A stretch of DNA of 64,000 nt from Callorhinchus milii. Lineage: Eukaryota. A model generated the notes under the pieces. That model had not been told where the DNA came from, did not search any database, and saw only the letters and a program-made list of their open reading frames with translations. This document shows, piece by piece, positions 1-64,000 of this stretch. The stretch is from NCBI RefSeq assembly GCF_018977255.1, contig NW_024704755.1, forward strand, positions 186,001 to 250,000. The letters run 5' to 3'. Positions within the stretch are counted from its first letter, which is position 1. The number at the start of each line of letters is the position of its first letter. Made by a program: the position numbers and the translations under genes.

Positions 1-420
1 GGTGTGTGGGTGTGGGTGTACTGCAGTGGTGTGCGCGCGTGTGTACCGCAGTGGTGTGTGTACCGCAGTGGTGTGTGTGTGCGTGTGTACCGCAGTGGTG
101 GGTGTCTGTGTGTACTGCAGTGGTGGGTGTCTGTATATGTGTACTGCAGTGGTGTGTGTCTGTATATGTGTACTGCAGTGGTGTGTGTCTGTATATGTGT
201 ACTGCAGTGGTGTGTGTGTACTGCCGTGGTGTGTGTGTACTGCCGTGGTGTGTGTGTACTTCCGTGGTGTGTGTGTACTGCCGTGGTGTGTGTGTGTGTA
301 CTGCCGTGGCGTGTGTGTGTACTGCCGTGGCGTGTGTGTGTGTACTGCCGTGGCGCGTGTGTGTGTATGAGTACTGCCGTGGCGCGTGTGAGTACTGCGG
401 TGGTGCGCGTGTATGTGAGT
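1..420. repeat. GT-rich minisatellite (GTGTACTGCMGTG(GT)n) in a ZC3H18 intron
   Basis: Directly visible tandem units; the pattern resumes at about 663-710 after a SINE insertion. Confidence 0.9.
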
Positions 421-422
421 AC

Positions 423-663
423 AGGGCGAAACCTTGGGCAAGTTTCCTTACTCCACACGCCTAATAATAATTTCCAAAACAATAATAAATTAGTCATTTT
501 CACTCTACGACTGTTTGTGGGACATTGCTGTGTGCAATTGGCTGCCGCGTTCGCCCACAAATATACAGTCAATTCACTTTACAGTATATTCTGTGAAGCG
601 CTTTGGGACGTCCTCCCGACGTGAAAAGCGCTATATCAAATGCAAGGATTATTATTATTATTA
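423..663 (+). mobile_element. 5'-truncated Deu-core SINE inserted in the minisatellite
   Basis: Matches the body and tail of the full-length SINE copies (GGGCGAAACCTTGGGCAAG...AAATGCAAGGATTATTATT). Confidence 0.9.
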
Positions 664-799
664 CTGCCGTGGCGCGTGTGTGTGAGTACTGCAGTGTTGC
701 ATGTGTGTACTGCTATATTGGAATGGGTGGATATGTAGTGCCATTGTTGGGTCTGGTGTGCGCATGCCGCCATTCTGTGTGTGTGCGCTGCTGTGATGG

Positions 800-1055
800 A
801 CTTAAACTGAGGTCCCATCTGTTTCTGTTGAAGTGGATGTTAAAGATCCCTCAACGCTGTTGGAAAAGAGTGTTCGGGCCAATAATCATCCAAGTTGGTG
901 GTTTACTTCATGTCTGTTTGTGGGACATTGTGTGTACATACTGGCTGCTGTGTTTGCCTATAAATACACATCACTATACAATAAATTCTGTGAAGTTCTT
1001 TGAGAGATCTTGATAACATGATAAGGCTTTATATCACATACAAAGTTTATTATTT
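800..1055 (+). mobile_element. Old SacSINE1-like DeuSINE fragment
   Basis: TTAAACTGAGGTCCCATCTG..GTGGATGTTAAAGATCCC..TGTGGGACATTGTGTG core, heavily diverged. Confidence 0.6.
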
Positions 1056-1419
1056 AAATGTTTTAATATTGGGTGAATGTAGGAATTAGGGTTGAGGATG
1101 CCAGGGCCACGTCCAACTTGGGAAGAGAAGAGGGAGTGTGAGAAAGCATATTGTACATAACTGAGTAAATGCCTAGAAATATCTACTCGCTCCTGAGAGT
1201 GCTACTGACTGAGCCGAGATGACCTTTTGTGCAGCCTTGCTGTATGCAAAATGGCTGCCACTTTTGCCCACTATTATAGTCATTACATTTGCCTGCAATT
1301 ACCTTTGAGAATTTTGTAACTGCTAGGTGCTATTTTGAAGGCGAGGAGTTTTGCACTATAGTGTTCTGTGTTACAATTATAAAGCGAAAGCTACATTTGC
1401 CCATGTTAATGTTTTTCAG

Positions 1420-4400
1420 GTCTTCATCTCGTTCTTCTTCCTACTCAGCATCTGGCTCCTCCAGGTCACGGTCGAGGTCCCACTCAAGATCTTCTTCTTA
1501 TAGCTCCTACTCCAGCCATTCCTCCAGACACAGCTCCTATTCAGGCAGCAGATCAAGGTAGGACCCGAAGTTGCAGCCCCATGAGAGTACACAACACCTA
1601 GGGTATGACCTTCAGTTTGGACAGTTCTCTCCGTCCCACCTACCCTCCGTATTTTTATCCCTGCATATCTTTCTGTCGCCAATAAACCAAGTTGGTACAT
1701 CCAGGAGTCCTCCGCTGGCTTCTGGATGCCCAGAATAATGTGCCTCTGAATTTCTCTTCCAACCAACTGCATAGTTCTTGTGACAAGCTTGATATGAGGC
1801 ACAATATATGAGAACTGTGACTCTAAGGCACGTGTAGTAAATCAGAGTATGCGAGCTTGTCTTTTTCTCCACGTGCTGAGTTTCAGGTCTCTACTCAAAC
1901 CATCTAGAGAGGAAGTGAGTGAGATGAGGTGGGGGAGGGAAATGGTTGCAGTGCCACTGCTTCATGTCCCCCACCTCGCTCGCCCCACTATTGGCAGGCG
2001 GGCCTTCTGCCACTCTGCCCCCACCCACTGGAACTCCATCCTGCAGTCCCGCCACCTCGCCCCCTCCCTTGCCACATTCAAGACCCATCTCAAGACCCTC
2101 CTCTTCGACCATGCTTTCGATCTCCCTGCTTTCCCGCCCTCTGCCCTCCCCGACCCCCAGCTCGGTCCGAAACTGTCTGTCCAGAGCCTTGGGACGTCCT
2201 CCCGACATGAAAGGCGCTTTACAAATGTAATTTTGTTTTTTATTGTAATAATTCCTCCAAAAATATTCACTCAATCCCTGTTTCTGGAACACTGTTGTGC
2301 GCAATTGACTGCCCGCCGGGTTTCACTCACAAAATATACAGTCAATTCACTTTACAATATATTCCGTGAAGCGCTTTGAGATGTCTCAGCCACATGATTA
2401 GGGCTATATTAAATAAAAGGATTATTATTATTAGGAAGGAAATTACCCAACAAAGTGACATTGCTGGACCTAGAGCTTTACTGTTAGCTTCTCGGCATAG
2501 TTTAGCTACACAAAAAGAACATAAAGATTGGTCAAACATGAGCAATTCATTTATGCAACAGTGTATGAACCAAAGCTTATTCAGTCATATTATGATAGAT
2601 TTTCCACAGGTTGTAATGTAAAAGCACTTCCTGACACAATTGTGGTAAGGTACACACCTAGACTGAAAACTCCACATTGCAAAAGTGTTGTTTATACATC
2701 CTGGGGATTTGGTTTGAGTAGAATACTATTGGCTGATCAGCATCATACTCCAGGATTGGGTGGAGATGATCAATGACGTCTGCTTTTATTTTGTAAACTC
2801 GTTTTAAAAAAAAGAGGGTGGTGGAGGAAAGCACGATGGGACTTGCGTAATGTGGTTTATGTCATTGAAGAAAAGCTGCCTGAGGTCCTCTTACAGTTGT
2901 GATGGTGAAATTGTTTGCTGAGCAAGTCTGGTTTGCCTGTTGGGCTGAGCACCAGTTGTCGTACCTACGCCTGCAAAAGCCTATATATTCACTATTTGAA
3001 GCTGCAAATATCTACAGCCCTGTTTGCTGTTAGCTCTCTTCCAAATGGACGATTGTTGTAGAATGGAAATAACATGATGGGGAGTTGTTGGGATCTGAAA
3101 TGCTGTATAACTGAATTACTGTTTCCTCAGGTCGAGATCCTTCTCCTCTTCACCCTCCCCAACTCCATCGCCATCCCGCGCTAAAGATGCTGCAGGAGCA
3201 AAGACCAAAGGAGGTAGCAGCAAAGGTAGCGACGCACCTGCAACTATTGCAAAAAGGTAAGCAATGTGTCCCCATTGCTCTCAGGTGAGTGGGCACTTAC
3301 ACAGGGTGTTTGATTGTGTTTCAAACAGCATCGATACCCAAACAAAATGCAGTCATTACACTTTACAGTGTATCCTGTGAAGCACTTTCAGATGTCCTTA
3401 CAACAAGTTGCTGTATCAAATGCAAGGATTATTAATTTAGTGATCCCTGTAACTATAAGTAAGAGATCTGTCTTCTACGTTGAGAGAGCTTTCATCCAAG
3501 AATGTCAATTTATTAACTTCAGATAGGAAATCCGTTTACAATCTTTTATTTTATTTACACCCTTCATTAAATAAGAATCTCAATTATCTGTCAACTTGAT
3601 TACTCGTCGGTGAAGTGTCTCCCCCACCCCCCCCCAGCCATAAACAAGGCTCCCACTGTATACAGTCAGCTTTCTGCTCTTCCCTCTTCTTTGGGAACAC
3701 TGATAGCGAACAACGCCTCGGGTTCTTGCCTCTCCAGAGAGTCACAGCTGAGACAACAGTGTGGGAATCAATGAACACACAACTAGAACTAAGCACAACA
3801 TGATGCTCTTCATATCTCATGCTGAAACTTCTATTTGTTTACTTAGACCATATTGTTAACAACATTGTAAGGGTAAGTGAGGCTGTAACACCAGCCAGTT
3901 TCACTGGGGTAGTTTGACATCATCTGAATTAAGATGTGTACAATCTGACACTGTTAAGCTTTGGTTGGAGTCCTGTAGCTCAGTGGTTAGAGCACTCGCT
4001 TTGCAAGTGAGAGATCTGGGTTCGATTCCCGGCAGGGCGAAACCTTGGGCAAGTTTCCTTACTCCACACAGAGCCTAATAATAATCCCTCCAAAAAAACA
4101 AAACAATAATAAAAATTGGTCATTTTCAATCCATGACTGTTTGTGGGACATTGCTGTGCGCAATTGGCTGCCGCGTTCGCCCACAAATATACAGTCAATT
4201 CACTTTACAGTGTGTTCTGTGAAGCGCTTTGGGACGTCCTCCCGACGTGAAAAGCGCTATATCAAATGCAAGGATTATTATTATTATTATTATTATAGTA
4301 GTTAATACCCTCTCCTCATCCTGACACACATAGAAATATGTACAATTGCATCACTTACCTTACGGCCATCCATAATCAAGGTTCTCAGTATCAGTTGTTT

Positions 4401-7400
4401 TTAAAACACTTTGTTTGTGTTATAGTGGGGCCGCACAGCTTCAGTATATGTTACATAGTCTCTGGCCATTAGCAGCAGGAACCCTGTGTGATTTACACTT
4501 TGTGACAAGCCTTTGACTCTCCTCAGGAGGTGCAAAGCACAATTTATCCTCAGCAATTGTTCATGAAAGAATTGACTGAAAGCGAATGAAAATCCCATTT
4601 GCTAATAGCTCAGTTAGCACTAAACATCTTCAAGGGGTAGAGTAACGTCACAAATGGCCATCGGCACCAATGCTGTCACCTCGTTGTTTCCACAAACGTT
4701 CATAAGCTTCTCAACCTGAAATAACGAACAGCTTATTGCTCTTTCAGAATTTGTCTCTTTCATAAGCGCTCTGGGACCCTACACTGCATTAGGGGTGCTA
4801 TATAATTGCAAATTGTTGTTGTCGTTGTTCATTCAAAAAGGTTAAAAAAAGCATTCATTGTCCTTTCCATCCATCACCGTCCACCAATTTATAGAGAATG
4901 GTGGATAGGACAGGAAATGGGCTATAATCTGATTAAGTGGTGGCTCAGTTTGGAACACTTACCCTCCCTCCCCTCTTATTCCCCCCCCCTCCCCCCCGGC
5001 ATGGGGTGCCAGAGACTCCTGTGTTGTCAGTCTCCTGTGGCCTCTGGCCAGAGAACTCACTCATGCCTGGTGTTCGCACTAAAATAGTAAACTTTGTGAC
5101 AATTACTCGAATTTAATCATGTTATAATAATAATAATCCTTGCATTAATAATCCTTGCACATAGCACCTTATCATGTCTTTGAGGAGATTCAAAAAGCTT
5201 CACAGAATATACTATAAAGTGAATTGACTGTATTTTGGGGGTGAAACACAGCAGCCAATTATGCACAGCAGGATTTGGCAATGGAGTGGTAGTGTGAGAG
5301 ATTAGAGGGATCGAGGGTGGGTTTTTGAGGAGAAGTGTGAAGACAGCGGTTTTCAAGGGGAGTGGAACAGAGTCTGAGGAGAAAGACTGGTTGACCATGT
5401 TGGCCAGCAGGGGGGAACAGAAGGGGGAGTTAAGTGACTATCAGCTGGATGGGGGTGGGGGTCAAGATAGCAGGAGGTGAACTTCATCTGGGTGATTGTG
5501 GTTGAGAGGGAGGAGGGAGAAATGGGGGCAAGGGAGTGTAAGGGGGGGTAGTGGCATGGGCTGTGGCAGAGGGAGAAGGCGGTGCGGATGATCTGGGTGG
5601 GGTGGAAGGGAACGTGGTGAGGAGGACGATGCAGCCAAGTGGATGTTTTCATTTTTTGAAGTGAAGAAGTCTAGGGGCTCTTCGCGTTTGGTGTTTGATG
5701 TGAGGATAGAGCGGGCTTGAGGGGGCGTACTGAGGAGATGATGAAAGGTAGAAAACAGTGACTTTGGATTGTTGTTGGTCTCCAGGATGACTTTGGAGTA
5801 AAAGTCATTTTTGGCCTGCGAAAGGGAGAGGCGGTGGGTATGAAGGAACTCAAGCTACAGCTGGTGGTGAATCGTGTGGGCGGATTTCTGCCATCTGCGC
5901 TCGAGCATCTGGGTTTGTGTTTTGAGTGAGCGGAGATGACTGTTGTACCTGAGGGAGTGGGTGGGTTTGGAAACAACCCAGGATTTCAGGGGTGCCGGGA
6001 ATTGAAGGTTGTGGAGAGATGGTCATTCAGCAGCTTGACGGCTGCATCAGGATCGCTGCGGGCAGAGGGCAAGGACGTCTGAGGAAAAGAAGGGATTTGT
6101 GAGGGATCCGGGGAAGCTTTTTCCAGGAGCGGAAAAAAATGGTGGAGGGCTTGGAGGAGGGGAAGGGGGTGGGAGGAGAGGGAGATGAGGAAGTAGTCCG
6201 AGATGGTCTTGTCTAAGATAGACAGGTCGGAAATGTCAAGGCCATGTGTGATGACGAGGTCGAGGGAGTGGCCACAGTTGTGGTTCAGTGAGTTGATGTG
6301 GAGGGTGAGGTTTAGGGAGGAGAGGGGGTCAGTGAAATCCGAAGAGGTGATGCTAGGGGAGTTTAGGTTTATGAGCAGGTGTTCAGTGCAGAGGGACAGG
6401 GATGAGGGGAGAGCGGAGATATCAGTGAGAAGGACAGAGGGAGTAGCGGAGTGTGGGGGCTGGGAGCAGGAACATTTTCAGGGGGAGCGGGTCGGGGCGG
6501 CAGCCAAAATGCGCACGCAGAGACCGGGAGTGAGTAGTCACCAGGGAAGCATCAGCCTGCGGGCAATGGGAGACAGCCCAGGGTGGGCCGGGGGTGGAAG
6601 AGGGTGGATGGTGGTCATGGCTTAGCCGGGAGGGAAGGGAGGGCAAGAGAATAGTAGAATATACACTGTACTTTCCCTACCCTGGGGGATTGGAAAATGG
6701 CACCCAAAGTGACAACCAGCAGCAAGATTCGGGCGGGGGATTTTGAAATAGCGTCTCCGCTCCTGAAGCAGCTGAAACTTTGCCGGTTGCTCACCACCGT
6801 ATGATCGTCCATCTGTGGCCTCAGAGGATCTCTTGCACTCGTTATACAGGCAGGAGATTTGAAGTTTCTCACCCCTCTGGTGCCTGCCTGCAGCCTACCT
6901 CGCATGGCTTTCGTCGACCAAAACCTTCGACTCTCCTCCCCACTTCTCCTGCTCGGTTTACCGTGGTTTCTCGAGACCCCGCTGCTCGCTGACTCACGGC
7001 AATAGCATCATAATAAGAGGATCATACTTTATGTGGGGCCTTATTTGGAAGACTAATATTAAGTTCCCAGAATAGTAATGCTGTTTTTGTCTCAGCCATT
7101 ACAACACTGTGCTTAGTTGATATTGAATACAATTCCTGATGGTGTATATTATGAAGGGAAATCTGTTTTCAGGGAGGAAGGGGAAGTGTTCAATGTGCAT
7201 CACTGACCCCTGAACCCAGGGGCAGGGAATGAGCACAGGCAGACACTACACCTCAGCAAGTTGCTGCAGTTAATGTGATGTGGATAGGTTTTGCCTACAT
7301 TTTTCTTCCTTTTTTATCCTCCACAACAGTGATAAAACTGTGAAGAAGCTGCCCTCCCCACCTCACTCAGGGCAACTGGCCGGGGCCAAGGTCACAAAGT

Positions 7401-10400
7401 CGGGTACAGACGGCAACAAACCTGCCGAGAACCGAGAGGGAAGAAAGAAGGAGCGACTGCCTCGGTCCCCACTGCGGAGGTCAGACACTGCGTAAACCTG
7501 CTGTACTTTGTGGATAGGCTTGTGACAGTCTCACAATGTTTTACTGAAGTTCATAGACTTGTAGCAAGCTGCAGTAGAAGCTGCTTAAGCTGGACACTGG
7601 TTAACCCTGGACGCCAGGTAAATCGAACAAAACCGATTAAGCCAGGTCCCAATTAATTTGTATTCTGACCTATTTTAAATCTGCTGGTCAGCACAGCGTC
7701 CACTCACTCGCATCTCTGTGTCTCGAGTGGCTCCAGCCATTCACAAGCGGCTCCTCGGAGCTGCTGCTAATTAGTCCACTTCCTGTCCAGTGGGAGGAAG
7801 TAGGCCCCACTGCTGCTCCTGTGTTGGGCGGGAAGCTATGGGGTTCATGTGTTTCCAGCTTCAGCGAATCCACTGTATTTTGTTGATTTTTCTAAGAATC
7901 AAATAAATTGTAGTTTTTCGGTGTTGTTAAAGGTAAATGTATTGGGACGTCTTCCCGATGTGAAAGGCGCTCTATAAATGTAATTTTGTTGTTGTTGTTG
8001 TAAAGCACTTGTATCTTCTGTGTCCAGGCGGAACGCAAGTGGCAGTGACACTGCCAGCAGCTACACCGGGTCAAGCTCTCGTTCACGATCACATTCTCGT
8101 TCAGTGTCTCGGTCAACATCAGCTTCAGGCTCCGTGTCAGGCTCCCACCGATCCAGGTAAATATGCGCAGAGCAGCTATTCTCTGTCTCAGACTCAGCAC
8201 AGCATTCAACACACACGTTGAGTCTGTGGCTACTTTTACTGTTGAGAATATAATAATAATCCTTGGATTTGATACAGAGCCTTATCACATCTTCGAGACG
8301 TCTCAAAGTGCTTCACAGGATGTACTGTAAAGTGAATTAACTGTATATTTTGTGGACAAAATATCAAGTCCTTCTGAACTGCAGCTCGATAGCAGTAACG
8401 CGCTGCATGAGCCAGTCTTCTCAATGGCCCACTTGATATGGAAGTAATTAAAGTATTGATTGTGTTGCAGATCCTTGAGTGTGAGCAGTGTGTCCTCAGT
8501 GTCAAGTGCTTCATCCAGTAGCAGCTCTGTGAGAAGTGCAGACTCTGAAAATATGTACGCTGATTTAGCCAGCCCTGTATCCTCTGCCAGCTCCCGCTCA
8601 CAAACCCCTGCTCAACCCAAGAAGGAGAAGGGTGAGCAACAGCTTGAGATGTTTAGTTTTCTCCATAACTCTGCTGTTTGTGGTTTTAAACTCTCATTGT
8701 GAGAACAGATTTAAATGTCAGAAGTTACAGGGAGCGGGGCAGCCCTAGCATCTCGCACGTTCTGTGTTATTGTTCAATACCTGACAACAGTTTGAGTAAA
8801 TATCGACAGCAAAGACTGAGGTCAGGTTCAGTCCAGTGTAACCTGCAGATCTTTATATGCACTGTAAATTGTACATTTCTGTGTAACATATGTAATCTAC
8901 CAAAATTTAAAGGGGTAAAATCTAACCTTGTGTTTTGCATATTGTTGTTCTCTATCATGTCAACTCTCTCTTCAACTTCTCATTTCTGTCGTTGGCTCAT
9001 CCTTACTACTGGGATTCAGAAAATGGAAGTTTGTTTAGTGACATACATTATACACAGCAATCTCTTGGGGAATCACAATGTAATTGAGGCTGAAGGAGTT
9101 GGTGTGTGTCAGCATGTTGTTTTGGTCCATCACCCGATGTCTGCATACCTCTGCCTTTGCTTATAATGTGGTTGGTGAGCCATTGGACGCACCTAACCAC
9201 ATATAATGAGGTTCCCTGATTTCATACATCTATCTGCAAGTCACCTGAGCGGTGCAGAGTCTGGTATCCGCACGTTAATAGTTTACGACAGATGTACGTC
9301 CAACTTGCTGTCAAGGTGTCATATTCCTTATATAAGTGGCATTACTGAGTGTTTCACTGTATCAATCTTTCAGCAAAACCCAAACGAGAGGAAACTCCAA
9401 GAGACAAGGAGCGCGAAGAGAGGCGGAAACGCGAGCCTCCACCCCAGCCACAGAAATCGTCCACCACAGCAAAACCAAGTCAGATCAGCAAACCCCCTCA
9501 GCTGGTGTACAGTGCACACAAGGACATCAAGCTCACTCTGTTAAACAAGGTAACCTGAAGCAAATAGCAATCTAGAAACTAGTGGGTCAATGTGTGGCTC
9601 TGCCCGGTTTCTGCCCCTTGTTTTTTGAGTAAAGACACCTCCAACCCGGCAGTGAACTGAACCCACCTCCTTCTGGGGGATCCCTGGTGACCCTCTCTGC
9701 GGCGAGAAGGCACTGTCGCTCCTGAGCAAATTCACAGCCCAGGGGGTGGAGTGGGGGCAGGCTGAGTGCCGAGTGGGGGAGCAGGCTGGGGGGTTGGGGG
9801 AAGTGGATGGACAGGGGCTCTTGGTAAAATTCCCAGTTGAAGCTTCCTGCAGCTTCTTTTATTTGAGGCCAGTTTTCTGAGATCCTCACTGCCCCTGGTG
9901 ACTCCCTCCCCAGGGAAGATGTACATGGAGTCCTGTAGCTCAGTGGTTAGAGCACTCGCTTTGCAAGTGAGAGACCTGAGTTCAATTCCAGGCAGAGGGC
10001 GAAACCTTGGGCAAGTTTCCTTGCTCCACACAGAGCCTAATAATAATCCCTCCAAAACCAAAAACAATAATAAATTGGTCATTTTCAATCTACGACTGTT
10101 TGTGGGACATTGCTGTGCGCAATTGGCTGCCGCGTTCGCCCACAAATATACAGTCAATTCACTTTACAGTGTGTTCTGTGAAGCGCTTTGGGACGTCCTC
10201 CCGACGTGAAAAGCGCTATATCAAATGCAAGGATTATTATTATTATTACATGTTTGGAGACTGTTGAGTCTCACTGGGATATGTACGAAATCTCTGACAG
10301 CACGGTCTGCCTCCCCTTATTTCAGACAGCTGATAAAGGCAGCAGGAAACGCTACGAGCCCTCTGATAAAGAGAGGCCCTCCTCTCCTCCTTCCAAACGA

Positions 10401-11404
10401 ATGGCCATGTCTCCAGAAAGAGGTAGGAAATGCATGTTTCATGTAGAATTGTGCTGCACTCAGATGTTTATGGTCAGAGGTGGGGAATGTACTAATCAGC
10501 GGCTGAATTATTGAAGCTGCTTCAGGAGGTTAGAGTGAAATAGTCCATGGAAATGGAATTTCTCAAGCACTAATGTGAGCACGTCATACTCTACACTCCT
10601 GCCAGATAAATGGTTGTGAGATCTTTACTGTGTGTATTTCTCCATGGTTATCTGTAGCCCATCTCTCTCTGTCAGGCCACCGGGAGCGCAAGTCGTTTGG
10701 ACGGCCACCGTCACCAAAGGCCGATCGGCAGAGCAACCGTGGGCCTCCAGTCACCAGATCATCTCCTGCACAAGCAGACAGGTCAGTGTGCACAGTGACA
10801 CCCCCTCCTCACACACCATGCGCACCCTCACACAAATGCGCACACCCTCCTCACATATACACATCCTCACACACAAGTCAGTGTGCACAGTGACAGGAAC
10901 GAGGGAATGGGAGTTGGGAATGGCTTGTGGCAGTTTTCACTGATTGCTGACAGTGAGCAGTTGACAGTGAGGATGGGGTTAGCCACAGCCCAGCACTGCC
11001 TGGCACACTATCATTGTGCAAGTCACAGCGTAACCTGCTTTCATTCTGGCAGGTGATACTTTACATGAACTTGATTTCCAGTTTTCTACTTGTACTTGGT
11101 GGGAATGCTGGCGGGGTTGGGAGAGTTGGGGTTTTCCTGGTGCTCCTGACAGTTTTTAATCGTTTTTTTCTCTTTCAGAAAACGGCCGCCTTCACCTCAG
11201 ACCAAGGTTTCGAGCAAAGTCACCAGTGTGTCTTCAAGCTCCGGCAAGTCACACGACACATCTACTACTGCCAGCTCAGCCTCTGCCGCCAAGTGCAGCA
11301 AGTCGAACACGCTGTCCCGCAGAGAGGAGCTGCTCAAACAGCTGAAAGCCGTGGAGGATGCCATCGCCCGCAAGCGAGCAAAGATCCCTGGGAAGGTGCA
11401 GTAA
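1420..11404 (+). CDS. ZC3H18: Zinc finger CCCH domain-containing protein 18, last 9 coding exons (5' part lies outside the window)
   Basis: Exons 1420-1557, 3131-3256, 7330-7479, 8028-8156, 8471-8631, 9374-9549, 10326-10422, 10676-10781, 11179-11404, all GT-AG with compatible phases. Peptides RSSSRSSSYS, SLSVSSVSSVSSASSSSSS..MYADLASPVSSASSRS, HKDIKLTLLNK, ADKGSRKRYEPSDK and TLSRREELLKQLKAVEDAIARKRAKIPGK match the recalled human ZC3H18 C-terminus; TAA at 11402-11404. Confidence 0.96.
1945..2245 (+). mobile_element. L2 LINE 3' fragment
   Basis: Encodes IGRRAFCHSAPTHWNSIL..FKTHLKTLLF (L2 ORF2 C-terminus) followed by the GGGACGTCCTCCCGACATGAAAGGCGC tail. Confidence 0.85.
3967..4296 (+). mobile_element. 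Full-length young tRNA-derived DeuSINE (~325 bp)
   Basis: tRNA-like head with A box (TAGCTCAGTGG) and B box (GTTCGATTC), Deu-type core TGTGGGACATTGCTGTGCGCAATTGGCTGCC, L2-like tail and (TTA)n end. Confidence 0.92.
5285..6630 (-). mobile_element. Degenerate L2 LINE, 5' half of ORF2 (endonuclease-to-RT linker region)
   Basis: Minus-strand frames give VNQSFSSDSVPLPLKTAVFTLLLK and TQMKFTSCYLDP, typical of L2/CR1-group ORF2; many frameshifts; abuts a SINE tail at 5117-5285. Confidence 0.75.
9927..10248 (+). mobile_element. Full-length young DeuSINE
   Basis: Near-identical to the copies at 3967, 59141 and 60845. Confidence 0.92.
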
Positions 11405-12230
11405 GGACTCGGATGCAGCTGTCAGTATTAGTCCATTCATTCGGGATTTGGTCTGGAAGCAGCCATGTCAGGACATCGCAGGACCTCGCCACCACTTGCC
11501 AGGGTGTGCCTGACCCCGTGGCTGTGTGCCTGACCCCTCCCCAGCTCTGCCCTGACACCTCCTCGGCTCCCTGACACCCAGGCAGTTTAGTGATCTTTCT
11601 TTTCAATTTTTTTCTTAAACTGGAGCGCTGGCTGCATTACATATTTAACACAAACTGACTGCGGTCGATGAGTTTCAAGCCGTACAGTTGATTTGTCTAT
11701 AGTCATGACTGGACTGAACATGTGAAATCTGGCCCAAGAGAAGCAACCCTCCCTCACCCTCTCTCACATACATGGCTTTAGGAGTTCTCTCTCTCGCTCA
11801 CTCTCTCTCTGCTTGTCCAAGCGAGAAAGCCCTGCTATAAATACTGTATTACTGGAAAGCAGATGAATGTGCTGTGAAACTGCTTTTTTCCCCCCCTCAC
11901 TCCCTCCCCCCATCCCCCATTTTTGGATAAATCTCGCTTCCTCTCAAATAAATATTCATTCTATTATTTTACACTTTACCCTCTTCAGATTGTTTTAACC
12001 TCCTGATTCGCCGTCCTGTGGTTGTTTGAGATTTGGCTGAAGACTGGGAACTGTTTAACGAACAAACACAGAGATAAATATTTTTTAAAAAAAATGCAAA
12101 TTCCGGCAGCCGGTGTTTGTGGTGCAGCATTTCAGGAGCTTCACATAACAGTGAGGGCGGAGGCCGCAGAGCAGGGAAATCTTACACTGAATTGTAAAAC
12201 CAGGATTCTTGACTTTTTTTACATGATTTT

Positions 12231-12236
12231 AATAAA
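12231..12236 (+). terminator. Candidate ZC3H18 polyadenylation signal
   Basis: AATAAA about 830 bp after the stop, followed by T/GT-rich sequence; another AATAAA lies near 11947. Confidence 0.5.
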
Positions 12237-13544
12237 GGACTTATTAGTTGTCAGACTTCAGAAAGTTTTTGATTAGCTGCTTACTTGGTCTGTTTCTGCT
12301 GCACCCCAGGCACACCGATGATCTGCTTCTGTCGTGTGTTGAGGGGAAGATGCCAGGTTTCCCTGTAAAGCTGTATTTTCAGAATTCAGAGCTGTGAGTC
12401 CCAAGGGCTCTGTGAAGAGGTGTTTACCTCACTGCCAGTCTTAAGCCTGAAATCGAGGGCAGCCTTGCATAGAGTCCCACCCGAGCCCCCTGAGTGAGTG
12501 TGTCCTGCGTGTGGAAAAGGTTCCTTGAACCTCACACTGCAGAGCCGTGGTCAAAATCTCCAGCATAAGTGCCACGGTGCAAGCAGTGAAACAAATAACA
12601 AAACTTAAACTGTTCCCGAAGAGCACCGAATGTCCGAGTGATACTCGAACCTCACAAGCCGTCTTCACTGAGGAGGTCTATCAGATACCTGTACTTGTGT
12701 GTTTCTGTTGTACCAAACTTACAAACCGGGCTTTCTGTAAATCGTTAAACTGAAAATTATAAAATGGAACCAGAGCTTTTGATCTGCATTTCTTATCATT
12801 GTATTGTGACCTTCTCACTTCCTGCCACCACTGGTTTCTACCCCCATGAGCATTATTCTCCTGCACACACCACATTCGCACAGACACAACACAAAGAAAC
12901 ACACATCAAAAATGTTTGCACTGTTTGTATCTGTTGGTCTAGTAATGATTCAGGATCCGGCTCACTGCACTGTGTTCTCTTGACACCTTCTCAGCTCTCA
13001 AACTTTACACCTGTGAATGTTGTTAGTGATACTCTGAAGTTCACTAACTAATTTCCAGATCTGTAGCAAGCTGTTATTCCTGGGTTGATCTGTTGAAATG
13101 CTATTACATTCTCCCTGGACACATTTTTTTATTGAAGAAATTAAGCCATAATGTGTTGCAGATTTTACTGAGACAAGGATCCAGTGAAGACAAACTCTTT
13201 AGGCAACAATTCAAGAGACCTGGGTTAGTAGTGCTGTGCCTGGTGCACTAGCCTAATGTATTTAGCCTCCAATGAAGGTTGCAGAGCAGGTTGCCCCAGT
13301 CTGGCTGTTGTGGAAGTACTGAGGGAGCAGTTTGACTGCCTACCTCCACACACATGCCTTGTGTAGTCATGCAGTAACCCTAGGAAGAACAGCCATTGGA
13401 TTCTCTCTATCTACCACCCCCCCCGTAAACATCACTGCTGAGCAGGCTGACGTTGAGAGTCCAGCAGGTTCTCCCACCCATCGTGCTGAGCGTGAACGTG
13501 TTCCACAATCAGCCATGAACTGAATGGCTAGTTTTTATTATTTG

Positions 13545-13780
13545 GGGGATTGACTTTAGGACACCAAGAGAAACTACCTCTTTTTCAGGTTATGCCACAG
13601 GATCTTTAATGTTCACCTGAACAGGCAGGTGGGTCTGATTTAACTTCTCATTGGAAGAACAGCAACTCTATGTGGTTCTCCCCCTGGAATGCAAGCATAG
13701 ACTGTGAGCTCAAACTCTGTTGTGGGGCTTGAACCCACAACCTTCTGACTCGGAGGTGAGAGTACAAGCGACTGAGCCAG
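13545..13780 (-). mobile_element. Old SacSINE1-like SINE, 5' part
   Basis: Reverse strand reads TGGCTCAGTCGCTTGTACTCTCACCTCCGAGTCAGAAGGTTGTGGGTTCAAGCCCCAC (tRNA head) then GTGAACATTAAAGATCCTGTGGCA. Confidence 0.65.
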
Positions 13781-14789
13781 GCTGACACTGATAGTTCTCC
13801 ACCCACTCCTTTTACACTTATGATTTAAAATGCAATTGGAAGTAAATAGCAAGCAGTCCTGTTGCTATTAATAGATTATACAGAGAAGTACAACCCCCGT
13901 GATGGTCAGGATATCAAACATTCTAATAAAGAGTTTGTCTAGCTGAGCAGTTTACTGAGTGACATTGATTACTGAGAAATAACATTCAATCAGGAACTGA
14001 CGTACCATGGGTTCAGCAAAGGCAGACTACAATAATGTGCGTCAAAACAACTTGCTAATATTATCTCAGTCTCAAAAGCAAATAATTATTCTATATATAA
14101 ATAGATGCTGGAATCTTATTATTGGTGGCAATAAATGCAAGAGTTAAGGAACCCTTAGTGACGTGCTAGTTTGCGGTCTGGTTCAGTGTGAGTGTACACT
14201 GCCCCCCCCCAACCAATTGACTTCTAAGTCAGTGAAGAGAAATGATGGGCCTCAACTCAGGAGGTTCTTGTCCAGGGTCAGTGCAGTGGGGTGTTGGGTT
14301 AAATACAACCCAAGTACTGTCCCTCCCACTCACAGGGCAGCCCCAGGAAGGCCTAACCCGACCAGCAGAACCACATCTAACCCTTTGTTTATGACATGAA
14401 AATAGTGCCATTATGTGGTTTGGATGTTGAGGGATATTGTGGCGCTCTTTCTACCTAAAGGTTCTAGGATTCCTGGCCCAAGTGCAACACTTCTGGGGAA
14501 ATTCTTTCTGGTGTTTGGGGACTGGGGGGATATGAAACAGGCCAGTATGTGGGATTGGATGATGTTTTAGGATGTCGCGGAGCCAGGTATGACTTTCAAA
14601 TCTAGTTAATAATAATCCTAACAGTTGATACAGTGACTTTCAAGTCAGCAAAGTTATTCCAATACTTGCTGTGTTTTTTCTTGAGGAAAGTGCTCCTCTT
14701 CCCCTCCCCAAATCCACACTGAATGATTAGATTTCAAGCTGCTGCTGGTCTGAGAGCAATCTCTGGTACAGGTGCTGTTGTTTCCTTCA

Positions 14790-15799
14790 GCCTGTTGCTC
14801 TGTGTGATGTTTATCTACATGCTCCCTCTTGGGGATGTCATCTGCAGACATGGGGTACATTTCCACATGTACGCAGACGACACCCAACTCTATTTTTCCA
14901 CCTCTCTTTGCAAATCCCGGTCCCCTGATGTTCTGTCAGCCTGCCTTTCAGACCTCAGGGGCAAGATGAGCGCAAATTTCTTTCAACTGAACGTCGACAA
15001 GACAGAAGCCACACTCTTTGGCTCTCGTCAATGTCTCAAATCCCATGGCTCTCACCTCCTCCACCTACCCGACTTCCCCCTAAAACTCTCCGAACCCGTA
15101 CGCAACCTTGGCGTTAGGTTGGACCCCCATTTGTCCTTCCTCCCCCACATCCGGTCCCTCACCAGCACCGCTTTCTTCCACCTCCGACACATCGCCCGTC
15201 TCCGCAAATACATCTCTCCGAAAGCCGCTGAAACTCTAGTCCATGCCTTTGTCATCTCTCAGCTGGACTACTCTAACACCGGCCTCCCCACCACTACCGT
15301 CCATAAAATCCAAATCATCCAAAACTCTGCCACCCGCACCAAACTACGTTCCCTGATTACCCCAGTCCTTGCCAGACTGCACTGGCTGTCTGTCCCAGAG
15401 AGGATCGATTTCAAGATCCTCACCACTTGTATTCAAATCTCTCCACTCCTTTGCACCCCCCGACCTCTCTGACTTCTCTCCTCAAAACAGTACCCGTTGC
15501 CTTCGATCCTCCGGGTCTGGCCTCCTCCTCATCCCCCGAGTCCTCCGCTCCACCCTTGGCGGCCGTGCCTTCAGCCACTATGCCCCAAGGCTCTGGAATT
15601 CCCTTCCTCACTCCCTTTGTCTCGCCCCCTCTCTTCCTACTTTCAGGTCCCTTCTGAAGACCTTTCTTTTCGACTGCGCCTTTGGTCACCTTCCTCCCCC
15701 TCCCGCTGGCTCGGCCCCGGGATTCATTACTGTGAAGCACTCTGAGACGCCATCCGGCATGGAGGGCGCTATAAAAATCCAAGTTGTTGTTGTTGTTAT
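14790..15799 (+). mobile_element. L2 LINE, reverse transcriptase and C-terminal part, frameshifted
   Basis: ORF 14723-15472 contains FHMYADDTQLY, NFFQLNVDKTE, VRNLGVRLD and LVHAFVISQLDYSN; (GTT)n tail. Confidence 0.92.
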
Positions 15800-15806
15800 C
15801 ACTATT

Positions 15807-17100
15807 CAACAACAACAACAACAAGATTCCATTTATAGAGCGCCTTTCACATCGGGAGGACGTCCCAAGGCGCTGGACAGTTGGGTCAGGACCCGAGCAG
15901 GGGGGAAATGGTCAGGGTGAGGGGAGGGAAGGGAGGGAGCGAGGAGGGGTAGAGAGTTGAGAGGGGAGCTGAAGTCATGGTCAAAGAGAAAGGTCTTGAG
16001 ACCGGCCTTGAAGGAGGAAAGGGAGGAAGCGGCGAAGGCACTGGCGGATGGAGTTCCAGAGCCTAGGGGTTGAGAGGCTGAAGGCCCGGCCACCGATGGT
16101 AGGGCGGTTGGGGTGGGGCATGTGGGACAGACCGGAGCCAGAGGAACGGAGGGTACGGGCGGGTAGGTAAGGGGATAGCAGGTCAGAGAGATAGGAGGGA
16201 GCAAGGCCATGAATGGCCCTGCAGGCGAGGATGAGGATCTTGAATTCGATCCTCTGGGGCATGGGGAGCGAGGGTGAGGGCGAGGGTGGGAGTGATGTGG
16301 TCGCGAAGTCTGGTGCGGGACAGTACACGAGCTGCAGAGTTCTGAATGACCTGCAGCTTGTGCAGGGAGGACCGGGAAGGCCGGTGAGGAGCGAGTTCCC
16401 ATAGTCCAACCTTGTGGAGTCCTGTAGCTCAGTGGTTAGAGCATTCGCTTTGCAAGCGAGAGACCTGAGTTGAATTCCAGGCAGAGGGCGAAACCTTGGG
16501 CAAGTTTCCTTACTCCACACAGAGCCTAATAATAATCCCTCCAAAACCAAAAACAATAATAAAAATATTGGTCATTTTCAATCTATGACTGTTTGTGGGA
16601 CATTGCCGTGTGCAATTGGCTGCCGCGTTCACCCACAAATATACAGTCAATTCACTTTACAGTGTGTTCTGTGAAGTGCTTTGGGACATCCTCCCGACGT
16701 GAAAAGCGCTATATCAAATGCAAGGATTATTATTCTTATTGAGGTGATAAAGCGTGGACCAGAGCTTCAGCATCGTGAGGTAGTGCCGTAGTCTGGCGAT
16801 ATTTTGGAAGTGATAGAAGGCGTTGGCAGTTGTGGCGCGGATATGAGGAAGAAAGGACCCCGAGGTTCCTGATGGCTTTGAGAGGTGGAGAGTGCAGCCT
16901 TGGATGCTGATGCTGTCAGCGCCTGAGGTGCGGAGCCGCTGACGTGAGCCAATCAGGAGGGCCTCAGTTTTACGCACGTTGAGCTGAAGAAACTTGTCTC
17001 TCGTCCTAGACTCGATGTCAGACAGGCAGCTGTCAGGACATCGGGGGTAGAGGAGGAAAGGTAGAGTTGGGTGTCATCCACATACATGTGGAAGTTAACC
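15807..17100 (-). mobile_element. L2 LINE 3' part, tail-to-tail with the previous copy, interrupted by a SINE
   Basis: Minus frames FHMYVDDTQLY, RLDYGNSLLTGLP, RIEFKILILA, IGGRAFSLSTPRLWNS; (AAC)n tail at 15807-15823. Confidence 0.9.
16416..16740 (+). mobile_element. Full-length DeuSINE nested in L2
   Basis: Same SINE consensus; L2 coding sequence continues on both sides. Confidence 0.92.
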
Positions 17101-18669
17101 CAGAGCCTAGACAGTGGGGAGATTCCCACCTGCCTACAGCAACATATCATAAGGAGGGAGGGGCTGGAATGCTGCCAACACAACTGTGTCTGAAACGGAA
17201 GTGATTACATTGCAATAATCTGTCACCACACACATTTCAAAAGGGAACTGCACAGTAACTTCACCCACCATAGGCCAAGGTTTGGGTTTTTCATAGTTTT
17301 CAAAGAACAGTCCACACATTTGTGCCAAACCATCTCAGAAGTCTACACAAGGCTGGACAGGTGGAGGTTGGAGCTGACCAAATCCAAACAGAAATTAGAT
17401 TATTGATGCCTTACCTGATCAAGATAAACAAGCTCACCTGTCCACCTGTTCAGGCTCTAAGAGCCAAATTGCCCCATCTTCACACATTCAAATACCTCCA
17501 TGGACTTGCCTAATCTCTGTGACCTCCTTCAGACACACTTATCCATCCATTCCCTTCGCTCAGAAAATACTGGCTCAAAGCCCTGCCCTATCCACCCACT
17601 ATTGGCAGGCTGGCTTTGAGCTATTATGTCCCAGCTCACTTGAACTCCATCCTGGAGTCCCTCCAACTCCCTCCCTCCTCGTTCAAAGCATTTCTCATAG
17701 CTCTTTAACCACACTTTCAATCAGTGAAAAGTGCTATACAAATGTAATATTGTATTGTATCTTTCCCCAACCCCCTCAGTTCCCACCCCCAGTTCCAATG
17801 TCCATCCAGCATTGTCAAAAACTTTGAGACGTCCTCCAGACGTGAAAGATGGAAATAGATGTATTATTGAAGCAGACTATTGGCTCCATTTTTAAATACC
17901 ACCTAAGATATTCACAATTATTCAATAATAATAAATACTTGCATTTGATATAGTACCATTCATGTTGGGAGGATGCCTCAAACCACTTCGTGGGATTTAC
18001 CGTAAAGTGCAGTGACTGTGTATTTTGTAGGTGAACATGATACATAGTTTACAAACATCAACTTCCCACAAATGATCATGACTTTAATGACTACTTTATT
18101 TGGGGATTGTTGGACAGGACATCGGGAGAGAGACAAATAATAATAATAATGATCCTTGCATTTATATAGCGCTTAGAAACTCCCTTCTCATTTTGAATAG
18201 TGTCATGCGATCCTTAATGCTCATTTTAACAGACACCACATTGGAGTCTGAGGCAGGAGAAAGAACCTACTGAGCGAGGGAAGAAGGCACCGAGGAGAAA
18301 CTGATGAACTGTGATGTCACTTAGCTTCTTACTAAATTTATCGAAACTAATGAACAGATTAGGAAACAGTAATAATATTGCTATATTGAGCAAAGGTGTC
18401 GACGAACAACCTGTCTCATCACAGCTTAGAAATGATTGAAATGCATTTCCTCAAAGGAAATAACTCTTCCAACTGCGGATTTCTTGGCAGTTAACAGGGA
18501 CTGCGCAGTGCTGCCCTCTTGTGGCCACAGGGCGCTGCTGGTCTTTACTATTTCAAAGCAACTGCTGCTGCTGTCCATGGTTCCAGATGGCATCATGAAG
18601 TTGATTCATTCTCTGCTTTTATTCCATCAGTAACCCCATGCAAGTCAGTGCAGCAAGCTGTGGAGACCC

Positions 18670-18707
<38 letters not shown>

Positions 18708-19002
18708 GACGTTTGATATAGCACCTTTGTCATAAAGAGGACGTCTCAAAGCGGTTCACAGGATTTTCTGTTAAGTGTAGTGCTTGTATTAGAAATAGAG
18801 TAATGCTCCCTCTGCACTGTGTCATTCAATAAAAAACCCTGAGAGTAGGTTACAGCCTGGGTCTGGTCGAGGGGCTGCAGTACATAGAAAACAAATACTG
18901 GAAGCCAGAAATCAATTAATCCTGGGTTTGCAATACAATCTACACTTCCACAGAACCTTTCACATAAGGAGGACATTCCAAAGCACATGACAATTCTGGA
19001 GT

Positions 19003-19329
19003 GGAGTCCTGTGGCTCAGTGGTTAGAGCACTCACTTTGCAAGCGAGAGGACCTGAGTTCAATTCCAGGCAGAGGGCGAAACCTTGGGCATGTTTCCTTA
19101 CTCCACACAGAGCCTAATAATAATCCCTCCAAAAAAACCAAAAACAATAATAAAATTGGTCATTTTCAATCTACGATTGTTTGTGGGACATTGCTGTGCG
19201 CAATTGGCTGCCGTGTTTGCCCACAAATATACAGTCAGTTCACTTTACAGTGTATTCTGTGAAGCGCTTTGGGACGTCCTCCCGACGTGAAAAGTGCTAT
19301 ATCAAATGCAAGGATTATTATTATTATTA
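19003..19329 (+). mobile_element. Full-length DeuSINE
   Basis: Same SINE consensus. Confidence 0.92.
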
Positions 19330-19527
19330 ATTCTGGCTGGGGACTGGAGCTACGGGTTGAGTATGAGGAGAAATTGGAATTTATACACAATCCTGATAAG
19401 ACGGGTTGGGATGAGGCCAGTGTTGACAGGAGGGTTACAGGCTGAGACAGTAACAATGGGGGGAGGGATACAAGCTGAGAGTAACAACAGGGGGAGCACA
19501 GACTCGGCTGAGAATTAACTATTCACA

Positions 19528-20119
19528 ATCTGCAGTAAAAGCGGGGTCTCCTTGGGGCTGAACTGGCTCCAAGCTGACAAGCTTGGCAATAGAATGTGAG
19601 AATCGAGCCAGCCCTCTGTGCTGGTTTCTAGTCCAGTTCCTGAGCCAGATGGGTCCACATTATTCTAGGGCATTGCTGATGACAGCACAGCCCAGCCTGG
19701 CTGATCAGCAGAACTTGGAAGGTCAGACCAGTCACTGGGAGCAGGGAATCATCCCACTCAGCTCCTGTTAACCCTGCATGCCAAAGCCCTAATGGTACTA
19801 GCTGGACGAGCAGTGGGAAAGCTTGCCAGACAGCAATATCAATGGCAAGCTATACAGTTTTAGTTGGTTAGACTCCAGCAGGTTCCCCAACGTACAATCT
19901 GGGCTATCCCCAAGCTTTGGCTTTTGCCAACATGAGTCTATTACTTTCCAGTTTATGTAAGCAGGATGTTTCCCTCCAGGGAGTGAGTGTGCATTTTATT
20001 CCAACAATCTATCTCTGGGATTTCCAGGTGTAGGTGGGATGCATGGAAATCTCAGCTCGGTTTGGAAACTCTTAAACACAGTGATGGGTGTCAGACACAC
20101 TGGTGGGCAAAACAAAAAC
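19528..20119 (+). repeat. Unclassified interspersed repeat (other copies at about 43690-43846 plus 44660-44760, 48510-48750, and 57500-57900 on the minus strand)
   Basis: Shared blocks such as CAGTCACTGGG.CAGGGAATC.TCCCACTCAGCTCCTGTTAACCCT and GGAAAGCTTGCCAGA..ATGGCAAGC recur at these positions. Confidence 0.75.
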
Positions 20120-20429
20120 CTGGAAAAATCCAAATCTTAAGTGAATATTTACTTTTGATTGAACACATCCTGGGGATTAATAAGTGTCAGATTTATTTGT
20201 TTGAAATAAATATTTTCCTGTAATTAGCTGCTGCAGTGCTGTTGCTGTATGCAATATCCTCTGGTCCGGGTGTCAACACACACAGGTCAGAGTGGGAGGG
20301 GCTGCCCTCTGCCTCCTTCTCAGGTATCAGGATCATTGACAACACGGAAATGGACAGGATTTTTCCCCATTGGGGTTTCCAGTGGGAAAAGACATGCATA
20401 AAAGTGCGGCTGAGCCCAGCAGACAGACA
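20120..20429 (+). promoter_or_regulatory. IL17C proximal promoter with kB-like sites and a TATA-like box (left arm of an inverted repeat)
   Basis: GGATTTTTCCCC at 20357-20368, TGGGGTTTCC at 20371-20380, CATAAAA at 20397-20403, about 85 bp before the ATG. Confidence 0.75.
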
Positions 20430-20485
20430 CTCACCCGTCATCACAGGGAGAGCGAGCAGCCAAAGGCAATAAGCTGTCACTGGCA

Positions 20486-21534
20486 ATGAAATCCCTGGGG
20501 CTGAAGGTAGGAATGAAACCCAAAGAACAACAGCGGCTCAAAGGCTAAACTTCAGAGAACTTTTAAACCAACAACAGCTTTGTATCCAGTCCGGCGGCTC
20601 TGTCTCTCAGCTTCTGATGTGTGTCTCTGTGTCTCTCCCACCAGCTCCTGTTCCTGACCCTCGCCCTGGCGGCGGCGATGTGTGCCGGGAGGAGGGAGAA
20701 GCGGGTCAGAGAGGATCGGTGCTGGGGCCCCGGGCAGCCGACGGAGAGAGCGCTGCGGCTGTCGGGCCGGACCGGCGCTTGGGTCCGTTTCCCTTCGGTT
20801 TACTTGGTGGAGAAGTTGGAAACTCGCGGCGGCCACAGGCGCCACCACTCAGCCCAGGACTGCCCCAAACTACTGCAACCGGGCAGCTCGGACCCCAGTC
20901 ACCGCTCCATCTCTCCCTGGACATACAGGTAGGTGTCCAACAGCACAGACTGGGGTCAGGGACTCGCTCACAGCACAGCCCGAGAGGCCATACATTGGGC
21001 TCGGGGTCGGGGTGACATCCAGCGCTAATCCTTCACATAAAACCGAGCCTTCCTGGTGGGAAGCCGCTCCCGGGCGCTTCACGGCTTTAACTGTAAACTT
21101 CAGTGACTGGGTTTGTCGATCAGTGAGTGCGCGTCACTGTCCCACATACAGACATTGAGACACAGATACACACAGTGTAGAGCCCAACTCCTGCCCAGAA
21201 GTCACTGGTGGGTGTCAGAGCTCCGTCACTGCCGAGTGCTGCGGGACGTGTTGTTGACTTGTGCGGCTGTGATTGTAGGATTGACTACGACGAGAACAGA
21301 TTCCCGGAGAAGTTGGCGTTTGCCGAATGTCTGTGTAAAGGCTGCATCAACACCGCGTCGGGACTCGAGGAGCATCACCTGAACTCGGTGCTTCTGGAGC
21401 AAACCATGATGGTCCTGCGGCGCCGGCCTTGCCCCCACGACCCCCACCTGTACAGCTTTCAGATGCATTACATCCGAGTGCCGGTGGGCTGTACCTGTGT
21501 ACTGCCTCGCAAGCACACACTTCCCTCGGCGTGA
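20486..21534 (+). CDS. IL17C: Interleukin-17C
   Basis: Exons 20486-20506 (MKSLGLK), 20645-20928 (signal peptide LLFLTLALAAAMCA to RSISPWTYR) and 21279-21534 (IDYDENRFPEKLAFAECLCKGC..LNSV..VLRR..VPVGCTCV). IL-17 cystine-knot motifs; adjacency to ZC3H18 as in human supports the C subtype. Confidence 0.93.
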
Positions 21535-21614
21535 ATTCACACTCATCGGGTCTGGTTCTTATCAAACATGTCGGGATTTTATGAAAGAGTCCAACCGGGC
21601 GGCACCTGACTCAG

Positions 21615-21962
21615 GTGTGTGTGTGACTGTGGGTGTGTGTGAGAGAGAATATGTGTGAGATTGTGTAACTGTGTGTATGACTGTGTGTGACTGTGTGTGG
21701 GTGTGACTGTGTGTGTGTGAGACAGAGAGAATATGTGTGAGATTGTGTAACTGTGTGTGTGAGACTGTGGGTGTGTGTGGGTGGGTGTGACTGTGTGTGT
21801 GTGAGACTGTGGGTGAGACTGTGTGTGGGTGTGACTGTGTGTGTGTGAGACTGTGGGTGACTGTGTGTGTGAGACTGTGGGTGAGACTGTGTGTGGGTGT
21901 GACTGTGTGTGTGTGAGACTGTGGGTGACTGTGTGTGTGTGTGGGTGTGTGTGTGTGTGACT
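21615..21962. repeat. (GTGACT(GT)n) TG-rich minisatellite in the IL17C 3'UTR
   Basis: Directly visible. Confidence 0.9.
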
Positions 21963-22058
21963 GGGTGTTTGACTTGCCGGAACCTGCACATCGCTGGCGT
22001 CTCCCTGATCCCCTGAATTAATAGGTGTGAAACCTATTGAAGCAGCTTATAGCAGTTG

Positions 22059-22118
22059 ATTTACTTTATTTATAAAGTTTATTTATAAATCAGCTATTTA
22101 TTTATTTATGTATTTATT
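22059..22118 (+). promoter_or_regulatory. AU-rich element cluster in the IL17C 3'UTR
   Basis: Overlapping ATTTA pentamers (TATTTATTTATTTAT), typical of cytokine mRNAs. Confidence 0.8.
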
Positions 22119-22461
22119 GTTGTGTTTGTGGGAAGGGGGAGACCCGGGCTGTGTGTAGACACCGTTTCTCTGGGACCTGAAGCTTTGGCTGTCTGCCTGG
22201 ACTCTCAATGTGTTGAATACATGTGTATTTGATATTGTATGTCATTGTGTGACTAGTGATCTGCTTAATTTTTAAAAGTTATTTATTACAAACTGTGCCA
22301 TTTTCTGTCTGAGCACCTCGTGTTTCGGAAGGGAACATAATTGTATTTATGGACTGTAACTTTATTCCGTATTAAATTAGGATAACGCCTGTTATCGTCT
22401 TCATGTAATGAGTCTATGACTTGGTGATTGTCGACATGACGTTTTGTTAAAATCCATTAAA

Positions 22462-22467
22462 AATAAA
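22462..22467 (+). terminator. IL17C polyadenylation signal
   Basis: AATAAA preceded by ATTAAA and followed by a GT-rich downstream element. Confidence 0.75.
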
Positions 22468-22632
22468 GATATTGTATCTGGAGCAGTTTGTGGTGTGAAC
22501 TTTATGATGTGGTGTGAGCCTGTGATTGCTCACAAAATACTCTACACTACACTTTACGAAGCACTTTGAGACGTCTCGAAGATGTGATGAAGCACTATAT
22601 CAAATTCAAGGATTATTATTATCCTGTCCTGA

Positions 22633-22943
22633 TGTCTGTCTGCTAGACTCAGCCGCACTTTTATGCATGTCTTTTCCCACTGGAAACCCCAATGGGGAAA
22701 AATCCTGTCCATTTCCGTGTTGTCAATGATCCTGATACCTGAGAAGGAGGCAGAGGGCAGCCCCTCCCACTCTGACCTGTGTGTGTTGACACCCGGACCA
22801 GAGGATATTACATACAGCAACAGCACTGCAGCAGCTAATTACAGGGAAATATTTTATTTGAAGCAAATAAATCTGACACTTATTAATCCCCAGGATGTGT
22901 TCAACCAAAAGTAAATATTCACTTAAGATTTTGATGTTTCCAG
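22633..22943 (-). repeat. Inverted duplicate of the IL17C promoter (right arm)
   Basis: Reverse complement of 20120-20429 with about 10 differences by manual alignment. Confidence 0.95.
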
Positions 22944-22964
22944 TGTGTGAATAGTTAATTCTGT

Positions 22965-23095
22965 GCTGTTACTCTCTCAGCCTGTACCCCTCGCCCCATT
23001 GTTACTCTCTCAGCCTGTACCCCTCGCCCCATTGTTACTCTCTCAGCCTGTACCCCTCGCCCCATTGTTACTCTCTCAGCCTGTACCCCTCTCTC
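22965..23095. repeat. 33-bp tandem repeat (CTCTCAGCCTGTACCCCTCGCCCCATTGTTACT), about 4 copies
   Basis: Directly visible; a degenerate reverse-complement homologue lies at about 19435-19495. Confidence 0.9.
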
Positions 23096-24394
23096 CATTG
23101 AGACTGACTGACCTGGTCCCAACCTGTTTTACTCTCTCCTACAACCATCCCCTGAACCCAGTCTGGTCAGGTTCATGTCCTAGAGACACAGGTTTGGGAG
23201 TGGGTGCCCGGGTGGGAGTCAGATTTCTCCATCCTCTTTCTCCCCTGTTCCCCTCCCTCACTGGCTTCTGTGGCCTGGGTATTGGTGATTCCATGTGTTG
23301 GGTCCAGGCTCCACATTATACACTGCTCTCCCAGGCCACAGGGGACAATGTGGCTTTCAATCTAAACACATATGCTGGGAGGCTGGTGTTGGGGAGGGAT
23401 GTGATAACTATTTTTTTTTATCGAATTTACAACCTTCATTAGCCAACAAGATGTACATCTCTGGGAAATGGTCCTTCATCATGTGTGAAACCCCAGTGAA
23501 ACAAATAGGTACAGTCCCCACTTCTCCTGACCTCCCCCATCTCCCCGTTTATTCTGCCCCAGAATTCCCCCAGATGCTCTGCTCCTAGCCAGTGTGAGGA
23601 CCACATGTCTCAGGCCAGGGATTAGGATACACAGAGCAACTTTGTTCTCATCCTGATCATTCCTCTCAGGGAGTTCCCAAAGGAAGGATTGGGAGCCAAG
23701 GGTTGGGATTTTCCCACTGGCTGTCATATTTGTTTCCCAACAGCTACAGGGAAGGATGAAGAGGCCAGGACACTGACCTCATCTAAAAAATGGCTTGATG
23801 CTGAGTTGGGCAGAATGTAGAGGAAATATACTGGGAAAATTAGATCAAAGAGGCTGAAAGGCCTTCTTCAAATTAACCTCTTTTGTGAAGAATATTTCTG
23901 GTTGAGTCTCTGTGTTTATATCTGTGTTTGTGTCTGAATATCTGTGTGTGTGTGTGTGTGTATATCTGTGTGTGGCTGTATCTGTGTGTGTGTTTATATA
24001 TGTATGCAAGTTTGTGTGTATCTGTATATGTGTGTACTTGTATCTGTGTGTGGTCTGTTTGTGTGGAGCGGTTGGGGGCAGGAATCTGCTGTTAAGTGAG
24101 GCCATGGGTTGGTGATGCTGTGTGCTGAGCCTGTTCACTCTGGCTGAGGAGAGGCACTGACTGGGCTCATCATTGGTCTAAGTGACAGGAGGGGCAGGAG
24201 GGGAGTGTCATGGGAATTCTCAAACCTGAGCCACTATAACTTTCCACAGATGCATGGAATGAGTCAGAGCTGAAGGAATGTGTGAGACCATGACTGGGAT
24301 TGGCTGCAGGATGAGCTAACACTGTAGTTAAATTCCACTTGTAGCAAAATCACAACTTCAGGCTGTGTGAGCTGCTCCAGGAAGTGGGCTCTCA

Positions 24395-24556
24395 GTCGCT
24401 TTTTTTCGAGACTGAGGTGGATAGATATCTGTCAGGTTAGGGTGTTAAGGGATATGGGGCAAGGGGAGGTAATTGGAGTTGAAGTACAGATCAGCCATGA
24501 TCTAAAAGAACAGGCTTGAGGGGCTGAATGGCCTTCTCCTGTTCCTATGTTTCTGT
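24395..24556 (+). mobile_element. CR1 (shark HER1-type) LINE 3' tail
   Basis: AAGGGATATGGGG..AGATCAGCCATGATCT..GGCTTGAGGGGCTGAATGGCCTTCTCCTGTTCCTATGTT; a minus-strand copy lies at about 28915-29022. Confidence 0.7.
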
Positions 24557-24564
24557 ATATATAC

Positions 24565-25502
24565 AATACAAAATTGCATTTGTAAAGCACCTTTCACATC
24601 AGGATACGTCCCAAGGCACTGAACAATCAGGGATTAGGACCCGAGCTTGGGGTGGGGGGGCAGAGAGAATAAAAAGGTGGCTGAAGGCACAGTCGAAGGG
24701 GAGGGTCTTGAGGTGTGCCTTGAAGGAGTCAAGGGAGGGTGCTGGCGAAGGGAATGTGGAATGGTGTTCCAGACGGTTGGGGCAGAGAGCCTGAAGATCC
24801 AACCACCGATGGTGGGGTAGGCAGGGTGGGGGACATAGAGCAGACTGGAGCCTGCTGAGCGGAGGGACTGGACAGGTTGATAAGGGGTTAGCAGGTCGGA
24901 GAGGTAGAAGGGGGCAAGGCCACAGAGTGCTTTGAAGGCGAAGATGAGAATTTTGAACTCGATCCTCCGCGGGATGGGGAGCCGGGTGAGGGTGGGGTGA
25001 TGGGTTCATGGAGCCTGGTGCGGGAGAGGACACAAGCTGCAGAGTTCTGGGTGATCTGCAGCTTGTGGGGGGAAGAGTTGAGGAAGCCGACAAGCAGGAG
25101 GTTGGCATAGTGGAGCCTGGTTGTAATGAAGGCATGTATGAGAGTTTTGGCGGCCTGAGGGGTGAGGCAGTGGCTGAGTGGGGCGATATTGCGGAGGCAG
25201 GGAAAGACAGAGCGGGTCATGGCACGGATGTGGGGGAGAAAGGACAGTTGAGGGTTGAACAAGATGCCCAGGTCCCTGACTGGCTTGGTGAGGTGGAGTG
25301 TGCATCCATGGATGCTGATGCTGCTAGTGCCTGAGGTGCAGAGGCCCTGGAGCGAGCCAATCGGGAGAGCCTTGTCTTGCTGACGTTCAACTAGAAAGTT
25401 GGTTCTCATCCAGGACTTCATGTCTGACAGGCAGTTTGTCAGGACATTAGTGCTCTTGGGGTCAAGGGTGGAGGCAGAGAGATAGAGTTGGGTGTCATCC
25501 GC
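24565..25502 (-). mobile_element. L2 LINE, RT and C-terminal part
   Basis: ORF 24888-25514 with ADDTQLY, KSWMRTNFL, VRDLGILF, LIHAFITTRLHYAN. Confidence 0.92.
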
Positions 25503-26559
25503 GTTGGGTATCATATGTTCTCACATCCTCATGGGGATCAGGCTTTGCTGCTAAAACATTGCAGTACAATTACTCCCTAAATCACTGACTGCTGACAACT
25601 AAACACACAATAATGAGAACAGAATTAACGTCACTTTAATTCGTTGTTTCTCATCAGTAGCTTTTCTGAAACCAAAAAACGATTCCTGCACTGACAGTAG
25701 GTGGCATTGTTTATTTGCATGTCAGTATATGTTTTTATATGTGCGTGTGCATGTGTCTGTATGCTTATATATGTGCGTGTGTGTGCACAATGGGGGGAGA
25801 GAGACCTGTGGGTCAGTCTATGAGACATGGCGGTACAGTATATGTATAGATGCTGCCCCACATGCGGGGTGTGATATATATGCACTTTGTTATTGCAGTG
25901 TCCTGCTTCATATGTTAATGTGAAAGGTGATCAGTTCCAGGTGGATGTAAACGTTGTCTCAAGCAGTAGCGCTGTGTGTGTGGAACTCAGCCAAAGTGTC
26001 CAAAGGTGGATGAGTCAGTTGCTCTCAGAGAGACAGCCACAGACGCTGTAAACGTGGGCCCAGGGAAGAAATTAAACATCTTTTTTTTGATCAGCCGAGT
26101 TTTCGCATGTGTCAGACTCCTGGCTGACCCCCCAAAACTAAACATTTAATGGCAGAGACTGCTCTTTATGTGAAGCCCTGAGAGCAGAGCACAGGCAGCG
26201 GTCAGCGTCAGGGTCAGAGGGCAAAGTGACCCGCATATGGAAGTAGCATCTCAGGTAACAAGTGAATCGCTTTGAGGCGTCTGTGGACAACGTGATAAGG
26301 CGCCGTATCAAATGCAAGGATTATTATTATATCAAAGGGAAAGGATTATTATTGTTATTTCACACGGAGCAGAAAAACCTGAGGCTGTGTGTGTCTCAGA
26401 TTGTTTAAATCCCACAGAAATGTGGCAAATTCACTCCTGAGGCGATCATTCATTTTCTAATTATTATTCCTTATTATTTTAATTATTATAACTATAATCC
26501 CTTCCCTAATTATTATTGTTGTTGTTGTTATTCCCGGTCCTGTGGCTCAGCGCCAGAGA

Positions 26560-26702
26560 CACACCTCAGGCTCTGAGGTCGCTGTTTCCGGCCGCGGCCG
26601 CGAGGTGGCGGCACTGAGCCGGGCGGAGAGTCACGTGGTAGCAGCGGCTTCAGGTGACACTGCGCATGCGTCGCATTGTTGCTGGTCGGCGGTTGGAATG
26701 AG
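26560..26702 (+). promoter_or_regulatory. CpG-rich promoter and probable non-coding first exon of KIAA0513
   Basis: CpG dense; CTCF-like CCGCGAGGTGGCGG at 26598-26611, E-box GTCACGTG near 26629, NRF1-like TGCGCATGCG at 26661-26670, splice donor AG|GTGAGT at 26702/26703. Assignment to KIAA0513 is an inference from it being the next + strand gene. Confidence 0.65.
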
Positions 26703-26709
26703 GTGAGTA

Positions 26710-26890
26710 GTAACTGTCCCCCCCCCCGCGGGTTACCCTGGTAACTGTCCCCCCCCCGCGGGTTACCCTGGTAACTGCCCCCCCCCCCGCGGGTTACCCT
26801 GGTAACTGTCCCCCCCCGCGGGTTACCCTGGTAACTCCCCCCCCCCGCGGGTTACCCTGGTAACTGCCCCCCCCCCCCCCCCCCCCCCGC
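26710..26890. repeat. ~30-bp tandem repeat, 5 units, each with the palindromic X-box GTTACCCTGGTAAC
   Basis: X-boxes at 26732, 26762, 26793, 26822 and 26851, separated by C-runs plus GCGG. Confidence 0.92.
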
Positions 26891-28262
26891 GTGTGTGTGT
26901 GGGAGTCAGTGTGTGTGTGGGGGTCAGTGTGTAGGGGGGTCAGTGTGAGTGGGGGCAGTGTGTGTGTGGGGGTCAGTGTGCGTGGGGGGGCAGTGTGTGT
27001 GGGGGGCAGTGCGTGGGGGGCAGTGTGTGTGGGGGTCAGTGTGTGTGTGGGGGTCAGTGTGTGTGTGGGGGTCAGTGTGTGTGGGGGGGTCAGTGCGTGT
27101 GGGGGGGCAGTGTGTGTGGGGGGCAGTGTGTGTGGGGGGCAGTGTGTGTGGGGGGGCAGTGTGTGTGGGGGTCAGTGTGTGTGTGGGGGTCAGTGTGGTG
27201 GGGGGTGGGGGGCAGTGTGGTGGGGGGCAGTGTGTTGGGGGGCAGTGTGTGTGGGGGGGGCAGTGTGTGTGGGGGGCAGTGTGTGTGGGGGGCAGGCAAT
27301 GTGTGTGGGGGGGCAGTGTGGTGGGGGCAGTGTGTGTGGGGGTCAGTGTGTGTGTGGGGGCAGTGTGTGTGGGGGGCAGTGTGTGGGGGGCAGTGTGTGT
27401 GGGGGGGCAGTGTGCGTGGGGGGCAGTGTGTGTGTGGGGTCAGTGTGTGGGGGGCAGTGCGTGGGGGGCAGTGTGCGTGGGGGGCAGTGTGTGTGGGGGG
27501 GTCAGTGTGTGTGTGGGGGGCAGTGTGTGTGGGGGGCAGTGTGTGTGGGGGGCAGTGTTGTGGGAGTCAGTGTGTGTGGGGGGCAGTGCGTGGGGGGCAG
27601 TGTGTGTGGGGGCAGTGTGTGTGTGGGGGGCAGTGTGTGTGGGGGGCAGTGTGTGTGGGGGGCAGTGTGTGTGGGAGTGGGGGGGCAGTGTGCGTGTGGG
27701 AGTCAGTGTGTGTGTGGGGGTCAGTGTGTGGGGGGGTCAGTGTGTGTGGGGGTCAGTGTGTGTGGGGGCAGTGTGTGTGGGGGGGGCAGTGTGTGGGGGG
27801 GGCAGTGTGTGTGGGGGCAGTGTGTGTGGGGGGGCAGTGTGTGTGGGGGGCAGTGTGTGTGGGGGCAGTGTGTGGGGGGCAGTGTGTGTGGGGGGGCAGT
27901 GTGTGGGGGGCAGTGTGTGTGGGGGGCAGTGTGTGTGTGGGGGTACAGTGTGTGGGGGGTACAGTGTGTGTGGGGGTCAGTGTGTGTGGGGGCAGTGTGT
28001 GCGGTGGTGGGGGCAGTGTGTGCGGTGGTGGGGGCAGTGTGTGTGTGGGGGCAGTGTGTGTGGGGGGCAGTGTGTGTGGGGGTCAGTGTGTGTGGGGGGG
28101 CAGTGTGTGTGGGGGGCAGTGTGTGGGGGGGCAGTGTGTGTGGGGGTCAGTGTGTGTGTGGGGGCAGTGTGTGTGGGGGTCAGTGTGTGTGGGGGTCAGT
28201 GTGTGTGGGGGGGCAGTGCGTGGGCGGCAGTGCGTGGGGGGCAGTGTGTGTGTCGGGGCAGC
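26891..28262. repeat. G-rich minisatellite (G4-7 CAGT (GT)n), about 1.4 kb
   Basis: Directly visible; source of the long spurious ORFs in the track. Confidence 0.95.
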
Positions 28263-29649
28263 CTTCACTGGCTTTACTTGAAGCAGTGCTGTGGTTTGAC
28301 CCTGTGTGTGTGTGTGTGTGTGTGTGTGACGGTTGCGGCTCCGCCGGGCAGTGCCCACAGGAGGCTTTATTGTCACTTTGATGCTCTTACTGTTTGTGGA
28401 ATCGGGTAGTAACAGGAGTTCCGGCTAAAGTGATGATTTTCTTTAATGCTTTGGTCCATTTCTGTGATACTGAGATGTTTCGTGTTTAAACCCTGAGCCC
28501 AGGACTTGCTGACAGTGGTTTGGAGTGTTTTGTCAGCTTTTTATTGTGTTGGAATTAATTGCATTAATATTTATTGTGTCAACCATAAGGATAGGAACCT
28601 TTGATGTAGTGTCCATCACGTCAGTGTCTCAAAGTGCGTCACAGGGAATTGCTGTCATGTTTAGTAATTGTTTTGGAGGTAATCGCTGCAGTCAGGCACT
28701 AGGAGAAACTTCCATATCTTTTTCAACAATGCCATGGGATCTTTCAACATCTGTACAGTCAAACGGGATCTTGGATCAGTGTGTCACCCGAAGGATGGAA
28801 CCTCTGACATTGCAGCCCTCCCCCCAGCACTGTGCTCAAATGTCAGCCTGGACTGGACAGGCTATCACTGTGCTCCTTGCGCCGCATGTTAAATGTGTAA
28901 TTCCCTGTGTGTAATAGAAACATAGAGTAGGCTATTGAGCCTCTCGAGCCTGTTTCACCATTCTATAAGATCAAGGCTAATCTGTACTTCAAGTCCAGTA
29001 ACCCGATCTTACCCCATATCCCCCCCCAAATAATAATAATAATCCTTGCATTTGATATAGTGCCTTATCACTTCTTTGAGACATCTCAAAGCGATTCACA
29101 GGATATATTGTGTAGTGGAGTGACTGTATTTTGTGGGCGGAACAAATTGTGGACAGACAATCACTTGGTTTTATTCCAGTAAATTGCTGTGGATGTCACT
29201 TTGTTCAACTCAACAACAACAACAACAAAATTAAATTTATAGAGCGTTGGGAGGACGTCCCAAGGCGCTGGACAATCAGGGGTCAGGCTCCTGAGCAAAT
29301 GGGACCCAGCACTTTATTTTCATCAGGGAGTGTCACAGAGAAAGCTTTTGTTGTCTTCATTGAATAAGAAAAATGAATTGAGAAAATAAATTGCAGTTTA
29401 GATTTAATTTAATAATCTTAGACTCATCTTGGGGAAGTTAAAGAGTAACAACCGTGCATCATCTGCTGCATAATGTGGGAGGGTAATTACACTAATGCTG
29501 ACCTCAAGGGGTTTCATGTAGAGATGAATGTCTGGTGCTATGACATGGCTGTTATTGCTCATCATGCTGCTCTTTGATAATCCTGAGCCCAATGGTCTCC
29601 TCCTGGGTATAAACTCCCATCCAATTGCAATTCTTGCATAATTCTTGCA

Positions 29650-29950
29650 AGGTGAAACATTGGGCAAGTTTCCTTACTCCACACGCCTCTGTGTACCTAG
29701 CAGTAAGTAGGAACTCGCTTGTTAGTCGTTGGTGGATCGCTATCTGGGGAAAATAATCCCTACAAAAATAATAATAATTTTGTCACTCAATTCATGACTG
29801 TTTGTGGGACACTTCTGTGTGCAATTGGTTGCCGTGTTTCACCCACAAAATATAGTCAATTCACTTCACAGTATATTCTGTGAAGCGCTTTGAGACGGCT
29901 AAAAGATGAGATAAAGTGCTATATAAAATGCAAGGATTATTATCATTATT
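29650..29950 (+). mobile_element. Older, longer-bodied DeuSINE variant
   Basis: Same core and tail as the young SINE but with about 70 extra bp after CTCCACAC; a related minus-strand copy is at about 55405-55665. Confidence 0.75.
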
Positions 29951-30334
29951 ATGATCATGATGCTGTGCACATAAAGTGATGGTAGCGGCAACCTGACAGT
30001 TCAGACATCGTCATTTTTGTGCAATGAAAGGATTTGGAGCACAATCTCTATTGTCAGGTAGAAAAAAGTGAGGGCTCACAGCTCAATTACATTATAAGCG
30101 ACCTTTAGAGCAAGGTGCAATGGGTTGTCTTGTATGTGGAATGTTCAATAATGTGGTTGGGAGACAGAAGATGCTCCTATGTCCAGGAAGGTTTGTCTAG
30201 CACGTCTCGTGTAGTCTGACCAGGATGAGCTTTCCTTGCTTTGCTCATGCTGTACCACTCTACCATTCTCCTATTGAACTCTCCTCTCTTATCCCATCTT
30301 CGCTTGAAACGTGCAGTTCAGCACACATCATTGT

Positions 30335-30652
30335 GGAGTCCTGTAGCTCAGTGGTTAGAGCACTCGCTTTGCAAGCGAGACACCTGAGTTCAATTCCAGG
30401 CAGAGGGCGAAACCTTGGGCAAGTTTCCTTACTCCACACAGAGCCTAATAATAATCCCTCCAAAAACAAAACAATAATAAATTGGTCATTTTGAATCTAT
30501 GACTGTTTGTGGGACATTGCTGTGTGCAATTGGCTGCCGCGTTCGCCCACAACTATACAGTCAATTCACTTTACAGTGTGTTCTGTGAAGCGCTTTGGGA
30601 TGTCCTCCCGACGTGAAAAGCGCTATAACAAATGCAAGGATTATTATTATCA
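30335..30652 (+). mobile_element. Full-length DeuSINE
   Basis: Same SINE consensus. Confidence 0.92.
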
Positions 30653-33069
30653 TCCTGCAACTCCCCTCCTCTTCCTCCCTGTTTGCCACACGGATTCCAG
30701 CTCCATTCCAGTGCCTTAGACTCTAGAGCTCTCTCCAACCTCAGGCTTTCCTTCCTCCTACACTCTGATATCCCAGCCTGGTGTCACCCAGCCTCGCTGC
30801 CTGGTATCCTGCGCTGTATGTGACCTTGGCCTCTGCCTGGGTTTCCTGACAAAACAACATTTAGAAGGATGATTGGGAGTTTGAGGACATTTTGTGTTTG
30901 ATTTGAAAGCTTATCCACCCCTGTTGCATCAGTTGTGGTTGCTGAGAGGAATGGGTCAGTACTTGTCTTAAACTTCTTATTTTTTTAATTGAATCAAGTT
31001 TTATTTGGCCAGGATTGGGATGTGTTCATGTACACACTTGAATTATTCGGCAAGTTAACTTTATTAAATAGCTCATTCCTTTTGGAAAATGATTTAAAAG
31101 AACATGTCACATTTCAATGAATTGATTGCATTAATCAACATTAATACACACCAGACTTTCTCAGGGTTTACATGACCCAACTGAAGTGTTCCTACTTCAG
31201 AAGAAGAGATGTAGCTTCTTAAGACATTTATTTGTGACATTTCAATGCGATGAGATGCTGGAAAAATACAAGTTTTTCTTTCTGTGACTCAAATGCTGTC
31301 TGTATGTGTTGTGTCTCAAGACCTTTCTCTTCTACCGTGCCTTCAGCTCCCCTCTCAACTCTCTAACCCCTCCTTGCTTCCTCCCTCCCCTCACCCTGAC
31401 CATTTCCCCCCTGCTCGGGTCCCGACCCAATTGTCCAGCGCCTTGGGACGTCCTCCCGACGTGAAAGGTGCTCTATATATGAAATCTTGTTGTTGTGTGT
31501 GTATGTGGCTAGACTGACATTCCTGGGAAATGAGGAGTGAGCTTTAACCCTGTGCCCAGCTTCTGCAACCACTCTGTTATCTTATAAAACAATCTAATTT
31601 GCTTAGATTGAGCTGTAAACATAGGCTGCCCTTGATTCTCCTCAGACTAAAGCACAGCCTGGCCTGGCTCAGTGCAAGATCCCGTGCTTGGCCATGTGTG
31701 TGAGCTCTCAATGTGGGGATAGCAGGAATAAGAGAGAGAGAAAGCTTTCTGTTCATTGTTTATGGTTCTCATTTTCTGAAACAGGCTAATTAACCTCTCA
31801 GGCCGTCAGCAGGTATTGGGGTATGACTAAAAGGAGAATGACTAAATTAAACTAAAGGTCGGTCAGTGCTGCCGACCAACTGAGCAGTGGCTGACTTTAA
31901 AAATTGGAATCAATGTAGAAAATGTAATGTCAGAGTCAGGAACTGTAAACGTGTGCAGTGTGGAGTGGCCATCAGCCACAGAGAGTGGTGTGATTATTGA
32001 TCTGTCACTGAAGATTTCCAGTCAATGTGAAGCTGCTGCCAAGAGACCTAAACAAATGGGCTAACTCTGTGCATTCAAACTCTGTATTGTTAACAGTAAT
32101 CCTTACATTTGGTTTAGTGCCTTTCATGTCTGGAGAATGTCCCAGAATGCTTACTGTATGTACCAATATTTATGGTTGACCGACAAAATACATTTTTGTT
32201 TTAAAACACTGAAAACAGACTACCGAACGGACAGGGATTGACCTAGAATTGTGTGAAGATTCGGGGGCCACTTCTTGAAGGCCTCATGTGCCAATTCCGG
32301 TCCGTGGGCGACAGGTTGGAAACCACTGGGATATACTGTAAACAACAACAACAAAATTACATTTGTATAGCATCTTTCACGTCGGGAGGACGTTCCAAAA
32401 TGCTGGACAATCAGTGTTTCGGTAGTCCGCGTGAAGTGGTGGTGGGGTTGTAGGTTCCTCCTGTGGTGTTCTCTCTCTGGGGGTTTAGTTGTGGCTCGAG
32501 GCAAGTGTGATTACACTTTACGAGGTTACTTCAGGGAGTCAAGTCGTGTTGAGTTGTTCAGTTCCATTTGAAGCTGAAGGTTTCCTCTGGGATTTGTGTT
32601 GAATTAAAGAGCTTGAACGTTAACAATGAGATTAATCCTGGAAAGGATCCATTACAGAGCAGCAACAGCATTCCTGTCTGACCGAGATCAGGGGTAGTAA
32701 ATGGGAGGAGGGGAGGGGTGGCGAAGGAGAGTATTGAGCGAAGGGGAAGAAGAAGGTAAGGGAGCAAGAAGGTCGAGGAGTCACTTTTCTCCCCCCCCCC
32801 ATTGGGGTGCTCATTCAGCTGTGTGAAATGCTAGGAGAGATCCTCCGAGCGTGAAAGGCTCTATTTAAATGTAATTGTTGTTAAGCATAGTTTTTAATGA
32901 TAGATATAATAGGCTGGGGGTTGTGCAGGCCCCACTCCTCTCTCTGGTTTGTTTGTTTTCTGGGAACCTGTAGATTGTTGATTTGTCACCAGGAAGCTGC
33001 TGTTTGACAGGATAAAGCCAGACAAAGCTGATGGCTGAACTGCCCAAAGCTTGGTTTAGGGAGCGTCTC

Positions 33070-33330
33070 CAACAACAACAACAAAATTACATTTGTATAG
33101 CGCCTTTCACGTTGGGAGGACATCCCAAGGCGCTGGACAGAGAGTGTTTCGGACTTGAGCTGGGGGTTGGGATCGGGGAGGGTGGAGGGCAGGTAGGGAA
33201 GGAGAGTGTTCGAAGGCACGGTTGAAAAGGACGGTCTTGAGATGGGTCTTGAAGGAGGTAAGGGAGGGGACGAGGCGGAGGGATTGCAGGATGGAGTTCC
33301 AGAGGGTGGGGGTGGAGTGGCTGAAGACCT
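33070..33330 (-). mobile_element. L2 3' fragment
   Basis: FSHSTPTLWNSIL..FKTHLKTVLF plus tail. Confidence 0.85.
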
Positions 33331-33807
33331 GCCTGTTAAAGACCTGTCCCGTAGAAAGACAAACACACATCGACTCCAGCTGCCTATTGCTACACTTTGG
33401 CTGGCAATGGGGGGATTTCCACATAGAAGGGCTGGAAAGAGGTGTGTGTCTGTGAAAACATTGCTGACCCTCCAGTCCAGCACTGGGAGAGCTGTTCTTC
33501 GGATGCAATGTTAAACTGAGGTCCCAAATCTCTGCCTGTTCAGGTGGACGTTAAAGATCCCGTGGCACTATCTGAAAAAAGAAGGGAGTTTTTCCCAATG
33601 CCCTGGCTGACAATGTCCAGGTGTGTGTGAGTAACTGCAGGTCTTGTGTGTGAAGTCCTCTGGGTCGCTACCCCACATGAAGGGCGCTTTGTAAATGCAA
33701 GTTGTTGTTGTTTTTGCAGGCGTGAGCAGTCGGGTTGTGCGGGGATGAGGCCAATGCTGGTGCTCATGTTGTGATGCAGTAACCTTGGCTAATGTAGAAG
33801 CGGTAGC

Positions 33808-36800
33808 ATGGGCACCCCGGCAGCCTCCAGCCCTGCACATCAACGCCTCCACCTGCTCGGCAGTGACTCCGCCTGTGTGGCCCCAAACACCAGAGCAATG
33901 CCAGAGAGGCTGGAGCCGGATCGGAGCAGTGATAGCACAGGCAGTGAGAGCGAGAGTGAGCTAGGTGACTACCCCACTCTCCCGAGCCAGGATAACGGCA
34001 CCTCCTCAGATGAATCCTTCTCTTCCCACCAGAGCAGTGAGTTGCTGGAGACGGCCGAGCGCAGGGAGTTCATGCGTAAATATGTGGAGAAGATCTTCAG
34101 TGGAGGGTAAGAGGTGGGAGGGAGGGGCCTGGGGTGTGTAGCCTTTGTCGGGCAATGGTTTCTTGCTGAATGTCTCAGCCAGTAATGCTGCTTCCTCCAT
34201 CCTGATATTCAGGGAAGCAATAAACCAGGAGGAGAAGGCTCGGTTTGGGGTGCTGTGCTCCGAGCACAGTCCTGAAGGCAGAGAGTGGTTTGCGAAACAT
34301 GTCAGTGCGCAGGTGAGTAGGTATGAGTAGCACAGGTGAGCGTTTGCGAAGTGGGGAGGGGGCAGTGGGCACAGTGAGCTCCGCCCTGTGCAGGGGGAGC
34401 TGTGAACCACACCAAGTTCCTGCCACTGGGGGATGATGTGTTGGCAGTGCTGTCCCCTAGTGGCCAATCCTGATACTGCAGCACCAGGCTGCTCCATCCA
34501 AAATCAAATTGCACCCACAAACCGCTCCCGCTTGTGTACATGTGATTGTGTGAGGTGAGGCTTACACAACACGCGAGATGGTTGGGTGCTGCCGTGTGTT
34601 TAGAATTTAGCAACAATTTGACTTGAAGTTGGTAACATTAGGAGGTGTGTGCGTGCGTGTGCGTGTGTGTGCGTGTGTGTGAAGCTGCTGGGTTGTGACG
34701 ACATATCTCTAGCGCTGTGCATGCCATGCAGTAACACAATCTGATCTCTCTGCAGCGGTGTAATTCTAAATGTGTGTCTGAGCACACCTTCTACAGGCTT
34801 GTCCAGTCCTTTGCTGTAGTCCTGTTTGAGTGAGTATTGGTTTTGCTTTCTGAGTTAATTTGGGCTCTTGACTTTTATGGGTGGAGCCGAGGGGATGGAG
34901 CGAGGGGAGGAGCGAAGGGGGAAGTGGAGTGAGGAGGGGGGAGCTAGGGAGGAGCAGGGTGGAGTGAGGTGGGGAAGTGGAGTGAGGAGAGGGTGTGGAT
35001 AGGGGCGGGAGCGAGGGAAGGGGCAGGAGCGAGGGAGGTGGGGGAAAGGGGGTGAGTGCAAGGGAGGGGAGGGGGAGCAGGAAAAACGATCCTCAATCAG
35101 GAGAGGGGAGAGAGAGAGACGATGATGTGTGTGTGATCACCTCTTGTTCCAGGTGTTTCCAGATGGATGATTACAGCCCGGCCAAGAACCTGATGACCAT
35201 GTGTTTCACTTTCTATCACGTGGGTAAGTGCCACTTCACAATTAGTCAACATCACTTCAGTCTATCTCATCTCATCCCTCCAGAATAGAGGGGAGCAGAG
35301 AGGAGGAGTAGCGAACGAGCAGCTCCAGGGACAAATTCCAGCTTCATTACAGCAAATCCTGTTCATTGCCCTGAAGCCAGAGACTCCACTCCGTTCTCTG
35401 TGTGGAAGCTCCTTGTGACAATACCGTCCTCCGGTGGCATATAAAAGTACTGCAGTGTTCATCCCTCCAGTTGTATTCAGTATCTCCGCAGGATTCCCTA
35501 CTTGCTGGGTCGCCCTCTGCTTGCACCACAAATCCCTCTTTATTTTCCTGCCGTTGCAGCCAAGCCTTGTGTGAGCGTCACTGACTTGAGAGAGAAACCC
35601 GCTGCACCCATCGACTCCTACCTGAGAACCGCCAACAGCTGGCTGGCAGGCAAGCGAGACCTCGCGGACAAGCTGCTGAGGAACAAGGAAAACGTCAAGG
35701 CCATCTTCGGGGGGCGGGAGACCAGGCTGAAGCAACCACAAGCCAATAGCGGGTGGGTATTGGCTGGCCTCATCCGGACCCCGAGGGTAATCGGGGCTGG
35801 TTGGTGGAACCCAGGAGAGAGTAGCAGAATGGGGGAAAAGTGGACATTTTGTGGACCAACCACTACCTTGTGTTACTCTGTGTTTCAGGAGCGCTGAGCC
35901 CCAAGCCCGGAAACGATCACGGAAAACAGGTACGTGATTCCTGACTGACCATCTGCCTCCTGGTCAGTATTAGTCACTCAGTGCCGCTGTGTCAGACCAG
36001 CGCTATTCACCTGACACCAAGGTGAGCTGTCTGACTTGTATTTTGCTGATGGAACATGTTTCTGATTGTCCTCAGTGAAACTGGGCTGTGGAGAGGAGCA
36101 GAAAGGAGAGAAAGTCTACTTGTACACACATCTGAAAACACAGCCTATCTGGTAGGCCTTCACATTGTGACATTCACTCATTGTCACGTAGAAGCAGCCG
36201 GAAGCTGCTGGATGAATGTGCAGTGTGTGTGGCCTGAACCCGCTTCCTCCCCCCTGCCTCCCCCCGGGAGCTCCCCCACGCTGTGATCAATGACATGGTG
36301 GTTGGCTGGAGAGGGGGGAAACAACACTTACTGTGTTTATAGGTGGGGGTGGTTTCGAGGCACGGTGCAACTCACAGTGACTGACTGTTATCTCTCTGCT
36401 CTTGCTGGCAGGCATACGCTCCGTTTCTGGAATGCTGCCTTCTTTGATGCTGTCCATTGTGAACGGAGGAAGCGATCGCCCACCACAAGGTACAGATTGG
36501 GGGGAGGGGGTTGTGAGGGAGGGACTATGGGAGGGAAACTCTGCAGCAGCCCGTGTACTCTTGCGCACCGGGCTCCGCGACTCCCACCCTCGCCCGACTC
36601 CACTGGCTCCCAATCCCCCAGAGGATCAAGTTCTAGATCCTTGTCCTCACTTTCAAGTCCATCCATGGCCTTGCCCACTCCGACTTCTAAGACCTGCTGA
36701 CTCCCTACCAACCTACCCGCTCCCTCCGTTCAGCGGGCTCCGGCCTGCTCCATGTCTCCTGCCCGACCCACCCTACCATCGGTGACCGGGCTTTCAGCCT

Positions 36801-38743
36801 CTCTGCCCCCACACTCTGGAACTCCATCCCACGGTCCCTTTGCCTCACTTCCTCCCTCGCCTCATTCAAGGCCGGTCTCAAGATCCTTCTCTTCGATCAT
36901 GCCTTTGGTCTCCCTCCCACCTCTCTGCCTTCCCTCATCCCAGGGAAGGACTGGGGGAGGGGGTTTGAGGGCGAGAGGGGGCAGAAGTCCGCAGGTGCAG
37001 GTTGACATGAGGATACCCAGTGACATTGACGGGTGTTTCAGATTACAATCAGTCACTGTGAGGCTGCCACTATCAGCAACTCCATCCTTTGTGTGAGATG
37101 TTAAACTGAGCTCCTGTTTGTGCAGGCGGACATTAAAGATTCACAGTGCTGTTGGAAAAGACTTACTCTCTCTTGCTGTCCCCAAATCGTATCCCAAGTA
37201 CAACTGGTCATTTACTTTGTGGCTGTGTGTGGGACATTGCTGTGTGTAAAATAGCTGCTGTGTTAGACTACAAAACACACAGTCACTATATCCTGTGCTG
37301 GCCCCTCCCCACCCTGTGCTGGCCCATCCCTTGGCACCATGTGCTGACTCTTCCTCCTGGCACCCCGTGTTGGCTAACACATTACACTTGTATTGACAGG
37401 GAGCGATGGAGCCACATGACGGCTGAGGAACGAGACGACAGCCTCCGGTTCAACGAGAATATTGCGTTTGGGCAACTTGGGTAAGAGCAGGCGGGGGCAG
37501 GGGGAGCAGACGGGGGCAGGGGGAGCAGGCGGGGACATGAAGGGGGAGCAGGCGGGGGCAGGAAGGGGGAGCAGGCGGGAGCAGGCGGGGGCAGGAAGGG
37601 GGAGCAGGCGGGGCAGGAAGGGGGAGCAGGCGGGGACAGGGAGGGGATCAGGCGGGGGAAGGAAGGGGGAGCAGGCGGGGGAATGAAAGGAGCAGGCGGG
37701 GGAAGGAAGGAGGAGCAGGCGGGGGAAGGAAGGGGAGCAGGCGGGGGAAGGAAGGAGAAGCAGGCGGGGGAAGGAAGGAGAAGCAGGCGGGGGAAGGAAG
37801 GGGGAGCAGGCGGGGGAAGGAAGGGGGAGCAGGCAGGGGCAGGGGGAGCAGGCGGTGGGAGGGGACACCTTCCACATAACATCTCAAAGTTACGGGGAGG
37901 GAGTGTGGTCATAGGCTCAGGCCAAGTGCCAGGTTTTAAGGTGGGATTTAAAGCCTGATCGGGGGTGATCCCGAGTTAGCTGAGGAGCCGGGTAGGAGAG
38001 CAGAGAGATGGGGAGGTGTTCGGATCTAGATATCGATTGGGTGGAGCCTACTGAGCACTGGAGTTGGTGTGGAGTCAATGTGGAGTGGAGGCGAGGGAGG
38101 AAAAATGGTGCCAAGGTCATGTGTACGACATGATTCCCTCCATGTCCGGCAGCACCTTCACACACAACATGTTGGCCTTTGGACTGAGCCAGAAGCTGTG
38201 CAATGACTTCCTGAAGAAACAAGCAGTGATCGGCAACCTGAACGAAGGTCAGACTGGTGCTGCAGGGGAGTGGGTACTGTTTAACCCGCGCTGCCACTGA
38301 GCTGGGAGTGTGGTTGTACAGTGTAGAAGGAGCTTTACTGTGTCTCTAACCCTGACCTGGGAGTGTGGACGGACGCACAGTGTAGAGGGAGCTTTACTGT
38401 GTCTCTAGCCCAGACCTGGGAGTGTGGACTCACAATGTAGAGGGAGCTTCACTGTGTCTGTAACCCTGACCTGGGAGTGTGGACGCACAGTGTAGAGGGA
38501 GCTTTACTGTGTCTCTAACCTTGACCTGGGAGTGTGGACGCACAGTGTAGAGGGAGCTTTACTGTGTCTCTAACCCTGACCTGGGAGTATGGATACACAG
38601 TGTACAGGGAGCTTTACTACGTCTCTAACTTGGGAGGAGGGATTGGCCTGTTGTTTGTGTTCTCTATTCACCTCCTTACTGACTTCCCAACAGAACAATA
38701 CCAGCTTCTGTGCAACAACATCCAACAAATGGCCGTGGAATAA
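33808..38743 (+). CDS. KIAA0513: KIAA0513 protein (SBF2-like C-terminal domain)
   Basis: Exons 33808-34106, 34213-34312, 34756-34829, 35153-35223, 35560-35752, 35889-35929, 36076-36151, 36412-36489, 37400-37480, 38153-38247, 38694-38743. Peptides [80 protein letters not shown] and [11 protein letters not shown] match recalled human KIAA0513. Confidence 0.96.
36535..36925 (+). mobile_element. L2 3' fragment
   Basis: [19 protein letters not shown]-type motifs across frameshifts. Confidence 0.75.
37487..37858. repeat. Purine-rich minisatellite (GAGCAGGCGGGGGAAGGAAGGG)n
   Basis: Directly visible, starting just after a splice donor. Confidence 0.9.
38300..38635 (+). repeat. 55-bp minisatellite, about 6 copies (ACAGTGTAGAGGGAGCTTTACTGTGTCTCTAACCCTGACCTGGGAGTGTGGACGC)
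   Basis: Directly visible, in the last intron of KIAA0513. Confidence 0.92.
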
Positions 38744-39529
38744 ATGCCAGCCAAAGCTGAGAGCTACTGTGAGGAGCTGCAGTGCCCACAGCCTCTGGAC
38801 AGTGTGCCAACAATCCAGCCCAGACCCCACAGGCTAAGTGCTGTGGTCTTGCTGTGCCTCCAAGTGATGTGCTGGCAGGCATGTGCCAGGACTCCCTCCG
38901 CTAACTACATTCACTCCCGTCACTAATGTCTTAATCTGATGCTGCTCTGGTGTTAATGGTCATTGTTTCAAACACCAGCAAGAACATGAACCAGCAGAGA
39001 CCCATCACTGCGGCTTTGCCATAACCAGACAGCGGTGTGAGTGAGAGTTACTGTATGTTCGTGTGTGATTGTGAGATACTGTGTGTTTGTGTGTTTTCAA
39101 TGCTGTCCTGCTATCCCGCGTGAAGAGCACTGTTTAAATGCGAGTATGTTCATCCCTCATCACTTCATTTTGTCTACCAACACACTACATTTTACAGTAA
39201 ATCCTGTGAAGCGCTTTGAGATGTCCTCCCAACGTGAAAGACGCTGTATCAAATGCAAGGATTGTTATTACTTCCTGGTTTTACAGCTAATCCGGCCATT
39301 GTTTCTGTGACCGGCTCATTTTAGTGAATACAGTCGAGGTCTGCGTTTCTGTGCGAGTGTGTGAGTCTGTGTGTTTGTGAGTCCGTGTGTGAGTGTGAGT
39401 CCATGTGTGTGTGCGAGTTTGTGTGTGCAAGTGTGTGTGAGAGTCCATGTGTGTGTGAGTCCATGTGTGAGTGTGTGTGTGCCTGACTGAGACCCTGCAG
39501 GTGTTTTGATATGTTACAGAAACAGTTTT

Positions 39530-39535
39530 AATAAA
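39530..39535 (+). terminator. Candidate KIAA0513 polyadenylation signal
   Basis: AATAAA; a second one at 39611-39616. Confidence 0.55.
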
Positions 39536-39852
39536 TTTCCATTTCTCTCAAGTGAAGCTAATGTTAATTTGGGGGGAGAGAGAGTCCGATTCTCTGCAGT
39601 AGCCCCTCCCAATAAAACAATTGCCTAAAGCAAGTCGTGGTTGTGTGTCTGCACGAGAGTCCATGATCGTACAGACCGTGTGCTGGTGTACAGCCCTCCT
39701 ATAGCTCCCAGCCCAGCCCCCTCCCACTCTGCACCAGCACTCAAACAAGAAGCTGGTATCAAACAATCTTTTCTGCTCATTTTATAATTTACTAACCTGT
39801 CACAGATACAATAATTTACATCTCAGTGTGTGTTTGTGGGGGGGGGGTGCTG

Positions 39853-42800
39853 TCACCAGGTGCCGGTTGTCAGCAGCACCCTGGCCGCCGCTCGGCGTTC
39901 CTGGCATCGGGAGCGTCTGACGTGCAAAGGTAACTGGCTGCAGAATGGGAAATATTCGTAATCGCTGGGGTCCGAGTGGGACGATTCCTCGCTGGAGGCT
40001 GAGGTCTGGTTGCTGGAGCCGAGCACTGAGCTGCTGTCTGCCTGGCTAGATAGCACTTCCATTGCCTTGGGAGCAGCGCTGTGTGAGGCTCTACTTGCCT
40101 GCCTCACACCACTGGCATCAGTCAGGCCCAGGGTCAGTCTAGCCACCACAACCTTTGGCTGGAAAGTGGGAGAATTCAACAGCTGCTTCTGAACCTGAGG
40201 AGAGAGCGGGGCACCGAGCAGAGAGGCCAGATCCCAGTCGTGCCCCCCGGACACCCCCCGCCCCTGGTGTACCGGCGACCCATCCAATACCCCATCCACA
40301 ATCCACAGAGCCGGAGGCTGGCTGTGCCGGGTGTTGCAGACAGGCAGGGCAGAGTGTGGACCTGCAGGTGATTCACTCCTGGATTCAGTGTCCACAGTTC
40401 GGTGACACGAAGCCTGAGAGAGGAACGGATCTGGAGGTGACAGGATCGCCAGGACTGAGGTTTCCTCCGGAGAATAGTCAAAATGAAGAGCAGAAAAGGC
40501 AGGATGGTTTCCTGTGGTGGCTGCGCTCGCCAGGCAGTCACTGTGGACACTGACCGACGTTTGCCACTGTGTCCCGGTGTCGCCGGCCGGTGCCTGTTCC
40601 TCCCCACGAGTCAAACCCATCTCAACGTAGGTATGAGCACCAGAAACTGTCTGGACTGCGGCGTGGCTCCTGGTGTCCCTGTTGCTCCAGGATCCAGCTA
40701 CAAAAGTCACATTTAAATACTCTGTGCACAATCTACACCATTGAGCTCAACCAGGATATAACCACCCCGGGGTCATCTGTAGTCCTGGGTTAGAGACACA
40801 GTAAAGCTCCCTCTACACTGTGTGTCCACACTCCCAGGTCAGGGTTACAGACACAGTAAAGCTCCCCCTCCACTGTGTGTCCACACTCCCAGGTCAGGGT
40901 TACAGACACAGTAAAACTCCCTCTACACTGTGCGTCTGTCCACACTCCCAGGTCAGGGTTAGAGACACAGTAAAGCTCCCTCTACACTGTGTGTCCACAC
41001 TCCCAGGTCAGAGTTAGAAACACAGTAAAGCTCCTCTACACTGTGTGTCCACACTCCTAGGTCAGGGTTACAGACACAGTAAAGCTCCCCCTCCACTGTG
41101 TGTCCACACTCCCAGGTCAGGGTTACAGACACAGTAAAACTCCCTCTACACTGTGCGTCCGTCCACACTCCCAGGTCAGGGTTAGATACACAGTAAAGCT
41201 CCCTCTACTGTCAAACAATGTGATTTTAACATGGGGGGAGGCAATAGTAGAAGTTTTTGCACTCACTGCTCAGGTCTTGTTGGTGCTGATTCCGGATCCT
41301 CTCAATCAGGGCCAGGAGGATATGGGGAATGTCGGAGTGATGATTCAGGATGGACACAAGGGCTTGTTCCTCTGGTGGCAGCCGGGCCACATCCACTGTG
41401 CAGGCCAGCAGCTGTTAACATCAGCACATCAGTCATAGTGGTGGGGGGGTGGGGGGCGAGAGCAAATGCTGGGAGGGGAGGGAAGGGCAGGGGGAATGCC
41501 AGAGTCTGGACTGAGCGAGTGCCAGGTTTGGATGTGTGAGTGAGTGCTGGGCGGGGTGGGGGAGTGCCGTAGGGGGTAAGTTTTACCTGATCTATCCTGG
41601 GTTGTGGCAACGCTCTCTCCAGTCTCTCCAGATATTCCCACAGCAGTTTCTGAGCTGCTGCCGTGAACGGTGCCCCGTACTCCTCCATCTCATCCTGTGG
41701 CAATAGCAACACTTCATTTACACCTAGAGTGAGAGCTCTCTAATCCCATTCCTTGCTCTCTCTCTACCCATCGTGTCTGTGTTTGTGCTTGCTCCCCCAC
41801 TGGAGCTCTCTACTCTAATCCCATTCCTTGCTTTCTCTCTCCGCATCATGTCTGTGCTGGTGCTCACTCCCCCGTTGGAGCTCTCTACTCTAATCCCATT
41901 CCTCGCTCGCTCTCTCTCCCCATCGTGTCTGTGCTGGTGCTTGCTCCCCCACTGGAGCTCTCTAACCCATTGCCCTGAGGGTACACTCTGTACAGGGGCA
42001 ATGATGGCTGTGCCACCCTCTCCTGCCTCAGGCTCACCTCCAGAAACTGCTTGCGATATTGGTCATCCCGGATCAGCAACAAAACCAATTTACGAAACTG
42101 CTCGTGGCACTGCCGGACTTTGTGCCGATCTCGCCTTGACTGTCAAAAAGCAAAGCAGACGTGGACAGTCAGAGTGAGACTGATGACAGGCTGAAGTGAC
42201 ACACACTTTACCTCACACTGGGAGGACTCAAAGCGCTTCACACTGTTTACTGAGAAGTCCACTGACTATATATATTGAAGATGAGGCGCGGCAGCCAACT
42301 TGCACTCACCAACATTCCACCAACAGCCATGGAGTGACTGACCAATTTTATTGTGTGATTGTTGGCCAGGACACCAGGAGAGAGAAACCTTTCTCTTTTT
42401 GAATTGAGACGTGGGATCTTTAATATCTTTAACAGCTGAATGGGCAGACCAGGGCCTCCGTCAGTCTGACGTCTGATCCAAAGACGGCCTTTCCAGCACC
42501 TCCAAAGCACTGCACTGAACTGTCAGCCTGAACTGTGTGAGCTCAACGTCCTAATGTAGAGGATTGTTACCGATCGCCTTCTGTCTCAGGGGAATGTATA
42601 CATTAAGGGAAATAAAGATATGACAAATTTTAGAGATTTGGGGAGAGGGGAGACCAGGTCACAACCAGACCAGTGGCTTGTATGCGGAGACTAGACTAAC
42701 GCTCAGGTGGGTGGGTGATGATCCCCCAGCCATGCAGTGACGACAAATCTTAAGCTAACACATAGTGGATCTGCCACTTCCCATTCACAACAATTGAACA

Positions 42801-45800
42801 TTTACACCAGTGTCAGCTACGTACCGCTTTCCGGTCGTTGGGAAGCTTCTTTGGGAAGTGGTTGTCTAGTGACTGAAGGATGTCCAGCAGACAGTGTCTC
42901 CGCACAAACATCTCCAGCAGCAACTGTATGGAATGGAAGCCGTGAGATTCCCTCTGATCTGACAGCAGTCAGCACTGGCCCAACAACAATTATATTACAG
43001 CAACTTGCACTTATATAGAGCCCTCCACCCAGCGTAGTGTCTCAGAGCGCTTATTTTTATAGCGCCTTTCATGTCAGGAGGACGTCCCAAGGCCCAGTGC
43101 CAAAGGGGTAAACTTTGCTGCCGAGGGCACCGTGCTTTATAATAATAATCCTTGCATTTGATGTAGCACCTTATCACTTCTTCGAGACGTCACAAAGCGC
43201 TTCACAGGATATAATGTAAAGTGAATTGATGGTGGATTTTGTGGGAGAAACAAAACAGCCAATTGCGCACAGAGGTATCGCACAAACAGTTGTGGATTAA
43301 GCTTTGTGTTAAAAGAACCTTAAATGGAAACGAGTGTGATAGAAGCTGTACCTTTGCTCTGAAAGCGAGGCAGACCTTGACGTGGTGACGATAACCGATC
43401 AGATATGGGACCTGCCGCCGCACTGTCTCCACAAAGTCCAGCACCCTGTGCGAATGGTCTGCCGATTGGTGGGTCACACTGCTCCACAATGCTGTGCTGC
43501 CCAGGCGAAGGGGCAACACCCCGTCCTGAGGGAGCTGAGCCCCGAATCCCACCAGGCAAACTACAAGATGCGTCCAAAAGCGTCATTGCATGTCCCAAGC
43601 GTTAGTCACCCTCACAAACTGTGCAGACGCACGTACCACTAAATAAATAGCTTGTGCTGCGCATCACTATCACAATCTCTCCAGGTGGATGAGCCAGGGC
43701 ATTGGTTATGACGGCACCGGCCAGCCTGGCTCATGGCAGCACTTGTAAGGGCAGACCAGTCACTGGGGCAGGGAATCCTCCCACTCAGCTCCTGTTAACC
43801 CTCCAAGCCAAAGCCCTAAAGGGTAGAGCGGTCCTAGCTGGACAAGCAACAATAAAATTACATTTGTAAAGCGCCTTTCATATCTGGAGGATGTCCCAAT
43901 GCACTGAGCAGTTAGGGAGCAGGACCCAAGCATGGGGGGAGGTGGGGGGGCAAGGTTGGGATGAGGGAGGGCAGAAGGGGTAGGAGGGTGGCTGAAGGCC
44001 CTCCTCAAAAAGGAGGGTCTTGAGTCGTTCCTTGAATGAGGCAAGAGAGGGAGCAAGGTGAAGGTATTGTGGGATTGAGTTCCGAAGAGTGGGGGTAGAG
44101 AGGCTGAAAGGCTGATGTGGGAGAGGACACAAGCTGTAGCTCAATGGTTAGAGCACTCGCTTTGCAAGTGAGAGACCTGAGTTCAATCCCGGCAGAGGGC
44201 GAAACCTTGGGCAAGTTTCCTTACTCCACACAGAGCCTAATAATAATCCTCCAAACCCAAAAACAATAATAAATTGGTCATTTTCAATCTACGACTGTTT
44301 GTGGGACATTGCTGTGCGCAATTGGCTGCCGCGTTCGCCCACAAATATACAGTCAATTCACTTTACAGTGTGTTCTGTGAAGCGCTTTGGGACGTCCTCC
44401 CGACGTGAAAAGCGCTATATCAAATGCAAGGATTATTAAACTGCAGAGTTCTGGATAATCTGCAGATTGTGGAGGGAATAGTTGTGGAGGCCGACAAGGA
44501 GGGAGTTTCCGTAATCGAGCCTTGAGGTGACGAATGCGTGTATCAAGGTTTTGGCGGTCTGAGGGGTGAGACAGTGGTGGAGTCGAGCAATGTTGCAGGG
44601 GAGGGGGGAGATGGCAGAGTGGGTCATGGCATGGATATGGGGGAGAAAGAACAGTTGACAAGACTCCTAGCTAAGCGGGAAAGCTTGCCAGAGAGTAATA
44701 TCCATGGCAAGCTAAGTGGTTTAAGCTAGTTAGACTCCAACAGTTGCACATTCTCAGGTACAGAGTTACCTGGCGACAGGTGACCAACGTACCTGCTCTG
44801 ACATCATTGAACACAGATTACATTTGTAAAGGAGGAAGGAAGGGAAACCCTGACTTTTGCAGTGACTGACCAACTGAACTTTTTTTCTTCCCCTTTTCTC
44901 TTCACCTTCTCTCTTCCTCTCTGTTTCAGAAAATGTGTCGGTGCATTTTGTTTTAATGCGATGCGAACAGTATTTTTTCTCTTTGTTTCTTTCTTTTCTT
45001 AAAGAAATCTGAACTCTTTTGCTGTGCCTTTTGTTGCAAAGGCGAATGGCAGCGTTGAGGTCAATGTCTGTAGACCATTTTCTGGCTCTGTGTATGTGTT
45101 GGTGGGGGGGGGGCGGGGAGGGGGTGGTGTTGAGTTGTGTTTGTGCATGAAAAAGAGGATTTTTTAAGATTTTTAATTTCCCTTCCCCCACCCTTGGGTC
45201 TTTCCTCATCCCCCTCCTTGCAAACTGTGTCATTTTCAGTGTTGCTAAGAGTTCATAAGAAAAAAATATCCTGGGTTTTCAGATTCAGGCTTTCGTTTAC
45301 ATATGTAAACATTGCTGTTTATAATAATAATCCTTGCTTTTGATATAGCGCTTTTCACGTCTTCTCGACATCTCAAAGTGCTTCACAGAATATACTGTAA
45401 AGTGAATTGACTGTATATTTGGGGGCGAAACGCGGCAGCCAATTGAACACAACAGCATTGCACAAACAGTCGTGCATTGAAGTGATCAATTTATTATTGT
45501 TTTTTTTCTTGAGGGATTATTATCAGACGTGTGGAGTCAGGAAACTTGCCCAAGGTTTCGCCCCGGCCGAGAATCAAACCCAAGCCTCTCGCTTGCGAGG
45601 CGAGTGCTCTAACCACTGAGCTACAGGACTCCACTGTTTCACTGATACAGGCTCTCCCCCCCCCCCACCATACACTGATACAGGCTCTCCCCCCACCACA
45701 CACTGATACAGGCTCTCCCCCCCCCCCCACCACACACTGACACAGGCTCTCCCCCCCCCCCCCACCACACACTGACACAGGCTCTCCCCCCCCACACACA

Positions 45801-46417
45801 CACACTGACACAGGCTCTCCCCCCCCCCACCACACACTGACACAGGCTCTCCCCCCCCCCCCCCCACCATACACTGACACAGGCTCCCCCCCCCCACCAC
45901 ACACTGACACAGGCTCTCCCCCCCACACACTGACACAGGCTCCCCACACACACACACTGACACAGGCTCCCCACCCCCCCCCCACACACACACACTGACA
46001 CAGGCTCTCCCCCCCCCCCACCACACACTGACACAGGCTCTCCCCCCCCCCCCACCACACACTGACACAGGCTCCCCCCCCCCCCCACCACACACTGACA
46101 CAGGCTCTCCCCCCCCCCACACACACACACTGACACAGGCTCTCCCCCCCCCCCCACCATACACTGACACAGGCTCTCCCCCCCCCACCACACACTGACA
46201 CAGGCTCCCCCCACACCACACACTGACACAGGCTCTCCCCCCCACCACACACTGACACAGGCTCTCCCCCCCCCCACACTAGTGGTCACACGCTGTCCCC
46301 GCAGCACTGACCTCTCACAGCCTCCTCCAGGCGATGTCGGCCGCAGTAATCCAGAATCCAGCTTTTCAACTCTGGGATTTTCAGACATTCGCTAACAGCG
46401 AACTCCGGGAATTCCAT
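39853..46417 (-). CDS. TINF2 (TIN2) N-terminal-domain protein, TINF2-like, about 537 aa if the predicted first exon is correct
   Basis: Minus-strand exons 46312-46417 (tentative; MEFPEF..EEAVR), 43352-43560 (LRLGSTALWSSV..RVLDFVETVRRQVPYLIGYRHHVKVCLAFRAK), 42825-42923 (LLLEMFV..LQSLDNHFP), 42038-42139 (SRRDRHKVRQCHEQFRKLV), 41587-41694 (EEYGAPFTAAAQKLLWEYLERLERALPQP), 41267-41411 and 39853-40697. Aligns with recalled human TIN2 ([54 protein letters not shown]). All phases are compatible with no internal stops. Confidence 0.88.
40785..41210 (-). repeat. Same 55-bp minisatellite, about 8 copies, opposite orientation
   Basis: Reverse complement of the 38300-38635 unit, in the last intron of the TINF2-like gene. 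Confidence 0.92.
41730..41975. repeat. ~75-bp tandem repeat, about 3 copies
   Basis: GAGCTCTCTACTCTAATCCCATTCCT..CATCGTGTCTGTG..CTCCCCCACTG recurs. Confidence 0.85.
42225..42590 (-). mobile_element. Old SacSINE1-like SINE
   Basis: GGCCAGGACACCAGGAGAGA..GGGATCTTTAA..CCAAAGACGGC..TGTCAGCCT, the reverse of the old SINE body. Confidence 0.6.
43846..44660 (-). mobile_element. L2 3' part with nested SINE
   Basis: LIHAFVTSRLDYGNSLLVGL..LQIIQNSA; TLRNSIP..FKERLKTLLF; tail. Confidence 0.88.
44134..44438 (+). mobile_element. Young DeuSINE nested in L2
   Basis: Same SINE consensus. Confidence 0.92.
44995..45100 (-). mobile_element. Possible hAT transposase C-terminal remnant
   Basis: Minus frame HIHR..DIDLNAAIRLCNKRHSKRVQI resembles the end of hAT dimerisation domains; short, judged by eye only. 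Confidence 0.35.
45321..45632 (-). mobile_element. Full-length DeuSINE variant, minus strand
   Basis: Reverse complement of the SINE head (GCTACAGGACTCC) and tail. Confidence 0.88.
45640..46280 (+). repeat. Minisatellite (CACACTGACACAGGCTCTCn), about 20 copies; left arm of an inverted pair
   Basis: Directly visible. Confidence 0.95.
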
Positions 46418-46467
46418 TCCTTTCACTACACGAGAATAGATCTCTCCCTGTGTCTCACCCTCTCCCT

Positions 46468-47476
46468 GGGTGGGGGGAGCCTGTGTCAGTGTGTGTGGGG
46501 GGGGGGGCCTGTGTCAGTGTGTGTGTGTGTGGGGGGGGGGTGGGGAGCCTGTGTCAGTGTGTGTGTGGGGGGGGATTGTGTCAGTGTGTGTGTGTGTGTG
46601 TGGGGGGGGGGTGGGGAGCCTGTGTCAGTGTGTGTGTGGGGTGGGGGGAGCCTGTGTCAGTGTGTGTGTGGGGGGGGGAGCCTGTGTCAGTGTGTGTGTG
46701 TGGGGGGGTGGGGAGCCTGTGTCAGTGTGTGTGTGGGGGGGGNNNNNNNNNNNNNNNNNNNNNNNNNNNNNNNNNNNNNNNNNNNNNNNNNNNNNNNNNN
46801 NNNNNNNNNNNNNNNNNNNNNNNNNNNNNNNNNNNNNNNNNNNNNNNNNNNNNNNNNNNNNNNNNNNNNNNNNNNNNNNNNNNNNNNNTGTGGGGGGGGG
46901 GGGAGCCTGTGTCAGTGTGTGTGGGGGGGGGGGTGGGGAGCCTGTGTCAGTGTGTGTGTGGGGGGGGGGTGGGGAGCCTGTGTCAGTGTGTGTGTGTGTG
47001 TGGGGGGGGGGGTGGGGAGCCTGTGTCAGTGTGTGTGTGTGGNNNNNNNNNNNNNNNNNNNNNNNNNNNNNNNNNNNNNNNNNNNNNNNNNNNNNNNNNN
47101 NNNNNNNNNNNNNNNNNNNNNNNNNNNNNNNNNNNNNNNNNNNNNNNNNNNNNNNNNNNNNNNNNNNNNNNNNNNNNNNNNNNNNNNNNNNNNNNNNNNN
47201 NNNNNNNNNNNNNNNNNNNNNNNNNNNNNNNNNNNNNNNNNNNNNNNNNNNNNNNNNNNNNNNNNNNNNNNNNNNNNNNNNNNNNNNNNNNNNNNNNNNN
47301 NNNNNNNNNNNNNNNNNNNNNNNNNNNNNNNNNNNNTGTGTGGGGGGTGGGGGAGCCTGTGTCAGTGTGTGTGTGGGGTGGGGAGCCTGTGTCAGTGTGT
47401 GTGTGGGGGGGGGGGGGAGCCTGTGTCAGTGTGTGCGTGTGTGTGTGGGGGGGGGGGGGGGGGGGAGTCAGTCAGA
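46468..47476 (-). repeat. Same minisatellite inverted (GnAGCCTGTGTCAGTGTG); right arm, contains two N gaps
   Basis: Directly visible; gaps at 46743-46888 and 47043-47336. Confidence 0.9.
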
Positions 47477-47520
47477 CAAGTCGCTACATGTTCTGAGCCT
47501 ATTACAGGGCAATGTCGAGC

Positions 47521-47650
47521 AGCCAATCAGATGGCAGTGTGGCTAACCAATCAGAAATCCAGACTCGCGCAGCCAATCAGCGGTCAGGTGTGACCCGACT
47601 GTCCAATCAGAGCGTGTGCCCAGAGCGAGGCTTCACCAACATGGCGGCCG
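47521..47650. promoter_or_regulatory. CCAAT-box cluster with YY1-like motif; probable bidirectional promoter for FAAP24 and the TINF2-like gene
   Basis: Four CCAATCAG copies near 47523, 47547, 47573 and 47603; AACATGGCGGC at 47638-47648. Confidence 0.75.
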
Positions 47651-47857
47651 GGGCTCAGCGAAGCCTTTGTCAATGCAACAGTTACTGACAATTGTCTGAG
47701 TCTCTGCAGCCAATCACTGGCGCCCACTGCCCCACTGGCGCCCACTGCCGCCCACTGCCCCACTGGCGCCCACTGCCCCACTGGTGCCCACTGCCCCACT
47801 GGGAAGGCTGTGGCCTCCCTTCCGGTCAAGCTTTCCTTTCCCTGAGCACAGAGCACA

Positions 47858-50569
47858 ATGGACCTCACATGTAGCCTCTCCCACACACCTGTCCGCCCCG
47901 GGGCCTCCTCTGTCCCTTCCGGCCACATCATTGTGAATGAGAGGTGGATGGGCTCGGAGCTGGTGTCGGGGTTGCAGGGTAAGTGTGGGTACCGTTGGGA
48001 CACAGCGGCTTGTTCGACCTGACCATTTCTGCTCTGTGGAGACGCTGATTCCTGCTGGGGTGCAGTTCCATGAATATTTCTACTAACCCCCTGTTAACTC
48101 TGCAGTCAAAGCTCTCACGGGGAGGGTGGTCCAAGCCGGACAAGCAGTGAGATAGCTTGTCAGACAACAGTATCAATGACAAGCTATGTGGTTTACTTAC
48201 CTGCCCGTACCCTCTGTTCCTCTGGCTCCGGTCTGCTCTCTGCTCTCAGCCCCGAGGCTCTGGAACTCTATCCCCAGTGCCTTCGCCGCTTCCTCCCTTT
48301 CCTCCTTCAGGGCCGGTCTCAAAACCTTTCTCTTTGACCTTCAGCCTTCAGCTCCCCTCTCACCCTCTCAACTCTCTACCCCCTCCTCGCTCCCTCCCTT
48401 CCCTCACCCTAGCCATTTCCTCCCTGCTCAGGTCCTGACCCAACTGTCCAGCGCCTTGGGACGTCCTCCCGACGGAAAGGCGTTCTATAAATGAAATCTT
48501 GTTGTTGTTTTAGCTGGTTAAACTCTAGCAGTTACCCCAACACACTCTCTGGGGTCCCCAAGCCTTGGCTCTTACCAACCTCTGCCTAATACTCTCTGGA
48601 ATTAGATAAGTAGCGTGTGTCCCTCCAGAGAGAGAGCGCATCCACGTTCTATTGCATGTATAAGTGGCATAAATATATAGAACTCGGTCTGGGTTGACAA
48701 CTCTTTAGCACCTTTACGTGTGCCAGACACCTGGCTGATGACGGTGATGGGTTTCTGTGTGTAAGACTAAAGGCAGATTCTGTGGGTGCTCTCCACGTGT
48801 TTGCTTTGACTCATCGGTTCGTACCTGAGATTTTAACCTTTCTGTTGCCCTTTATTTTATTTCAATCCTGAAATGAGTCACTGGTATCGGGGCGAGGCTG
48901 GGGGAGCACTGTGTTGTTTCCTCTTCCAGGGTACCGTATGGCAGGGATAGGTTATCAGCAATTTTAGCCATTGGGCTGAGCAGCGCTGGGATTCACCTGA
49001 GAGTCAGAAGGGCAACTTCATGACCTGCATTGTACAGCAGAGCTTTATCAGCTGATATCACTGCTGTCTGAAGCCAGCTCAGATCTGAGTGACTGGTGCT
49101 TGCCAAGGCTGATGTTGACCTCAGTGGTGCCCAGTTAGGGAGAGGTCCCATGATCACAGTCCAGCCCTGAGTGAATTTACTGTCATGTCGTTGCCAGGTT
49201 GGATTACAACTGTGTTTGAGGATGGCCTGGGATTGGTGGATTTCCACCTCTCGAAGCAGATGTGTGTGTTTTACATCTCGGAGGTGGATCTCGTGGCTGG
49301 AAACAGCTACAAAAGGAAACTGGTCCAATTCCGCAACGTGAGTCCGACCGATGAGACAGTGTGTCAGCGAGCGATTCCAGAGTAAAATGCATTCCCTGTC
49401 AACTAGTGGACTCCTGTTAGCCTCAGTCTGACTGGGCTAGGATAAGCCCCATCATTCCCACTTCTGAACTGCTGTGTTGGCCTATCCCGTACTCCACTTC
49501 ACATGCAGGGCCTGTGCAACCACAACCAAGCATGTAATGAGAGTGGGGGGAGGGGGGTTCTTTTCCCCTTCAGAGACAATCAGAGCTGTTCGGTGGCTGG
49601 GAGTCGCTCTGCGCTGCGAGCTGCTGTTTTGTGTTGCTGGGTTGGGGGGTCTGCTCCTGATCTGTGCCCAGTTGCCACTGTGTGGAGAGGGGAACCAGGG
49701 AGAACAGGTGAAATAGGCGGAATAGAGGGGAGGGACGATGTGAGTTGAGAATGACCGATACACTGAGTGAGACTAAACAGGCTGGTTTCTCTTTCTCCCG
49801 TTAGGCGAGCACGCTGCACGGGGCGGTGCTGGTGGAGAGGACAGGCCTGAGCGAGCAGTACTTCGCCGGTGTGCAGAGGTTTGTGGTGCTGGAGCTGGGC
49901 CTGACGCTGCTGCCGGTGGCTGGACAGGCCCAGGCCTCCCAGCTCCTCATCCAAATGGTGAGCGTCCCATGGAGCCCAGCACTGTGTGGGTGGGGGGGAG
50001 GTTGGGTGTGTGGGAGGTGGGTATGTGTGTGTGGGGGGGTGGGTGTATGTGGGGGATGTGGCTATGTGGGGGGGGTGGGTGGGTGCGTGGTGGTGTTGGG
50101 TGGGTGGGTGAGAGGGTGTGTGGGTGGGGGGGTGTGGGAGGGGTTTGGGGGTGTGTGTGTATGTGTGTGGGAGGTTGGTATGTGGGGGGGTGGGTGGGAG
50201 ATGTGGGTAGGTGGGTGGGGGATGTGGGTGGGGAGGTGTGTGTGTGAGAGGGGGTGTGGGTGTTTGGGATGGGATGGGTTCTGTCACACACAGTGAGCCG
50301 CTCTCTGCCTGTTTCAGGTGCAGGAGGTCAGTAAGGAGCCCGGACACAACCCATTCCTGAGGCGGAGCTGCTCCCGGCCGGCAGAGCCAGCGCTGCTCAT
50401 CTCCGTCCAGCAAATCCCAGGAGTCGGCAAAGTCAAGGCAGCCACACTGCTGCAGCACTTCCCCAGCCTCCAGCAGCTTAGCCAGGCCTCCACCAGTGAG
50501 CTACAACCCCGGGTGGGACGGCTCATTTCTCAGCAAGTCACCAGCTTCTTCTGCCAGGACTGGCCCTGA
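47858..50569 (+). CDS. FAAP24: Fanconi anemia core complex-associated protein 24
   Basis: Exons 47858-47978, 49198-49337, 49805-49957, 50318-50569. VPSGHIIVNERW.GSEL, FEDGLGLVDFHLS, DLVAGNSYKRKLV, SEQYF..VQRFVVLELGLTLLPV and the HhH motif VQQIPGVGKVKA..LLQHFPSLQQLS match recalled FAAP24. Confidence 0.96.
48195..48510 (+). mobile_element. L2 3' fragment
   Basis: SAPRLWNSIP..FRAGLKTFLF plus tail. Confidence 0.85.
49985..50270. repeat. G/T low-complexity tract in the last FAAP24 intron
   Basis: Directly visible. Confidence 0.85.
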
Positions 50570-51250
50570 GCTCAGCCCCAGCCTCCAGTCCTGCTGTATC
50601 TCCCGGGGGCTGTGGATGGGGAACACGCTGTGTGGAAGATGCTGGAGAAAGAATATCAAATCACAGGGCACCGGATTGGGGTAAAGTTCAGCCTTGGCAA
50701 AGTCATTTTCACTTTATTTCAATCTCATTTCCTTGATGACATACATACACAAGCTTCATATTTTTACACACCTTCATTTACCAACAGGAGCCGTTTGAGA
50801 CACCCTCGTTTCTGGTCTGGTGCTGCCGGGAGCCGGGGCCGCACTAGGCGTCCTGGGCACTTATCAGTATTTACATGTCAATCAGTGTGACCAAATCATC
50901 TGCGACTCGCTTAACAACTGAGACGGGAATAAACTGTACAATAACCTTCCTTGTTACCCAACGTCCTGCGTCACACTCACAAACACACCCTGAACCAAAG
51001 TTACTTTATAAAAAAAAAGTCACAGAATCTCAGTAATATTCACAGTCACATTGCCTCTGATTATTGGTGTGTTGCGAGCATAAACAGTCTTTCTGTGGGT
51101 GGGGGTGAGTCAGGCAGGGAATCCGCTCACTCACTGACTGGTCAGACTCAGACCATTGTCCTGAGGATGGCGTCGGGGGTCCACAGCACGGACATGTCTC
51201 CATCATGTGGCCTGACGCACAACATGCTACCGTCATGGGAGGTGAACCCC

Positions 51251-54200
51251 TCAGTATAGGGAGCTGCCTTCGTGCATGGTGAAGTTGGGGCCGGTGGGCA
51301 GGCTGGTGGTGCTCGCACTCTGCTTGCTGTTCTTGATGCCCCAGCTCAGGAACGAGAGCTTTTTGGCCTCTTTCTTGCCCTTCCTGCCCCTGCCAGTGTC
51401 CGCTGCGAGGCAGCTCAGCGAGTATGTGTGGGGCAGCGCTCCGCTGTACGTGGCACTCTTGTTGGGCTGAGAGTTACATGAAGTCAAACAATAGTGAGAA
51501 TACAACAGCTTGTACATATATAGCGCCCATGTCGCAAGGTGGTGTTACAGACATTTAATCCTCTCATTGGGCCGTGCATTGGCTCTGGAACTTGCGTCTT
51601 ATAAATCTGGTTCTGTAGAGCTGTTTGTCATGTGATGGGCTGTGCAACCGGCAGTTAAGACTACAGTAAACCCCGGTATTAACAACCAGTCGATCGGCAT
51701 CATAATTACACTTAGCGGGAAATTCCGGGTTGCCAGGCTACCCTGGCTCTCTTCCCCCCACCCACTTCTCCGGCAGCTGGTGTTAGTGTATGTGTGTTTG
51801 CAGGAACCACTCACCGGCTGCCCCAGCTCAGGCCCCTGAGGGCTGATCACATGAATGTCCAGTCCTTCCTCAGGCATTTCCTTCAATATCTTCATCACCT
51901 CGCTCACACCGCTCCACTTACAGTCCCCCCCGGCCAGGCTCACAAGGAAATCCCCATCCCTCAGCCCTGACAGCTAGAGAGAGTGAGAGCAACAGAGTGA
52001 CAAGAGAGAGTGAATAAGTGACAGAGGGAGAGTGACAGTGAGCGCGAGTGGCTAAGTGAATATGCCAGGAGTAGTGACTCACGGCGGCTGTGCAGGTAGG
52101 GTCCAGACTGGTGACCTGCACGGGAGCCTCACCGCGGAGGGTGAAGCCCAGGTCCCCGGCCTCCTGCCGCAGGTGTACTCTCCGAGGAGCTGTCCACTTC
52201 TGCTTGGCTGAAAATACACTCAGAGGTCCCTGAGAGAGAGAACAAAAGGGAGGAAGATTGTCAATCAGGAGGTAACCTGAATCACAGCCACATATTCCTT
52301 AGCGCAGGGTGGGGGTTAGGCTCACCAGTTTGTGGAAGAAATCTGTGACTTGGATACTGGAGAACTGGGGAGTGATGGCTTGCACCGTCTGGTCAGCGTC
52401 ACCTGCAGACAGTACACAGCGTCAGTGTGTGCCTGGGAGGGAGGGAGAAAGGGAGGGAGGGAGGGAGGAGACTCACCGACGATTTCGGGGGCTGGGGTCA
52501 TGTCGAAGTCATCCTCGTGGTGGTGTTGGGTGTATTTTCCAAGCGAGCGGGTGTGAGCGACACGGAGAATCTCCAGCACAATCTCCGGCTTGGGGCAGCG
52601 GCCCGCGTGCCACAGAGCCTCCTCCTGCCCAGCAATCGCCCTCCGCAGGTGAGCTTCTCCTGTGGGGACAGCAGGGAGTGAGCGAGTGTCAGAGGCACAG
52701 AAGGAGGCCATTTAGCCCATTATGCCGCTCCTTTAAGAGTTCCCACTCCCCATCTCCCCTTCAAGTGCAAATCCTTTTCAGTCCATTTGCCTGTGGCCTC
52801 ACCCATGGCTCCACTCCCCTCCCCACCACCACCACCAGCCCCTCGCCTCCCATGGCTCCACTCCCCTCCCCACCACCACCACCAGCCCCACTCCCCCCAT
52901 CACCAGCCCCTCGCCTCCCATGGCTCCACTCCCCTCCCCACCACCACCACCAGCCCCACTCCCCCATCACCAGCCCCTCGCCTCCCATGGCCCCGCTCCC
53001 CTCCCCACCACCAGCCCCACTTCCCCCATCACCAGCCCCTCGCCTCCCATGGCCCCACTCCCCCATCACCAGCCCCAGTCCCTCTCCCATGGCCCCACTT
53101 CCACCACCAGCCCCATGGCCCCACTCCCCCATCACCAGCCCCAGTCCCTCTCCCATGGCCCCATTTCCACCACCAGCCCCATGGCCCCACCCCAACACCA
53201 GCCCCACGCCCTCTCCCCTGTTACCAAGCCGATGGCGATGCTCTTGGTCGCTTATAACAAGTGGTTCGTCCGGCAACTTCACCACAGCCCGAGCCACAGC
53301 CTCAACCTCGTCACCAGGGCTCACTGTGTGTGTGAGACAGTGAGAGAGAGGTGAGTGAAGGAGAGAGACGGGGGAGCGGGGAGAGTGCGAGACGGTGAGC
53401 AGGGAAAGGGGTGGGGCAGTGTGTACTCACACTCGTGGTCGAGCAGGGCGAGGGCGAGGAAGTAATGGCCGAGGGCCCGGTAATGCTCGTGTTTGAGGTG
53501 CAGCAGTGAGAGCCAGGCCGGCGGCGTGTGCTCCCTCACCGGTGGTTGTGACACCGACACCAGGACCACAGAGTACACATCAGCAACCTGCACCAGGCAC
53601 ACCAGGGAGAGAGGGAGAATGTGAGTGGGAGACAGAGAGAGGGTGAATGTGGGAGGGAACGAGACTGAAAGATAGCGAGAGGTTGAGTGAACGACAGAGA
53701 GGGTTAGTGTGAGAGACAGAGAGTGAGGGAGAGAAAAAGGGTGAGTGAGAGACAGAATGAGAGAGAGACAGAGAATGAGAGAGAGAGAGAGAGCGAGTAT
53801 GAGAGTGAGAGATGGAGAGAGGGTGAGTGTGAGAGCGACTTAAAGACAAGAGAACGAGTGAGGCAGAGTGACAGGCAGGAGGTACCTTGGCTGCCCCCTG
53901 TGCTGTGAACAGGAGACTGGGGACTTGATTGGGGACACCGGGCAGGACCTGCCGCTGGAAGCCACACTCCTGTGCCTGAGCCAACAGCAGGAGGGACAGC
54001 ATATGCAGCATGGCCGGGCTCAAGTCAAAGCTCGGCGTATGTGTGAACACCTCCCTCAGGTGGTTCAGCACGCCTATAACACACAATACACGCCATTAGC
54101 ACACACATCGCATACAATTAACATGTAGCACACATGATTAACATGTAGAGCACACATGATTAACACGCCAGCAACATGCAAAGCACATGCCAGCAACACG

Positions 54201-57009
54201 TGCACTTCCCAGGTGTGGAGCAGAGTGACAGACAATGAGGGAGGGGGGTGTTGGTGCCCTCCTCACCCATCACCAGCACAGTCTCCCTGGTGCCAGTGGA
54301 AACATCTAGACCTTGTGTGAGCCGGGCCCCGCAATGCGGTGACTGACCTGCGGCGCGCTGGAAGGCGAGGATGGCAGTGTCCAGGCCTGACATGGAGCTC
54401 CGGTCACTGCGGGCACCGAGTTGTGTGTGCAGTGCTGCAATGTTAAACAATATGCTGGCCTTCTCCAGCCCCACGTGCTGCTGGCACACGGGCACGCCAG
54501 TGAAACAGTCATACCTGCCAGGCAAGCACAGCATGATGTGAATAAAGCCATAACCCACACAGACACACACGCATGCAGACATATGCAAGCATGTAGACAC
54601 ACTCAAATGCACGCACACACACATACCCCTGGCACAGACACCCTGGTGCACAGACACACACGCAGACACCCTGGTGCACAGACACACACGCAGACACCCT
54701 GGTGCACAGACACACACGCAGACACAGACATCCTGGTGCACAGACACCCTAGTGCACAGACACACAGACATTCTGGTGCATAGACATGCGTGTAGGCTGT
54801 TACCAGGTGAAGAAGATGCCCAGGTGACGGCTGGGGGGGAAGAGCCGGTTCTCCAGTAAGTTGAGCTGATTGTAATAGGAGATGAGCAGCTGCACCCCAG
54901 CCTCATCCCTGCTCGGGGTGCGGGTAGCCTGTGCCAGAGAGACAGAGGTCAGCCCTCCACCCCAGAGCCACCATCCAGCCCCCCAAGCCCCACGGCTTCC
55001 AGCCCCCCAGACAAGAGCCCCCATCGCCCTCCCCCAGAGCCCTGCAGCAGTCCCCCTCCACCAAGGCCACTCACCTGCCGCAGGTCCATCACATCCAGGA
55101 TACTGTCTTCATATGCAGATGGCTCCTCACTGTAATGTTCCTGAATAAAATCCTGGAGACGAGGATCCATGTCAGTGTTAGTATCAGTGTCACACTGCAG
55201 CCAGAGGCTGGGGCAGGGGATGGGAGTAAAGTGATTTAAATTCATATAGACTTACTTTGAAAGGGGTCATGAAATCCACCTCCCGAGTCTCCTTCAGGCC
55301 CAATGGGATGAATGGGATTGTCAGCATCTCCCTGTAACACAGACACCCAGTGCCAGACATCAGCATCAGTGCACACGCACACAAAATCACACACACACAC
55401 GGGCACACAGTGAATTGACTACATTTTGTGAGGAAAACGTGGCAGCCAGCAGTGTCCCACAAACAGTCATGGATTTTTTTAAGGGATTATTATCCCCGGA
55501 AAAGCAATCTGCCAATTGACTAATAACCAGCTTTCTACTTACTGCTGGGTAAACAGAGGCATGGGGAGCAAGAAAACTTGCCCAATATTTCGTCCTGCCC
55601 GGGAATTAAATCTAGGTCCTCTCGCTTGCGAGGCGAGCGCGCTAACCAATACACTACGGGACTCCACGATGGTGGAAACTCACTCCTGGTTCTGATAAAC
55701 TTCAACGGAGCTGTTCAGCCCCTCCAGCTCCTCCTTCAGCAGCTGCAGGTCAGAGTTGACGTAGCTCAGCTCCACCAGCGCCAGGTCCCGCACCTTGGCG
55801 TTGTCCGTTGCTCTGGAGACACGCAGATCACAGGTCACACAGGTTCCAGCTCAGATCAGGATTCTCCCCATCACAAAGCTCAGCATTTTGTTGCCCCCAC
55901 CCGTTCTCCTCCACTTATTGTGGGCTGGAATCCATTCCCCCCTCATCGTATCCTCCCCATTTTGATCCCCCCGTGGGCTGGCTGGTATGCAGGGAATGTA
56001 TTGCTCTCGCTGCACCAGTAAAACCTGCTGCACAGCTTCCCCGCGAGTGAGCACGTCACTAGGCACAAGGTCACACTGACGTCAGTCTGTTCTTGCCTCA
56101 CTATCTCTCCATCTCTGTAACCTCCACCTGTGGTCCCAACTCCAAGTCCCCAGCACCCAGCCCCTCTGCAGCACCTCAGCCCCCGCAGCCCCTCCCCATG
56201 CAGACTCACCGCAGCAGGTTCTCGGCACCCGCTCGCAGCCTCACGGCTTTGATGATTTGCTGGTTCAGAGTCACTCGTTTACTCTGGAGTTTGCTGCGTC
56301 CAGTCTGAGCGCACGGATTACAGCCCTGGAACACACAACAGTGTCAGCCCATGCACTTTCCCCTACCCGGCACAGTTAGTGAGTGGTGCCCAGGGCTTGG
56401 CACAGGTAGTGAGCAGGTGAACCACAGCGCGGGTGAAGCTGCCCCACCCTCCTAGAGAGAGACTGGAATTTTGACCTCCCCCATGTTACCAGGCGGTAAC
56501 TGTCACATTACGTTTATTTACAGAGCAATTAAACACAATCTTTGCATTTGATACCAGCGCCTTATCCCATCGTTGAGACGTCTCAAAGTGCTTCACAGAA
56601 TATACTGTAAATTGGAGTGACTGTGTATTTTGTGGGTGAAACAGTGAAAGATTGTGTGCACAATTGCTCAGCGCAGAGCGGTAGCTTGTGACAGTGACAC
56701 ACTCACAGTGACACATTCAGAGATACAGTGACATACTCAGTGTGACACACTCACAAATACAGTGACACACTCAGACACAATGACACACTCAGTGTGACAC
56801 TTAGTCAGTGACACACACACACAGTGACACACATAGACACACTGACACAGTGACACACTTAGACACACACAGTGACACACTTAGACACACTGACACACAG
56901 TGACACACTTAGACACAGTGACACACTCAGTGTGACACACTCACACTCACAGACGCACCTTTCGGAAGTAGCTGTCGCTGCGGCCCGCGGGTTGGATGGT
57001 GTCGGTCAT
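51251..57009 (-). CDS. RHPN2: Rhophilin-2 (HR1, BRO1 and PDZ domains)
   Basis: 15 minus-strand exons: 56959-57009, 56210-56325, 55684-55812, 55256-55331, 55075-55152, 54804-54928, 54348-54514, 53886-54073, 53431-53587, 53225-53323, 52477-52659, 52326-52402, 52083-52229, 51815-51973, 51251-51466. [37 protein letters not shown] and KKLSFLSWG match recalled RHPN2; the FAAP24/GPATCH1 neighbours agree. Confidence 0.96.
52803..53205. repeat. C-rich minisatellite (CCCATGGCYCCACTCCCC..CACCAGCCCC)
   Basis: Directly visible, in an RHPN2 intron. Confidence 0.9.
54630..54790. repeat. (CAGACACCCTGGTGCACAGACACACACG)n repeat
   Basis: Directly visible. Confidence 0.85.
56690..56950. repeat. (CAGTGACACACT)n-type repeat in RHPN2 intron 1
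   Basis: Directly visible. Confidence 0.85.
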
Positions 57010-57989
57010 CGCGGCGCCGGGAATCGGGTAAAAAGGACGAAAAGCGCCGCCCGGACACGGGAGCCCAGATCCGGCTCTGCTCCCCCTCAAGCCCTCCTCC
57101 CGGGGTCTGGCCGACCGCTGCCCCACTCTTGGGGTGTGTGTGTAAGACAGTGCCAGACAGTGTGTGTGTGTGAGAGAGAGAGAGTGTCAGACTCCCCGTG
57201 TGGGTCTCTCTCTCTGTCTGTGTGGGTCTCAGGTGTTCTCAACCCTTCACCTGTGTGAGCGCCGCACCTGCCCAGGCCCCGCCTCCTGCACGTAACTCAA
57301 TGTGTGTCGGCCCCACCCCCAGTGCACATCTCATCATCAATCATTCACCACAAATATTCTCCCCACCCGCTTACCCCCACCCCTGGCCACGAGGGGTAGA
57401 GGGCAAACAGCACCCGGACTGAGCTCACACGGTCAGACCACGCGAGTTGGGGGGTAGTGTTCTCTTATGTTTTTATTTCCCTGGTTACCTAATGGCAAGG
57501 AATAGTAGACGCAGGTTGGGAAGAGTCCAGGCTTGGGGACCCCAGAGTGTGTGTTGGTGTATTACTGGAGCTTAACCAGCTAAAACCATATCGCTTGCCA
57601 TTGAAATCACTGTCAATGGGGACTACCCTGTCCATAAGGGTTTTGGCTTGCAGGGTTAGCAACAGTAACTTGCATTTATTTAGCACCCGGAGCACCTAAC
57701 AGGAGCTGAGTAGGAGGATTACCTGGCCCCAGTGATTGGTATTCCTTTCCAGGTCCTGCCAATGAGCCAGGCTGGCTCTACTGTCATCAGCAGTGCCCTG
57801 GAATACGGGTTCAGAAACTGAGACCATCACAGAGGGTTGGCTCGATTCTGACATTCTGTTGCAAACATGTCAACTTGGAGCCAGTTCATCCCCGAGGTGA
57901 CTTCACTGCCCCAGGATGCCATGACGATTGGTGGGAGGACGGTTGACAGGGTTGTGGAATGATGAGATACAATGAGATGGCCCACTCCA

Positions 57990-59122
57990 GTAGGTGGTGT
58001 CTTACTCTCCCACTGTCTCCACTTTGTCGCCACTGGAGGCTTCTCCTCCAGCCCCCATATCGTCACATGTGGTGTCCCTCAGGGCTCTGTCCTTGGTCCT
58101 CTCCTTTTCAATATCTATATGCTTCCCCCTTGGTGACATCGTCCGCAGACATGGGATCAACTTGCACATGTGTGGATGACACTTAACTCTACATCTTTGC
58201 CTCCACTCTTGATTCCAGGACCACTGCTGTCCTCACAGACTGCCTGACAGACATCAAGTCCTGGATGAGAGCTAACTTCCTGCAGTTGAATGTCAACAAG
58301 ACCAAGGACCTCCTGCTTGGCTCCTGTCAACGCCACCATACCTTAGGAGTTGACAGCGTCTCCCTCCATGGATGCACACTGCATCTCACAGAGCCAATAC
58401 AGAACCTCAGCATCCTGTTCGAACCTCAATTATCCTTCATACCCTACATCCATGCCATGACCCACTCCGCCTTTCCCCACTTCTGCAACATTGCTCAACT
58501 CCACCACTGTCTCACATTGTAGGCCACCAATCTACACATTCATAACATCCAGGTTCAACAACGCAAACTTCCAGCTTCTTGGCCTCCCCAACTGCTCCCT
58601 CCATAGGCTGCAAATCATCCAGAACTCTGCAGCCTGTGTCCTCTCCCGCACCAGGCTCCGCGACCCTATCACCCACATCCTAACCCGACTCCACATCACA
58701 CAGAGGATTCAGTTCAAGATCTTGGTCATCATTTTCAAAGCCCTCCATGGCCTTGCTCCCCCCTACGTCTGCGACCTCCTAACCCCCTATCCACCTGCCT
58801 GCTCCCTCTGTTCAGTGGATTCCGGCCTCCTTCATGTCCCCCGCCTCCCCTGTCCCACCATTGGTGGGCCTTTAGCCACTCTGCCCCCCCCTCTGGAATT
58901 CCATCCTGCAGTCCCCCTGGCTCGGCCCCTCTCTTGCCTCCTTCAAATCTTGTCTCAAGACCCTCCTCTTCGACCGTGCCTTTGGTTAATCTCCTCCTCC
59001 CCTACCCTCCACCCAACCCCGATCCCACCCCCAGCTCGGGTCCCAAACTCTGATTGTCCAGCGCCTTGGGACGTCCTCCCGTCGTGAAAGGCGCTTTACA
59101 CATGTAATTTTGTTGTTGTTGT
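57990..59122 (+). mobile_element. L2 LINE, RT and C-terminal part, degenerate
   Basis: VDDT, MRANFLQLNVNKT, LQIIQNSAACVL, RIQFKILVIIFKALHGLAP; (GTT)n tail. Confidence 0.92.
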
Positions 59123-59140
59123 CAGGAATTTTGTGATTCT

Positions 59141-59468
59141 GGAGTCCTGTAGCTCAGTGGTTAGAGCACTCGCTTTGCAAGTGAGAGACCTGAGTTCAAT
59201 TCCAGGCAGAGGGCGAAACCTTGGGCAAGTTTCCTTACTCCACACAGAGCCTAATAATAATCCTCCAAAACCAATAAAAACAATAATAAATTGGTCATTT
59301 TCAATCTACGACTGTTTGTGGGACATTGCTGTGCACAATTGGCTGCCGCGTTCGCCCACAAATATACAGTCAATTCACTTTACAGTGTGTTCTGTGAAGC
59401 GCTTTGGGACGTCCTCCCGACGTGAAAAGCGCTATATCAAATGCAAGGATTATTATTATTATATTATT
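59141..59468 (+). mobile_element. Full-length young DeuSINE
   Basis: Same SINE consensus. Confidence 0.92.
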
Positions 59469-59520
59469 CTGCAACAAACGGGCAGTGAATATTGACTGAG
59501 GTTGTGAATGTGCAGAGAAG

Positions 59521-59968
59521 CAGCGCCCTCTGGCGGGGACGCGGGGAGCAGCGCCCTCTGGCGGGGACGCGGGGAGCAGCGCCCTCTGGCGGGGACGCGG
59601 GGAGCAGCGCCCTCTGGCGGGGACGCGGGGAGCAGCGCCCTCTGGCGGGGACTCGGGGAGCAGCGCCCTCTGGCGGGGACGCGGGGAGCAGCGCCCTCTG
59701 GCGGGGACTCGGGGAGCAGCGCCCTCTGGCGGGGACGCGGGGAGCAGCGCCCTCTGGCGGGGACTCGGGGAGCAGCGCCCTCTGGCGGGGACGCGGGGAG
59801 CAGCGCCCTCTGGCGGGGACGCGGGGAGCAGCGCCCTCTGGCGGGGACGCGGGGAGCAGCGCCCTCTGGCGGGGACGCGGGGAGCAGCGCCCTCTGGCGG
59901 GGACGCGGGGAGCAGCGCCCTCTGGCGGGGACGCGGGGAGCAGCGCCCTCTGGCGGGGACGCGGGGAG
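59521..59968. repeat. 16 x 28-bp tandem array (CAGCGCCCTCTGGCGGGGACGCGGGGAG), each unit with a CTCF-type motif
   Basis: Units start every 28 bp from 59521 to 59941; the only variation is G>T in units 5, 7 and 9. Confidence 0.97.
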
Positions 59969-59990
59969 CAGAGGCCACGGTAGACCAACA

Positions 59991-62900
59991 ATGGCGGCTC
60001 TGGACGCGGACAGTGAGGAGGAGGCGGGGGAATGGCCGCTTTGCGGGACTCCGCTGGAGCCGCTGCCAGAAGGTGGGTCACCCCGGGCCTGGGAGCCGGG
60101 CCGCCGCCTCGGAATCACGCGGGAGCCGCTCCAACTCCTGGCTCCAGGCCTCAGCCCCGCGCTTTCCCGGGGCCCGACCCCAGGCAGAAGGTCCCCGAGG
60201 CCGCGGCGCGGAGTGAGAGACTGTGGGGTGTAGTGACTGTGACTGTGTCCAGAACAGCTCCACCGGGACCTGACCCTGAACTCCGCGCCTCCATCAGCCG
60301 AGTCCTCGCCGCCTCCACCGGATCCTCTCCCGGTCCACACGCGCTCTGACACCTCTCTCTCTGACCTCCTCACTCCCCAAACCCACCGCCGCCGCCTGTG
60401 CGGCCCTCGGGCCCTCCAATCCACCATTGGTGGCCACACTTTCAGCCACTGCGCCCCAACACTCTGCAACGCTCTCCCTCAGTCCCTCCGCCTCACCCCC
60501 TCCTTCCCCCATCTTCAGGTCATAGCTCTTTGACCTATGGACACCTTCTCCGGTTCGGTACCAAACTGCTGTTCGCTCCGAGGTTCTCCCCTCCGGTGAC
60601 GGGCGCTGTGTAAATGTCGGTCAATGTTGGTTGAGTGTCGCGGTGACTGTGACTGTCCGGTGACCACAGTGATGGTCTGTATTGTGTCGGCAGACGCTGT
60701 GGACAGGAAGAAGCCGCTGCAGGAGCAGACGGTGAGAGACGAACGTGGGCGTTACCAGCGTTTCCACGGAGCCTTCACCGGAGGCTTCTCTGCCGGTTAT
60801 TTCAACTCCGTGGGCTCCCGAGAAGGTGAGGAATGCCAGAGGCCGGAGTCCTGCAGCTCAGTGGTTAGAGCACTCGCTTTGCGAGTGAGAGACCTGAGTT
60901 CAAGCCCAGGCAGAGGGCGAAACCTCGGGCAAGTTTCCTTACTCCACACAGAGCCTAATAATAATCCCTCCAAAACCAAAAACAATAATAAATTGGTCAT
61001 TCTCAATCTACGACTGTTTGTGGGACATTGCTGTGCGCAATTGGCTGCCGCGTTCGCCCACAAATATACAGTCAATTCACTTTACAGTGTGTTCTGTGAA
61101 GCGCTTTGGGACGTCCTCCCGACGTGAAAAGCGCTATATCAAATGCAAGGATTATTATTATTATTATTATCTGTTAATTACCGTGAACACGCGGTGCAGC
61201 GCGGTGCCGGTGAGGTTGGGCGGTGACTGTACACGTTATCTTTAGGTTGGACGCCGGCAACCTTTGTGTCATCACGGCAACAGAAAGCTGAGACTCAGCA
61301 ATACCGGCCGGAAGATTTCATGGACGAAGAGGTGAAAAAATCTGATCCTCAGTGAGAGCTTGTGGTGGCCCCCACTCCCCCTGGTCCCGCTCCGACTCCC
61401 CCGGCCCCGCTCCGACTCCCCCGGCCCCACCCTGACTCCCGGCCCCACCCTGCCCCGTGCTGACTGCGTTGTGTTTTGAAGGATTTGAACGAACATGGAA
61501 TTGCACCAACACGGATCAGCACCAGGGAGAGCTTCGCCTCCAAGTCCACTGACAAAATCCGGGACAAGGCGCGAGCGTTGGCTGCGGTGACAGCACCAAT
61601 CCCGGAAGCCACCATCCTGGACGATTTGATATCCCCGGCAAAGTGAGTGTGTTCCCGGGGCTCAGACAGCCTGCTTGCTAGGGGCCAGGCAGTGGGGAAA
61701 GCCGGGAGTGGTCTCTATGTTACATTGGGTCACAAGGCATCAATTTATAACATGGTCAGAATGCAGGAGGAGGACGATAATGATGGGTCAAAAAATCAAT
61801 AACAACTTGCACTTATATAGCGCCCTCCACGCAGAGCAGCGTCTCAGAGCTTTCCAGAGGGGGAGCCTGACTCTGTGCTGGGGGGGGGGAGGTGGCCGTA
61901 AGCACGGTCGAAGAGGAAGGTTTTCAGGCGGCACTTAAAAAAGGAGAGAGAGGGGGCAAGGCGGAGGAGGTTGGAGAGGTTGGGAGGTGCCAGGGAGTGA
62001 AGGGATTTGAACACGACTGTGATGGTGGTGGTTGTTGGCAAACGTAGAGTGACAGTAATTGTAAGTGTTTTACAGGGAGACCCTGGGGGTGCAGTTACTA
62101 CGCAGAATGGGCTGGAAAGAAGGTCAGGGGCTCGGGCCACGGGTGGGGAGGAAACGACATCAACGTCAAAAACTCGGTGAGGAATGCCCCCTCCGCATAA
62201 TCTCCCCCCCCGCACCATCCCCCCCTCCGCACCATCCCCCCCTCCGCACCATCTCTCCCCCCGCACCATCCCCCCTCCGCACCATCCCCCCGCCCCGCAC
62301 CATCTCCCCCCCCGCACCATCTCCCCCCCGCACCATCTCCCCCCCCGCACCATCTCCCCCACCGCACCATCCCCCCGCCCCGCACCATCTCCCCCCCCGC
62401 ACCATCTCCCCGCCACACCATTCCCCCCGCCGCACCATCTCCCCCCCCCCCCCACACCATCTCCCCCACCCCCTGCACCCCACCCCGCACCATCTCCCCC
62501 TCCCGCACCATCTCCCCCACACCCCACTCTGCCCGCGCACACACATCCCAGCATCTCCCTCCCACCTCCACACACAGATGCACTGGGAGTTAGGCCGGGC
62601 CTTTTGCTAACCTGCTATTTCTCCGCGGCAGGTGCTATTGTGGAGATTTACGGCTGTGCGTTGCCGGCCACCGGCTCAGATGGGTCCCAGGTGAGTTCCG
62701 GGCGTGTCTGCTGCCTTCCCCACTTGCTCGTAGCATCCTGACATCCGGCGGGCTGTGTGCCTGGGATCGGGATTGGGATTTGAATGTGCTCCTGCTCACA
62801 GTGTCCTGAGCTGATTCAATCTCTCACGCTCTCACCTTCTGGTCAAAGATTGTGGGTCCAAAGCCCCAGCTTAGGGCCTTGAGCTGCAGGCCTGGCTGAC

Positions 62901-63877
62901 ACTCAATTGTCTGAAATGCTGTTGTTTGGCTGAGAGGTTAAGTGTGGTCCTGTCTGTCTGTGTATCAGCGATGCCGTGACACTATTGGAAAAGAAACAGG
63001 ATTTTCTCGGGTCACCTATTTCTCCCTCATTCACTTCCTGTATGGGATGCTGATGTGAACGGATAACTGTCAGTTAGCTGCAGCCAAACACTGACTGATT
63101 ACTGTGAGGTGCTCTGTGATGTGGGATACGCTGTATGAGATGGCAGGAGTTTATTGTGTACAAACTGCTAGTTCTGTGTCTGACCCCCAGGAGGAAGACG
63201 ATGATCAGCCCAATAACGTGACGTTTGCCCCGAAGGATGTGATTCCGGTTGTGTTTAGTGTGAAGGATGATCGACACGGATTAGGTTACAGCGGGCTGGA
63301 CCCCAGCCTCGCCCTGTACACAGCGGCCCCTCGCGGAGACCCTCACCTGCTGGACCTAGGCTCAGAGAGGGCACGCTCTCTACTGGGCGACATTCACTCC
63401 AGCAAAGGCCGGAAACTGGGCATCACCGGGCAGGTACGTGGCTGAGGTCACACAAACTGTGCGCTGTTCATGGGGTGACAACAACAACAACAACAGGTTG
63501 CATTTACGCAGCGCCTTTCACTTTGGGAGGATGTCCCAAGGCTCCTGACAGTCAGGGACTTGGACCCGAGCTGGGGGTTGGGTTCAGGAGGGGGTGGAGG
63601 GTGGGGAGGTTGGGGGTTGAAAGGTGACTGAAGGCACGGCTGAGACACGTGCGGTGTGTGTTCTCGGTGGGTGGGGGGGGCGTGGCTGCTGTGTTCTTGG
63701 GAGTGATGTGTGCTCTCTGTTCTCAGGGGTTTGGAGTGGGGGCTCTGGAGGAGGAGGATGAGGATGTTTACGGCACAGACTCCCTGGCGAGGTACGACCA
63801 CGTGCTGGGGGAGGAGGAACCTGGGGACAGGCTGTATGGCTGGACGGCCCCTCGACACGACCGGGCGGCAATGAGAG
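59991..63877 (+). CDS. GPATCH1: G-patch domain-containing protein 1, first 8 coding exons (continues beyond the window)
   Basis: Exons 59991-60072, 60694-60825, 61246-61331, 61482-61642, 62076-62176, 62632-62690, 63191-63433, 63727-63877. [36 protein letters not shown]-patch [16 protein letters not shown] and [12 protein letters not shown] match recalled GPATCH1. Confidence 0.96.
60845..61170 (+). mobile_element. Full-length young DeuSINE in GPATCH1 intron 2
   Basis: Same SINE consensus; begins about 20 bp after the donor. Confidence 0.92.
62185..62525. repeat. (CCGCACCATCTCn) minisatellite in GPATCH1 intron 5
   Basis: Directly visible. Confidence 0.9.
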
Positions 63878-64000
63878 GTAACCAGGGCCTGGGACACTGT
63901 GCTTATTATGGGATGGCCATCTCCAAACCACTGCTCCAGGCTAAACAACACTTGGGATTTCATTCCAGGTTCAGCTCAGAGCTCAGCATTCCTAGGGAAA

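Follow-up and report, generated by a model that had tools for sequence, protein, structure and literature searches.

How would a cytokine gene behave if a copy of its own upstream region stood, inverted, just beyond its 3′ end? The 64,000-nucleotide stretch of Callorhinchus milii DNA analyzed here (the window) raises this question at IL17C, whose proximal upstream region recurs in inverted orientation past the 3′ untranslated region (3′UTR). An earlier interpretation, made from the letters of the DNA (the sequence-only reading), had proposed that the copy is an antisense promoter fired by the same stimulus as the gene. In the literature searched, we found no paper that describes this duplication or an antisense promoter of IL17C, and no description of how this epithelial cytokine is regulated in cartilaginous fish.

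An inverted copy of the IL17C upstream region

The gene is IL17C, as had been supposed. Its three coding exons, all on the plus strand—exon 1 (20486..20506, encoding MKSLGLK and ending at a GT donor), exon 2 (20645..20928), and the coding part of exon 3 (21279..21534)—join into an open frame of 186 aa with 0 internal stops. Exon 3 carries the IL-17 domain (PF06083, E = 9e-26), and its top match in the protein search was C. milii IL17C at 100% identity; among the 120 matches listed, the named ones are IL17C save one that is called "uncharacterized." Of five IL-17 matches across the genome, one is a close IL17C match. The C. milii IL17C protein in the database (168 aa) begins within exon 2 and has no signal-peptide-like start; the model presented here has 186 aa. 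The presence of IL-17C in this species is also noted by a review (PMC6795676).

Two arms enclose this gene. Arm 1 (20120..20429, plus strand) is the native proximal upstream region, with a kB-like site at 20372-20381 and a TATA-like CATAAAA at 20397-20403, and its position suggests that it serves as the promoter. Arm 2 (22633..22943, minus strand) is the inverted copy of this region, faces the 3′UTR, and has the corresponding kB-like site at 22681-22690 and CATAAAA at 22659-22665. The two align in inverted orientation (20120-20429 against 22943-22633) at 96.8% identity over 311 columns (BLAST), with 10 differences, nine substitutions and one indel, so that the coordinates and the approximate count (about 10 in 310 bp) of the sequence-only reading were right. 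An unbroken stretch of 162 bp (20253-20414), the longest without a difference, bears out an identical core of about 160 bp containing CATAAAA; of the two kB-like sites that were also placed in it, only one comes within one mismatch of the consensus. Homology ends 26 bp after CATAAAA, again as described. Farther inward, the similarity between the flanks of the arms was equalled in 48 of 200 shuffles and in 250 of 1,000, no exon relic was found past arm 2, and the view that the promoter region was duplicated without the gene body therefore holds. The idea that arm 2 is followed by another IL17C gene or an exon remnant was rejected on the same shuffle-level homology and on the single close IL17C match genome-wide.

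Arm 2 begins about 165 bp beyond an AATAAA that starts at 22462, within an ATTAAA/AATAAA motif (22456..22467, plus strand) that is likely the IL17C poly(A) signal. The 3′UTR that it faces is indeed rich in AU-rich elements (AREs), with nine ATTTA motifs in 21990-22490; they span 22059..22349 on the plus strand, and seven of them are crowded into 22059-22116. An old SINE-tail fragment (22539..22622, plus strand), whose nearest copy of at least 70 nt in a 1.144-Mb sample is 85.7% identical, abuts the inner end of arm 2. No Rfam family was matched in 22000-24000, and ARAGORN returned 0 matches in 18900-19500.

How unusual is such a pair? A search of the whole genome (991 Mb) with the arm gave two matches, both at the IL17C locus. 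Among inverted pairs of unique sequence in the 1.144-Mb sample, which includes the 64-kb window, the arm pair is the sole one that passes a filter of at least 100 bp, at least 85% identity, and a spacer of 0.2-20 kb; four direct pairs pass the same filter. A transposon or Pack-type element with terminal inverted repeats was rejected, given that the arms exist in two copies only and that no target-site duplication of at least 4 nt was found at the arm ends, a single 4-mer at the outer ends being a chance match.

We also asked whether the repeat might have been created by assembly. Over the interval in which run contigs were compared (22130-23300), both arm 2 junctions are bridged in both of the DNA runs examined (X1 and X4, from different samples and two of the four that best cover the locus): the inner one by 82-nt contigs spanning 22596-22677 with 0 differences in either run, and the outer one by contigs of 122 nt (22875-22996) and 349 nt (22648-22996). 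Because both junctions are bridged and read depth over the arms is about twice that of the flanks in X1 and X4, mis-assembly is an unlikely source of the repeat, and the structure is real in other samples. The DNA runs that best cover the locus could include the sample from which the assembly was made, which is the one point in favor of an artefact; the X1 and X4 contigs differ from the window sequence at flanking sites. The arms themselves differ at 10 positions, a further point against an artefact, which we regard as very improbable and largely refuted. X1 and X4 both have G at 22810, a variant that cannot be assigned to either arm, as the contigs collapse the two.

The gene order around IL17C is partly that of human. 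Exons of ZC3H18 lie upstream on the plus strand, the same strand as IL17C, and end near 11400, which matches the human arrangement of the two genes. This co-directionality, shared with human, does not support a staggered-break inversion of IL17C. On the 3′ side, CYBA and MVD, neighbors of IL17C in human, lie 5.3 Mb from it on the same contig (C14:5498937-5513547), beside a cadherin gene; this side thus departs from the human order, and no breakpoint can be placed. Sulfatase- and Sedlin-domain genes, likely GALNS and TRAPPC2L, are found upstream of ZC3H18. Downstream of IL17C there is a spliced gene at 34010-38770 (plus strand), for which a CpG-richer stretch near 26000-27000 may be the promoter; its peptides resemble KIAA0513, a candidate name that searches did not confirm. 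Pfam scans, covering 448 of 605 frames of the window together with 75 of 272 and 75 of 263 frames of neighboring stretches, placed TINF2_N at 41305-43582 (minus), a FANCM pseudonuclease/HhH domain at 49119-50566 (plus), BRO1 at 53324-55251 (minus), and DUF1604/G-patch at 60600-62607 (plus), which by their domains and gene order are likely TINF2, FAAP24, RHPN2, and GPATCH1, in that order. A minisatellite of about 55 bp forms inverted arrays at 38297-38629 and 40787-41208, separated by about 2.2 kb and located in the introns of two genes that converge. Human IL17C is on the plus strand (PMC11141873).

Extent, age, and identity of the two copies

Does the duplication stop at the arms? The arms are as the sequence-only reading gave them, but the duplication is larger: 19430..19527 (plus strand; two 33-bp units and a unique 17-mer) also matches 22946-23091 in inverted orientation, and nothing else in the genome, with six substitutions in 83 aligned columns, plus gaps. 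On the far side, the second copy (22944..23100, minus strand) consists of a site without a retroposon followed by four 33-bp units. Homology still farther outward is not significant, its score being reached by 7 of 200 and 2 of 200 shuffles in one comparison and by 5 of 40 and 9 of 40 in another.

The sense copy alone is interrupted, between its outer segment and arm 1, by an old, A-tailed, 5′-variable interspersed element of about 580 bp (19539..20119, plus strand). It has 12,030 candidate copies in the genome, the best other copy reaching 84% among 40 scored, and comparison of copy ends showed that the 3′ end is rich in A and that the 5′ ends vary, which suggests the 3′ end of a non-LTR retroposon. 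The element diverges by 10.6% from the column majority and, among 18 copies, by 14.6% from its nearest relative; of 19 loci compared, one was a near-duplicate and was dropped. It carries a kB-like site at 20017-20026, GGGATTTCC, which is present in 10 of the 18 other copies. The family thus spreads kB-like sites, of which the sense promoter alone receives one.

The stretch that the second copy lacks has nearly the same limits as the retroposon, with an offset of at most about 12 bp at one end and 1 bp at the other. This slightly favors reading the second copy as an empty site, with a duplication older than the retroposon. Under that reading the two copies would be too alike for their age: in the absence of conversion, more than the 13 differences found in 215 outer columns would be expected (P = 0.003 to 8e-6). 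If the retroposon was skipped, there is no such excess likeness. The less favored reading is that a younger copying event may have skipped the retroposon by microhomology. A 9-mer at the second-copy junction also occurs in the retroposon 3′ end, the junction can be read as the product of microhomology-guided deletions, and the divergence of the outer flank, about 7%, fits a younger, element-skipping duplication for which long-term conversion would not be needed.

Identity between the copies changes from the outside inward. The outer flank has six differences in 83 columns, 20120-20252 has seven substitutions and one indel, the next 162 bp have none, and the last 15 bp have two. An identical run of 162 bp has P = 0.006 under uniform placement of the differences. 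The outer columns (13/215) exceed the inner ones (2/177) by Fisher's test at P = 0.015 with a boundary picked after seeing the data, and halves fixed a priori give 7/155 vs. 2/155 (P = 0.17). Under a model in which the native copy is frozen and the second is neutral, two or fewer differences in 177 have P about 0.10. In mammals, conversion tracts of a few hundred base pairs are usual (PMC3961182). The excess identity of the core fits gene conversion and is proof neither of function nor of selection on arm 2; selection is not needed to account for it, since conversion fits and so does a model in which only the native copy is constrained.

NF-kB motifs and the predicted antisense transcript

Is there anything in the surrounding DNA that could drive arm 2? 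The NF-kB consensus is GGGRNWYYCC. The site at 20372-20381, with its counterpart at 22681-22690, is within one mismatch of this consensus, and the second site, at 20357-20368, is not. Because there are 1,455 matches at no more than one mismatch in the 1.144-Mb sample, the lone kB-like site of the arm carries little weight. A different picture is presented by 23485..23715, a single-copy cluster of four consensus sites, with one-mismatch sites at 23485 and 23561 and perfect ones at 23669 and 23705, 36 bp apart. It has no second copy in the genome and no homology to 11500-19430. Among the 1,455 site-anchored windows of 250 nt, it is the sole non-repeat one with at least two perfect and at least four total sites, a threshold set post hoc; two perfect sites within 250 nt occur in three other places outside a tandem array. 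Measured from the inner ends of the arms, the cluster lies 852-1,082 bp from arm 2 and 3,056-3,286 bp from arm 1. It is probably a 3′ enhancer of IL17C, judged by its motifs, although it could serve the next gene instead, and its proximity makes stimulus-linked firing of arm 2 more plausible. Other perfect matches in unique DNA are found at 17117-17127, 3.3 kb upstream of IL17C, and at 51717 and 51946, a pair that falls within 240 bp (51717-51955).

The sequence-only reading took it as established that mammalian IL17C is NF-kB inducible. In human, NF-kB sites are reported upstream of the gene, although silencing of NFKB1 left IL17C mRNA unchanged in one study (PMC11141873). NF-kB control of shark IL17C would be an extrapolation from human.

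What kind of RNA would arm 2 produce? Followed leftward from 22635 over 646 nt, the antisense path has seven poly(A) hexamers but lacks any U1-like site; on the sense path the counts are 0 and 2, respectively. At least seven hexamers were found in 0.14% of 5,000 random windows, a rarity to be read with the fact that the hexamers are the AREs themselves read on the minus strand. The first two lie at +270 and +349, and seven of the nine ATTTA motifs lie beyond both. In mammals, a path rich in hexamers and poor in U1 sites marks short, unstable transcripts (PMC4618350). The sequence-only reading had suggested that an antisense RNA might stabilize the mRNA by masking its AREs. Masking of AREs has a precedent in the iNOS antisense RNA, which stabilizes an inducible mRNA (PMC3976307), but it is disfavored here because the transcript would meet the hexamers at +270 and +349 ahead of the main ARE block, with nothing U1-like to protect it.

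X5 and X7, two of the four presumed RNA runs, are represented by unstranded contigs; neither gave a contig over the inner junction of arm 2 or over 22330-22529, a result that is uninformative either way. One low-depth contig of X5 matches the arm with two other letters and exits at the end of the homology. It appears to represent the sense copy, in which case it would reach 111 nt upstream of CATAAAA, and it may mean that IL17C starts farther upstream than assumed or that the run contains DNA; we treat it as a weak hint only.

Competing explanations and known counterparts

We propose, and give about an even chance, that the inverted arms are kept alike by conversion and that arm 2 is promoter-competent and would likely fire weakly, yielding a short, unstable RNA, any effect of which would be exerted in cis. 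The inverted doubling of the IL17C upstream region around the gene most likely goes back to a single copying error long ago. Arm-to-arm gene conversion has since likely held the promoter-proximal core identical, which would make a promoter-competent arm 2 a by-product. Placed between the 3′ end of IL17C and the probable 3′ enhancer at the kB cluster, arm 2 would likely fire weakly toward the 3′UTR upon stimulation. We predict that cleavage of its antisense RNA at the poly(A) hexamers, 270-350 nt from the start, would be followed by degradation, as with promoter-upstream transcripts. If IL17C is affected at all, this would come from sharing of, or competition for, the enhancer or from collision near the poly(A) site, and a role through a stable, ARE-masking RNA is not expected.

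Three other explanations deserve weighing. Arm 2 may be silent, the decaying scar of a more recent templated inverted duplication in which the retroposon was left out, with the identity of its core due to constraint on the native copy plus chance. We consider this rather unlikely: the neutral model (P about 0.10) and the a priori halves (P = 0.17) leave room for it, as do the equal divergence of outer flank (6/83) and outer arm (7/132) and the microhomology reading of the junction, while the lack of any difference in 162 bp (P = 0.007 at 3%, boundary post hoc) and the close fit of the missing stretch to the retroposon ends argue against it. In addition, a core promoter identical to that of arm 1 seems unlikely to be wholly silent when a strong kB cluster lies 0.85-1.1 kb away. 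The antisense model of the sequence-only reading, considered here with selection on arm 2 and with the iNOS antisense transcript as the parallel, is unlikely in our view; in it, a promoter induced together with the gene makes an RNA that limits or stabilizes IL17C mRNA. The model would account for a copy that stops at the expected start site with CATAAAA and the kB-like site unchanged and a strong kB cluster behind it, and antisense RNAs that stabilize inducible mRNAs are known (iNOS; PMC3976307). Under this model, however, the transcript would start with an old SINE tail and meet hexamers before seven of the nine AREs with no U1-like site on the way; moreover, the identity of every non-motif base in the core is an outcome of conversion and goes beyond what selection on motifs would need.

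The remaining explanation, which we hold to be quite unlikely, is that the gene is invertible: crossing-over between the arms would flip the 2.2-kb gene body, so that on some chromosomes IL17C would stand under arm 2 with the kB cluster about 1 kb upstream of its start, rather than 3 kb downstream of it, and the same exchanges would homogenize the core. Known inversion-mediating inverted repeats are of kilobase length, and these arms are short (311 bp, of which 162 are identical in one run). The assembled orientation is also that of the human ZC3H18-IL17C pair, and the contigs, none of which phases an arm from end to end, give no positive sign of a flip. What speaks for inversion is that identity peaks in the middle of the homology, that the cluster lies at such different distances from the two arms (852-1,082 vs. 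3,056-3,286 bp), and that gene-flanking inverted repeats drive recurrent inversions in humans (PMC3961182).

Our preferred explanation, conversion with weak firing of arm 2, has a bolder extension that we think improbable: two conversion-synchronized promoters would be fired together, arm 2 would act as a decoy or brake beside the enhancer, and the gene may flip between an enhancer-near and an enhancer-far state. If arm 2 is active, the locus would show on a small natural scale how a gene can gain an antisense or decoy promoter by having its own promoter copied beside an enhancer, with conversion keeping the two promoters in step. If arm 2 is silent, it is another inverted duplication scar. 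A further outcome of the analysis is a candidate NF-kB enhancer on the 3′ side of IL17C in this cartilaginous fish.

How does this locus compare with known systems? It resembles local inverted duplications of unique DNA, reportedly described by Ranz et al. in 2007 as scars of template switching or staggered breaks, in having two inverted, nontransposon copies a few kilobases apart with no target-site duplication. It differs in that what was copied is a core promoter region and in that IL17C is co-directional with ZC3H18, as in human, and so is not a simple gene-inversion scar. Genes that undergo conversion and recurrent inversion through flanking inverted repeats (FLNA-EMD, HsInv0389; PMC3961182) likewise have near-identical inverted arms around them, with identity likely maintained by exchange between the arms, whereas the IL17C arms are 0.3 kb long and hold the gene's own promoter region, and an inversion allele is hypothetical here. 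With the rat iNOS antisense RNA (PMC3976307), IL17C shares a candidate convergent promoter past the ARE-rich 3′UTR of an inducible immune gene; in contrast to iNOS, the candidate is a copy of the sense promoter, and its transcript is hypothetical and, given the early poly(A) hexamers, predicted to be short and unstable. The likeness to promoter-upstream and enhancer-type unstable RNAs, ended by the U1/poly(A)-signal axis (PMC4618350), lies in the hexamer-rich, U1-poor path that follows the start, although the IL17C antisense RNA would start 3′ of the gene, at a duplicated promoter, rather than at the back of the gene's own promoter.

What the first reader, a model, noticed from the sequence alone, without database searches (positions are those of the whole stretch)
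39853..46417. Intact TIN2-like gene lacking the TRF1-binding motif: candidate unrecognised shelterin paralogue
Seen: an uninterrupted spliced ORF with a clear TIN2 N-terminal (TRFH-like) domain, including 102-bp and 108-bp phase-0 exons as I recall for human TINF2. The C-terminal exon has no F/YxLxP motif, but has FQPKVVVARL (degenerate PxVxL, HP1-ligand-like), an acidic SEESSHSDPSDYEY patch and a basic tail. Established: TIN2-N bridges TPP1 and TRF2, FxLxP binds TRF1, and human TINF2 lies on 14q12 among different neighbours. Inference: either a second TIN2-family protein (alternative shelterin, competitor, or non-telomeric adaptor) or a relocated, divergent orthologue.
Basis: partly seen in the sequence, partly recalled or inferred. 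Interest (0 to 1): 0.75.

Follow-up and report, generated by a model that had tools for sequence, protein, structure and literature searches.

The report
Second TIN2 telomere gene in vertebrates
This chimaera gene is an intact, spliced second copy of the telomere scaffold gene TIN2, distinct from the standard copy found elsewhere in the same genome, with likely counterparts in sharks, skates, sturgeons, bowfin and frogs; it likely works as an alternative telomere or heterochromatin adaptor that mammals appear to have lost.

Summary
The gene is real: seven GT-AG coding exons, 537 aa, joined in RNA-like contigs, identical to the RefSeq model named TINF2 in Callorhinchus milii. It is not the syntenic TINF2. 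A second TINF2_N gene on contig C758 (RefSeq 'uncharacterized LOC103173837') lies among GMP-reductase, TSSK-like and CIDE-N genes as human TINF2 does, has the TIN2L tail motifs and falls in the canonical clade (98/96). The window gene belongs to a second type (shark, skate, bowfin, sturgeon, frog, bonefish rows) with an N-terminal extension shared with a hemichordate TIN2, a private SPPDP motif and a conserved QPxVxLxRL (HP1-box-like) block. Its neighbours fit a genome-duplication origin. Caveats: AU tests did not reject younger duplications (p 0.09-0.10); binding and localisation are untested. Five literature searches showed no description; the scan had not noted it before. Verdict: new variant of a known kind, interest 0.6.

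The parts
46312..46480 (-). First coding exon (ATG at 46417); encodes the ~35-aa N-terminal extension. An AG acceptor precedes 46480, so a further 5' exon probably exists; it was not located
   Evidence: extension profile hits
43352..43560 (-). Coding exon 2 (209 nt), start of the TRFH-like TINF2_N domain
   Evidence: PF14973 31.1 bits; 5XYF E 4.4e-8; spliced
42825..42923 (-). Coding exon 3 (99 nt, phase 0), TINF2_N
   Evidence: joined to exon 2 in run X3
42038..42139 (-). Coding exon 4 (102 nt, phase 0), TINF2_N
   Evidence: RefSeq model; not listed as its own piece in the cut table, but contig X2-7 holds 202 unlisted bases where exons 3+4 (201 nt) belong
41587..41694 (-). Coding exon 5 (108 nt, phase 0), end of TINF2_N
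   Evidence: PF14973 37.0 bits; spliced in X1, X2
41267..41411 (-). Coding exon 6 (145 nt), helical segment after the Pfam domain, conserved in sharks
39853..40697 (-). Last coding exon (845 nt), low-conservation linker with three conserved blocks, stop at 39853-39855; a contig runs on unspliced to at least 39400
40411..40503 (-). Residues 322-352, FSALHFD...SPPDP block; marks the second TIN2 type
   Evidence: 14 of 22 second-type rows, 0 of 29 canonical, 0 of 10 outgroup rows; profile hits
40135..40164 (-). Residues 435-444, FQPKVVVARL, HP1-box-like (PxVxL); end of a conserved 36-aa block
   Evidence: 14 invariant columns of 37 in five chondrichthyan rows; 18 of 22 second-type rows
39946..39993 (-). 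Residues 492-507, acidic SEESS...SDYEYFP tail motif
   Evidence: 9 of 22 second-type rows, 0 of 29 canonical
47500..47620 (.). Likely shared promoter: four CCAAT boxes between this gene and the divergently read FAAP24 gene
   Evidence: sequence; a contig of X2 starts at 47617; FAAP24 identity from PDB; promoter role inferred

Best explanation
The gene is an intact, spliced TIN2-family paralogue ('TIN2b'), separate from the canonical TINF2 on contig C758, that likely arose before cartilaginous and bony fishes split, probably in a vertebrate genome duplication, and likely acts as an alternative shelterin bridge whose TRFH-like domain would bind TPP1 and TRF2 and whose PxVxL-like box would recruit HP1. 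Shown: gene, splicing, domain, second gene, motif split between the two copies. In this species TIN2b has the PxVxL-like box and the old N-terminal extension; the canonical copy has the CK2-site tail that strengthens TRF2 binding in human TIN2L. Inferred: the two copies divided the functions of one ancestral TIN2, so that these animals could build two forms of shelterin. My odds by step: distinct paralogue 0.92; older than the jawed-vertebrate split 0.85; genome-duplication origin 0.65; works at telomeres through TPP1/TRF2 0.5; HP1 binding 0.6.
For: Second TINF2_N gene at G000:C758:25460-27161, 36% identical over 140 aa, beside GMP-reductase exons, a TSSK-like kinase and a CIDE-N gene; the human order is TSSK4..GMPR2, TINF2..CIDEB (PMC10340279). 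Its protein P0079 has both TIN2L tail motifs (human D391/D395/S396-DEE in PMC5974431) and sits in a 29-row canonical clade, 98/96, that excludes P0002. Second-type rows are named from five sharks, a skate, bowfin, sturgeons and paddlefish, a frog and a bonefish; they share the SPPDP block (14 of 22) and never the canonical tail (0 of 22). Holding the 22 rows as one clade costs 0.13 log-likelihood units, p 0.49. The window lies in an IL17, LDLa-receptor, LAT2/Asc-1-like neighbourhood and human TINF2 lies near IL25, LRP10, SLC7A8, as paired duplicated blocks would. 53-58% identity to sharks over residues 1-255 shows constraint. Invertebrate single-copy TIN2 shares the N-terminal extension (7 of 10 outgroup rows), so the type is not a degenerate offshoot.
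Against: AU tests did not reject a chimaera-only duplication (p 0.098) or a chondrichthyan-only one (p 0.09, 20 log-likelihood units); second-type monophyly is unresolved in the free tree, and the seven teleost rows lack the SPPDP block and sit on a long branch. P0079 is itself a long branch (1.25), and the window protein is closer to a mammal-type TIN2 (34%) than P0079 is (28%). Positions equivalent to human A15 and A110 are G and C here, but they vary in canonical non-mammalian rows too, so they neither support nor exclude binding; G60 is A in all 7 chondrichthyan second-type rows and G in all 17 canonical rows listed. Kappei et al. found TIN2 and TPP1 absent or not enriched on telomeric DNA in several non-mammalian extracts. 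The box here is PKVVV, not PxVxL. No binding or localisation data exist. Expression of the C758 gene was not examined beyond its RefSeq model.
Confidence: 0.52

Rival explanations
1. An old paralogue that left the telomere: the TRFH-like domain now binds other partners and the PxVxL-like box places it on HP1 chromatin generally, as a non-telomeric adaptor.
For: No canonical tail motif in 22 of 22 rows; G60-equivalent changed in chondrichthyans; private conserved blocks of unknown partner; TINF2_N has been reused in zinc-finger proteins in fish.
Against: The TRFH-like domain is complete and as close to mammal-type TIN2 (34%) as a canonical shark row is (37%); the extension it keeps is shared with invertebrate TIN2, which Myler et al. 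treat as shelterin.
Confidence: 0.27
2. The window gene is the working TIN2 of this lineage (the RefSeq name is right in function) and the C758 copy is a fast-evolving, decaying or specialised duplicate; or both come from a young, cartilaginous-fish-only duplication.
For: P0079 has a long branch and an ER-repeat insertion in its first helix region; AU tests did not reject younger duplications; the window protein scores higher on PF14973 exon for exon (37.0 vs 29.1 bits for the last domain exon).
Against: The C758 frame is intact with both tail motifs at the same spacing (+27) as shark canonical rows; frogs, bowfin and sturgeons carry the SPPDP block, which a shark-only duplication cannot explain.
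Confidence: 0.13
3. A competitor: it binds TPP1 or TRF2 but not both, and so dampens shelterin assembly in some tissues.
For: Lacks the tail that enhances TRF2 binding in human TIN2L (PMC5974431); G60 and A110 equivalents differ.
Against: A110 differs in canonical shark rows as well; human TIN2S also lacks the tail and still works; nothing tested shows one surface lost.
Confidence: 0.08

Closest known systems
Human TIN2 (TINF2), TRFH-like domain, PDB 5XYF; Pfam PF14973
   Same: [quoted passage not shown]
   Different: Extra 35-aa N-terminal exon; no FxLxP; no CK2-site tail; private SPPDP and acidic tail blocks; different gene neighbourhood
Canonical TINF2 of the same genome (XP_042202358.1, LOC103173837, contig C758)
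   Same: TINF2_N, 36% identity over 140 aa; no FxLxP
   Different: 335 aa; has LVSDSEDE and KTKYNTYIPTL; lacks the N-terminal extension, SPPDP block and QPxVxLxRL; sits by GMP-reductase, TSSK-like and CIDE-N genes
Invertebrate single TIN2 (Ptychodera flava XP_070575275.1 and nine unnamed outgroup rows)
   Same: N-terminal extension before the TRFH-like domain (7 of 10 rows)
   Different: 26% identity; none of the C-terminal blocks
Fish TINF2_N-zinc-finger proteins
   Same: TINF2_N domain
   Different: C2H2 arrays, none here; they nest in the canonical teleost-type clade
TRF1/TRF2 and rodent POT1a/POT1b duplications (Myler 2021)
   Same: A shelterin subunit kept in two diverged copies
   Different: Those are described and tested; a second TIN2 is not mentioned in the passages read

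Membership tests
TIN2 family (TINF2_N) | PF14973 above the curated cut-off over the whole model | tested here: met
   110.5 bits vs 29.4, model 1-149
TIN2 family (TINF2_N) | TRFH-like fold as in 5XYF | tested here: inconclusive
   Sequence match E 6.8e-29; both AlphaFold models have mean pLDDT 36; Foldseek top hit 5XYF, E 1.2e-4, rmsd 12
Canonical TINF2 orthologue | Neighbours GMPR2, TSSK4, CIDEB | tested here: not met
   Those families are on C758 with the other copy; window neighbours are FAAP24, BRO1, G-patch, IL17
Canonical TINF2 orthologue | TIN2L tail: CK2-site motif and KTK..T.IPT motif | tested here: not met
   0 of 22 second-type rows; 14 and 13 of 29 canonical rows
Canonical TINF2 orthologue | Groups with mammalian TIN2 in a tree | tested here: not met
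   Outside the 29-row clade, 98/96; AU tests of younger duplications not significant
Mammalian TIN2 | FxLxP TRF1-binding motif | tested here: not met
   None in P0002 or P0079; mammal-only per Myler 2021, so not a test of orthology here
HP1 chromoshadow ligands | PxVxL motif | tested here: inconclusive
   PKVVV here; PKVSL, PKVFL, PKIFL, PQVHL in four sharks; binding untested
Shelterin subunit | Binds TPP1 and TRF2, localises to telomeres | not testable with these tools
   No TPP1, TRF2 or whole chromoshadow sequence could be obtained as one stretch
TINF2_N-zinc-finger fusions | C2H2 array | tested here: not met
   0 fingers; Pfam shows TINF2_N only

The most novel reading that the evidence does not exclude
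Non-amniote jawed vertebrates build two shelterins. The genome duplications that made TRF1 and TRF2 also made TIN2a and TIN2b; TIN2b kept the ancestral N-terminus and the HP1 box, which is the forerunner of the human dyskeratosis-congenita patch, and was lost in amniotes before mammalian TIN2 gained FxLxP. Published comparisons may have mixed the two types.
Probability: 0.22. Interest if true: 0.82.

Novelty: new variant of a known kind. Interest (0 to 1): 0.6.

Why it matters
Shelterin is described with one TIN2. A second, conserved TIN2 type in cartilaginous fish, early ray-finned fish and frogs changes how its evolution is read, and it is testable in Xenopus or fish cells. It bears on two open points in the papers read: TRF1 binds TIN2 in Xenopus without FxLxP (Myler 2021), and TIN2 was missing from several non-mammalian telomere pull-downs (Kappei 2017). 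It also shows a naming error: RefSeq gives the name TINF2 to the paralogue and leaves the syntenic gene uncharacterised.

Tried and rejected
Exon 2 alone found no homologue by word search and nothing useful in the ESM Atlas. Two AlphaFold runs on the whole protein were too poor to read. No RNA holder was on record as RNA; the splice joins carry the expression claim. Weak hits of the white-shark protein on C42 and C1004 are low-complexity repeats. The only TPP1 candidate in the genome (E 0.07) showed no recognisable gene. The TRF family search found nothing although TRF1 and TRF2 accessions for this species are published: exon-wise searches miss genes, so a third TIN2 is not excluded. All three chromoshadow genes are split by an intron, so no complex prediction was run. 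The idea that the QPxVxLxRL block is the homologue of the mammalian PTVML patch was tested: spacing to the tail motif agrees (109 aa in P0050; 90-118 in six canonical rows, 168 in one), but a profile from 48 non-mammalian motifs does not score PTVML (shuffle p 0.44 and 0.95) and the block profile finds nothing in the PDB: unproven. A missed FxLxP exon: contigs join exon 6 directly to exon 7, and the [FY]xLxP matches in other minus-strand frames near the gene lie outside the exons. Hu et al. 2017 was not held.

Full report
Observation. The protein is identical to RefSeq XP_042196310.1, named 'TERF1-interacting nuclear factor 2 [Callorhinchus milii]'. PF14973 covers residues 61-208 at 110.5 bits and human TIN2 in 5XYF matches at E 6.8e-29. 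Contigs from three of four runs laid (two studies, guessed RNA) join exons 1-2, 2-3, 5-6 and 6-7 at the predicted places, and the fourth run reads through introns; exon 4 is not listed on its own in that cut table. The exon 1-2 joint recurs in three of four runs. No [FYH]xLxP occurs in the protein.

A second gene. PF14973 at E 0.001 finds only this gene (2 matches); at E 10 all 4 candidates appear, two of them on contig C758. C758 (39,072 bases) also carries GMP-reductase exons, a TSSK-like kinase, a CIDE-N gene and an XPG-family gene (the names GMPR2, TSSK4, CIDEB, FEN1 are my recognition, the families are from the calls). A human 14q gene list gives TSSK4, CHMP4A, NEDD8, GMPR2, TINF2, TGM1 ... 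CIDEB (PMC10340279, one table passage). My exon model of the C758 gene agrees in its core with database protein P0079, RefSeq XP_042202358.1 'uncharacterized LOC103173837' on a contig of the same length. It has LVSDSEDE and KTKYNTYIPTL, the two tail motifs also seen in mammal-type rows; the first fits the CK2 site of human TIN2L (PMC5974431, passages). It has no FxLxP. The two proteins are 36% identical over 140 residues. The same kind of search missed TRF1 and TRF2 altogether, so further copies are not excluded.

FxLxP is not the clue. Myler et al. 2021 (PMC8653790; passages, outline, parts 1-2 of 3 of supplement file 2; file 1 and figures not seen) state that the motif is found only in mammals and that Xenopus TRF1 binds TIN2 without it. 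In my set FNLAP occurs in 3 of 167 proteins, all mammal-like.

Spread. A word search with residues 1-255 gave four shark proteins at 53-58% identity. A full HMMER search with their alignment gave 408 hits at E 0.001, of which 150 were shown. Of 162 sequences, 141 covered at least 80% of the domain; 21 were dropped, and 8 more as isoforms or duplicates, leaving 133 for a quick tree; I chose 62 of these to span its clades for IQ-TREE. Rooted on ten invertebrate-type rows (99/96; only one named, Ptychodera), a 29-row clade (98/96) holds P0079, a Heptranchias protein, mammal-type rows and the zinc-finger fusions. P0002 lies outside it in a six-row chondrichthyan clade (100/99). Other outside rows are named as skate, bowfin, sturgeons and paddlefish, the frog Discoglossus and the bonefish Albula. 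These 22 rows are not resolved as one clade, but holding them together costs almost nothing (p 0.49). Against: AU tests did not reject a chimaera-only (p 0.098) or chondrichthyan-only duplication (p 0.09), and P0079 is a long branch. Features outside the tree columns favour the old split: the SPPDP block is in 14 of 22 second-type rows and 0 of 29 canonical rows; the canonical tail motifs are in 0 of 22 and 13-14 of 29; the N-terminal extension is in 14 of 22, 0 of 29 and 7 of 10 outgroup rows. The seven teleost rows lack the SPPDP block and their place is the least sure. Most rows are unnamed, so loss in amniotes is inferred from the absence of a mammal-like or reptile-like row among the second type in the best 150, not shown. 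Only this species was shown to hold both types.

Neighbourhood. Along C14: cadherin, AMP-binding, Sedlin, IL17, the gene, FAAP24, BRO1, G-patch, WD40, LDLa receptor, LAT2/Asc-1-like transporter. The right side matches the human 19q13.11 run RHPN2, GPATCH1, WDR88, LRP3, SLC7A10 (PMC3847609, one passage); the left side I recall as 16q24 (CDH15, ACSF3, TRAPPC2L, GALNS, ZC3H18, IL17C, KIAA0513). Human TINF2 lies near LRP10, SLC7A8 and IL25, relatives of three window neighbours. This is what paired blocks from a genome duplication look like; that these blocks are ohnologous, like those of TERF1 and TERF2, is recalled and my search for a paper on it gave none. White-shark models end in an exon whose match lies 85 kb downstream here, beside AMP-binding exons, so the shark gene has the same neighbour.

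Mechanism. Shown: a complete TINF2_N domain under constraint, and a conserved block ending in QPxVxLxRL (14 invariant columns of 37 in five rows). Established: the human domain binds TPP1 and TRF2, A15R and A110R block these (bioRxiv 10.1101/436014, passages; PMC7948428, passages), and TIN2 residues 283-287 bind HP1-gamma (PMC5974431, PMC6791651, passages). The A15 and A110 equivalents are G and C here but vary in canonical non-mammalian rows as well; the G60 equivalent (its role recalled from Hu 2017, not held) is A in 7 of 7 chondrichthyan second-type rows and G in 17 of 17 canonical rows. The QPxVxLxRL motif occurs in 18 of 22 second-type and 7 of 29 canonical rows, so it predates the split; none of the five chondrichthyan-type canonical rows has it. 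In this lineage the HP1-like box and the CK2 tail therefore sit on different genes. I infer a division of labour: TIN2b as an alternative bridge that links shelterin to HP1 chromatin. A non-telomeric adaptor is the main rival. Kappei et al. 2017 (PMC5309834, passages and supplement hits) found TIN2 absent or not enriched in several non-mammalian pull-downs, which leaves the telomeric role open. Structure models were too weak to help.

Novelty. Five searches aimed at a TIN2 duplicate (listings and abstracts) showed no description of a second vertebrate TIN2; the library lacks most subscription papers, and databases already label some members 'TINF2-like'. Two look-ups in the scan's notes found nothing on this gene. 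It works like TIN2 by domain, belongs to the TIN2 family, and fails the tests for the canonical orthologue. Verdict: real, a new variant of a known kind, interest 0.6; the two-shelterin reading has probability about 0.22.

Noticed in passing
PMC8653790 supplement table: The skate TIN2 accession used by Myler et al. (XP_032891486) is numerically next to their skate TRF2, TPP1 and Rap1 accessions, genes I recall on human 16q. It may be the paralogue rather than TINF2. The sequence could not be retrieved.
   Followed up: partly
G000:C758:30610-38512: The GMP-reductase gene has its 5' exons on the plus strand and its last exons on the minus strand, which suggests a local misassembly. A further partial GMP-reductase gene lies on C1043 with no TIN2 match.
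   Followed up: no
G000:C14:140377-140499 (L027): All three white-shark RefSeq isoforms end by splicing into an ACSF3-like exon; probably a read-through model error, since other sharks end in the acidic tail.
   Followed up: partly
proteins P0019 (bowfin) and P0023: Both second-type proteins have FNLxP (residues 348, 363), close to the mammal-type FNLAP; not aligned in other rows, chance of any such motif about 0.1 each, and the two are related.
   Followed up: partly
window 47500-50569: FAAP24 starts about 1.1 kb from this gene's first known exon and reads away from it; four CCAAT boxes lie between.
   Followed up: partly
L017:5400-5460 (C758 gene): The canonical copy has a glutamate-arginine repeat insertion in the first helix region of its TRFH-like domain, present in the RefSeq protein too; its effect on TPP1 binding is unknown.
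   Followed up: no
protein P0090: A long-branch UniRef protein with the N-terminal extension falls among vertebrate rows; its species was cut from the listing. If jawless, it would help date the duplication.
   Followed up: no
window 20618-21534: An IL-17 family gene (PF06083) that scores higher on IL-17A/F than on IL-25 structures; IL17C by position is recalled, not tested.
   Followed up: partly

Follow-up and report, generated by a model that had tools for sequence, protein, structure and literature searches.

A 28-bp minisatellite of co-oriented CTCF-type motifs at the start of GPATCH1 in Callorhinchus milii

Results and Discussion

Genes and repeats around the GPATCH1 start

The window, by which we mean the whole 64,000-bp (64-kb) stretch of Callorhinchus milii DNA that was analyzed, contains the start of GPATCH1 on the plus strand. 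GPATCH1 was identified by DUF1604 and G-patch matches and by solved chains. Coding exon 1 (59991-60072, plus strand) ends in a GT donor and is in phase with exon 2 (60694), the exon 1-2 junction being the splice junction that was checked. The conserved block starts at residue 34, versus residue 32 in solved chain 9s2f_GP, and this agreement together with the phase of exon 1 makes the ATG at 59991 the likely GPATCH1 start. A search with exon 1 alone returned no solved structure. RHPN2 was identified on the minus strand by HR1 and BRO1 matches and by a rhophilin-2 chain, and its start region (56950-57350, minus strand; ATG at 57010-57008) is CpG rich in its own right (observed/expected, 0.70). 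Elsewhere in the window, FAAP24 was identified by PND matches and solved chains. The FAAP24 exon reached 55 to 61% to named mammals, coelacanth, and sardine, and among named relatives of a ZC3H18 exon, the bamboo shark Chiloscyllium punctatum ranked first (83%).

The DNA between the RHPN2 and GPATCH1 starts includes a dispersed repeat (57480-57901), a LINE fragment (58112-59122, plus strand) that is 63% alike to 14812-15700, and a young tRNA-Ala-headed SINE (59140-59467, plus strand), whose 7 other near-full-length copies in the window share 94 to 98% identity with it. The LINE copy at 14812-15700 contains a frame that matches Pfam RVT_1 with an E value of 1.8e-5, below the family cutoff. After the SINE come 51 bp of unique DNA (59468-59518), a tandem array of a 28-bp unit (59519-59971), and further CpG-island DNA (59972-60400; G+C, 70%; observed/expected, 0.76). 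A second copy of the same SINE is found in GPATCH1 intron 2 (60845-61170, plus strand), such that the GPATCH1 start is bracketed by two SINE copies. A first-pass annotation of this DNA had placed the array between divergent RHPN2 and GPATCH1 genes. The divergent arrangement is correct, but 2,508 bp lie between the array and the RHPN2 ATG, including the LINE fragment and the SINE.

Upstream of GPATCH1, no TATA element was found and CCAAT occurred solely inside the SINE. The DNA before the GPATCH1 ATG also contained no pyrimidine-rich splice acceptor, in that no AG was accompanied by a pyrimidine tract (at most 9/19). Because only 51 bp of unique DNA separates it from the young SINE, the array is probably most of the GPATCH1 promoter. 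The upstream sequence suggests that GPATCH1 transcription starts in or beside the array; if transcription started to the left, the array would be 5′ untranslated region and not promoter. Transposons aside, most of the DNA upstream of GPATCH1 would be the array, which would have added 450 bp to the CpG island.

An upstream ATG at 59508 is in frame with GPATCH1 through the whole array (59508-59990, plus strand) and would add 161 codons. The same ATG would also be in frame if one unit only were present. The frame is set by copy number modulo 3, and gene predictors could call from this ATG a false, repeat-containing GPATCH1 N terminus. A coding role for the array was rejected on the poor context of the ATG (T at −3 and +4). 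When the 189-amino-acid frame from this ATG was searched, none of the 8,000 candidates scored reached an E value of ≤1e-5.

Array anatomy and fit to the CTCF core

Tandem Repeats Finder (TRF) reported the array at 59519-59971 with a period of 28, 16.2 copies, 98% matches, and 0 indels. Its 453 bp comprise 16 full units plus 5 bp, arranged head to tail, and head-to-tail repetition of units of 10 to 100 bp is what defines a minisatellite. The end had earlier been put at 59968, which is indeed 22 nt before the ATG, but the array runs on to 59971, 19 nt before it. The array, for which the sequence represents one haplotype, has a G+C content of 81% and 61 CpGs (observed/expected, 0.85). Thirteen of the 16 units share one sequence; units 5, 7, and 9 (59631-59770, plus strand) alternate with common units and carry one common G>T at unit position 23 (59653, 59709, and 59765), which is spacer position −5 and the sole variable column of the array. 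A 5-bp direct repeat, AGCAG, stands at both ends: the left copy (59519-59523, plus strand) falls at +14 to +18 in minus-strand core numbering, and the right copy (59967-59971, plus strand) falls at −15 to −11 relative to the last site.

Each of the 16 units carries a CTCF-type core on the minus strand, repeated in exact 28-bp steps (first at 59521 and last at 59941). Taken as 15-bp cores, the sites extend over 59522-59956, from 59522-59536 to 59942-59956, and their 3′ ends point to lower coordinates, that is, to the left. The variable column lies outside the core, and every unit has 4 CpGs (3 in the variant units) and two GGGG runs. In each of these respects, namely, sixteen co-oriented motifs in a 28-bp repeat, variants only outside the core, and 3 to 4 CpGs with two GGGG runs per unit, the first-pass annotation was accurate.

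Fit to the core was scored against three consensus strings: that of the first-pass annotation, that of 10.1101/637298, and that of PMC12885311. The unit had 0 mismatches to the first, which was equaled by 10 of 40,001 shuffles of the unit; 1 mismatch to the second, over 11 specified bases (shuffles as good, 652/40,001); and 3 mismatches to the third (1,070/40,001). The published strings were thus fitted equally well by 1.6 to 2.7% of unit shuffles. The array unit matches the core of fingers 3 to 7, and the earlier claim of a close fit to the CTCF core holds both for its own consensus and for that of 10.1101/637298. Across the 64-kb window, 19 matches with ≤1 mismatch to the first-pass consensus were found where shuffles expect 1.7, a comparison that is inflated by the array repeat itself, such that the fair evidence is that of one unit. 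The exact matches in the 64 kb are the 16 of the array, and 1 mismatch was found at three solitary sites (18511, 26598, and 34450). We conclude that the core motif is probably not a chance match.

Lamprey, chicken, and human have a near-identical CTCF motif, as stated in the available text of PMC5504073, and the accessible part of PMC10115646 describes an orientation-coded CTCF system in skate, with boundaries that have inward-pointing motifs. By analogy, the host lineage is expected to have the CTCF machinery. Clustered sites of the 2xCTS type have at least two motifs per peak; the array has 16 motifs in 453 bp, a likeness at the sequence level only.

Other identities for the repeat were considered. 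A G-quadruplex minisatellite had little in its favor, as there were 0 four-run matches with loops of ≤12 nt and the mean G4Hunter score was 0.88. Scores of ≥1.2 occurred in 9% of 25-nt windows of the array versus 11% (either strand) across the whole window, and a long-loop (16-nt) quadruplex pattern fitted 8 times in the array. A special hairpin was rejected because the array folded worse than its shuffles, both as RNA (z = +7.7; 100/100 shuffles as good) and as DNA (z = +2.8; 200/200 shuffles as good). An Rfam search of 56900-61300 for structured RNA returned only two SINE tRNA heads and two sub-threshold SINE-tail matches. Finally, a dispersed element was rejected, as the unit did not recur significantly elsewhere in the window (closest match outside the array, 15/16 bases at 18524-18539; E = 0.17).

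The 1-mismatch site at 18511-18539 is a single intergenic CTCF-type site on the minus strand, with the same direction as the array. It is overlapped by a weaker motif-like stretch on the opposite strand.

Origin of the array

TRF gave 118 rows in the window, which merged into 41 arrays covering 8,433 of the 64,000 bases (13%). The consensus is present in 1 of the 41 arrays, while the other 40 have at least 3 mismatches, and the GPATCH1 array is the CpG-richest. Given the 5-bp repeat at its two ends, its single variable column, and the presence of 41 tandem arrays in the window, we infer that the array is one motif amplified and not the product of 16 independent site origins. The ancestor would be a single promoter-proximal CTCF site 35 to 50 bp upstream of the GPATCH1 ATG. 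Two 5-bp direct repeats, spaced by 28 bp, would have allowed slippage or unequal exchange to duplicate this site; AGCAG at both ends would be the signature of that event, and the right-hand copy its putative slippage seed. Expansion to 16 copies would have proceeded partly by two-unit steps, and the alternation of units 5, 7, and 9 may trace such 56-bp duplications. The expansion itself was most likely neutral or merely tolerated. The first-pass annotation had pointed out the invariance of the core. With only one variable column, however, core invariance is no sign of selection, as the chance that this column falls outside a 16-nt core is 12/28.

The number of units could in part be a product of the assembly, with a collapsed or expanded repeat standing for a real allele of another length. 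The window has two N gaps (146 and 294 bases), both located amid minisatellites at 46.7 to 47.3 kb, which indicates that this assembly struggles with such arrays. The three variant units nevertheless form an ordered pattern between clean unique flanks, and a 1.4-kb array elsewhere was assembled gap free. We consider an assembly product very improbable, and it would alter the number 16 and not the existence of the array.

Site spacing and the CTCF footprint

In the numbering given in the available text of PMC10484683, fingers 7 to 3 occupy positions 1 to 15, fingers 2 and 1 occupy positions 16 to 21, finger 8 runs over about 8 bp of minor groove, and fingers 9 to 11 lie at about −9 to −18. The variant base, at −5, is under finger 8. 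The full eleven-finger footprint, from −18 to +21, is 39 bp versus a period of 28 bp, and thus at most 8 units could be bound with fingers 9 to 11 engaged. Fingers 9 to 11 of one CTCF would overlie positions 11 to 20 of the neighboring site, whereas fingers 1 to 8 (29 bp) would just abut across all 16 sites. At 10.5 bp per turn, each site is turned by 240 degrees relative to its neighbor, and eight full turns are completed every three units. Like the sites of boundary clusters, those of the array are co-oriented (16/16 minus), but they lack the boundary-cluster spacing that would give each site a full footprint and its own flanks.

The gene-proximal site has a partial upstream (U) motif, the target of fingers 9 to 11, at the usual spacing (59965-59974, minus strand), and in the other 15 sites the corresponding stretch overlaps the core tail of the neighbor. 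Positions −18 to −9 matched the PMC12885311 upstream consensus at 7/10 (chance, 0.011 at this composition) and the IL3 motif at 5/10 (chance, 0.15), and the upstream stretch matched the measured optimum in 10.1101/637298 at 3 to 4 of 9 (chance, 0.42 for 4), matches that are suggestive only because three strings were tried. Among the key bases of the fingers 9 to 11 motif, which spans −17 to −9, C at −10 is present, T at −12 is absent, and G at −16 is present in 15/16 sites. An upstream motif was required for insulation at IL3 (PMC12885311).

The distance from the CTCF upstream motif to the core tail is likewise 28 bp, matching the period, and the bracketing 5-mer sits at both places, with one copy in the core tail (+14 to +18) and the other at the upstream-motif position (−15 to −11). 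From this double position, one could read the site as having seeded its own repetition: a CTG-containing word common to the U motif and the core tail, 28 bp apart, would have slipped into a 28-bp minisatellite in which each core tail is the U motif of the next site. The result would be the densest possible CTCF polymer, passing between 16 core-bound and 8 fully bound molecules and forming a copy-number-tuned barrier at the GPATCH1 promoter. We rate this chain of steps as quite unlikely. Were it general, CTCF-motif minisatellites across vertebrate genomes should peak at periods of 28 to 29 bp, and on a genome-wide scale it would add a transposon-free route to CTCF clusters.

Methylation and the likelihood of binding

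CpGs occupy core positions 2-3 and 12-13 in 16/16 sites. Methylation at core position 2 blocks CTCF binding and at positions 12-13 does not, according to the available text of PMC10484683, and the CpG at position 2 bears out the earlier description of the sites as methylation sensitive. In the eight SINE copies, transitions were found at 14 of 192 CpG bases versus 25 of 2,356 other bases, an approximately sevenfold faster decay of CpGs which indicates that the transposons of the window are germline methylated. The array has 0 transitions at its 61 CpGs, a count that does not tell youth from hypomethylation because the array holds one mutation event.

These observations bear on whether the array is simply an inert GC-rich minisatellite, in which the motif is either a chance match or unbound because it is methylated or crowded, while the exon 1 island drives GPATCH1. 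Tandem arrays are common in the window, unit shuffles can fit the published strings equally well, the blocking CpG is found in every site with a methylated SINE family 51 bp away, and the CpG island continues beyond the array; all are consistent with inertness. Against it stand the rarity of an exact match to the stricter consensus, the position of the array at a gene start, and the lack of CpG transitions. In addition, housekeeping CpG islands are usually unmethylated. We regard an inert repeat as unlikely.

Predicted consequences at the promoter

We modestly favor a reading in which the array is a young, tolerated slippage expansion of a promoter CTCF site that is bound if unmethylated and that provides open chromatin and a one-sided local barrier near saturation. 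An unmethylated array would bind several CTCF molecules, up to 16 with fingers 1 to 8 abutting and at most 8 with fingers 9 to 11 engaged. A bound array would keep the promoter open beside the SINE and the LINE, and it would present a one-sided, left-facing block to cohesin with a strength near its plateau. By the convention that relates motif orientation to the cohesin block, as given in PMC12885311, a block at the array would face RHPN2 and FAAP24. The first-pass annotation described the array as facing RHPN2; the motifs do point left, but a special tie to RHPN2, which has its own CpG-rich start, is weak.

A direct activator role would be atypical because the motif is opposite to GPATCH1. 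In mouse CTCF-dependent promoters, the motif is about 60 bp upstream, and 90% of the clear cases have it running the same way as transcription, as reported in the accessible part of 10.1101/095802. Here, the motif is on the minus strand and GPATCH1 on the plus strand. For RHPN2, the direction fits that pattern and the distance is 2.5 kb.

The first-pass annotation went further and proposed a directional super-anchor, facing RHPN2 and scaled by copy number, that shapes a domain boundary. Sixteen co-oriented cores pointing left would suit such an anchor, as would skate boundaries with inward-pointing motifs (PMC10115646, available text) and the partial upstream motif (7/10 against one consensus), given the need for such a motif at IL3. 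Insulation also rose with site number in a reporter, according to the available text of 10.1101/2020.07.07.192526, and in a neural-network model with 180-bp spacing described in the accessible part of PMC11828424. The same portion of 10.1101/2020.07.07.192526, however, reports that each site after the second added less and that CTCF was bound by tandem arrays of 6 or 15 non-boundary sites which nevertheless failed to insulate, owing to the importance of the flanks. The sites whose flanks mattered were 139 bp long, whereas the 28-bp unit has 13 bp of flank. The upstream stretch is also poor against the measured optimum and is without T at −12, and the best candidate convergent partners in the window are the 1-mismatch site at 26598 and 2-mismatch plus-strand sites at 39853, 44189, and 47524.

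A toy lattice model was run at 18 settings with assumed occupancies of 0.2 to 0.8 and assumed stalling of 0.2 to 1.0. With 16 units, the chance of stalling was at least 0.91 in 11 of the 18 settings and 0.39 to 0.81 in the other 7. In the model, 16 units clearly exceed one site, which counts in favor of the anchor, and there is often little room for an effect of copy number, which tells against the earlier suggestion that strength varies with it. The period of 28 bp versus a 39-bp footprint, together with the tandem arrays that did not insulate and the diminishing gains in the available text of 10.1101/2020.07.07.192526, weighs against the super-anchor. We think a copy-number-tuned super-anchor improbable.

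Another reading is that the array is a clustered CTCF/CTCFL (BORIS) promoter element, acting mainly in the male germline, that sets or shifts the GPATCH1 start. Sharks retain a testis-biased CTCFL (PMC7471279, available text), the repeat class chiefly enriched for CTCF plus BORIS in K562 cells was that of short tandem repeats with staggered motifs (171 repeats; PMC5007689, available text), and BORIS converts clustered sites into start sites (PMC10832218, available text). The binding evidence is all mammalian, however, and as a separate account we hold this element to be rather improbable, although it is compatible with the favored slippage expansion of a promoter CTCF site.

Comparison with known CTCF repeats

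Tandem repeats that multiply a CTCF motif are a known class, and the GPATCH1 array resembles them at the level of its letters. A literature search that was short on subscription papers found no account of either the GPATCH1 locus or any 28-bp CTCF unit, and no precedent for a CTCF variable-number tandem repeat (VNTR) was found in the accessible part of PMC8282625. Like the array, the CTCF/BORIS-bound VNTRs of K562 cells, as described in the available text of PMC5007689, have a short GC-rich unit with one CTCF-type signature and form a clustered site; binding was measured there, whereas it is predicted for the array, which is found in a cartilaginous fish, at the start of a protein-coding gene. 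Co-oriented CTCF motifs are also multiplied in tandem in DXZ4, FIRRE, ICCE, and the 1q23.3 tRNA repeat, and in the gamma satellite (10.64898/2026.07.18.739380), as far as the accessible text of the sources goes. The units of these macrosatellites and satellites, about 215 bp to 7.3 kb, accommodate full footprints and nucleosomes, unlike a 28-bp unit in a total of 453 bp, and for some that are CTCF bound, cross-species conservation of the motif is reported in the same texts.

Boundary clusters and synthetic tandem insulators likewise have several sites in one orientation, but in the available text of 10.1101/2020.07.07.192526 and PMC11828424 they were tested at spacings of 139 to 180 bp or more with native flanks, compared with 28 bp here. 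Promoter-proximal CTCF sites, in the accessible parts of 10.1101/095802 and 10.1101/2020.03.21.001693, resemble the array in lying tens of bases from a gene start at a CpG-island edge. The CTCF-dependent promoters in the available text of 10.1101/095802 showed no enrichment of tandem sites, whereas the array has 16 copies in the opposite orientation. The human subtelomeric 29-bp CpG-rich repeat of TERRA promoters, in the available text of PMC6600276, is also a promoter made from units of about 29 bp with sites for a methylation-sensitive factor. That factor is NRF1, however, and, unlike in the array, CTCF has its site outside the repeat, at a distance of about 300 bp.

The array is a natural test piece in which identical, strong-looking sites are packed more densely than one full CTCF footprint at a tiny promoter. 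It could show how many CTCF molecules can be accommodated, whether insulation follows from site number when flanks are absent, and whether repeat length affects expression.

Other features of the window

The window begins with the 3′ end of ZC3H18, within a plus-strand region (1-38300) that also has exons at 20645-21628 and 33991-38269. We take these to belong to an IL17C-type gene and to KIAA0513, respectively; a Pfam search with three exons gave no match. A gene with a TINF2_N domain (40100-46470, minus strand; Pfam E = 8.9e-8) lies head to head with FAAP24, and its 5′ part is broken up by minisatellites and the two assembly gaps. The FAAP24 start region (47473-47660, plus strand) has four CCAAT boxes, at 47523, 47547, 47573, and 47603, the first of which overlaps a 2-mismatch plus-strand CTCF-like site. 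The start codon context of FAAP24 fits the TISU short-leader element. FAAP24 and RHPN2, both very compact genes, are arranged tail to tail with about 0.6 kb between their stop regions (50570-51140).

The eight near-full-length tRNA-Ala SINEs begin at 3966, 9926, 16412, 19002, 30330, 44134, 59140, and 60845 and are all on the plus strand; an older minus-strand copy is at 45321-45633. ARAGORN called five of the SINE heads as tRNA genes. Arrays of one 55-bp unit occur in opposite orientations at 38297-38629 and 40787-41208, and we assume the unit to be a repeat that is widespread in shark and ray genomes.
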